A DNA stretch of 29,313 nucleotides, taken from positions 1 through 29,313 of the forward strand of contig JAZDIV010000012.1 of assembly GCA_043804695.1 (NCBI GenBank), written 5' to 3'. Shown piece after piece: positions 1-29,313 of this stretch (positions are counted from its first letter, which is position 1; each line of letters opens with the position of its first letter). The position numbers and the translations under genes were made by a program. Below the pieces are notes generated by a model. The model had not been told where the DNA came from and made no database searches. It was given only the letters and a program-made list of their open reading frames with translations. Source of the stretch: PVC group bacterium (GTDB lineage: Bacteria; Auribacterota; Erginobacteria; Erginobacterales; Erginobacteraceae).

Positions 1-142
1 CGGTCCATAATTGTATGGACATGTCATTGCGAGGAGCGAAGCGACGAAGCAATCTCAACTCTATGCACAGCAAGAGATTGCTTCGCTGCGCTCGCAATGA
101 CCGCAATCGTTGATGTAAATACTACAACGGTCGGATTAATAT
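1..142. repeat. REP/REPIN-like palindromic element, family A (GTCATTGCGAG...GAAGCAATCT / AGATTGCTTCG...CTCGCAATGAC), with flanks
   Basis: Inverted arms at 23-56 and 74-101; whole 142 bp recurs inverted at 16383-16524 with 4 mismatches by my count; same arms at 5870, 9633 and 12062. Confidence 0.9.
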
Positions 143-226
143 CAATGACGAACCGGACCCTGCCGTTAGTACGATCCAAGAGCCGCCACGATCGGAGGCC
201 GGGAAAAGATTCTGAAGGAGTGTACG

Positions 227-1576
227 ATGACCACCCTGCAGCTGCCGAAAAAGATACTGAACCCCGCGCTTGAAAAACTGTGTGATGAACTCACTGAAAT
301 CCCGGGCCGCGCGGCAACATACAAGCAGATGGCCCGGATCCTGATCGGGATGGAGTGCCCTCGCCTGGCGGCACGGGTGCTCCGGGCCGGTCTCGCCGAA
401 CTGCCCGACGACCAGGGCCTCCTGGAAAATCTGGCCCGGGTTCAGCAGGCGGGTGGCTACTCTACCGCCGCCACCCGGACCTGGCGACAGGTGAAGAGCC
501 TTTTTCCGGAGAGCTTTCTCGCTTATGAAAAGCTGGAGCGTCTCTATGTCCGCTCCGGCCAGGTAAGCAGGGCGGTCAGCATGTATCACCGGGTCCAGGA
601 AGACGACCCGCTGCAGGAGAAGAGCCTGGAGCGTCTCGTCTTTGTCTGCAAGGAGGCCATGGACGTGCCGGGGACGCTCCGGGCCCTGAAAGAACTGGTG
701 AAGAGATACGGCGTCACCTACCGGCGGAGCCGCGACCTGGGCCGGTTTCATTTCAAGGCCGATCACTTCAAGGAGGCCGCCCGCTGGCTGGAGAAGGCTT
801 TTGCCCTGGGAGAGGGAGACAATGACCTCCGGCTGACCCTGGCTCTGTCGTACGCCCGTCAGAAGAAATACGATCTAGCCCGGAAACAGGTCGATAGTAT
901 CCTGGCCGAGCGGCCGGACTCCTTTGCCGCCCTGATCAATCTCTGCGAGTTCGCGATCGAGGAAGGAGATCTGGAGAAGGCCGGGTCGGTCCTGGACCAG
1001 CTCGAGAATCTGTATTCCGGCAACTCACGCGTGTCTCTGGCTCGCGGAGAGATCGCCCTTCTCAGGGGAGATGCCGCCGTCGCGGAGACGGCTCTCCGCT
1101 CCGGCATCCGGGGGACGGCATATTACTACCGGTGGGAGCTGGAGCGGGGATACCGCCTCCTGGGAACCGTTCTGGCTCGAACCGTCCGGGAAGAAGAAGC
1201 TTCCTTCTGCGGGCTGCTGGCCGCTTCTCTTCATCGTGCTCCCGACGCCTACCAGGCGTTCATCACACTGGCGGAAGATAAGATCGGGCAGCGCGAGGTG
1301 ATGACCGCCGCCCGGGTCCTGAAGGAACTGGCCCGGATGTTCCCCGGCAACTCGCGGGTCATCGTCGCCGAGGCCGAGGTGGATATCTTCATGGGCTATC
1401 CCTCGAAGGCCATCGAGATGCTGAATCGGCAGCTGGAACGGACGCCGGAAAAGTTCATCCGGGACAAGATCAAGGGCTACCGGGTCCTGGGGCGCGCCTA
1501 CAAGAACCTGGGCGACTGGGAAGGGGCCCGGAACAGTTTCCAGCAGGCCGATCTGATCGAAGCCTCCCTCTCCTGA
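227..1576 (+). CDS. Tetratricopeptide-repeat (TPR) protein
   Basis: 449-aa ORF with AAGGAG upstream; repeated helical units such as LGRFHFKADHFKEAARWLEKAF and LGRAYKNLGDWEGARNSFQQA. Confidence 0.8.
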   Translation: MTTLQLPKKILNPALEKLCDELTEIPGRAATYKQMARILIGMECPRLAARVLRAGLAELPDDQGLLENLARVQQAGGYSTAATRTWRQVKSLFPESFLAYEKLERLYVRSGQVSRAVSMYHRVQEDDPLQEKSLERLVFVCKEAMDVPGTLRALKELVKRYGVTYRRSRDLGRFHFKADHFKEAARWLEKAFALGEGDNDLRLTLALSYARQKKYDLARKQVDSILAERPDSFAALINLCEFAIEEGDLEKAGSVLDQLENLYSGNSRVSLARGEIALLRGDAAVAETALRSGIRGTAYYYRWELERGYRLLGTVLARTVREEEASFCGLLAASLHRAPDAYQAFITLAEDKIGQREVMTAARVLKELARMFPGNSRVIVAEAEVDIFMGYPSKAIEMLNRQLERTPEKFIRDKIKGYRVLGRAYKNLGDWEGARNSFQQADLIEASLS

Positions 1577-1580
1577 ATTG

Positions 1581-1621
1581 CTTATTTAACAAAACAGGTA
1601 AAGCGTTATTTGTTAAATAAG
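1581..1621. promoter_or_regulatory. 13-bp perfect inverted repeat upstream of mutM
   Basis: CTTATTTAACAAA (1581-1593) and TTTGTTAAATAAG (1609-1621), 15-nt spacer, ending 7 nt before the ATG. Function unknown. Confidence 0.5.
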
Positions 1622-1628
1622 GATTGAG

Positions 1629-2477
1629 ATGCCCGAGTTGCCGGAAGTCGAGACGATTCGCAGAGAACTCCTCCCCCATCTGCGGGGAAAGATCATCCGG
1701 CGCGTCATCATCCCCCCCGATCCGAAAGGATGCCGTTTGCTCCGGCGCTATTCCTCCCGGGAGGGATTTATCCGTCGGCTGACCGGGAGGAAAATAATCA
1801 ACGTCGAGCGGCGGGCCAAGTACCTTCTTTTTCGCCTGGACGGCGATCGGATCCTGATCGTTCACCTGGGAATGAGCGGCCAGCTGCTTCTCGGCGCCCC
1901 CCGGCGGAAAATTTCGCCGCACACCAGGCTGATCCTGCAGCTCGCCGGCGCCGTCCGCCTCTGCTTTGTCGATCCCCGCAAGTTCGGCGAGGCCTACCTC
2001 TTCTCGGAACAGGACGGTGATCGGCGGGTGAACCCCTTCTCTCTCGGCCCGGAGCCTCTTTCCAGAGGCTACCGCCCGGCGGTTCTGGAGGAAAGTTTGC
2101 GGGGGCGCCGGGGACCGGTCAAAACGGCGCTTCTCGACCAGCAGGTGATCGCCGGGCTGGGAAATATCTACACCGATGAGGCTCTCTTCCGGGCCCGGAT
2201 TCATCCGCGTCGGAAAAGCTCCGGTCTGACCGGAAAGGAGATCGACCGGCTCTTCCGAAGCATCCGGGAAGTGCTGAAAGAGGCGATCCGCCTCCAGGGG
2301 ACCAGCGCGGCTGATCGCCGGTATGTCACTGCCTCCGGAGAACCGGGACGATTCCAGAGCCGCCTCAACGTTTACCAGCGGAAAGGCGAACCGTGTCCCT
2401 GCTGCGGCACCCCCATCGGTACGGAGAAGATCGCCGGCCGGACCGCCCACTTCTGCCCGCGGTGTCAAAAACAGTGA
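1629..2477 (+). CDS. mutM: Formamidopyrimidine-DNA glycosylase (Fpg/MutM)
   Basis: N-terminal MPELPEVE, HLGMSG, H2TH motif IAGLGNIYTDEALF, C-terminal zinc finger CPCCG...FCPRCQ. Confidence 0.97.
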   Translation: MPELPEVETIRRELLPHLRGKIIRRVIIPPDPKGCRLLRRYSSREGFIRRLTGRKIINVERRAKYLLFRLDGDRILIVHLGMSGQLLLGAPRRKISPHTRLILQLAGAVRLCFVDPRKFGEAYLFSEQDGDRRVNPFSLGPEPLSRGYRPAVLEESLRGRRGPVKTALLDQQVIAGLGNIYTDEALFRARIHPRRKSSGLTGKEIDRLFRSIREVLKEAIRLQGTSAADRRYVTASGEPGRFQSRLNVYQRKGEPCPCCGTPIGTEKIAGRTAHFCPRCQKQ

Positions 2478-2546
2478 TCAGTAATCGGTAATCAGTGTTC
2501 GGTAAGGGGGCCACTGATTACTGATCACCGATTACCGATTACTGTT
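2470..2546. terminator. Long imperfect hairpin built from 7-bp tandem repeats between convergent genes
   Basis: Left arm of CRGTRAT-type heptamers (2470-2503) pairs with right arm ACTGATT/ACCGATT heptamers (2513-2546); spans the mutM and mog stop codons. Confidence 0.6.
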
Positions 2547-3039
2547 AATCATGTCCTTCCCCGGCGATCATGTCCAGGGCGTGAAGAAGAATCCCGGAAA
2601 TCGCCCCCATCGACTCCCGGACGGCGCCGGGAGAGCCGGGGAGGTTGATGATCAGGCTCCTCCCCCGGATCCCGGCCACCCCCCGGGAGAGGTACGCCCG
2701 CAATGTCTTCTTTCCCCCTTCCGCCCGCATCAGCTCCGGGATGCCGGGGATGAGCCGGTCGCAGAGGAAGCCTGTCTCCTCGGGTGTGATGTCGGATGGT
2801 CCGGGTCCGGTACCCCCGGTCGTCAGGACGAGATTCGCCCTGCGCTCATTGCAGAAAAAGAGCAGTTTCTCCCGGATGGCCTCGCTGTCATCGGGGACCA
2901 GCCCGGTCGCGATCACTTCGATCCCGATCTCCCGGCAGATTGCCTGTACCGTCGGCCCGCTGGCGTCTTCCCGCTCCCCCTTCGCGCAGCTGGTGGAGAC
3001 CGTGAGGACCGCGGCGGTATATTTATTTTTTCCAGTCAC
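2545..3039 (-). CDS. mog: Molybdopterin adenylyltransferase (MogA/MoaB family)
   Basis: LTVS...REDASGP, LVLTTGGTG, DITPEET, SRGVAGIRG, INLPGSPGAV; adjacent to moaC. Confidence 0.92.
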   Translation of the reverse strand: MTGKNKYTAAVLTVSTSCAKGEREDASGPTVQAICREIGIEVIATGLVPDDSEAIREKLLFFCNERRANLVLTTGGTGPGPSDITPEETGFLCDRLIPGIPELMRAEGGKKTLRAYLSRGVAGIRGRSLIINLPGSPGAVRESMGAISGILLHALDMIAGEGHD

Positions 3040-3511
3040 CGCTTTTACCTCCCGATTTTTTCAACAGTTCGATGTCGGTTATCACCATTGTCTTGTCGAC
3101 GGGTTTCAGCATATCGTAGATCGTAAGCAGCGCCGCGGCGGTGCCGACCAGCGCCTCCATCTCGACGCCGGTCCGGTTCTCGGTTTTAACTGTTGTCGTC
3201 ACCGATATCGCGTTCGCTTCCATCCGGAAGCGGATGTCACAGTGAGTGATGTTTAGGCTGTGGCACATCGGGATCAGGAAGGGTGTCTGTTTGGCCGCCT
3301 GTATCCCCGCGATTTTGGAGACGGTGAAGATATCGCCCTTGGGGGTCTTTCCGGACCTGATCAGAGCGATCGTCTCTTCTTTGATCAGGATCTTCCCGGC
3401 TGCTTCCGCCGTCCGCGGGGTGAGTGTCTTCCCGGAGACGTCGATCATCCTCAGATTCCCGTCTTCAGACCAATGGGACGGCCTGGCCGGAATTCCTTGA
3501 TTTTGACTCAT
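3023..3511 (-). CDS. moaC: Cyclic pyranopterin monophosphate synthase MoaC
   Basis: MIDVSGK, LIPMCH, TGVEMEAL, TIYDMLK, KSGGKSG; GAGG upstream. Confidence 0.96.
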   Translation of the reverse strand: MSQNQGIPARPSHWSEDGNLRMIDVSGKTLTPRTAEAAGKILIKEETIALIRSGKTPKGDIFTVSKIAGIQAAKQTPFLIPMCHSLNITHCDIRFRMEANAISVTTTVKTENRTGVEMEALVGTAAALLTIYDMLKPVDKTMVITDIELLKKSGGKSGDWKK

Positions 3512-3539
3512 CTTTTCCTCCTTGTTTTATCTTTTCAGT

Positions 3540-4193
3540 TTAATTCTCTTTAGCGCTGCTCCACGGCCAATCTTCTGGTTTGTTCGCAAGTCCGGCGTTC
3601 ACGGGATTCATATTAATATAGTTCTTCATGACCTCAAAATGCCGTTGATCGCGGATGAACCGATCCCAATACTCCCGTTGCCACACCCGGGAGTCATGCC
3701 GGAAGTGTTGCATCTGGGAGCGCCGCACCCCAGTGCGGCGGACATATTCATTAATGAACCGTGCCGTATAATTCTTCCAGGAGAGCACGATTTTCCCCAA
3801 AGGGCAACCATCCAGCGGTTCAATCAGTATATGGCAATGATTCGGCATAACCACCCACTCCAGGAGGCGGTAGCGTTCTCCGTCGAATCGCAGCCATGTA
3901 TCCACCACACACGCGGCAACTTCCGGTTCCCGCAAGACGCAGGAGCCATGACCATTGTCAAGATAGGCCTCGACCCGGCGCCGCAGTTCAGTTTTGAGTT
4001 CCTCATCATCCCCCCCCGTTGCCGCCGCTTTGGACTGCATTTGCTCCAGCACCGCCCGAGGTAGGGAATCGGCCAGGCGATAAGTGATGTGCTGGATAAG
4101 ATGGGGCGAATCAAAGTGGGGAAGGTATCCCCGCGAGTACCATCCTCGATGCTCTCTGAGGGCGTGTTCCGGAGATTTTTTCGCTTTGGTCAT
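3540..4193 (-). mobile_element. REP-associated tyrosine transposase (RAYT; IS200-like Y1 HUH family)
   Basis: RGYLPHFD, ITYRLADSLP, HUH motif VVMPNHCH, WQREYWDRFIRD, YINMNPV, WPWSS; REP-like hairpins upstream and inside. Confidence 0.9.
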
Positions 4194-4247
4194 TGTGGCA
4201 ACTATAACCTCCGAGCTGGCGCTTTATTTACCGTAACTCTCTTAGCT

Positions 4248-4290
4248 GCCGCACTGGGGTGCGGCGCTCCCAGGTGCGGCGCTCCCAGGT
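4248..4290. repeat. REP-like hairpin upstream of the RAYT with a tandem 15-bp duplication
   Basis: GCCGCACTGGGGTGCGGCGCTCCCAG (4248-4273), exact reverse complement of 3714-3739; GTGCGGCGCTCCCAG at 4259-4273 and 4274-4288. Confidence 0.85.
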
Positions 4291-5222
4291 CAACCCCCAA
4301 TCTCCGCCATCGTCTCGAGATTTTTCTTGATCGCCGGCTCCAGCGACTTATGCTGAATAACCTCCGTCAGCCACCGTTTCACCGTCTCATCGTCCGGGTT
4401 TGCCCGCAGGATGTCCCTCAGGTTGAAGTCGCTTTTTTCGAAGACGCATAACTTCAGTTCGCCGTTGGCCTTGAGCCTGATCTTGCTGCAGGTGCCGCAG
4501 AAGTGGCGGGTAATCGGGGTGATAAACCCGACCCGTCCACCCTGCCCGGTCAATGAGTGATACTCGGAGACGGAGTTGTGGATCCGGTAGCCCTCCGGCT
4601 CTATGATTCCCTCCCGGATCAATTGCTCCCTGATCCCGGACAGGGAAGAGAACTCCGGTCCCCCGGAGGCGAAGTCCATCTTCTCGATGAATCTGACCGT
4701 GGCCCGGTGCTCACCGGCGAAACGGATGAAGTCAACGATCTCGTCCTCGTTGAAGTCCTTGATGACGACGACATTGATCTTCAGGTTGTCGACCCGGATC
4801 CGTTTCAGGTTCTCGAGAAAGACCGGCAATTCCCCCCACCGGGTGATGTGCCGGTATCGTTCGGGCCTGAGGGAGTCGCAGCTTACGTTGAGCCCGGCTA
4901 TTTTGAGCCGGTTGATCCGTTCCATCTCCAGGTCCGCGATCGCCAGGTTGGTGGTGATGTGGTAATCGCCTGCTGGCAGTCCCTCGAAGAAATCCAGTAC
5001 CCCCTTCCGGAGGAAGGGTTCCCCCCCGGTGAAGCGGAACTTGGTGATGTCCAGTTCCCGGCAGATACGCAGCACCCGCCGGATCTCCTCAAAACGTAAA
5101 ATATCCCGGTGCCGGAACTTTTTCACGCCCTCTCCCGGCATGCAGTACCGGCAGCGCAGGTTGCACCGGTCGGTCAGGGATATCCTCAGGTAATCGATGG
5201 TTCTGCCGTACGAATCTTTCAC
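4290..5222 (-). CDS. moaA: GTP 3',8-cyclase MoaA (radical SAM)
   Basis: DSYGRTIDYLRISLTDRCNLRCRYCMP, TGGEP, second cluster motif FCGTCSKIRL...KLC, C-terminal IGG. Confidence 0.96.
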   Translation of the reverse strand: MKDSYGRTIDYLRISLTDRCNLRCRYCMPGEGVKKFRHRDILRFEEIRRVLRICRELDITKFRFTGGEPFLRKGVLDFFEGLPAGDYHITTNLAIADLEMERINRLKIAGLNVSCDSLRPERYRHITRWGELPVFLENLKRIRVDNLKINVVVIKDFNEDEIVDFIRFAGEHRATVRFIEKMDFASGGPEFSSLSGIREQLIREGIIEPEGYRIHNSVSEYHSLTGQGGRVGFITPITRHFCGTCSKIRLKANGELKLCVFEKSDFNLRDILRANPDDETVKRWLTEVIQHKSLEPAIKKNLETMAEIGG

Positions 5223-5278
5223 AGTATTTTCAGTTTCCTATTCTACGGCCCCGGCCCGGGATTCTGCCCGGGTGACTA

Positions 5279-5734
5279 TTATATCCGGACCCCGATCAAT
5301 CGCACAATGCTGTAAAGAACGGTGGCGATTCCCCAGTAGACAAAAAACCCCCAGTAATACGTGTAATATTTCAGGGGGCCGTTGGCGGGAAAGACGTATT
5401 CACGCTCGGAGAACCAGAGGATAATATTAATATAGACCGAGATGGCCCCTCCCGCCGTCCAGAGAGCGTAGCCCCAGGTCCGGCCCAGCAATACCCCGAT
5501 ACTCCCCGCCAGTATCAGCGGCAACCAGAGGATCAGGTCGGCCCAGGCGGCCCCGAGAGAAAATCGCAGGTGGGTCCGGTCGCGCCAGTCTTCTCCCTTC
5601 CCGATCATGAGGTTGCGGGTTTTTTGGCTCCGGGGGTGCCGGACCATCAGAAGCTGCCCGTAGAGTATCGGGAGGAAGATGGAGACAAGCCCGGAGACGA
5701 CGATTATCCAGGTCACGACCGTAGGTTCAATCAT
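5279..5734 (-). CDS. Hypothetical integral membrane protein (about 4 TM helices)
   Basis: 151-aa ORF with several long hydrophobic stretches; AAGGGG upstream of the ATG. Confidence 0.7.
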   Translation of the reverse strand: MIEPTVVTWIIVVSGLVSIFLPILYGQLLMVRHPRSQKTRNLMIGKGEDWRDRTHLRFSLGAAWADLILWLPLILAGSIGVLLGRTWGYALWTAGGAISVYINIILWFSEREYVFPANGPLKYYTYYWGFFVYWGIATVLYSIVRLIGVRI

Positions 5735-5869
5735 GAGCGCTTCCCCTTATTAAAAGCCATTGTAAAACCACGAAGGACACGAAGAATACGAAGGTATTTA
5801 GACCGGTTTAGTATTATTGTGTGATTCTCTTTCGTTTCGTGTGGGTTGCAAACAATAATCTTAGGAGGT

Positions 5870-5959
5870 GTCATTGCGAAGCCGCAGGCCGAAGCAATCT
5901 CCTTTCATAACATTGGTCTTTATTAGAGATTGCTTCGTCGCTGCGCTCCTCGCAATGAC
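5870..5959. repeat. REP-like palindromic element, family A
   Basis: GTCATTGCGAAGCCGCAGGCCGAAGCAATCTC ... GAGATTGCTTCGTCGCTGCGCTCCTCGCAATGAC. Confidence 0.88.
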
Positions 5960-5996
5960 GGTTTCACCCACACAGAATGGAAGAGAACCTATTATG

Positions 5997-6704
5997 TTAT
6001 TCGATTGTACCCCGGAGGTACGCTTTTCTTTTCGGCTCCGGGAACTTCTCGATCGCGTACCTGAGCATTGTCCGGGACATCCGCCGGTAACAGGTTTTTA
6101 AAAAGGTCTCCTCCATGTCCCGGTCGCGTTTCCCCACCTCGCGGAGCATCCATCCGACCGCCTTGTGAATCAGATCTTCCGGGTCGCCGAGAAGCATCCG
6201 GGCGATTTTCAGTGTTTCGTCGAAACCGCCGCGCTTGATGTAGCAGAACGTGGCCATGATCGCGAGGCGCCGTTCCCACAGCGAGTCGGACCGGGCCAGT
6301 ACATAGAGGGGCGATTTGCTTTTCCCCTCTAAATAATCACCCACGATATGTTCCGCGGAGCTGTCGACCAGGTCCCAGTTGTTGATGCAATCGGTGTGGT
6401 CCAGGTAGAAGCGATATGCCTGCTTTTTTTCACTGTCGGTGCCTTCGGCATACCTGCGGACCAGCAGCAGGAGCGCCAGCAGCCGGTCCTCGTGAAAAGG
6501 GGAAGTCAGCAGCCGCTCAATATCGGGGAGTGGCGTATCCCGATGTTGTTTCGCCAGTTTTCTCAGCGCGGGAACCCGGATGCCCCGGAAAAGATCCCCC
6601 GCTCCGTAGTCACTGGGACCGGTTTTAAAGAATCTCTGAAGAGCGACCGCTCTTTCCGGGTCGGATAAACGCCGCAGTTCTTTCTGGATGCTCTCCGAGA
6701 TCAT
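5997..6704 (-). CDS. DNA alkylation repair protein (AlkD-like HEAT-repeat glycosylase)
   Basis: FFKTGP..YGAGD.FRGIRVP, INNWDLVDSSA, LWERRLAI, DLIHKAVGWMLREVGKR, RTMLRYAIEKF. Confidence 0.92.
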   Translation of the reverse strand: MISESIQKELRRLSDPERAVALQRFFKTGPSDYGAGDLFRGIRVPALRKLAKQHRDTPLPDIERLLTSPFHEDRLLALLLLVRRYAEGTDSEKKQAYRFYLDHTDCINNWDLVDSSAEHIVGDYLEGKSKSPLYVLARSDSLWERRLAIMATFCYIKRGGFDETLKIARMLLGDPEDLIHKAVGWMLREVGKRDRDMEETFLKTCYRRMSRTMLRYAIEKFPEPKRKAYLRGTIE

Positions 6705-6756
6705 TACTCGGACAGGCTCCTAGGCCCAAATTAAACGAACTCTGAGGTTTAATACC

Positions 6757-6777
6757 CCTGCCGCTTTATGCGGCAGG
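6757..6777. terminator. GC-rich hairpin downstream of msrAB (terminator or small repeat)
   Basis: CCTGCCGC-TTTAT-GCGGCAGG, 8-bp stem; no clear U tract. Confidence 0.4.
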
Positions 6778-6833
6778 TGAACGCGACCGTTACGTACAAA
6801 TAACTGAATCCACGTAAAAAGGACGAGAACCCC

Positions 6834-7895
6834 TTACTTAAAAAGATCGAGATATTCGCCGTATCCTTCTTTTTTCAGGTCCTCTTTGGGGATAAAGCGG
6901 AGCGAGGCGGAGTTGATGCAGTAGCGCATCCCGGTCGGCGCCGGTCCGTCGTTAAAGACATGTCCCAGGTGGGAGTCGACTTTTATGCTCCGAACCTCCG
7001 TTCGGACCGAAAAGAGACTCCGGTCTTCCATTTCCCTGATGTTGTCCGGCTGGAGGGGCCTGCTGAAACTTGGCCAACCGGTCCCGGAGTCGTATTTGTC
7101 GAGGGAGCTGAAGAGCGGCTCCCCGGAGACGATATCGACGTAGATGCCTTCCTTCTTGTTGTTCCAGAACTCGTTGTCGAACGGCCGTTCCGTCCCGCAC
7201 TCCCGGGTGACGACGTACTGGATCGGGGTCAATTTTTTCTTGAGTTCATCGTCAGGCGGTTTTACATACATCTTTTCGGTTTGTACGGCTGTTCCCGCCG
7301 ATTTTTCATCTCCCCATTTCTTCTCCAGGTACTGGACCCGGCCGGATGCCTGCTTGTAGAGGTTGTACCTGACGGGGCATTTCTGGTAGTACTTCTGGTG
7401 GTAGTCCTCGGCCGGGAAGAATGGTGAGGCCGGAACGATCGCGGTCACGATCCCTTTCTCGTATTTCCCGGACCTCATCAGTGTGTCCCTTGATCTCTCT
7501 GCCTCTTTCTTCTGTTCCTCGTCGTGGTAGAAGACGGCCGTCCGGTATTGGCTGCCGCGGTCGGCGAACTGGCCGCCGGGGTCCGTCGGGTCGATCTGCC
7601 TCCAGAAGACGTCGAGCAGGCGCTGGTAGGATATCCGGGAGAGGTCGTAGGTCACCCGGACCACCTCTGCGTGGCCGGTCTCGCCGGAGCATACCTCCTG
7701 ATAGGTCGGGTTATCTTTATGCCCTCCCGTGTATCCGGGGACGACGTTGAGGACCCCGTCCAGTTCCCGGAAGGGAGGTTCCAAACACCAGAAACAGCCG
7801 CCGGCGAAGGTGGCGGTCTTCGTCTCTGCCTGTGCGGATATGCCGGTTTGCATGAGAAATAATCCTGTCAACAGAAGAATGGTTTTTATTGTCAT
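6834..7895 (-). CDS. msrAB: Bifunctional peptide-methionine sulfoxide reductase MsrA-MsrB with N-terminal signal peptide
   Basis: Msr[28 protein letters not shown]; Msr[26 protein letters not shown]. Start taken at ATG 7895, giving [23 protein letters not shown]; the ORF track extends to 7931. Confidence 0.95.
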
Positions 7896-7943
7896 CAGTT
7901 GGTGTTCACGGGGTCGATGACGCACAGGCATTCCCGGTTTCAG

Positions 7944-8171
7944 TTACCGTTTGCCGTCCCAGAACCGTTTCAGCATCCGGCCGATCGCCAGGGCGACCCA
8001 CTGCCTGTTCTCCCGGTACCCGGTTTTCTCATAGTGAGTCGGCCAGAGAGCGTCAACCGGCCCCGGGTCTTCGCCGAGCAGATCCCGCTTGACGAAGTAA
8101 ACCAGCGCTTCGTTTCTTGTGTCGAGAAGGGACGGCAGGGGATCATACTGGAGGTGTTTGATCCAGTTCAT
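7944..8171 (-). pseudogene. Probable internally deleted remnant of a larger conserved protein (prenyltransferase/squalene-oxidase-repeat-like)
   Basis: 75 aa; MNWIKHLQYDPLPSLL...YFVKRDLLGE reads like the N-terminus and WVALAIGRMLKRF like the C-terminus of a roughly 300-aa family recalled from memory. Confidence 0.45.
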
Positions 8172-8763
8172 CAGGGGGAAAATACCGGTTGACAGCGTTA
8201 GTGACCTCCTCCAGCCATCCCCGTCGTTCTCCGGGGGTGCTGGTGACCACGACCGTGAACATCCGGCGATAAAATAGGGGAACCCCGCAGAGATCGAAGA
8301 TGCAGTTCTTCCAGAGAAGCTGCAGGGGATCGCCGAACACCTTCTCTTCCCTCCCGGGAGGGGTATTCGACGTGTTGAAGACAAGCGCGGCCCGGGCTTT
8401 CAGAAGCCCGAGGGGGACGCCCTCGCCGCTGTCTCCGTCGAGGAAGCGGTAAGCGACTCTGGGGCGTATAACGCGGTCTATCCAGCCTTTCAGAATGGCC
8501 GGCGGCTGGCCCCACCAGTTCGGGTGGACGATGATGATGCCGTCCGCGGCCCCGATCTGCCGGCAATGAGTCGCGATCGCCTGCGGAAGCCGTGCGTGAT
8601 CGGGGATCTCCCGGGCGGGAAGGACCGGGTCGAACCGTTCGGCGTAAAGGTCGTGCAAGGAAACCTCATGGCCGTTAGCCCGGGCCCGGGCGGCCGCGGT
8701 CCGGACGATCGCGTGGTTGAAACTCTTTTCGTCCGGGTGAGCCAGTATTATTGATGCTTTCAT
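8143..8763 (-). CDS. NAD(P)H-dependent oxidoreductase, flavodoxin-like fold (Flavodoxin_2; MdaB/KefF-like)
   Basis: IILAHPDEKSFNHAI, HDLYAERFDP, HPNWWGQPPAILKGWIDRV. Confidence 0.92.
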   Translation of the reverse strand: MKASIILAHPDEKSFNHAIVRTAAARARANGHEVSLHDLYAERFDPVLPAREIPDHARLPQAIATHCRQIGAADGIIIVHPNWWGQPPAILKGWIDRVIRPRVAYRFLDGDSGEGVPLGLLKARAALVFNTSNTPPGREEKVFGDPLQLLWKNCIFDLCGVPLFYRRMFTVVVTSTPGERRGWLEEVTNAVNRYFPPDELDQTPPV

Positions 8764-8786
8764 TAGAACTTAGCCCTCACTTCGTT

Positions 8787-8918
8787 CGGGCAACGTTCGG
8801 GTTAAAAGGTTGCGGTTGCGCGGCTCGAATCGGTTGCGTGGAACGGTTGCGGAACCAAGTCGCCCGCAACCCTACCCCGTTCAACGTTTCGAGCTGCGTA
8901 ACCGATCAACGTTACCCG
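8787..8918. repeat. Long imperfect inverted repeat with internal GGTTGCG repeats
   Basis: Three nested stems: CGGGCAACGTT/AACGTTACCCG, GGTTGCGCGGCTCGAA/TTCGAGCTGCGTAACC, GGTTGCGG/CCGCAACC. Confidence 0.65.
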
Positions 8919-8966
8919 GGAATTTCAATCTATTGAAATTCCGAAGCATTAAATTACTCCCGCAGT

Positions 8967-9494
8967 CTACCCCGATTCATCGGGGGTCGCTAATTTATGC
9001 GGTGTGTCCCGTCCAAAAAAATCCTTGGCCCAGGCAAAGTCGCAGCCGGCGTTTTCCGCGGCCTGCCGGTCGCTCTCCATGTCTCCCACGAACAGAGTAT
9101 CCTCGGTTCTCACGTCCCAGAAACGCATCAGCCGCCGCAGCATGAGTGGACCGGGCTTGCGGCACCCGCAATCGGAACGGGAGGAATGCGGGCAGATCTG
9201 CACGGAACCTTCCACCGGAGAAAAGCCGGCCGCCTGCGCCACCGTCTCCAGAAGCATCCGGTCCGCCAGCTCCTCGGTGAGATACCCCCGTTCTATCCCG
9301 GCCTGGTTGCTGGCGATCCCCAGTGCCGTCTTCCCCTTTCCCGGCGACCCCCACTGAATACCTGCCAGGGTTTCTTTCACCCCGGGGAGCAGCTCCCATT
9401 GATCGGGGGCATTGGGGCAGACCTGGCCGGGAACCGTGCAGCGGCGCAGGGTACCGTCGGCGTCAAAGATAATCAATTTTTTACCTTCCGGCAT
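8967..9494 (-). CDS. HAD-IIIA family phosphatase (GmhB/histidinol-phosphatase-like)
   Basis: IFDADGTL, ASNQAGI, CPH...CGCRKPGP, FVGDMESDRQAA. Start at ATG 9494 or TTG 9503. Confidence 0.9.
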   Translation of the reverse strand: MPEGKKLIIFDADGTLRRCTVPGQVCPNAPDQWELLPGVKETLAGIQWGSPGKGKTALGIASNQAGIERGYLTEELADRMLLETVAQAAGFSPVEGSVQICPHSSRSDCGCRKPGPLMLRRLMRFWDVRTEDTLFVGDMESDRQAAENAGCDFAWAKDFFGRDTPHKLATPDESG

Positions 9495-9632
9495 ATCAGG
9501 CAAATCTTCGAGTATCTTTTAAGGCTCTCTTCCGGTTTATGCTTTGTAGTGGTTAGGTGAGTATTAAGTAACTCCTTAAGTTTAATGACGTTCTTCCATT
9601 TTGGATGGGTTATAAAATTCTTTCCAAGCATT

Positions 9633-9740
9633 GTCATTGCGAGGCCGTAGGCCGAAGCAATCTCCTCTCACAGCAAGAGATACAAATCCTTCCAAGGTCT
9701 TCATGAGAGATTGCTTCGTCGCTCCGCTCCTCGCAATGAC
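9633..9740. repeat. REP-like palindromic element, family A
   Basis: GTCATTGCGAGGCCGTAGGCCGAAGCAATCTC ... GAGATTGCTTCGTCGCTCCGCTCCTCGCAATGAC. Confidence 0.88.
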
Positions 9741-9773
9741 CTGGGTTATGCGCGGTATCTTTGAGACGCAACA

Positions 9774-10628
9774 CTAGATTCTCCCTTCCTTTATCCGAGC
9801 ACGGATCAGGCCGATCTCGGTTGACCAGTCCTGCGTGACCGGGCATCCTTTCTTGTACCGGAAGTTACAGACGTTATCCCCCTGGGCCAGGGTTTTCGTT
9901 CGGTGAAGACCCGTCCCGTAGGTGCGGCTTCTGATGAAGTCGTTCAAACAGACAAACGGGGCGACTTCGCCTGCGCCGCAAGCTTTCAAGTATTTTACCA
10001 GCGCGCACTCGGAATAGTCATACCCGTAGTCAAAATCTTTTCCGTTGCCCGGGACAAAGGAAGCAACCCAGTTGGCGGGATATTCTTTTTTCTCGGTCCA
10101 GAAGGCCCATTTTTGTAACTTATCGATATAGCCGGGGGTAAACTTCTTCGCTCCCTCGGCCCGGGCGGCGGCTTCCGGGATCTGCCCCAATTCGATATCA
10201 TTAAGGTCGTAGATCATCTTCCCCAGCACGTTGGCCGGGATATCACGCTGCTTCAGGGGTCGGTAGAACGCCGCGTACCAGGCGATGATCGGTATTTCCA
10301 CGATCATGATATTTTTCTTTCCGCCCACGTCGGGCAGCAAAGGAAGCAGGGCTTCAAACTCCTTCTCCGCTTCCCGGGTGACGGCAATGGCGATCTCTTC
10401 CCCATATTTCGATGCCAGCCACTGCCGGGCCCCTTCATTGGTATCACGGAATGCTTTTATTATCTGGTCCCGGTTCAGGAGGTAATAGTTATCGGCCGGT
10501 GCCGATTCGTTTTCTGCGGCCGGAGATATAGCTCCGGAAACGGAGGAGAGGAGACAGCACCCGACACCTCCCAGGGACAACTTGAAGAAGGTCCTTCTTG
10601 AAATATTCCGTTTGGAATTAATATTCAT
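9774..10628 (-). CDS. L-2-amino-thiazoline-4-carboxylic acid hydrolase-like protein with twin-arginine signal
   Basis: SRRTFFK Tat motif then hydrophobic stretch; DYSECALVKY, PFVCLND, GLHRTKTLAQGDNVCNFRY match the ATC_hydrolase pattern. Confidence 0.75.
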   Translation of the reverse strand: MNINSKRNISRRTFFKLSLGGVGCCLLSSVSGAISPAAENESAPADNYYLLNRDQIIKAFRDTNEGARQWLASKYGEEIAIAVTREAEKEFEALLPLLPDVGGKKNIMIVEIPIIAWYAAFYRPLKQRDIPANVLGKMIYDLNDIELGQIPEAAARAEGAKKFTPGYIDKLQKWAFWTEKKEYPANWVASFVPGNGKDFDYGYDYSECALVKYLKACGAGEVAPFVCLNDFIRSRTYGTGLHRTKTLAQGDNVCNFRYKKGCPVTQDWSTEIGLIRARIKEGRI

Positions 10629-10647
10629 TGATCCATTTTTTCTGCTC

Positions 10648-10752
10648 TTACATTGGTTGATCGAATTCGTTTCTGTGCCGGACCGTCCCGGCTACTCCCT
10701 CCATCGCCTGTTTGTTAAGAATCAGGACCATAAAGGCCTCGTCGGGCGGGTT
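10648..10752 (-). pseudogene. 3' remnant of a YhbS-like GNAT acetyltransferase
   Basis: Hand translation NPPDEAFMVLILNKQAMEGVAGTVRHRNEFDQPM*; similarity stops at the IS66-like end at 10753. Confidence 0.6.
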
Positions 10753-11889
10753 GTAAGCTTTCAGTGAACCCGTAGCTGCCATTTATATTTTGTACTGAAC
10801 ACAAGTACCCTGCCTATATACAATGGGGGCATGATTACCAAAGTCTCCGTCTCCGAAACTCATGGCACAATTATTGAACTTCGTCAACAAGCCAATTACT
10901 GGCAGGCACAACATGCTCGTGCGATTGAACGGGGAGCGGCCTGGAAGAAGCGGGCATTGGAAGCTGAAAAGAATGTACGCCACCAGACAGTCCAGCTGGT
11001 TGAAAAATACCAACAGATCGAAGCCTTGAAGGCCAGGATTGGTTGGTTGCAGCAACAGTTGTTTGGACGGAAAACCGAACAAATAAAAAGCTCTGCTCGC
11101 GACTCGCATAGTAGTGAGCAGAAGTACTTTGAGTCCCCGGATAAGCGGCGCCAGCGTGGCAAACAACCGGGAGCTAAAGGCCATGGCCGAAAACTTCACA
11201 AGGAACTCCCGACTGAGGAGGTTGACCACGACTTGCCACAAGATGAGAAGAGCTGTTCCACTTGCGGCAAGCCCTACATAGCTTTTTCCGGCACTGAAGA
11301 TTCCGATGAGATTCACTGGGAGGTTCGTCTGATCCGCCGCGTTCATAAACAAGCGGATAGATCGTATCGCTATTGCGGCCGTATTTTTACCGCCGAAGAT
11401 CTTGACCTGATCCGTCGGCTTATTGACTCCAACCCTGAACGGAACCGCGCCCGGCTATCCCGTCTGGTCTGTGATACATTAGCCTGGTTGCGACCGGATG
11501 GCCGCCGGAAAGATATGTCTTGCCGGGTAGCCATGCTCCGCATGCACCGGGACGGCCTCATTAATCTCCCTCCACCCCGACAGGTCAACGGCAATGGGCA
11601 CACCCGGTCCCGACTGACCGGAGCATCTGATCCTCAAAAACCCATTTCACTTCCAGTAGACACCTTTGAAACCTTTGTTGAGAAAGACCGCTTCCAAGGC
11701 ACTTGCTACCGTGCGGCTAACTGGATCCAGGTTGGAGAAACCCAGGGACGGGGAAAACTTGATCGGAACAACCGCCGCTCTCTCCCCGTGAAAAACATAT
11801 TCCTTTCATACTACAAAACCAGAACTCTCTTAAAGGAAAGGATTCTGACTGATATTTCCGCGTTAGCCGATTCGAAAAAAAGGAGATAA
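10753..11889 (+). mobile_element. Decayed IS66-family element; chimeric ORF 10831-11889 (TnpC N-terminus fused to internally deleted DUF4338 protein)
   Basis: IS66-like end GTAAGCTTTCAGTGAACCC at 10753; coiled coil, LFGRKTEQ, RGKQPGAKGHGR, CSTCG; then RYCGR...MSCRVAMLRMHRDGLINLPPPR and ETFVEKDRFQGTCYRAANWIQVGETQGRGK. No DDE domain; right end not found. Confidence 0.78.
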
Positions 11890-11978
11890 CCAATTTACTG
11901 AAGCAGGATCTTGAAGCAGTTGCCCTGTCCCCCCGGTCTGGATAGATGGAATGCATATAGAAAAATCCGATTGATTCC

Positions 11979-12290
11979 ATAATTCCGGGGACGCAATACT
12001 AAATTCCAGAAGTAACCAAAGTATCCTCAGTTACCAAGGGGAGCATTAAATAGATTAATCTGTCATTGCGAGGAGCGAAGCGACGAAGCAATCCGATGCG
12101 AAGCATCGTCCTGAGTGAAACGAAGGATCTCTTTTGAATAAGTATAGATCCTTCACTACGTTCAGGATGACCCTTCGGGTCAGATTGCTTCGCTTCGCTC
12201 GCAATGACTTTTCGCCGGTTATTAATCTAATTCACGCCCGGAGTAGTAATATTCGTTGTGTCCCCGGAATTATTTGTCCCCGGAATTATT
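11979..12290. repeat. Nested palindromic repeat complex (outer 14-bp IR, family A, inner family B)
   Basis: ATAATTCCGGGGAC (11979-11992) vs GTCCCCGGAATTAT (12260-12273, 12276-12289); family A arms 12062-12093 and 12183-12208; inner GTCCTGAGTGAAACGAAGGATCT ... AGATCCTTCACTACGTTCAGGATGAC. Confidence 0.85.
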
Positions 12291-13428
12291 GGTCGGAACG
12301 GTCGAGCCAGTTGGCGCGGATCCATTCCACCATCTCTTCGGTGTTGCGGCGGGTGCCTTTCACGTTTACATGCCGCATGTCGATGCAGAGCTCGTTGGGA
12401 TAGAAGCGCGTGAACGGCTCGTAGATGCTCACCCAGGGATATGGCTCGATCACTTCTTTTAAGTCCGCTTCCAGCTTGTCCATGGCGGCCGTTATCGCCC
12501 CGGTGTTCCCCTGTTCGGGCAGGGGATTGAAGAGGATGAGGACCGGGAATCCGTGCTCTCGGCCCAGCTCGAATATCCGCTTCAGCCCCTCCACGCAGTC
12601 CGGGTTGAACCGGGGCTCCCAGACGAGGCCGTCCCCCAGTTCCTCCTCCAGGTCGACTTCCTGGGGATCGGGCAGTGACCCGCGATTCTCCCAGAGCTCC
12701 TTTCGGATCTCGTTGTCCGACGCGAACCTTCCCCGGGGCACATCCAGCCCGGTATAAGAGACGCTTTCCTTCCCCAGGGCCAGGATGACGTTCCTGATCT
12801 TCTGCCGGTGGCGCATACTGGGCAGCAGGTAGCGAACGGTCTCCGGCGCCGCCAGCCATTCCCGAAGGCGGCCGACCCAGGTCCTGACGGCCTTTTTATC
12901 CCGGCCGGCCGTAAAGGAATAGTGGGAGGTGTGATAGACCAGGAACCGGGGCGGCCCGTTGCGCTCGATGAAGAGCTTGAGGATGTCGGCCTGTCCGGTT
13001 GTGTAGATGAAACCGAAGGTGCCCAGGTTCCAGGTCTTGAGGCCGGTCCGCTCCATGAGGAGATTTGACTCCAGGCCGACCAGGCAGGCGCTGTCGCCCA
13101 GGAGCAGGAGGTCCTGCTGTTCCCCCACCAGCGTCGCGTGCGCCACCTGCCACTGCACGATGCTTTCGGCGATGTCGGGGGGCACGTTCGGGTGGTAGAG
13201 CCGGTGCCGGACGAGGTCCTTGTGAACGGTCTGCGGCAGGAGGGCCACGAGCAGTTCGATGGCCAGTATTATGCCCGCGGCCGCCAGCAGCGCGGCGGGC
13301 AGGCGACGTCGGCCGACGATCTGTGCTATTTCCCTGTTTCGTAATTTCAATAGTCGGAAAAATCCGATTATTGAACTCCCGAAACAGTCGATAAAGTAAC
13401 TGAAACACCATATTTTTTTGTGCTTCAT
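12286..13428 (-). CDS. Membrane-anchored SGNH-like protein, probable partner of the MBOAT (AlgJ/DltD/PatB-type role)
   Basis: TM helix, LLLGDSA motif, C-terminal DMRH (DxxH); directly downstream of the MBOAT. Start uncertain (ATG 13428 or TTG 13350). Confidence 0.72.
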   Translation of the reverse strand: MKHKKIWCFSYFIDCFGSSIIGFFRLLKLRNREIAQIVGRRRLPAALLAAAGIILAIELLVALLPQTVHKDLVRHRLYHPNVPPDIAESIVQWQVAHATLVGEQQDLLLLGDSACLVGLESNLLMERTGLKTWNLGTFGFIYTTGQADILKLFIERNGPPRFLVYHTSHYSFTAGRDKKAVRTWVGRLREWLAAPETVRYLLPSMRHRQKIRNVILALGKESVSYTGLDVPRGRFASDNEIRKELWENRGSLPDPQEVDLEEELGDGLVWEPRFNPDCVEGLKRIFELGREHGFPVLILFNPLPEQGNTGAITAAMDKLEADLKEVIEPYPWVSIYEPFTRFYPNELCIDMRHVNVKGTRRNTEEMVEWIRANWLDRSDQ

Positions 13429-13524
13429 GTGACTCTGGGCTTGTCGTTAAGGATTGAGCAGTTGGTCACGAACTAATTCCATGATCTTTATCAATGTAAC
13501 CCACGACAAAAAGTGAAAACCCGC

Positions 13525-13551
13525 TAAATTAGCGGCGAAGCCGCTAATTTA
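13525..13551. repeat. Perfect 12-bp hairpin, family C, overlapping the MBOAT stop codon
   Basis: TAAATTAGCGGC-GAA-GCCGCTAATTTA. Confidence 0.85.
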
Positions 13552-14979
13552 AAATTGAAAGTAGATGAAGTCATTATTTCCCGGTGCACCGAAGAGGACG
13601 ATGCCGTAGAAGAGAGCCACGTAAAATCCGGCCCGTATCCACCACGGCCAGGTCACCCACGGCTCGGGTGATCGCCGGTAATACTGGTAGATCTGGAAAA
13701 CGGCCAGGGGAAGCCCGGCGGCCGCCACCATCAGGAGCATGGGACCGCAGAGCGGCTCCCAGAAAGCCCCTGTGCCCATTGCCGCCATCAGTCTCCCTGC
13801 GTGAGACATGTCGGCGGCACGGAAGAGCAGCCATCCGAAACAGACCAGGTGAAAGAAGACCAGGACCGACAGCCAAAAGCGGGGGCCCTTTCGGACCTCG
13901 AATGTGCGTTCCCTGGCCTGTCGCGGGGTCTCACCCAGGCGATAGACGATAAGCAGCAGACCGTGAAAGGCGCCCCAGGCGACGAAGTGCCAGGAGGCTC
14001 CGTGCCAGAGACCACCGAGCAGCATGGTGATCGCCAGGTTGCGCAGGGTCATCAAACGTCCGTGCCGGCTGCCCCCCAGGGGGATGTAGAGGTAGTCGCG
14101 CAGCCAGGTTGAGAGGCTGATGTGCCAGCGCTGCCAGAAGTCACTGGGGTTGGTGGCCAGGTAGGGCAGGCGGAAGTTCACGCAGATGTCGAAACCGAGC
14201 ATGCGCGCGGTGCCCCGGGCGATGTCCGTGTAGCCGGAAAAGTCGCAGTAGATCTGCAGCGCGAAGGCGTACGTCCCCAGGAGTACCGCCGCCCCGCAGT
14301 GGTCACCCGGTCCATAGACGCTGTTGACCAGGACGGCCATGTTGTCGGCTATCACCAGTTTCTTGAACAGCCCCACGAACGTCAATTGCGCTCCGCTGTA
14401 GAAACCTTCTAACGTAGGGTGCCGCGGATTGAGGATCTGGGGCAGGAGATGGGCGCCCCGCTCGATCGGGCCGGCGACGAGTTGCGTGAAGAGGCTCACG
14501 TAGAGCATCAGGTCCGGCAGGCTCGTGGTGGCGCGCAGCCGACCCCGGTAGACGTCGATCGTATAGCTCATGGTCTGGAAGGTGTAGAAGGAGATACCGA
14601 CCGGCAGGATGATCTTCCAGGTCGGCAGATGCAGTTCAATTCCCACCTCACCGGCCAGGGCGACCAATGATTCGGCGAAGAAATCGAAATACTTGAAGAA
14701 ACCCAGGACCGTCAGGTTCGTGACGATGCTGACGATCAAGACCAGTTTGCGCTGCCGGGGGGAAAAATCGGGATGACGGTCGCGATCAACCAGCAGTGCG
14801 CAGACATAGTCCACCACGCTCGACAATAGCAGCAGCCCCAAAAACCGCCAGTCCCACCAGCCGTAAAAGACGTAGCTGGCGATCAGAAGGAAGCGGTTCT
14901 GCCAGCGGTGGTTGAGCAGGAAGTAGACTGCCAGGACAACGGCGAAGAAAACGCCGAAATCTACGGTCGCGAAATTCAT
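13549..14979 (-). CDS. MBOAT family O-acyltransferase (AlgI/PatA-like)
   Basis: ILPVGISFYTFQTMSYTIDVYRG, QLVAGPIER, QIYCDFSGYTDIA, FWQRWHISLSTWLRDYLYIPLGG, GLWHGA, C-terminal FIYFQF. Confidence 0.96.
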   Translation of the reverse strand: MNFATVDFGVFFAVVLAVYFLLNHRWQNRFLLIASYVFYGWWDWRFLGLLLLSSVVDYVCALLVDRDRHPDFSPRQRKLVLIVSIVTNLTVLGFFKYFDFFAESLVALAGEVGIELHLPTWKIILPVGISFYTFQTMSYTIDVYRGRLRATTSLPDLMLYVSLFTQLVAGPIERGAHLLPQILNPRHPTLEGFYSGAQLTFVGLFKKLVIADNMAVLVNSVYGPGDHCGAAVLLGTYAFALQIYCDFSGYTDIARGTARMLGFDICVNFRLPYLATNPSDFWQRWHISLSTWLRDYLYIPLGGSRHGRLMTLRNLAITMLLGGLWHGASWHFVAWGAFHGLLLIVYRLGETPRQARERTFEVRKGPRFWLSVLVFFHLVCFGWLLFRAADMSHAGRLMAAMGTGAFWEPLCGPMLLMVAAAGLPLAVFQIYQYYRRSPEPWVTWPWWIRAGFYVALFYGIVLFGAPGNNDFIYFQF

Positions 14980-14981
14980 AA

Positions 14982-15008
14982 TAAATTAGCGCCTCCGGCA
15001 CTAATTTA
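14982..15008. repeat. Family C hairpin immediately upstream of the MBOAT start codon
   Basis: TAAATTAGCGCC-TCC-GGCACTAATTTA (one mismatch); contains GGAGG on the minus strand. Confidence 0.8.
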
Positions 15009-15229
15009 GTTAATTACTTTTTTCTAAAATGAATTGAGATTGATTATGCCGATTATATTAGCTCTAATCCAACGATTCACGTCGAAGAGTCAATCTTGAT
15101 CGCATTATAGTATGTCGCCTCTCATTATAGATAAGACTGGCGTTTCAGGTAAATGAGAATAAACAAGCGGCGATCTCACGGCAAAGCGCTTTTAAAATAG
15201 ATCCGGCGTCCTTTTGGATACGAAGCCTG

Positions 15230-15507
15230 GGGACGCCAATGGCGTCCCACATCATAGCCCAGGGTGCAATCCTGGAAATCAGGACCAACCACAACTCGCC
15301 TTCCAGGTCACTTGAACGGGGTGCCATATTCGCTCCGCCGGGTCCCCTGTGGAATCGTCGCGATTTATTTCGATTCGATATGATGTTTCCCTTTCGACTT
15401 CGCTCAGGGCCGGCTACCCTTTCAGGGTGCCGGGGTGGTGTTTGGTTTCCGATTTTCCCCGGCGAGACTCGCCGGGCTATGATGTTCCACCCCGTTGGGG
15501 TGGAACA
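15230..15507. repeat. Non-coding multi-hairpin element with inverted hairpin-core-hairpin ends
   Basis: GGGACGCC-AAT-GGCGTCCC then ACATCATAGCCC (15249-15260); exact reverse complement GGGCTATGATGT (15474-15485) next to TGTTCCACCCC-GTT-GGGGTGGAACA. Confidence 0.65.
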
Positions 15508-15750
15508 GTGAAACATAAACCAGGTAAGGAGTGAGTCTTATTAGAAGTGAAACTGCCGCTCAAGTTATTTCATCAGCCCGAAGGTCGGATGAAATCTTTC
15601 TGGTCTGCGACCGGGTACAGAAAGCGACCGTGCCATCGTGGCTCCCGGCATGGCTGGACTGGGTGCCGGAAGAATAAACGGCTGAACTGAGACTTAGCCC
15701 GGGCGGTTTATACTGTATCTTAAAGAATTGCTTAAAAATTGCCACAGCTG

Positions 15751-15779
15751 TTGACATAAGGCACACGCCAAGCTAATAT
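15751..15779 (+). promoter_or_regulatory. Sigma70-type promoter of the toxin-antitoxin pair
   Basis: TTGACA (15751-15756), 17 bp, TAATAT (15774-15779). Confidence 0.6.
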
Positions 15780-15787
15780 AAAATAAT

Positions 15788-16057
15788 ATGAGTGAATTCG
15801 ATTGGAGCGAAGAAAAGAACGAGCATCTTGAACATACCCGTGGTGTGTGTTTTGAGGATGTCGTAGTGTCCATTCAGAATGGTGGAGTTCTCGACGTGAT
15901 AAGGCACCTCAATCAGAAACGCTATCCGGGCCAGAACATTATCGTTCTCAACGTGGAAGGCTACATGTGGCTGGTTCCGTACATAAAAAAAACGGGGAAA
16001 CGCTTTCTCAAGACGATTATTCCAAGTCGCAAAGCAACGCGGGAGTATATCGCATGA
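15788..16057 (+). CDS. Type II toxin, BrnT-like ribonuclease
   Basis: 89 aa; FDWSEEKNEHL..TRGVCFEDV, C-terminal FLKTIIPSRKATREY; ATGA overlap with the next gene. Confidence 0.8.
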   Translation: MSEFDWSEEKNEHLEHTRGVCFEDVVVSIQNGGVLDVIRHLNQKRYPGQNIIVLNVEGYMWLVPYIKKTGKRFLKTIIPSRKATREYIA

Positions 16058-16338
16058 AGAAGAATCAGATGCGGTTTGACAAAGAGGAACTTCAGATACT
16101 GCGGGACTTCGAGAAAGATGAATTTCAGAGCATCCGCAACTTTAAAGCGGAGAAGCGGTGGTTAGAAGCCGCAGCCCGCGATGCTCTCCAGAAGGATAAG
16201 CGGATCAATATACGGATCTCATCGAGAGATCTGGAACGTATTCAAAAGCGTGCCGCCCGTGAGGGGATTCCCTATCAGACCTATATTGCCGGATCCCTGC
16301 ATAAGCTGGTTACGGGACGCCTGAAAGAGAAGGTCTAA
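16054..16338 (+). CDS. Cognate antitoxin (BrnA/CopG-like ribbon-helix-helix)
   Basis: ATG 16054 overlaps the toxin stop; KDKRINIRISSRDLERIQKRAAREGIPYQTYI. Confidence 0.82.
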   Translation: MKKNQMRFDKEELQILRDFEKDEFQSIRNFKAEKRWLEAAARDALQKDKRINIRISSRDLERIQKRAAREGIPYQTYIAGSLHKLVTGRLKEKV

Positions 16339-16382
16339 CAAAAACACCTTCAATGATATGTTTTTTCTCGAAAGCGGGTGAA

Positions 16383-16524
16383 ATATTAATCCGACCGTTG
16401 TAGTATTTACATCAACGATTGCAGTCATTGCGGGCGCAGCGAAGCAATCTCTTGCTGTGCATAGAGTTGAGATTGCTTCGTCGCTTTGCTCCTCGCAATG
16501 ACATGTCCATACAATTATGGACTG
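16383..16524. repeat. Family A element, near-identical inverted copy of 1-142
   Basis: Reverse complement of 1-142 including spacer and flanks, 4 mismatches by my count. Confidence 0.92.
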
Positions 16525-16580
16525 ACTAATATATACCGTACTGGATTTCTGGTGTTTTTGTGAACAATTCGGGAAAAAAG

Positions 16581-17852
16581 ATGAAGACTTTGCCCTGGAT
16601 GGAGGAGATCTGCCGGGTCGCCAAGCAGGCCTCCTACCGGATGGCGGTTCTGGACACGGAGACCAGGAATGCCGCCCTTCGGGCGATGGCGGACGCCCTG
16701 GAAGCGGATTCACCCGCGATCCTGAAGGCCAACGCTGCTGACGTGGCCGATGCCCGGCGCCGGAAGATCGCGCCGCAGCTGATCGACCGTCTCCGGCTCA
16801 CGGAGGCCAAGCTCGATCAGACCATCGCCGGCGTCCGGGACGTCGCCGCCCTTCCCGACCCGGTCGGGGAAGAGCTGGAGCGTACCGTGCGCCCCAACGG
16901 GCTTCTGATCCGCCGGGTGCGCGTGCCCCTGGGGGTGGTGGCGATCGTCTACGAGGCCCGGCCGGAGGTGGGGGCGGACGCCTCCTGCCTGGCGCTCAAG
17001 GCCGGGAATGCCGTCATCCTGCGCGGGTCCTCGATCGCCCGCCGCTCGGATGAAGCGATTACCGCCGCCGCCGTGGCGGCTCTTCGCCGCTCCGGACTGC
17101 CGGAGGGAGCCCTCTTGCTGGCTTCGGGGGGAGGGCACGAGGCCCTGGCCGAACTGGCCCGCCAGGACCGTTACATCGATCTCTTGATTCCCCGCGGCGG
17201 CGAAGGGCTGAAAGCGGCACTTTTGAAGACGGCCACGGTCCCGCTTCTTTTCGCCGCCGCCGGGAACTGCCACGTGTACGTCGACGCCGCCGCCGACCCG
17301 GAGATGGCGGAGGCCATCGTCGTCAACGCCAAGACGCAAAAGGCCGCCGTCTGCACTGCCGCCGAAAAGCTCCTGGTGCATTCCGCCGTCGCTCCGTCTT
17401 TCCTGCCGCGTGTCCTGCGGGCGCTCTCCGCCCGGGGCGTTGAACTTCGCCTGGATGAACGATCCCGGGCGCTGGCTCCGGCGGACCTTGATCCGGTGCC
17501 GAAAGCCGCTGTCCCCGCCGACTGGGACACCGAGTTTTTGGCCCTGATCATGGGAGTAGCCGTGGTCGATTCCCTGGAGGACGCAATCGCCCATATCAAC
17601 CGGCACGGGAGCGGCCACAGCGAAGCCATCGTCACCGGTGACGAGAAGGCGGCCCGGGCCGTCCAGGCGGGGGGGGACGCGGCCGCGGTCTTCTGGAATG
17701 CCAGCACCCGGTTCACGGACGGCTACCGTTTCGGCATGGGGGCCGAGATGGGGATCTCGACCCAGAAGCTCCACGCCCGGGGCCCGATCGGGCTCAGGGA
17801 ACTCTGCTCCTACAAGTTCGTGGTCGACGGGACAGGTCAGCTCGTGACATGA
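16581..17852 (+). CDS. proA: Gamma-glutamyl phosphate reductase
   Basis: RVPLGVVAIVYEARP, LKAGNAVILRG, IPRGG, GNCHVYVD, HGSGHSEAIVT, NASTRFTDG..FGMGAEMGISTQKLHARGP. Start at ATG 16581 or GTG 16560. Confidence 0.96.
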   Translation: MKTLPWMEEICRVAKQASYRMAVLDTETRNAALRAMADALEADSPAILKANAADVADARRRKIAPQLIDRLRLTEAKLDQTIAGVRDVAALPDPVGEELERTVRPNGLLIRRVRVPLGVVAIVYEARPEVGADASCLALKAGNAVILRGSSIARRSDEAITAAAVAALRRSGLPEGALLLASGGGHEALAELARQDRYIDLLIPRGGEGLKAALLKTATVPLLFAAAGNCHVYVDAAADPEMAEAIVVNAKTQKAAVCTAAEKLLVHSAVAPSFLPRVLRALSARGVELRLDERSRALAPADLDPVPKAAVPADWDTEFLALIMGVAVVDSLEDAIAHINRHGSGHSEAIVTGDEKAARAVQAGGDAAAVFWNASTRFTDGYRFGMGAEMGISTQKLHARGPIGLRELCSYKFVVDGTGQLVT

Positions 17853-18020
17853 GCGAGATCACGAATGTCTCCCCCGGTGGCTCCCGGGCCCCGGTCTACG
17901 CCGTTTAAATTTCACCGCAGCGGCGGAGGTGGATTCGTCGGGTTTCGGCCTACATCGGGGGTTTTACCGGGTCCTCCGATTTCCCCACTTCTAAAAAATA
18001 AATAAAAAAATAAAAGAGGC

Positions 18021-18054
18021 TTGACAAGCCTTAGTTATGAGCATATGCTCATAA
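18021..18054 (+). promoter_or_regulatory. Sigma70-type promoter with a perfect 20-bp palindromic operator candidate
   Basis: A-rich UP-like tract, TTGACA (18021-18026), 17 bp, TATGCT (18044-18049); TTATGAGCATATGCTCATAA at 18035-18054. Confidence 0.8.
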
Positions 18055-18077
18055 TAAGTAATAAAAATGGAGAAAGT

Positions 18078-18461
18078 ATGCCCAGACCCCTGAAAAGACG
18101 TTGGATCGGCTCCTGGCCCGGGGCGGAGTACTTCAAGCCGCGGGGGATTCCGCTGGCCGATCTGGAAGTCGTCAGCCTCACCGTGGACGAATATGAGGCG
18201 ATCAGGCTTCACGACCGCGAGAGAATGGAGCAGGCTCCGGCGGCGGAAATGATGAGAATCTCCCGGGCCACTTTCGGGAGAATACTCAATTCGGCTCATC
18301 AAAAAATAGCGGAAGCCCTCACCTCCGGAAAAGCCATTCGGATCGGGGGAGGGAGCTTTGAGGTTCTTCCCGGGTGTGGTGCCGGCCCCGGTTTCTGCGG
18401 GAGAGGAAGGGGAAGAAGGTGGAGAGGAGGGGGCGGTAATCCATGTTCAAGGAAGGTATGA
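18078..18461 (+). CDS. DUF134 family HTH protein (putative regulator)
   Basis: MPRPLKRRWI, YFKPRGIP, LTVDEYEAIRLHD, AAEMMRISRATFGRILNSAHQKIAEAL; GGAG before ATG 18078. Confidence 0.9.
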   Translation: MPRPLKRRWIGSWPGAEYFKPRGIPLADLEVVSLTVDEYEAIRLHDRERMEQAPAAEMMRISRATFGRILNSAHQKIAEALTSGKAIRIGGGSFEVLPGCGAGPGFCGRGRGRRWRGGGGNPCSRKV

Positions 18462-18580
18462 TTGATCGAAAAATTTCTTGCCGCGACTGAAAGATCGGCA
18501 GCATGGGTTTCAAAACTAAAAATTTTTCGCTTCGCCCCGATGAAATCGGGGAAGAAAAAATTTTAAAAAGGAGGTGTGTC

Positions 18581-18961
18581 ATGCCAGGATTTGATGGAAC
18601 AGGTCCTATGGGTATAGGATCCCGGACCGGCGGCGGCTTCGGTTTCTGCCCGCCCGGTGCCGTCCCGGTCCCTGATCGCGGCGCCTACCCGTATTTCGGG
18701 GTGGGGCGCGGAGGATATCCCCGGGGCGGCGGAAGAGGCCGCGCCTGGGGCGGCGGCCGCGGCTGGTCGTGGAGGGCATACGCCCGCCCGCCGTATCCCG
18801 CGTCCGGGGCGCCTTACCCGCCGGCTCCCTATTACGATCCGTCTTCCGGTGAAGAACTCGATTTTCTCCGCGACCAGGCGAAGGGTCTCCAGGAGGACCT
18901 GGATTCGATTCGGGACCGCATCGGGGAACTGGAGAAGGAGCCCAAGCCGGCTCAGGAGTAA
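18581..18961 (+). CDS. DUF5320 family protein
   Basis: MPGFDGTGPMG.GSRTGGGFGFC, Gly/Arg-rich middle, C-terminal coiled coil; AGGAGGT before the ATG. Confidence 0.85.
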   Translation: MPGFDGTGPMGIGSRTGGGFGFCPPGAVPVPDRGAYPYFGVGRGGYPRGGGRGRAWGGGRGWSWRAYARPPYPASGAPYPPAPYYDPSSGEELDFLRDQAKGLQEDLDSIRDRIGELEKEPKPAQE

Positions 18962-19169
18962 AGCCTACGCCCCCCGGTTTTCCTTTTGCGGGGATTGACC
19001 CGGAAGGTTTAGGGTTAGTCCCCGTGGGGGAAAAAATAATTTAAAAAGTACTGAATATTCCCGGGAGAAAATTCCGAATTAACTGAAACTGCCGATTGGT
19101 ATAAAGAATATCGAGTAGTCTTCAAAATAAAATTTTTCGCAGAAAAATTTTAAGGAGGAAAATTTTAAA

Positions 19170-19544
19170 ATGAAAGTAGTCGTTTCTTCCACCGGCCCCG
19201 ATCTCTCTTCGGCGACCGATCCGAGGTTCGGAAGATGTTCTTATTTTGTTTTGGTGGATAGCGATTCCATGGAAACGAAATCCTATCCCAATGAGTCGCA
19301 AACGGCCATGGGCGGCGCCGGCATTCAGGCCGGGCAATTCGTCTCCTCGCTCGGCGCGGAAGCGGTGATCACCGGCAATGTCGGTCCCAATGCCGCGCGA
19401 GTTCTGGGTGCCTCCGGTATGAAAATTTATACCGGGGCGGCCGGAACGGCCGAAAAGGCCGTGAATGATTTCAAGGCCGGGAAACTGAAGGAGGTCTCCT
19501 CGGCCACGGTCGGTCCCCCCTTCGGGATGGGGGGCGGGCGGTGA
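19170..19544 (+). CDS. NifB/NifX family (MTH1175/ORP-like) cofactor-binding protein
   Basis: DPRFGRCSYFVLVD, GGAGIQAGQ, VITGNVGPNA. Confidence 0.92.
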   Translation: MKVVVSSTGPDLSSATDPRFGRCSYFVLVDSDSMETKSYPNESQTAMGGAGIQAGQFVSSLGAEAVITGNVGPNAARVLGASGMKIYTGAAGTAEKAVNDFKAGKLKEVSSATVGPPFGMGGGR

Positions 19545-20374
19545 TACTGGCTGTCGCCGGGGGCAAAGGCGGGATCGGCAAAACGTTGATCGCCACCAGT
19601 CTCGCTCTCTCCAACGCTCCCGTTCAATTTCTGGATTGTGATGTTGAAGAACCCAATGCCCACCTTTTTCTTGAAGCCAAAGTTAAAAAGGTGGAACGGG
19701 TTTCGATCACGGTTCCGCATTTCAGGAAATGGAAGGGGGAGGCATGCTATCAGGGAGCCGAATTCTGCCGCTATCAGGCCCTGGCGGTGGTTAAAGATAC
19801 GATGCTGGTTTTCCCCGAGCTCTGCGTTTCCTGCGGGGGATGTTTTCTCCTCTGCCCCGAGGGGGTCCTCGATCCGGTGGATCATCAGGTGGGAGATGTT
19901 AAAACAAGTAAGGGGCGGAACGGCATCGAATTCATATCCGGCGAATTAAAAATCGGCTCCCAGCGGACGACCGAAGTGATCCGGGCGGTCAAAAACCGCC
20001 TGGATGCGGGGGGAAACGCGGTCGTGGACTGCCCGCCGGGCAGCGGCCGTCCGGTGCTGGAATCCCTTCGAGGAAGCGACTTCTGCCTGCTGGTGACCGA
20101 ACCGACGCCCTTTGGCCTCCACGATGTGAAAGGTAATAAAAGATTGCTCGATATTTTAAATATTCCCGGCGGCGTCGTCATCAACCGCGCCGGCGGGGGA
20201 TATGACGGTATCCGGCGCTGGTGTGAGGAGGAAGGTGTCCCGGTTCTGGAGGAGATTCCTTTCGATCTTGAACTGGCCCGCGCTGCCGCCCGGGGCCGGA
20301 CCCTCCCGGACATCGACCCCTCCTGGGCGCGGCGATTCCAGGACCTCTGGGCGGCAATAAAAAGAAAGATTTGA
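19541..20374 (+). CDS. MinD/ParA-superfamily P-loop ATPase with ferredoxin insert
   Basis: GGKGGIGKT, DCDVEEPNAHLF, CVSCGGCFLLCP, DCPPG, LVTEPTPFGLHD. Confidence 0.92.
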   Translation: MILAVAGGKGGIGKTLIATSLALSNAPVQFLDCDVEEPNAHLFLEAKVKKVERVSITVPHFRKWKGEACYQGAEFCRYQALAVVKDTMLVFPELCVSCGGCFLLCPEGVLDPVDHQVGDVKTSKGRNGIEFISGELKIGSQRTTEVIRAVKNRLDAGGNAVVDCPPGSGRPVLESLRGSDFCLLVTEPTPFGLHDVKGNKRLLDILNIPGGVVINRAGGGYDGIRRWCEEEGVPVLEEIPFDLELARAAARGRTLPDIDPSWARRFQDLWAAIKRKI

Positions 20375-20424
20375 TGGGAATAATGGAATGCCTGAATAGT
20401 GGAATAATGTTTTGACCGATATTT

Positions 20425-21303
20425 ATGAAACAACTGGTCATCATCAGCGGTAAGGGAGGAACGGGCAAAACCAGTATCGCCGCCTGTTTCGCTGCCCTGG
20501 AAAAGAAAAGGGGGGCGTTTGCTCCGGTGATCGTCGATTGCGATGTTGATGCTCCCAACCTCCATCTGCTCCTGAAGGGAAAGGTGATCAATTTTGCTCC
20601 TTTTTCCGGACCCGAGCGTGCCGTCATCAACCGCGCCCGCGTCTCCGATCCGGACAAATGCGAAAATTCCTGTGCTTTCAAAGCTATTTCCGGTTTCGAA
20701 GTCGATCCGTTTTCCTGTGTCGGATGCGGAGTCTGTCGCCTGGTGTGCGGGGAGGACGCGGTTCAAATGGCGGAGAGAGAAGCGGGGACCATCTTCGAGA
20801 GCGATACCCCCTACGGAAAATTTTTTCACGCGGAACTTCTTCCCGGCCAGCCCGGTTTCGGCGGACTGGTCACGGCTTTGAGAGTGAAGGGCGAAGCAGA
20901 GGCGCTGCGGCGGACCGATTCGCTTCTCCTGATCGACGGCTCGCCCGGAGTGGGATGCCAGGTCATCGCCAGCCTGACCGGCTGCGACCTCGCCTTGGTG
21001 GTTACCGAACCCGGGAAAGGGGCCTTTCACGATCTCGATCGAATTCACCAGTTGCTCCGCTTCTTCGGCATGAAGGCCCTGGTCATGATCAATCGTTATA
21101 ATCTCGACCGGACTCTCATGAAGGAGATCGAGCGGTACTGCCTGAACCATGATCTGGAAATCGCGGGAAGAATTCCTGTTAACGATCTCTTCCGGCAAGC
21201 GGTTCTGGCCGGAAAACCGGCGGTGGAAATGGGGGACGAAAAACTCAACCCCTGGATCGAAGAAGCATACCGGAACACGAGGCAGGCCCTTTATGGTGTG
21301 TGA
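20425..21303 (+). CDS. Second MinD/ParA-superfamily P-loop ATPase with ferredoxin insert
   Basis: [48 protein letters not shown]. Confidence 0.92.
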
Positions 21304-22195
21304 ATTGAAAAAAGACATCAAGGACAGTTTTGAGCTTCATCGCCGCCAGGGTGAAGATCAGGATCAGTACGAACAACGCCTCCGGATGAAGGAGAACCTC
21401 ACCCGGATCAAGCACAAACTGATGGTGATCAGCGGGAAGGGCGGCGTGGGGAAGACGACGGTGGCGGTTAACCTGGCGGCTGGTTTGGCCCGGGACGGAT
21501 TTGCCGTCGGTTTGCTCGATGCCGACATTCACGGCCCCAATGTCGCCCTCATGCTGGGGAGCGAGGGAAAAAAAATCGAGGGGGGGCGGATCGGAAAGGT
21601 TCGTCCCATCCCGATCCGTCCCGGCCTGGTGGCGATGAGCATGGCCTTCCTCCTCGATCATCCGGGGCAGGCGGTCATCTGGCGCGGCCCCCTCAAGATG
21701 GCGGTGATCAAACAGTTCCTGAGCGATTTCCAATGGGGGGACCTTGATTACCTGGTGGTGGACCTCCCCCCGGGCACGGGCGATGAGCCGCTCAGCATCG
21801 CCCAGCTCATCCCCGAGATGGAGGGGGCGATCATCGTGACCACCCCCCAGGAAGTCGCCCTCCTCGACGCCCGCAAGTGCGTGGATTTCACCCGGCAGCT
21901 CAAGATCCCGGTCCTGGGGCTGGTGGAAAACATGAGCGGCTTTTCCTGCCCGCACTGCGGTAAAGAGATCGATATCTTCAAGAAAGGGGGCGGGGAAAAG
22001 GCCGCGCGGGAACTGGGAGTCCCGTTTCTGGGGCGAATCCCGCTCGATCCCCGTATTGTCGTCAGCAGTGACGAGGGAAAGCCGTTTCTGGATCAGCACC
22101 CCGATTCCGAAGCCGCCCGGAGCCTGAATGCCATCATTAAGAGCATCGTCGGGCGGACGGAAGAAAAACAGAATAACTCAGATCGGTGTTCATAA
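21293..22195 (+). CDS. Mrp/NBP35 (ApbC) Fe-S carrier ATPase
   Basis: [54 protein letters not shown]. Start uncertain; ATG 21293 chosen. Confidence 0.95.
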
Positions 22196-22220
22196 ATAAA
22201 ATTTTACGGAGGAAAATTTT

Positions 22221-22619
22221 ATGAAAATTGCCATTTCTACCGACAGCGGCCAGGTTTCCGCTCACTTCGGGCGCTGCCCCGAGTTCACGGTGGTCGGGAT
22301 CGAGGACGGAAAAGTGATTTCACAAGAGGTGATCGCCAATCCCGGCCATCATCCCGGTTTCCTGCCCAAGTTCTTATCTGAGCGCGGTATCGGAGCCATC
22401 GTCGCCGGGGGGATGGGGCTCCGGGCTCAAGCTCTCTTTGATGAAATGGGGATGAAGGCGGTCATGGGAATCTCGGGTCCGCTTGACGAGGTCGTCGGGA
22501 AGCTCGCGTCCGGGACCTTGCAGGGGGGGGAGTCGCTCTGCCTCCCGGGAGCGGGAAAGGGCTACGGTCTGGACAAAACCGAATGCGACCATCCGGATGA
22601 AAGTGAAACCGCCGATTAA
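22221..22619 (+). CDS. Second NifB/NifX family cofactor-binding protein
   Basis: MKIAIST, VSAHFGRCPEF, NPGHHPGFLP, GGMG.RA. Confidence 0.92.
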   Translation: MKIAISTDSGQVSAHFGRCPEFTVVGIEDGKVISQEVIANPGHHPGFLPKFLSERGIGAIVAGGMGLRAQALFDEMGMKAVMGISGPLDEVVGKLASGTLQGGESLCLPGAGKGYGLDKTECDHPDESETAD

Positions 22620-22727
22620 GCTGATGATGCGGATTATTTTTTATCAGATTTTTAATTTTCCAGAGGAAAATTAAAAATAATAACTGGGCATATCTAAATA
22701 GAATTCCTGAATAGGTTGGTGAGATTG

Positions 22728-23183
22728 ATGAATGAGGAAAAAGACATTGAAATAGTGGCGCAAGAAATCCAGGAAGCGATCCTGAAAGAGGCCCGGAAGA
22801 TCTATTCCCCTAAAGTCATTGAGTTATCTCAATATCCCGGGAATCTGGGTGTGATTGAGAAGGCCAACGGGTTCGGGATTATCAAAGGGATCTGCGGGGA
22901 TACGATGAAGATTTATCTCCGGATCGTCCGCGGCCGGGTCAAAGAGGCGAAATTCGAGACCGACGGCTGCGGCCCGACGCTGGCCTGCGGGAGCGCGATT
23001 ACCGGGATGGCAAGGGGAAAGACTCTAAAGCAAGTGCTGAAACTATCACCGTCCGACGTGCTGAAAGAGCTCGGAGGTTTGCCCGAATCCCATCTTCATT
23101 GTTCGATCCTCGCCGTTAACGCACTCCACAGCGCCGTCGCCAACTATCTGTTTTTAAATCAGGATCAGCCGAAACCGGAATAA
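22728..23183 (+). CDS. NifU/IscU-like Fe-S scaffold protein
   Basis: YSPKVIEL, GICGDTMKIYL, FETDGCGPTLACGS, LGGLPESHLHCSILA; three conserved cysteines present. Confidence 0.9.
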   Translation: MNEEKDIEIVAQEIQEAILKEARKIYSPKVIELSQYPGNLGVIEKANGFGIIKGICGDTMKIYLRIVRGRVKEAKFETDGCGPTLACGSAITGMARGKTLKQVLKLSPSDVLKELGGLPESHLHCSILAVNALHSAVANYLFLNQDQPKPE

Positions 23184-23224
23184 GCGTAATCAGTTTCCAG
23201 TCCATTGAATAGGTATCACAAACA

Positions 23225-23293
23225 GGAGTAATGGAGTAGTGGAGTGATGGGGAATCAGTCAATATTCCGATATTCCATTATTCCAACATTCCA
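23225..23293. repeat. Imperfect hairpin built from 8-bp tandem repeats
   Basis: GGAGTAAT GGAGTAGT GGAGTGAT opposite CAATATTC CGATATTC CATTATTC CAACATTC; related octamers at about 20377-20409. Confidence 0.65.
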
Positions 23294-23305
23294 AGGAGGT
23301 TGAAG

Positions 23306-23545
23306 ATGCCATCAGGAGATGGAACAGGACCGAGGGGCCAGGGCCCCGGGACGGGAAGAGGAATGGGAGGAAGAGGCATGGGGGGAGGCGGGGGAAGAGG
23401 CAGGATGGGCGGAAACCGCCCCGGCTCCGGACCGGCAGGAGAATGCGTCTGCCCGGGTTGCGGAGCCCGGGTGACGCATCAGGTCGGCGTTCCCTGCTAT
23501 GAGGTTAAATGCCCCAAGTGCGGCGCGGCCATGGCGCGAGCCTGA
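23306..23545 (+). CDS. Small DUF5320-like Gly/Arg-rich protein with C-terminal Cys-rich metal-binding domain
   Basis: MPSGDGTGPRGQGPGTGRGMG; CVCPGCG...PCYEVKCPKCG; AGGAGGT before ATG 23306. Confidence 0.85.
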   Translation: MPSGDGTGPRGQGPGTGRGMGGRGMGGGGGRGRMGGNRPGSGPAGECVCPGCGARVTHQVGVPCYEVKCPKCGAAMARA

Positions 23546-23561
23546 GCAGCGGGATCTTTAG

Positions 23562-24203
23562 GTGCGACCAGTGAAGAATGGCAACCCATTCCGCAGGTTC
23601 GCGTCCGATTACGATTACTGGTATGAGCCCAACCGGGCCGCCTATCTATCCGAGCTGGAAGCGATAAAACGGGTATTCCATCCGTCCTTCCGCGGCCTCG
23701 AAGTCGGTGTCGGGACCGCGCGCTTTGCCGCCCCGCTCAAAGTGAAGTGGGGAATGGATCCGGCCCGGGAAATGCTTGAACTCGCCCGGGCGCGGGGTGT
23801 GAGCGTGGTTCAAGGTCACGGCGAGTCACTCCCCTTCGCGGCCGGGGTTTGTGACTGCGTCTTGCTGATTTTCACTCTCTGTTTCGTCCCTGCTCCGGAG
23901 AGATTAATCGATGAGGCGCGAAGAGTCCTCGGAAAAGGCGGCTCTGTGATTGTGGGGATTATCGATAAAGAAAGTTTTTTAGGCGAAATCTATGAAACTC
24001 GAAAGAGCCAAAGCAAGTTTTACGGTTCGGCCCGATTTTTTTCCGTGCCGGAAGTTTTAAATCTTCTTCCGGAAAATAGATGGAGAGATATAGAAATATT
24101 CCAAACCATTTTCAATTCGCCGGAGGAGATAGCAGAGGTTCAAATTCCCAAAAATGGATATGGAGAAGGGGGGTTTGTCGTAATAAGGGCCACAAAATCC
24201 TGA
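23562..24203 (+). CDS. Class I SAM-dependent methyltransferase
   Basis: LEVGVGTARFA, GMDPAREML, GHGESLPF, TLCFV, EARRVL..GG. Confidence 0.9.
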   Translation: MRPVKNGNPFRRFASDYDYWYEPNRAAYLSELEAIKRVFHPSFRGLEVGVGTARFAAPLKVKWGMDPAREMLELARARGVSVVQGHGESLPFAAGVCDCVLLIFTLCFVPAPERLIDEARRVLGKGGSVIVGIIDKESFLGEIYETRKSQSKFYGSARFFSVPEVLNLLPENRWRDIEIFQTIFNSPEEIAEVQIPKNGYGEGGFVVIRATKS

Positions 24204-24244
24204 ATTATGTTCAAACTAAAATTTTTCCGAAGGAAAAATTTTAA

Positions 24245-25000
24245 ATGAAACTCCTAAAAGAAATATTGACGACCTTGCCGGAGGGACATTCGACACAAGA
24301 GATATACATCGGCGCTTTTGATACGGTGGTGAAGAGCCTGAGATGGGGCATATCCTCCACCTTCCGTGATCCCGTTGGCGAAAATAAATCGGCCTGGATA
24401 AAAGGAGCGGGGGAACTCATCGGCCGTCCGGCGCTCGATCTCGCCCGGTACGTTCTTTCCGATAATCTGCTCGAGGCTTCCCTGGGGATGGCGGCGATCA
24501 ACTCGCTTCTCCATACGGAAGGAATCGCTTTCCATGAGATCAACGCCGCCCGGATTGTACGGGAACACGGGAAAGGGAAAAATGTCGCGGTCGTCGGCGA
24601 CTTTCCATTTCTGGAAAAGATCCGGAGCGAGGTGAACAATCTGTGGGTCATAAGCAGGAGACCCTGGGAGGGGGAGGAGGGGGTGAAGGAAGCCCGGTCA
24701 ATTCTTCCCCGGGCCGATGTCGTCGCTCTCACCGGCAGCTCGTTCATCAATCATACCGCCGAAGTCCTCCTTTCCCTGTGCCCCCGGGCCTATACGTTGA
24801 TTCTGGGTCCCTCAACGCCGCTTTCCCCGGTGCTGTTTCGTTACGGGGCGGACGCTATCTGCGGCACGCTGATCGACGATCCGGACCGGGCTCTGCCCTT
24901 TATCCGGCAGGGCGCTTCCTTCCGTCACATTCAGGGGCTTCGTCTGGTAACGATGTTTAAAGATGGGGTCCCCGATGACAACGATATGCGCTCTGGTTGA
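24245..25000 (+). CDS. DUF364 family (Rossmann-like, putative heavy-metal chelation) protein
   Basis: LEASLGMAAINS, KNVAVVGDFP, ADVVALTGSSFINHT, LGPSTPLSPVLF.YGAD. Confidence 0.88.
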   Translation: MKLLKEILTTLPEGHSTQEIYIGAFDTVVKSLRWGISSTFRDPVGENKSAWIKGAGELIGRPALDLARYVLSDNLLEASLGMAAINSLLHTEGIAFHEINAARIVREHGKGKNVAVVGDFPFLEKIRSEVNNLWVISRRPWEGEEGVKEARSILPRADVVALTGSSFINHTAEVLLSLCPRAYTLILGPSTPLSPVLFRYGADAICGTLIDDPDRALPFIRQGASFRHIQGLRLVTMFKDGVPDDNDMRSG

Positions 25001-25273
25001 AGAACGAACCCTGTCCTCCGGCTTGAAAACGGAGCACGGCCTTTCCCTGCTGCTGGAGGCCGGGGGTAAAAGCTGGCTTTTCGATGCCGGCCGGAGCGAC
25101 GCGGTCGTGCTGAACAGCCGCAAGCTGGGATTTGACCTGACCGTGATCGAAGGGATTATCCTCACGGTCACTATGACCACACCGGAGGATTGCGGGAGGT
25201 ATTGAAGGTGGCCGGACCGAAAAAGCCGATCCCTTGTCACGTAAACAGGACGTTTCCAGTGCTTCCGAAATAA
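24975..25273 (+). pseudogene. Frameshifted, truncated MBL-fold metallo-hydrolase
   Basis: EHGLSLLLE, LFDAG in one frame; HGHYDHTGGL continues in another frame from 25163 and stops at 25273. Confidence 0.85.
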
Positions 25274-25312
25274 TATATTAGCTCGCTTTGCTCGCAACTT
25301 TTGCCACTAAGA

Positions 25313-25341
25313 CACCCCCGTAGCGAAGCTGTACGGGGGTG
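25313..25341. terminator. Hairpin between convergent operons
   Basis: CACCCCCGTA-GCGAAGCTG-TACGGGGGTG, 10-bp stem. Confidence 0.55.
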
Positions 25342-25360
25342 GCTAATAATTATTGAAATT

Positions 25361-26353
25361 CTATTTGCCCGGGAAGATATGGAGGCCGGCGGGGGCGGCG
25401 CCGCCCGTACGGTCGGCCAGGAAGATGTTCCCGATCTGGCTCAGGCACTCCCGGGCGAATTCCAGGTAGAGGCGTTTTCTGGTGATCTCGGGGACCTTTC
25501 CGTACTCAAAGACCAGCTTCAGGAACCGCTCGGACTCGCCTTTTGCCGCCTGGACTGTTTTATCCCGATAGGCCGCGGCCTCCTTTTTCTTCCGGTCGCC
25601 TTCCGCCCGCGCCCGGGCGATCTCTTCGTTGGCGTATGACTCCGCCCGGCTTTCCATCTTCTTTTTGTCGATCTGGGCGTTGATGACATCGTCAAAATAA
25701 GACTGGACGACGGAAGGCGGACGGATGTCCTTGATGTCAACCCGGTCGATGGTGATCCCGCAGTTGTTCTGGTCGAGTTTCTTCTGGGCGCGGATCTGGA
25801 TCTGCTCCTTGATCTCGTCCTTCCCGCTGGTGAGAATGAGGTCGACCGGCCGCACCGCCAGAAGATGGATGGTCTCCCGGCAGATGATATCCCGCAGGAG
25901 CATTTGCTTCTGATTCGCCCCGAAGACGTAATCGAACGGGTCGGAGAACTTGTACTGGACGATGACGCTGATATCCACCGCGTTGTTGTCTCCGGAGAGG
26001 GAATAGGACTCAAGGCCGGTCAACGCATAAAAAATGTCGGCCCGGGAGTTTTCCCGGGAGTCCTGATAAAAGTCATCCACCACTAAACTCTCCGATTTTC
26101 TCACCGGCACTTTATACACCCGGCTGAAGGGAGGAGGGAGGGTGTAGTGCAGCCCGGGAAGCACGCGCTTGTCAGCCACCCGCCCCAGCACCTCCAGGAC
26201 GCCCAGTTCGTCGGTCCTGATGGTGTAGAATCCGAGGCTGAGGTAGAACAGGCACACCGCCAGCCCGATCCACCTCACGAAACGCCTGGCATGACGGACG
26301 GCGTTCTGCAGCTCGCTCCCCACGGTCCCGGTTTTTTCAGCGTTCTCGTTCAT
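25361..26353 (-). CDS. hflK: HflK-like SPFH-domain membrane protein
   Basis: One TM helix, PGLHYTLPPPF, LSGDNNAVDI, DIRPPSVVQSYFDDVINA, AKGESERF, PEITRKRLYLE. Confidence 0.88.
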   Translation of the reverse strand: MNENAEKTGTVGSELQNAVRHARRFVRWIGLAVCLFYLSLGFYTIRTDELGVLEVLGRVADKRVLPGLHYTLPPPFSRVYKVPVRKSESLVVDDFYQDSRENSRADIFYALTGLESYSLSGDNNAVDISVIVQYKFSDPFDYVFGANQKQMLLRDIICRETIHLLAVRPVDLILTSGKDEIKEQIQIRAQKKLDQNNCGITIDRVDIKDIRPPSVVQSYFDDVINAQIDKKKMESRAESYANEEIARARAEGDRKKKEAAAYRDKTVQAAKGESERFLKLVFEYGKVPEITRKRLYLEFARECLSQIGNIFLADRTGGAAPAGLHIFPGK

Positions 26354-26372
26354 GACGGCCCGGCGGGTTTGC

Positions 26373-27272
26373 CTACTGTCCGCTCCCTTCTTCGGGCGAC
26401 TTTTTCGGCAGAAGAAACCGGAAAAGATCGGAGTCGAGGGAAAGGATCAGAGTGGTTTCCCGCCCCAGAATCTTGCGGTAGGTGTCAAGCGAATCCAAGA
26501 ATTCAAAGAGATCGGGGGCTTGGCTGTAAGCCTCTCCCCGGATCCTGATCGCCTCTTTGTCGCCTTCCCCTTTGGCGATCTCGGCGTCCCGGCTTGCTTC
26601 CGCCAGAATCCGGGAGACCTGCATGTCGGCCTCCGCCTCGATCTTGGCCGCCGCCTCGCCTCCTTCCGCCCGGTATTTCTTGGCTTCCTTTTCCCGGTCC
26701 GACTTCATCCGATTGTAAACGGATTCGGTGACGATGGCGGGATAGGTAATCCGGCGGATCCCGAGATCGACCACGGTCAGTCCGTACTGTTCCCGGGCCT
26801 GTTCATTACACTCCCGGAGGATTCGTTCCTCGATCTCGGTCAGCCTGACTTTTTGCGGATCGGAGTTGATAATCTGGGAGAGGGTGTAATCTCCCAGAAC
26901 GTTCCCCAGCCGGGCATTGACCATGTCTCCCAGTTTGTCCTCGGCGATGGCAGCGGTCCCCAGCGACTGGAAGAAAACCAGCGGGTCGCTGATCTGCCAG
27001 CAGACGTAGCAGGTCATGATGATCGGGTTCTGGTCTTCCAGCATCAGCTGGATCGGCCGCGATTTAAAGACCTGGATGCGCTTGTCCAGGCGGTTGACTT
27101 TCGCCAGGAAGCCGGGGAGCTTCCGGTGCGGCCCGGGTTCCCGGACAATCCGGACCGGGTCGCCGAACCGGGTGACGATGACGGTCTCTTTCTCATTTAC
27201 GGTAAATATGCTCAGGGCGGCCAGGATGGCCAGGATGCCCAGGGCGATGAGGAGCAGTGTGATCTTTTTCAT
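26373..27272 (-). CDS. hflC: HflC-like SPFH-domain membrane protein
   Basis: IFTVNEKETVIVTRFGDP, WQISDP, VYNRMKSDR, AKKYRAEG, GEGDKEA, FEFLDSLDTYR, DSDLFRFL. Confidence 0.9.
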   Translation of the reverse strand: MKKITLLLIALGILAILAALSIFTVNEKETVIVTRFGDPVRIVREPGPHRKLPGFLAKVNRLDKRIQVFKSRPIQLMLEDQNPIIMTCYVCWQISDPLVFFQSLGTAAIAEDKLGDMVNARLGNVLGDYTLSQIINSDPQKVRLTEIEERILRECNEQAREQYGLTVVDLGIRRITYPAIVTESVYNRMKSDREKEAKKYRAEGGEAAAKIEAEADMQVSRILAEASRDAEIAKGEGDKEAIRIRGEAYSQAPDLFEFLDSLDTYRKILGRETTLILSLDSDLFRFLLPKKSPEEGSGQ

Positions 27273-27365
27273 GGTGTCCTCTTTTAAACTGCGAATGACG
27301 CGAATGTAATCTTGTACGTTTAGCTCGATCTTACTCGAAATCCCTTTCGAGCAGGGTATAGTTCA

Positions 27366-29108
27366 TTAGAACTGGCTGTCCAGAAATACCGGCTTGCCGT
27401 TTTTCAGCCAGATGTCCGGCGTCCCGACCGCGGGATCAACCAGCACGATCTGTTTGCCGGCCAGCGCCTCCTTGACCGCTTCCCGGTGAAGCATGGGTTT
27501 CGCAATCGAGGCATAGTCCTGGATCGCCGCCGCCCGGTCCGTGAACCGGCTGGCCTCCCCGGCGGCATTCTCTTTTTTATCCATGACGTATGATTTCGCC
27601 AGCATCGCGGTCTTGACCGCCCAGCCCCTGGCTTCCGGGATCGAGCTGTTCCGGTAACCGAGCGCCTGGTTAATCTTCTCCTCCTTCTCCTGCATGGCCG
27701 CGATGACCTGCTCATAGGAGTCGGCCACGGAGACGGGGGGATGGATGTCAATGATATTCACGGCGACGATCTCCAGTCCCGTCTTCAATCCGTCCAGTTT
27801 CTCCTGGACCTGCTCCTTGATCCGCCGCTCCATCGGCGACCGGTAAGCGGTTGCGATCTCGGTGAAGACATTCCCGGAAAAGATCTCCGTGATCAGACGG
27901 TCGGTCGCGTTATTGAGCAGCTCCTCCGGCATCCGAAAGCTGTAGGCATAGTCGAAGATGTTTTTGATCCGGTAATGAATGACCAGGTACGGATAGAAGA
28001 AATAATTCTCGGCCGAGAGGAAGGCTTCGTCCGTCCCGTGTTCCTTTGTCCAGAGCAGGGCGACAGCCCGGGGATCGGCGGTGTTTCCGATCGTCATTCT
28101 CCGGATTGAACGGGAATCGACGATGATGATCTTTTCCCCGGGCCAGGGAAGTTTCAGGTGAAGGCCGGGACCCAGCGGCGCTCCCCGGTTGATGACCTTG
28201 CCCAGCCGTTCCCGGATCCCCTCCGCCGCGGGGCCGATCACAACCAGAGAGTTGAGGAGGAGGAGGATCAGGACGCCCAGGCCGGCAACGAAAAGAGAGA
28301 GCCGGCGGAAACGGCCCCGGGCCTCCGCCGGGAGCTGATCCCAGTTGATGGCCTGGCCGACCCCTCTCCTGATCCGGTTCCAGGTCCGGGTATCCAGAGC
28401 GGCTGCCAGCATCCCGACCGCGACCCGGTCTTGCCACCCCGCCCGGCCGTGGAGAGACCACCAGAAATTGACGAACGTCTCCAGCGAGAAGGAGACGACG
28501 AAAACGATGACGATCACCGCTCCGATTTTGTCGATGTTGATCCCCAGCTGATCGATGCCCAGCTGGAGGGCGATCATGGTGCCCCCCGCGATCAGGGAAC
28601 CGACCATGTCGGCCTTGGAGTGAAGTCCGTCGGCGATCAACCCCGGCGAGTTCTCCCTCTTGCCGATCCGGATCTCGAAGATAGACACGATCAGAGAGCA
28701 AAAGGCGAAGAGGAGAAAAACCAGCCCGTAGATGAAGGGGGAGGCGATATTCGGGGCGGGGGCATAGAAAACCTTGTGGATCACCCCTCCGGCCGCCGCC
28801 AGGATGACGCAGCCGATAATGAGCGAGATCCATTTCTCCCGGGTCAGATTTTTCCAGGCCGCGCCCTTTCCCCGGAGAGGGGGCCCGTCAACCGTTTCCG
28901 GTTTTTCGGGGGGGATGAAGCGGGGATGCCGGGCCCCGGGGGAGACCGAAAAATAAACCAGAAGCGAGGTACCCACATCGGTCAGGCTGTGCCAGGCCTC
29001 CGCCAGGATCACCAGACTGCCGCTCATTGAAGCGAGGATGAATTTAAAAACCGTGAGCAGGAGGTTTAAGAGAGTGGAGACGGCGGCGGTTTTTTGCTTC
29101 ACATTCAT
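27366..29108 (-). CDS. Fusion of a cation diffusion facilitator (CDF) transmembrane domain and an HflK-like SPFH domain
   Basis: N-half SGSLVILAEAWHSLTD, SPGLIADGLHSKAD, IDKIGAVIV; C-half PGLHLKLPWP, IDIHPPVSVADSYEQVIAA, IPEARG, AAGEASRF; one continuous 580-aa ORF. Confidence 0.85.
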   Translation of the reverse strand: MNVKQKTAAVSTLLNLLLTVFKFILASMSGSLVILAEAWHSLTDVGTSLLVYFSVSPGARHPRFIPPEKPETVDGPPLRGKGAAWKNLTREKWISLIIGCVILAAAGGVIHKVFYAPAPNIASPFIYGLVFLLFAFCSLIVSIFEIRIGKRENSPGLIADGLHSKADMVGSLIAGGTMIALQLGIDQLGINIDKIGAVIVIVFVVSFSLETFVNFWWSLHGRAGWQDRVAVGMLAAALDTRTWNRIRRGVGQAINWDQLPAEARGRFRRLSLFVAGLGVLILLLLNSLVVIGPAAEGIRERLGKVINRGAPLGPGLHLKLPWPGEKIIIVDSRSIRRMTIGNTADPRAVALLWTKEHGTDEAFLSAENYFFYPYLVIHYRIKNIFDYAYSFRMPEELLNNATDRLITEIFSGNVFTEIATAYRSPMERRIKEQVQEKLDGLKTGLEIVAVNIIDIHPPVSVADSYEQVIAAMQEKEEKINQALGYRNSSIPEARGWAVKTAMLAKSYVMDKKENAAGEASRFTDRAAAIQDYASIAKPMLHREAVKEALAGKQIVLVDPAVGTPDIWLKNGKPVFLDSQF

Positions 29109-29109
29109 A

Positions 29110-29136
29110 TAAATTAGCGCCTCCGGCGCTAATTTA
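29110..29136. repeat. Family C hairpin immediately upstream of the CDF-HflK start codon
   Basis: TAAATTAGCGCC-TCC-GGCGCTAATTTA, perfect 12-bp stem; GGAGG on the minus strand. Confidence 0.85.
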
Positions 29137-29255
29137 GAAGAATTGGAGTGAATTGTACCTTTTCAACGTGTAGCAGACCGATGATTATCCAAGAATTAGT
29201 TTGAATGCAACTGCTCAATAAACAACGGTAAGCCTTTAGCGTAACAAAACTAAAC

Positions 29256-29313
29256 AAAATATTTTTCCCTGGTTGCTTTTTCGCCTGTTTCGGAATTTCC
29301 ATAATCGGATTTT
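29256..29313. repeat. Partial copy (cut by the window end) of the palindromic element at 13334-13416
   Basis: TCGCCTGTTTCGGAATTTCCATAATCGGATTTT aligns without gaps to the reverse complement of 13359-13391, TCGACTGTTTCGGGAGTTCAATAATCGGATTTT. Confidence 0.65.

Follow-up and report, generated by a model that had tools for sequence, protein, structure and literature searches.

We consider it quite likely that the DUF134 protein encoded in the DNA studied here, probably as a dimer, binds the 20-bp palindrome TTATGAGCATATGCTCATAA lying over its promoter and represses both its own gene and the orp-like operon that follows. The window, as we call the whole stretch of DNA analysed, is 29,313 nucleotides long (contig JAZDIV010000012.1 of assembly GCA_043804695.1, PVC group bacterium, family Erginobacteraceae). 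Autorepression of a sigma70 promoter by DUF134, as the first-pass annotation had put forward, is supported by the comparisons presented below, from which we infer both the binding and the sign of the regulation.

The palindrome and the DUF134 protein

The elements at the head of the cluster are listed below, with their positions in the window.

17993..18015, + strand: A-rich tract, UP-element-like in sequence and putatively in function
18021..18026, + strand: -35 hexamer TTGACA, from the sequence and a promoter scan
18035..18054, no strand: predicted DUF134 operator, the 20-bp palindrome TTATGAGCATATGCTCATAA, identical to the consensus of the position weight matrix (PWM) described below
18044..18049, + strand: -10 hexamer TATGCT, within the predicted operator, after a 17-nt spacer
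18069..18072, + strand: ribosome-binding site GGAG, 5 nt ahead of the ATG
18078..18461, + strand: DUF134 gene, 127 aa, from Pfam (PF02001), an AlphaFold2 model and fold searches

The palindrome consists of two 10-nt arms that are 100% complementary, with zero gap between them. It covers TATGCT, which lies 17 nt past TTGACA, and ends 23 nt before the ATG of the DUF134 gene; on all these points the sequence confirms what the first-pass annotation had described. The pair TTGACA-17-TATGCT is recovered by the promoter scan with 10 of 12 matches, its -10 box agreeing with the consensus at four of six positions, and relative to this promoter the predicted operator extends from about -21 to -2. TTATGAGCATATGCTCATAA is the sole perfect 20-bp palindrome of the window, with 0.035 expected per shuffled window; at up to 3 mismatches it has no second match in the window and none in 100 shuffles, and at up to 4 mismatches it is unique in the 2.97-Mb genome of 155 contigs. 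Perfect 20-bp palindromes number 71 in the genome as a whole, and many are G+C-rich and resemble hairpins; palindromy alone is therefore not our argument, and what counts is the uniqueness and the conservation of this particular sequence. A genome-wide scan for further sites, suggested earlier and run here with the PWM, returned the single strong site at TTATGAGCATATGCTCATAA (34.7 bits) and no additional strong one, the next best reaching 17.2 bits; these weaker matches were treated as chance. With one strong site genome-wide, the regulon in this genome would be a single cluster.

The surroundings of the site are shared with same-family relatives (loci L003-L005, L117 and L118), in which A-tracts followed by GGGG and TTGACA precede the same promoter and the 8-nt distance from the -35 box to the site recurs. 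A second palindrome, AGGCTTGACAAGCCT (18017-18031), was considered as a part of the operator and rejected, being absent in L004 and L005 and present in L003 only as a shorter CTTGA...TCAAG. There is also a smaller hairpin-like repeat that overlaps the -35 box on the minus strand. Searches of the window gave no match to Rfam families and found no tRNA or tmRNA.

The protein, encoded by the single DUF134 gene of the genome, matches PF02001 with 75.6 bits against a gathering cut-off of 27 (E 4.6e-21, profile positions 6-96 of 98), and is laid out as an N-terminal MPRPxKxR arm, a helix-turn-helix like that of sigma-70 region 4, and a disordered Arg/Gly-rich tail with three cysteines. It carries the signature of the family, namely the MPRPxKxR arm together with an E-A-x-R-L ... 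S-R-x-T helix-turn-helix; in an alignment of 104 sequences, R8, P21, E38, E40, R43, L44, M59 and T65 are invariant and conservation is 90% or higher for R3, P4, S62, R63 and F66; the window protein has every one of these residues. The AlphaFold2 model (pLDDT 86.3) has a three-helix sigma-4-like core (helices 36-47, 52-58 and 63-83) flanked by short N- and C-terminal strands, with residues 100-127 disordered. Structural relatives are found for the core only, i.e. sigma region 4, the DNA-binding domain of DeoR, and EnfR: with the whole domain Foldseek returns nothing at E <=0.001, and VIA-align returns nothing at Z >=8, its matches being confined to residues 15-85. The family (UPF0251, COG1342) has 3600 cluster representatives at E <=0.001 among 1.84 billion, and is matched also in the archaeal controls Methanocaldococcus jannaschii and Methanosarcina acetivorans; the best NCBI model for the window protein bears the name 'hypothetical protein'. 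As for cysteines, many members have an N-terminal Cys or CxxC...CPxC extension, and the close relatives at L003 and L004 have zero cysteine, which makes an intrinsic thiol or Fe-S sensor unlikely in the clade of the window and points to sensing by a partner protein, perhaps NifX-like or DUF5320, instead.

Conservation of the site and its link with DUF134

DUF134 loci were taken from two sources, the window genome with 60 relatives (61 genomes, 26 of them with a homologue) and species-representative genomes (80 loci under about 15 phylum-level labels), and pooled into 107 non-duplicate DUF134 genes. In an unbiased count of 8-mers from -120 to -1, GCATATGC ranks first, occurring in 56 of the 107 DUF134 regions and in 0 of 287 same-locus control windows. 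The PWM, which was seeded with the window site, iterated and trained on the sequences that it scored, and for which the 8-mer count serves as the unbiased control, exceeds 12 bits in 83 of the 107 upstream regions (median of all 107, 25.3 bits), with a maximum of 7.7 bits in 375 control windows and 9.8 bits in 535 shuffles. With 83 of 107 against 0 of 375 control windows, a ATGAGCATATGCTCAT-like palindrome is thus conserved upstream of DUF134 orthologues, which is the outcome that had been named in advance as support for the operator.

The consensus of the 83 sites is TTATGAGCATATGCTCATAA, the same as the site in the window; six of them, that of the window counted, are identical to it, 18 are perfect 20-bp palindromes, and the most conserved columns are the central CATATG. 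Loci usually have a single site, which ends 6-115 nt (median 19) upstream of the start codon; tandem double sites are found at L058, L239, L240, L242 and L243. The 24 DUF134 genes without a site within 160 nt are mostly Planctomycetota genes directly behind another gene. At L054, L103 and G018 a site lies 0.8-6 kb upstream, and that of G018 heads the operon that ends in the DUF134 gene. In addition, sites are present on plasmids of Escherichia, Citrobacter, Proteus, Salinivibrio, Peptoclostridium, Acetoanaerobium, Treponema and Phocaeicola; the module of pKTa005_1 is found in 1 of 5426 complete E. coli genomes at megablast sensitivity. The Phocaeicola site abuts a TAtcTTTG box, which we take to be the -7 promoter type of Bacteroidota.

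The position of the site relative to the promoter is informative as well. A TTGACA-like hexamer (at least 5 of 6) stands within 35 nt upstream of 74 of the 83 sites, exactly so in 57, and nine sites are without such a box. Counted from the -35 box, the distance to the start of the site is 0-3 nt in 33 cases, 8-9 nt in 7 (the window included) and 15-28 nt in 34, and depending on this register the -10 hexamer sits in the right arm (CATAAT/TATAAT), in the centre (TATGCT) or in the left arm (TATTAT). Since its position against the -35 box varies, the palindrome is not itself the -10 element; it is an element of its own, distinct from the -10 box, that always overlaps the -10/start-site region. Such a placement would be expected of a repressor site; an RNA hairpin would not fit it, as no transcript would include both arms.

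We then relate the site to the protein, from either side. A strict pattern, TWATKVRCATATGYBHATWA, is matched by 17 of the 61 genomes, exactly one time each; the 61 genomes are mutual relatives and hence not independent samples. All 17 are among the 26 with DUF134, the 35 genomes without DUF134 have 0 matches, and so does the reversed pattern, taken as control, in all 61. In the reverse direction, the exact 20-mer was scanned for in metagenome contigs and met in at least 120 stretches, of which 80 loci were taken. The link holds here too: DUF134 lies within 1 kb of the site in 67 of the 80 loci, and in 64 it starts 6-68 nt (median 19) after the site. Behind the 13 sites with no DUF134 within 1 kb there are genes for DUF5320 (two loci), a NifX-like protein, an MBL-fold protein, a pyridine-nucleotide disulfide oxidoreductase, an OrpR-like PAS/sigma54 activator and a nucleotidyl transferase (one), the rest being without a Pfam match.

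Residues of the recognition helix go together with bases of the half-site. When residue 68 is compared with half-site base 5, all 58 cases with Arg have G, all 20 with Asn have T, and all 4 with Lys have T or A; His62/Ile66/Ser67 is accompanied by CA at bases 6-7 in 7 of 7. Such tip counts are inflated by shared descent. By helix class, SR(Q/A/P)TFGR corresponds to the half-site TTATG(A/G)GC, SRQTFG(N/K) to TTATT(A/G)GC, VHRSTISR to TTATGCAC and ISRPTFSR to T(T/A)ATGAAC. On a protein tree built without the helix columns, residue 68 and base 5 each change about four times, with supported branches yielding one independent pair, and at such numbers a sign test cannot become significant. Out of sample, Arg is present in 64 of 64 parsable helices beside the exact metagenome site (4 are unparsable), and the named plasmid loci fit the residue-base rule in 7 of 7 cases. 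Among the plasmid pairs, Escherichia, Citrobacter, Proteus, Salinivibrio and Acetoanaerobium have Asn/T and Peptoclostridium has Lys/T, with Ser-Arg and GAAC in Phocaeicola and Ala with T in Treponema. Besides, R63 and R68 of the window protein align with R34 and R39 of DeoR in a sequence profile match, and these two DeoR residues make base contacts in the DeoR-operator crystal structure, according to passages of PMC11229326.

Genes behind the site

Downstream of the DUF134 gene there are nine more genes on the same strand.

18581..18961, + strand: DUF5320 gene, with its start at ATG 18581 after AGGAGG and not at 18503, since Pfam aligns the longer ORF from its residue 27 onwards
19170..19544, + strand: first NifX/NifB-like (Nitro_FeMo-Co) gene, Pfam E 3.3e-21
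19541..20374, + strand: CbiA/MinD-type ATPase with a 4Fe-4S ferredoxin insert, from Pfam
20425..21303, + strand: second CbiA/MinD-type ATPase with a 4Fe-4S ferredoxin insert, from Pfam
21149..22195 (longest ORF), + strand: Mrp/NBP35 P-loop ATPase, PF10609 E 7.9e-98
22221..22619, + strand: second NifX-like gene, similar to the MrpORP C-terminal domain (NF041136 positions 265-363, E 5.2e-26)
22716..23183, + strand: NifU_N/IscU-type scaffold gene, from Pfam
23562..24203, + strand: SAM-dependent methyltransferase gene, from Pfam
24245..25000, + strand: DUF4213/DUF364 gene, the last on the strand of the cluster, from Pfam

The true start of the Mrp/NBP35 gene is probably later than 21149, its Pfam match running from residue 87. 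The content of the cluster is that of orp genes, i.e. NifX-like proteins, two MinD/CbiA ATPases with ferredoxin inserts, and MrpORP, which in the window is split into the Mrp gene (21149-22195) and the NifX-like gene (22221-22619). Inside the cluster there are intergenic gaps of 120, 208 and 378 nt and a TGGTATAAA box at 19097-19105, and because of these internal promoters are possible and the control of the distal genes from the operator is uncertain. Relatives (L009 and L011) have a methyltransferase gene of the same family as that in the window, placed behind those for DUF134 and a DnaJ-domain protein.

In genus g2, of the same family as the window, DUF134 has acquired a zinc-ribbon-like tail and lies beside DnaJ-domain and methyltransferase genes, and extra sites are present elsewhere in these genomes. 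In genomes G005 and G006 (which hold loci L112 and L117) they stand before DUF5320-NifX-CbiA. In G007 one site lies ahead of NifX-CbiA with an unassigned gene in between (L115) and another directly before a DUF364/DUF4213 gene followed by an oxidoreductase (L116), and in G002 a site precedes an unassigned 127-aa gene; L117 and L118 (genomes G005 and G002) keep the window layout of GGGGG-TTGACA-8 nt-site. With an extra site before each, what is one cluster in the window corresponds to separate operons in g2.

Overall, 42 of the 83 loci have a NifX-like gene as the first or second ORF downstream. DUF134 is fused to a NifX-like domain in Mailhella (L072, by Pfam), and the genes on the Treponema and Phocaeicola plasmids, from a reading of their translations, look like DUF134-NifX-like fusions as well. 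In other lineages the genes behind the site include an ArsP-type permease with thioredoxin, a CoA-disulfide reductase-rhodanese with a C_GCAxxG_C_C protein, DUF302 with an MBL-fold hydrolase, and a SLAC1-type channel, which hints at a sulfur or redox theme. No other regulator gene consistently adjoins the site.

Repression, its alternatives and known systems

In the mechanism that we propose, two DUF134 subunits, each with its sigma-70 region 4-like helix-turn-helix, would sit on the half-sites TTATGAGCAT, a dimer being suggested by the symmetry of the site. Bound over the core promoter, DUF134 would keep RNA polymerase off, so that the genes for DUF134, DUF5320, the NifX-like protein, the two MinD/ferredoxin ATPases, Mrp, the other NifX-like protein, IscU, the methyltransferase and DUF364 would be off. 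A signal would then release DUF134, and our guess for it is a metal-sulfur cluster, sulfur or redox status. Tentatively, and with considerable doubt, we suggest a two-part sensor in which DUF134 would be the DNA-binding half and a NifX/NafY-type cofactor-binding neighbour, fused to it in Mailhella, Treponema and Phocaeicola, the ligand half; whether DUF134 occupies TTATGAGCATATGCTCATAA would depend on whether the NifX-like partner is loaded with a Mo/Fe-S or related metal-sulfur cluster, or else with a persulfide-type species.

An unlikely alternative is that DUF134 binds the palindrome as an activator or dual regulator, for example by remodelling a promoter with an imperfect -10 box. The four-of-six match of TATGCT and the tandem sites at five loci would be in line with it, and MerR-type regulators, which bind between -35 and -10, can activate. 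However, MerR-type regulation needs an over-long spacer of 19-20 nt and that of the window is 17 nt, and an activator of fixed geometry would not tolerate three registers against the -35 box, with 34 of the 83 sites covering the -10 box and the predicted start. Very unlikely, in our judgement, is the view that the palindrome is a real operator of a different protein, DUF134 being merely a regulated gene that travels with the site. One may hold for it that 13 of the 80 exact sites have no DUF134 nearby, that the binding by DUF134 is deduced from sequence, and that the residue-base covariation goes back to few independent events; yet the strict pattern is missing from all 35 relatives without DUF134 and occurs once each in 17 of the 26 with it, the half-site variants track the recognition-helix residues in three separate classes and in the out-of-sample sets, no other regulator gene is consistently adjacent, and the module retains the site even when plasmid-borne in distant hosts.

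It is extremely improbable that the palindrome is an RNA hairpin or terminator, an unusual promoter element or a product of chance, even with the 71 palindromes of the genome, many of them hairpin-like, and the smaller minus-strand repeat over the -35 box counted in favour of this. With a -10 box within the site or to its right, transcription would begin in or beyond the site and the full hairpin would never be transcribed; moreover, the conserved centre CATATG would have to be the loop, there is no spacer between the arms, and Rfam gives no match. The varying distance to the -35 box argues against a promoter element, and chance is excluded by the mismatch scan with shuffles, the 8-mer count and the PWM controls. 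Repression by DUF134 from a palindromic operator is the reading that we retain.

On this reading DUF134 gains a DNA target, a probable role as autoregulated repressor, and a core regulon of NifX-like/orange-protein, DUF5320 and Mrp-type carriers, to which some lineages would add sulfur and redox genes. A search of open-access full text, judged by titles and the beginnings of abstracts, gave no work on the function of DUF134, UPF0251, COG1342 or PF02001; the name UPF0251 occurs in a mutation table of one paper. In the same body of text the 14- and 16-base cores of the motif are absent, shorter words matching primers and unrelated sites. As far as the open-access literature shows, no operator or regulon had been proposed for DUF134 before. 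The mechanism itself, an autoregulated helix-turn-helix repressor on a palindromic operator, is ordinary; the novelty lies in the family, in a conservation of unusual strictness across phyla, and in the connection with orp-type cluster carriers. The operator is kept nearly letter for letter across many phyla. Its presence on plasmids of Escherichia, Citrobacter and Proteus as well brings the prediction within reach of routine gel-shift and reporter assays, and the rule relating Arg/Asn to G/T offers a specificity swap. If the two-part sensor is true, it would be the first transcription switch that uses the nitrogenase-cofactor-carrier fold as a sensor, and the orp-type carriers would be tied to sulfur/redox stress genes that share the operator (CoA-disulfide reductase-rhodanese, MBL-fold hydrolase and SLAC1/TauE-type exporters).

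Among solved structures, the best sequence match to DUF134 is DeoR of Bacillus subtilis (SorC family; PDB 7BHY and 8R7Y), with a profile E of 1.5e-5 over EAxRL...SRxTxSR and a helix-turn-helix core that superposes with an rmsd of 0.6 A over 40 residues at 38% identity. DeoR is a repressor whose DNA-binding-domain dimers bind inverted repeats at its promoter. In contrast to DUF134, it has a large C-terminal effector domain for sugar phosphates, forms a tetramer and uses a 39-bp composite operator; DUF134 has 127 aa, no effector domain, extra N- and C-terminal strands, and a compact 20-bp palindrome of unrelated sequence. Of the two features of the SorC/DeoR family, the helix-turn-helix is present and the C-terminal effector domain of about 250 aa is absent (Pfam gives DUF134 only), so DUF134 resembles the DNA-binding domain of DeoR but is not a member of the SorC family.

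By fold, the best match to DUF134 residues 15-85 is region 4 of sigma-70/ECF factors (VIA-align Z 6.0-7.2, Foldseek probabilities up to 1.0), and several DUF134 members have sub-threshold Pfam Sigma70_r4_2 matches. DUF134 differs from sigma factors in having neither region 2 nor region 3, the matches being below the family cut-offs, and in its symmetric site over the -10 box, where a sigma factor, as a monomer in RNA polymerase, reads a -35 element. It is not placed in the sigma-70 family: there is no region 2 match, and the NCBIfam sigma70-ECF model scores 20.8 bits against a cut-off of 42.9, over its last 49 positions. A third relative of the core is EnfR (TON_1525, Tfx family) of Thermococcus onnurineus (PDB 8HNO; Z 6.6, rmsd 1.4 A over 52 residues, 27% identity), which passages of PMC10570040 describe as a small dimer on a pseudo-palindrome in the promoter, with an N-terminal loop that aids DNA recognition. 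EnfR is of another family, with an N-terminal helix-turn-helix followed by an alpha+beta 'note-head' dimerisation domain and a 36-bp archaeal site of unrelated sequence; only the helix-turn-helix aligns (model 31-83 to chain 4-55), the order of elements differs, and there is no sequence match at E <=1.

For the genes under control, the system to compare is that of Desulfovibrio vulgaris Hildenborough, whose orp operons depend on sigma54, IHF and the redox-sensing activator OrpR binding GGGCGYRTTTTGCGCCC, according to passages of PMC8359166, PMC3897727 and PMC4641369; the first-pass annotation had already cited this sigma54/OrpR control, in agreement with PMC8359166 and PMC4641369. The genes are of the same kind (NifX-like/orange protein, MinD-ferredoxin ATPases and MrpORP), but there an enhancer-binding activator works at sigma54 promoters, whereas the window has a sigma70-type promoter with an overlapping predicted operator. 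In the window the OrpR box GGGCGYRTTTTGCGCCC has 0 matches at up to 3 mismatches, and at the cluster head, on the + strand of 17853-18077, there is no sigma54 -24/-12-like match, the whole window giving 6 weak matches against a shuffle mean of 8.5. The two systems can coexist, as shown by an OrpR-like gene after DUF134-NifX at L035 and L073; at L162 the exact predicted operator stands ahead of an OrpR-like gene. Anaerobes would thus have at least two unrelated controls of orp-type genes, the sigma54 activator OrpR and the sigma70-promoter operator proposed here for DUF134.

Copies of the proposed operator, OrpR-like genes and plasmids

The exact operator, the perfect 20-bp palindrome proposed as the DUF134 site, is also found on a metagenome contig (L162, 1001-1020), with TTGACA before it and an OrpR-like PAS/sigma54-activator gene after it. 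At two DUF134 loci (L035 and L073), the gene order DUF134-NifX is also followed by an OrpR-like gene. In some organisms, the DUF134 and OrpR controls of orp genes may be wired in series. A variant operator, ATGAACCATGGTTCAT, with the centre CCATGG rather than CATATG, lies in two tandem copies upstream of the DUF134 gene of a Leptospirales MAG (L058), and the DUF134 helix beside these sites reads ISRPTFTR. A tandem pair of DUF134 genes occurs on one contig of another genome (G065:C233:968-1614).

DUF134-NifB/NifX pairs are frequent on plasmids, with 69 records in Klebsiella, 57 in Citrobacter and 17 in Escherichia; besides the Citrobacter freundii plasmid NZ_CP058319.1 (L246), there are 197 other plasmid records. 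On pM92-1, the pair adjoins genes for a TauE/SafE exporter, a PaaI thioesterase and Dps, as well as an ArsR/SmtB regulator gene with an FAD oxidoreductase, and two Asn-type sites (T at half-site base 5) lie ahead of a gene of the pair.

Further elements of the cluster and the genome

The smaller features of the cluster, and the palindromes recurring in the window's genome (G000), are as follows.

Features of the cluster and recurring palindromes of G000
18017-18031: second small palindrome AGGCTTGACAAGCCT, centred on the -35 hexamer
18555-18571, 19142-19158, 22196-22212: A/T-rich leader AAAATTTTA(A/C)GGAGG, immediately 5' of start codons
18962-19169 (208 nt) and 23184-23561 (378 nt): intra-cluster gaps
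18989-19024: hairpin within the first gap
19097-19105: extended -10-like TGGTATAAA within the first gap
G000: palindrome of TTTCGATCGAAA type, 7 copies
G000: palindrome CCTGCCTGCCGGCAGGCAGG, 5 copies
G000: palindrome of CCGATTTAT..ATAAATCGG type, 4 copies
G000: palindrome of GAGGCTGATCAGCCTC type, 3 copies

The promoter/terminator scan of the window marks the minus strand of AGGCTTGACAAGCCT as terminator-like, and this palindrome is not conserved in the relatives L004 and L005. The leader stands ahead of DUF5320 and of each of the two NifX-like genes (three matches observed against 0.17 expected), and one copy belongs to a perfect 11-nt inverted repeat at 19128-19152. Rfam gives no match in the two cluster gaps; an internal promoter ahead of the NifX-like gene is possible in the first. 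The further perfect 20-bp palindromes of G000 (contigs C43, C46, C63, C114, C142, C152 and others) may be additional operators or repeat elements.

DUF5320-like tails and a split MrpORP

In six DUF134 proteins (L013-L015, L029, L030 and L047), the C-terminal tail has an MPRGDGTGP...GPCGCG stretch resembling the DUF5320 N-terminus; in the window DUF5320 is a gene of its own. A Pfam scan of all six gave a sole match, for L015, below threshold (E 3.9e-4). The tail of the window's DUF134, PGCGAGPGFCGRGRG, is similar to theirs in composition. MrpORP is one protein in NCBI model NF041136, while in the window it is divided between two genes, one for Mrp/NBP35 and one for a NifX-like protein (21149-22619).

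What the first reader, a model, noticed from the sequence alone, without database searches (positions are those of the whole stretch)
25361..29108. CDF metal-transporter domain fused to HflK, in an operon with its own HflC and a second HflK
Seen: one 580-aa ORF joins a CDF membrane domain with intact HxxxD motifs in both metal-site helices (HSLTD, HSKAD) to an extra TM helix and an SPFH/coiled-coil HflK domain. The usual cytoplasmic CDF C-terminal domain is absent; hflC and hflK follow, and no ftsH or hflX is in the window. Established: E. coli HflK/HflC form a large cage around FtsH, and an HD-HD site is typical of Zn-type CDFs. Inference: a three-subunit SPFH cage covalently carrying a metal transporter or sensor, either a metal-export microdomain or a metal-responsive control on the Zn-dependent FtsH. 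I recall unfused hflK-hflC-hflK clusters beside metal transporters in other bacteria, so the association may be known while the fusion is uncharacterised.
Basis: partly seen in the sequence, partly recalled or inferred. Interest (0 to 1): 0.78.

Follow-up and report, generated by a model that had tools for sequence, protein, structure and literature searches.

The report
Metal exporter fused to HflK cage subunit
One gene joins a metal-export membrane domain to a subunit of the bacterial HflK/HflC membrane cage, always followed by the two other cage genes, which points to an undescribed way of building a metal exporter into a membrane scaffold.

Summary
Window 27366-29108 (-) is one 580-aa ORF: a six-helix CDF membrane domain, no cytoplasmic CDF tail, a 7th helix, then an HflK-type SPFH/coiled-coil module. 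hflC (26373-27272) and a conventional hflK (25361-26353) follow.

It is not a misassembly. 118 of the 120 best relatives carry both domains. All 105 full-length 50%-identity representatives carry both halves. 64 species-level genomes hold the fusion, and all 59 contigs that reach far enough have the same three-gene order. The four transport-site residues are near-invariant.

New here: HflK-type modules are also fused to P1B heavy-metal ATPases (80 of 83 hits) and to SO_0444 Cu/Zn exporters. The fused modules share a Trp/His signature that the partner HflK and E. coli HflK lack.

Best reading: a heteromeric HflK/HflC-type cage with a built-in metal exporter. The metal is unresolved, Fe(II) or Zn(II) class. 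A link to FtsH is untested; ftsH is nearby in 1 of 65 loci. Ten literature searches found no description. Everything is inferred from sequence, and every genome is a MAG.

The parts
27366..29108 (-). K1: 580-aa CDF-HflK fusion protein (whole ORF with stop)
   Evidence: One ORF. Pfam Cation_efflux plus Band_7. 118 of the 120 best relatives have the same two domains.
28449..29108 (-). CDF membrane domain, residues 1-220, six helices
   Evidence: Pfam and NCBIfam CDF hits. The profile matches FieF 2qfi/3h90 over residues 5-231. Model helices are 3-29, 32-55, 90-115, 124-151, 155-182 and 192-219.
28977..28991 (-). HSLTD, residues 40-44: transport-site half in helix 2
   Evidence: Aligns to FieF D45/D49. 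H40 is kept in 103 of 106 and D44 in 105 of 106 full-length representatives.
28608..28622 (-). HSKAD, residues 163-167: transport-site half in helix 5
   Evidence: Aligns to FieF H153/D157. H163 is kept in 105 of 106 and D167 in 106 of 106.
28329..28448 (-). Arg-rich cytoplasmic linker, residues 221-260, in place of the CDF C-terminal domain
   Evidence: No ZT_dimer hit. The model shows two short helices and low to medium pLDDT.
28248..28328 (-). Seventh transmembrane helix, residues 261-287, equivalent to the HflK membrane anchor
   Evidence: Model helix 261-287. Aligns to the E. coli HflK anchor, residues 80 onward.
27369..28247 (-). HflK-type SPFH and coiled-coil module, residues 288-580
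   Evidence: TIGR01933 gives 122.7 bits over 289-558. PDB HflK gives E 3.6e-44. It lies in the HflK clade, SH-aLRT 99.
27975..28088 (-). Signature loop, residues 341-378 (G341, N342, W353, H357, H378), specific to transporter-fused HflK modules
   Evidence: W353 is kept in 60 of 60 K1 and 72 of 72 P-ATPase fusions. H357 is kept in 59 of 60 and 72 of 72. The partner K2 has Phe and a gap at these two positions, and E. coli HflK has gaps at both. The model is low-confidence here.
27735..27749 (-). DIHPP, residues 454-458, at the junction of SPFH and coiled coil
   Evidence: H456 is kept in 60 of 60 K1, 72 of 72 P-ATPase fusions and 2 of 2 SO_0444 fusions. K2 has Arg or Lys and E. coli HflK has Arg.
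26373..27272 (-). HflC-type subunit, 299 aa
   Evidence: TIGR01932 gives 186.6 bits, above the 134.4 cut-off. Sister to E. coli HflC, SH-aLRT 99. Follows the fusion in all 59 loci with room.
25361..26353 (-). K2: conventional HflK-type subunit, 330 aa
   Evidence: TIGR01933 gives 180.5 bits, above the 159.4 cut-off. Lies in the HflK clade. It is the third gene in all 59 loci with room.
29113..29133 (-). Inverted repeat ATTAGCGCC-GGA-GGCGCTAAT that holds the GGAGG ribosome-binding site, 5 nt upstream of the start codon
   Evidence: Read directly. The arms are conserved by sequence in L001, L002, L005 and L006 but not in L004, L041 or other phyla. Its function is unknown.

Best explanation
The three genes encode one heteromeric HflK/HflC-type SPFH assembly in the inner membrane. 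HflC pairs with two HflK-type subunits, the conventional K2 and the fusion K1.

K1 replaces the short cytoplasmic N-terminus of HflK with a complete six-helix CDF domain. That domain keeps the His-Asp/His-Asp transport site. It therefore most likely still moves a divalent transition metal, of the Fe(II)/Zn(II) class, from cytoplasm to periplasm in exchange for protons.

The CDF's usual cytoplasmic dimerising and sensing tail is gone. I infer that oligomerisation through the SPFH/coiled-coil wall takes over its scaffolding role and fixes several exporters in the ring of the cage. The periplasmic module of K1 carries conserved Trp and His residues that other transporter-fused HflK modules share. 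I infer that these residues bind or sense the metal on the periplasmic side.

Shown: the architecture, the conservation, the gene order and the recurrence of such fusions. Inferred: co-assembly, transport, the direction of transport, the role of the histidines and the identity of the metal.
For: - Both halves are real and match solved structures: HflK 7vhp E 3.6e-44, FieF 2qfi E 4.7e-7 by profile, and by fold.
- Topology fits. CDFs end in the cytoplasm (established knowledge). One extra helix then puts the SPFH module in the periplasm, as in E. coli HflK, whose anchor aligns to helix 7.
- The transport site is under selection. Both HxxxD motifs occur in 119 of the 120 best relatives; the exception is an N-truncated fragment. 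H40 is kept in 103, D44 in 105, D160 in 105, H163 in 105 and D167 in 106 of 106 full-length 50%-identity representatives.
- The module is fixed. The order fusion-hflC-hflK2 on one strand holds in 59 of 64 loci, and the other 5 are cut by contig ends (57 of 57 with at least 2100 nt of room). The submitters' labels name about ten phyla.
- No other neighbour gene family occurs in more than 12 of the 65 loci.
- K1, C and K2 are each one clade (SH-aLRT 99). K1 and K2 lie with E. coli HflK, and C lies with E. coli HflC.
- Three unrelated metal-exporter folds carry an HflK module at the same end. These are CDF, P1B ATPase (80 of 83 hits; CPC motif in 72 of 72 full-length) and SO_0444 Cu/Zn exporter (P0267: 406 bits against a 300 cut-off, plus hflK at 214 against 159).
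- A signature is shared by the fused modules only: W353, H357, D454 and H456.
- An unfused parallel exists in print: the Zur-bound PA2439-PA2435 locus of P. aeruginosa (passages read).
Against: - Nothing here is experimental, and all 64 genomes are MAGs.
- Binding of K1 to C and K2 is inferred from gene order and family membership only.
- K1 misses the curated cut-offs of TIGR01297 CDF (57.6 < 82.35) and TIGR01933 HflK (122.7 < 159.4). It is therefore a divergent member of both families.
- The signature loop (342-371) and residues 455-469 are modelled with pLDDT below 50. No geometry for a histidine site can be claimed.
- Trees do not place K1 with the other fused modules. The AU test only fails to reject that grouping (p 0.252), and I chose the group after seeing a tree.
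- The metal is ambiguous. An HD-HD site is usually read as Zn-type (recalled). The profile hits point to the FieF/MamB type. Iron-related neighbours occur in only about a third of loci, and not in the window's closest relatives L001-L006 and L041.
- In P. aeruginosa the unfused SPFH triad is induced with an importer under zinc starvation. That fits an export role poorly.
Confidence: 0.5

Rival explanations
1. Metal-sensing regulator of FtsH. The CDF domain binds metal but acts mainly as a sensor. Its conformational state changes the opening of the HflK/HflC cage and so the access of FtsH to membrane substrates.
For: K2 and C pass the equivalog cut-offs for the FtsH modulators HflK and HflC. 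E. coli HflK/C is solved around FtsH (PDB titles 7wi3 and 9cz2). The loss of the cytoplasmic CDF tail removes the usual sensing domain, so sensing would have to come from the transport site.
Against: The complete site-A set plus D160 is conserved, as in working transporters. Full P1B ATPases with a CPC motif and full SO_0444 exporters carry the same module, and three different pumps kept whole argues for transport. ftsH is near the module in 1 of 65 loci; E. coli hflKC is not next to ftsH either, so this point is weak.
Confidence: 0.2
2. Built-in turnover adaptor. The HflK module holds the exporter beside caged FtsH, so the pump can be degraded quickly when the metal becomes scarce. The fusion is a means of regulated proteolysis of exporters.
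For: The recurrence across three exporter classes fits a generic control device. The P. aeruginosa SPFH triad responds to zinc supply. FtsH degrades membrane proteins and is held by HflK/C (established knowledge; PDB titles).
Against: Degrading K1 would also consume a structural cage subunit. The conserved periplasmic Trp/His signature has no obvious role in cytoplasmic proteolysis. No FtsH data are available.
Confidence: 0.12
3. K1 works apart from C and K2. It forms its own homo-oligomeric SPFH ring, as stomatin or QmcA do. The downstream hflC-hflK2 pair is simply the organism's housekeeping HflK/C kept in the same operon.
For: K2 and C look canonical. K1 is a separate, more divergent clade. 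Homo-oligomeric SPFH cages are solved (stomatin 9oh9, QmcA 8z5g).
Against: The three-gene order is kept in all 59 loci with room, across many phyla, while every other neighbour varies. K1 lies inside the HflK clade, whose known member assembles only with HflC.
Confidence: 0.12
4. Artefact. The long ORF comes from a frameshift, a lost stop codon or a chimeric assembly joining a CDF gene to an hflK gene.
For: None found. The window is a single contig of unknown quality.
Against: 64 of 65 loci, window included, hold both halves in one ORF, and the exception is cut by a contig end. 118 of the 120 best relatives, from five data sources, carry both domains at 36-73% identity. All 105 full-length representatives carry both halves.
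Confidence: 0.01

Closest known systems
E. coli HflK/HflC cage around FtsH (PDB 7vhp, 7wi3, 9cz1/9cz2)
   Same: K1's C-half and K2 lie in the HflK clade, and C lies in the HflC clade. Each has a membrane anchor followed by SPFH and coiled coil. K and C genes are adjacent, as in E. coli.
   Different: There are two HflK-type subunits instead of one. One of them carries a six-helix metal transporter in place of the cytoplasmic N-terminus. K1 has an inserted loop and histidines that E. coli HflK lacks. No hflX lies beside it. A link to FtsH is unknown.
FieF/YiiP and other CDF exporters (PDB 2qfi, 3h90, 8f6k; ZnT family)
   Same: The six-helix fold is the same. Site A sits in helices 2 and 5 at the aligned positions.
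   Different: The helix-2 pair is His-Asp, against Asp-Asp in FieF. The cytoplasmic C-terminal domain is absent. The score is below the TIGR01297 cut-off. The domain is fused to an SPFH module.
P. aeruginosa PA2439-PA2435 locus (HflK-family, HflC, HflC-family, hypothetical, P-type ATPase HmtA)
   Same: Three SPFH genes sit with a heavy-metal transporter in one metal-regulated locus. Zur binds the PA2439 promoter, and the locus is induced by zinc depletion (passages read).
   Different: The genes are unfused. The transporter is a P-type ATPase described as an importer. I could not fetch these sequences, so homology to K1, C and K2 and the presence of the Trp/His signature stay unchecked.
P1B-ATPase-HflK and SO_0444-HflK fusion proteins (unnamed database families, e.g. 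P0270, P0267)
   Same: A metal exporter at the N-terminus is joined to an HflK-clade module at the C-terminus. All three fusion types keep H456; W353, H357 and D454 are kept by K1 and the P-ATPase fusions but not by the two SO_0444 fusions.
   Different: The transporter folds differ. Their SPFH modules group with each other and near E. coli HflK rather than with K1. Their gene neighbourhoods were not seen.
Stomatin with bound channels (e.g. PDB 9zd2, aquaporin 1 bound to human stomatin)
   Same: An SPFH oligomer is physically associated with a membrane transport protein (title).
   Different: The association is non-covalent, eukaryotic and homo-oligomeric, and has no link to metals.

Membership tests
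Cation diffusion facilitator (CDF; Pfam PF01545, TIGR01297) | Six-helix Cation_efflux membrane domain | tested here: met
   Pfam gives 49.4 bits against a 26.6 cut-off, in two stretches. The fold matches YiiP 8f6k_B, E 1.6e-5. The model has six helices.
Cation diffusion facilitator (CDF; Pfam PF01545, TIGR01297) | Score above NCBIfam's CDF superfamily cut-off | tested here: not met
   TIGR01297 gives 57.6 bits against a cut-off of 82.35. No equivalog (MamB, Cdf31, MamM, FieF, MntE, ZitB) comes near its cut-off.
Cation diffusion facilitator (CDF; Pfam PF01545, TIGR01297) | Transport site A: two polar pairs, in helix 2 and helix 5 | tested here: met
   H40/D44 and H163/D167 align to FieF D45/D49 and H153/D157. 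They are kept in 103-106 of 106 representatives.
Cation diffusion facilitator (CDF; Pfam PF01545, TIGR01297) | Cytoplasmic C-terminal domain (ZT_dimer, PF16916) | tested here: not met
   No ZT_dimer hit. Only 48 residues lie between helices 6 and 7. The unfused relatives P0206, P0227 and P0259 do have it.
Cation diffusion facilitator (CDF; Pfam PF01545, TIGR01297) | Homodimeric transporter with metal/proton antiport | not testable with these tools
   Needs biochemistry; see Tried and rejected for the one computation tried.
HflK (TIGR01933), for the fusion's C-half (K1) | Score above the equivalog cut-off | tested here: not met
   122.7 bits against a cut-off of 159.4.
HflK (TIGR01933), for the fusion's C-half (K1) | Falls on the HflK side of the HflK/HflC split; anchor, SPFH and coiled-coil layout | tested here: met
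   The clade of E. coli HflK, K1 and K2 has SH-aLRT 99, rooted on QmcA. The profile aligns to HflK residues 80-349. Only one canonical reference sequence was used.
HflK (TIGR01933), for the third gene (K2) | Score above the equivalog cut-off | tested here: met
   180.5 bits against a cut-off of 159.4.
HflC (TIGR01932), for the second gene | Score above the equivalog cut-off; groups with E. coli HflC | tested here: met
   186.6 bits against a cut-off of 134.4. Sister to E. coli HflC, SH-aLRT 99.
HflK/HflC-FtsH holoenzyme | Alternating K/C cage that encloses and modulates FtsH | not testable with these tools
   No FtsH of this organism is in the window, and ftsH is near the module in 1 of 65 loci.

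The most novel reading that the evidence does not exclude
Transporter-fused HflK modules define a distinct class of SPFH cage that works as a periplasmic metal-receiving chamber. Exporters of three unrelated folds (CDF, P1B ATPase, SO_0444) are built into the cage wall. They discharge metal onto a conserved Trp/His surface inside an enclosed periplasmic volume. The cell thereby sequesters, hands off or meters toxic metal instead of releasing it freely. This would be a protein-walled metal compartment in the bacterial envelope. The Zur-regulated hflK-hflC-hflK-hmtA locus of Pseudomonas would be its unfused form.
Probability: 0.12. Interest if true: 0.9.

Novelty: new variant of a known kind. 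Interest (0 to 1): 0.72.

Why it matters
- Bacterial SPFH cages are structurally well described, but FtsH remains almost their only known client. What else they organise is an open question.
- Here a client is written into the gene: a metal exporter is covalently part of an HflK-type subunit. The same solution recurs with two other exporter classes.
- This gives a directly testable system with three genes, one of them carrying a clear transport site and a short list of conserved periplasmic histidines. It can address how an SPFH scaffold acts on a transporter.
- It offers a reading for the unexplained zinc-regulated SPFH triad beside HmtA in Pseudomonas aeruginosa.
- It flags several hundred database proteins, now labelled only 'HflK', 'SPFH domain' or 'cation transporter', as one functional theme.

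Tried and rejected
- Complex prediction on two copies of the CDF domain (residues 1-225, alignment A1): no verdict, score 0.00 in both runs, controls not run. This says nothing for or against dimerisation.
- tblastn of K1's SPFH half against 72,556 plasmids: 56 records, all below 60% identity. The annotated ones are ordinary hflK; 9 of the 30 listed rows had no feature listed under the match and 2 records had no annotation. No useful unfused triad turned up.
- Rfam scan of the window and the four closest loci: no family, so no known metal riboswitch upstream. No tRNA genes.
- Promoter and terminator scan of 24900-29313: five terminator-like sites against 5.1 expected, and none between the three genes on the minus strand. 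Uninformative.
- Misassembly or frameshift: rejected.
- ftsH or hflX linkage: ftsH in 1 of 65 loci, hflX in 0 of 65.
- A conserved wider operon: apart from antisense shadow ORFs over the three genes, no gene family beyond them occurs in more than 12 of 65 loci.
- K1 and K2 as sister duplicates: SH-aLRT 86 with E. coli HflK as the only reference. This was lost when the other fusions were added (support 21-27), so I do not claim it.
- Literature, ten searches: none describes a CDF-SPFH or P-type-ATPase-SPFH fusion. For most hits I saw only the listing.
- Not possible: fetching PA2437-PA2439, fetching the contigs of the P-ATPase and SO_0444 fusions, or scanning the complete chromosomes (OY762069.1, OY761554.1, OY760175.1) for a second hflKC or for ftsH.
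- No model coordinates are returned, so distances between the conserved histidines could not be measured.

Full report
**What is in the window**

Three minus-strand ORFs fill 25361-29108. They are 580 aa (27366-29108), 299 aa (26373-27272) and 330 aa (25361-26353), separated by 93 and 19 nt.

- The 580-aa protein passes Pfam's cut-offs for both Cation_efflux (49.4 bits) and Band_7 (66.9 bits). It has no ZT_dimer hit.
- NCBIfam places its C-half nearest HflK, at 122.7 bits against a cut-off of 159.4. Its N-half is nearest the CDF superfamily, at 57.6 bits against 82.35. Weak best matches go to MamB, Cdf31, MamM and FieF.
- The second and third genes pass the equivalog cut-offs for HflC (186.6 against 134.4) and HflK (180.5 against 159.4).
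- A profile of 32 family members matches solved E. coli HflK (E 3.6e-44) from its membrane anchor to residue 349. It matches solved FieF/YiiP (E 4.7e-7) over the whole membrane domain.
- The AlphaFold2 model has mean pLDDT 73.5 and pTM 0.48. It shows six helices, a 48-residue linker, a seventh helix at 261-287, and then SPFH strands and long coiled-coil helices.
- Foldseek finds HflK (7vhq_E, E 6.8e-13) and YiiP (8f6k_B, E 1.6e-5).
- HSLTD (residues 40-44) and HSKAD (163-167) align with FieF D45/D49 and H153/D157.

I call the fusion K1, the second gene C and the third K2.

**It is a real, conserved family**

- Of the 120 best relatives, 118 carry both Pfam domains at 36-73% identity and 554-638 aa. 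The other two are a 433-aa and a 356-aa fragment.
- An exhaustive search with the CDF half alone gave 487 representatives at E up to 0.001 and 136 at E up to 1e-10.
- Of the best 150 representatives, 105 are at least 500 aa, and all 105 carry both halves. Of the 45 shorter ones, 13 break off inside the SPFH half.
- In one genome per species (GTDB r232), 64 loci encode the fusion. All are MAGs. The submitters' labels are 15 Thermodesulfobacteriota, 14 Planctomycetota, 9 Pseudomonadota, 2 each of Auribacterota, Myxococcota and Acidobacteriota, 1 each of Hydrogenedentota, Spirochaetota, Eiseniibacteriota and Sumerlaeota, and 16 unassigned.
- The window's closest relatives are L001 (73% identity) and the Auribacterota genomes L003 and L005 (61% and 59%).
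- Both halves lie in one ORF in 64 of 65 loci, window included. The exception is cut by its contig end.

**The three genes are one module**

- Fusion, hflC and hflK2 follow each other on one strand in 59 of 64 loci. The other five end 165-648 nt after the fusion or inside it. Of the loci with at least 2100 nt of room, 57 of 57 have the order.
- Apart from antisense shadow ORFs over the three genes, no other gene family occurs in more than 12 of the 65 loci.
- ftsH lies within 8 kb in 1 of 65 loci (L032), and hflX in none.
- In a tree of 26 triads with E. coli HflK and HflC, rooted on QmcA, K1, C and K2 are each one clade (SH-aLRT 99). K1 and K2 sit with E. coli HflK (99), and C sits with E. 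coli HflC (99).

**The transporter half looks functional**

- Both HxxxD motifs occur in 119 of the 120 best relatives. The exception lacks its N-terminus.
- Among 106 full-length sequences (105 representatives plus the window), H40 is kept in 103, D44 in 105, D160 in 105, H163 in 105 and D167 in 106. Position 37 is Glu or Asp in 101.
- The Arg-rich linker after helix 6 is consistent with a cytoplasmic location. One more helix then places the SPFH module in the periplasm, as in HflK. Topology is inferred, not shown.

**Which metal?**

An HD-HD site is usually read as Zn-type (recalled, not tested). The remaining evidence points elsewhere or nowhere.

- The profile hits go to the FieF/MamB/MamM side, all far below their cut-offs.
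- Recurrent neighbours are iron-related. A DtxR-family repressor occurs in 9 loci and FeoB in 6, with FeoA beside it in the two checked. A TonB receptor with a FecCD-type uptake system occurs in L033. Genes of a DUF134/DUF5320/NifX-like/MinD-ferredoxin/Mrp-NUBPL cluster occur in 9-10 loci, window included.
- In L009, L010, L042 and L045 that cluster is on the same strand as the triad and abuts or surrounds it.
- Three of the nearest unfused CDF relatives (P0206, P0227, P0259) are CDF plus ZT_dimer plus a Nitro_FeMo-Co domain. That is an independent domain-fusion link to the NifX-like genes.
- Against a firm iron call: these neighbours are absent from about two thirds of loci, and from the window's closest relatives L001-L006 and L041. 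In those, lipopolysaccharide genes lie upstream instead.
- In the window the NifX-type cluster is convergent to the triad and separated from it by a broken gene.

I leave the metal as Fe(II)/Zn(II) class, unresolved.

**A wider pattern**

- A search for long proteins related to K2 returned six hits. One is an SO_0444-family Cu/Zn efflux permease fused to HflK (P0267: 406 bits against 300, and 214 against 159). Two are P1B heavy-metal ATPases fused to HflK (P0270 and P0271: TIGR01525 at 559 and 553 bits against 346). One is an HflK-HflC tandem, and two are CDF fusions.
- A search with the SPFH part of P0270 returned 83 proteins. Of these, 80 carry the P-type ATPase hydrolase domain plus Band_7, and 74 also carry E1-E2_ATPase. 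Labels include Verrucomicrobiae, Lentisphaeria, Bryobacteraceae and Thermoguttaceae. The rest are a second type of CDF fusion (P0337), a second SO_0444 fusion (P0349) and one Band_7-only protein.
- All 72 full-length ATPase fusions have the CPC motif.
- The ESM Atlas lists an 81-member cluster of about 991 aa with Hydrolase, E1-E2_ATPase and Band_7. It also lists a 111-member cluster of about 603 aa with Band_7 and Cation_efflux.
- So exporters of three unrelated folds carry an HflK-clade module at the same end.

**A shared signature**

I aligned 60 K1, 60 K2, 72 ATPase fusions, two SO_0444 fusions, P0337 and E. coli HflK.

| Position | K1 | ATPase fusions | SO_0444 fusions | K2 | E. coli HflK |
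|---|---|---|---|---|---|
| W353 | 60 of 60 | 72 of 72 | not kept | Phe | gap |
| H357 | 59 of 60 | 72 of 72 | not kept | gap | gap |
| D454 | 59 of 60 | 72 of 72 | 1 of 2 | Asp or Glu | Ala |
| H456 | 60 of 60 | 72 of 72 | 2 of 2 | Arg or Lys | Arg |
| H378 | 58 of 60 | 41 of 72 | Gln | Gln | Gln |

- Trees group the ATPase, SO_0444 and P0337 modules together (SH-aLRT 83-97) near E. coli HflK, and leave K1 apart with weak deep nodes.
- An AU test does not reject K1, ATPase fusions and P0337 as one clade (p 0.252). I chose the group after seeing a tree, so this is permissive only.
- Whether the signature is shared ancestry or convergence is open. Either way it marks the transporter-coupled modules.
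- The loop that holds W353 and H357 is modelled poorly (pLDDT below 50), so I claim no geometry.

**Mechanism**

The best-supported reading is a heteromeric HflK/HflC-type assembly in which K1 contributes a working divalent-metal exporter to the membrane ring.

- The SPFH wall would replace the lost CDF tail as the oligomerising scaffold.
- The periplasmic Trp/His residues would be a candidate site that receives or senses the metal.
- The 12+12 alternating E. coli cage is recalled knowledge, supported here only by PDB titles.
- Co-assembly, transport, direction and the role of the histidines are all inferences.
- The rivals cannot be excluded with these tools: a metal sensor controlling FtsH, a device for FtsH-mediated turnover of exporters, and an independent K1 ring.

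**Known or new?**

- Pipelines name these proteins 'SPFH domain-containing protein', 'protease modulator HflK family protein', 'cation diffusion facilitator family transporter' or 'Cu+-exporting ATPase'.
- Ten full-text searches found no description of a CDF-SPFH or P-type-ATPase-SPFH fusion.
- The nearest thing in print is the P. aeruginosa locus PA2439-PA2435. PA2437, PA2438 and PA2439 are annotated as HflC-family, HflC and HflK-family. They rise 9- to 14-fold under zinc depletion beside the P-type ATPase HmtA (table passage in PMC4542158). Their proteins rise in zinc-depleted cells (passages in PMC11761036). Zur shifts the PA2439 promoter (passage in bioRxiv 10.1101/2021.05.28.446167).
I could not fetch those sequences, so their homology to K1, C and K2 is unchecked.
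- I rate the finding a new variant of a known kind: a known cage and known transporters in an undescribed covalent combination that recurs.

**Limits**

- Everything rests on sequence comparison.
- All genomes are MAGs, and their taxon labels are the submitters'.
- The pattern scan gives a lower bound on distribution.
- The neighbourhoods of the ATPase and SO_0444 fusions were not seen.
- No genome was checked for a second hflKC pair.

Noticed in passing
window 29113-29133 (-): A perfect 9-bp inverted repeat with a 3-nt loop encloses the GGAGG ribosome-binding site just upstream of the fusion's start codon. The arm sequence ATTAGCG...GCTAAT is kept in L001, L002, L005 and L006 but not in L004, L041 or other phyla. 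It could be an operator or a hairpin that hides the ribosome-binding site.
   Followed up: partly
window 24957-25240 (+): Remnant of a metallo-beta-lactamase-fold gene lying in two reading frames (+3, then +2). It covers only residues 23-116 of the roughly 303-aa homologue in L010, including HGHYDHTGGL. It is a broken gene between the DUF364 gene and hflK2.
   Followed up: yes
window 18021-25000 (+): A gene cluster convergent to the triad: DUF134, DUF5320, two Nitro_FeMo-Co (NifX-like) genes, two MinD-ferredoxin genes, Mrp/NUBPL, NifU_N, an 81-aa Gly/Arg- and Cys-rich protein, a methyltransferase and DUF364. Parts of it lie beside the triad in 9 other loci, and on the same strand in L009, L010, L042 and L045.
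   Followed up: partly
proteins P0206, P0227, P0259: The nearest full-length unfused CDF relatives carry Cation_efflux, ZT_dimer and a C-terminal Nitro_FeMo-Co domain. This architecture links this CDF clade to NifX-like proteins. P0225 is CDF plus rhodanese, and P0264 is CDF plus Band_7 plus YkuD.
   Followed up: no
protein P0269: A 646-aa protein that is HflK and HflC fused in tandem on one chain.
   Followed up: no
window 3540-4193 (-): A 217-aa ORF with an IS200-like Y1 transposase domain sits between moaC (3023-3511) and a moaA-like radical-SAM gene (4290-5222).
   Followed up: no
L032 3735-5570 (-): This is the only locus of 65 with ftsH (56% identical to E. coli FtsH) within 8 kb. It lies about 2.4 kb upstream of the fusion on the opposite strand.
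   Followed up: no
L066 (E. coli K-12 514401-517362): The E. coli SPFH pair qmcA-ybbJ lies between the copper regulator gene cueR and the iron exporter genes fetAB. Adjacency only.
   Followed up: no
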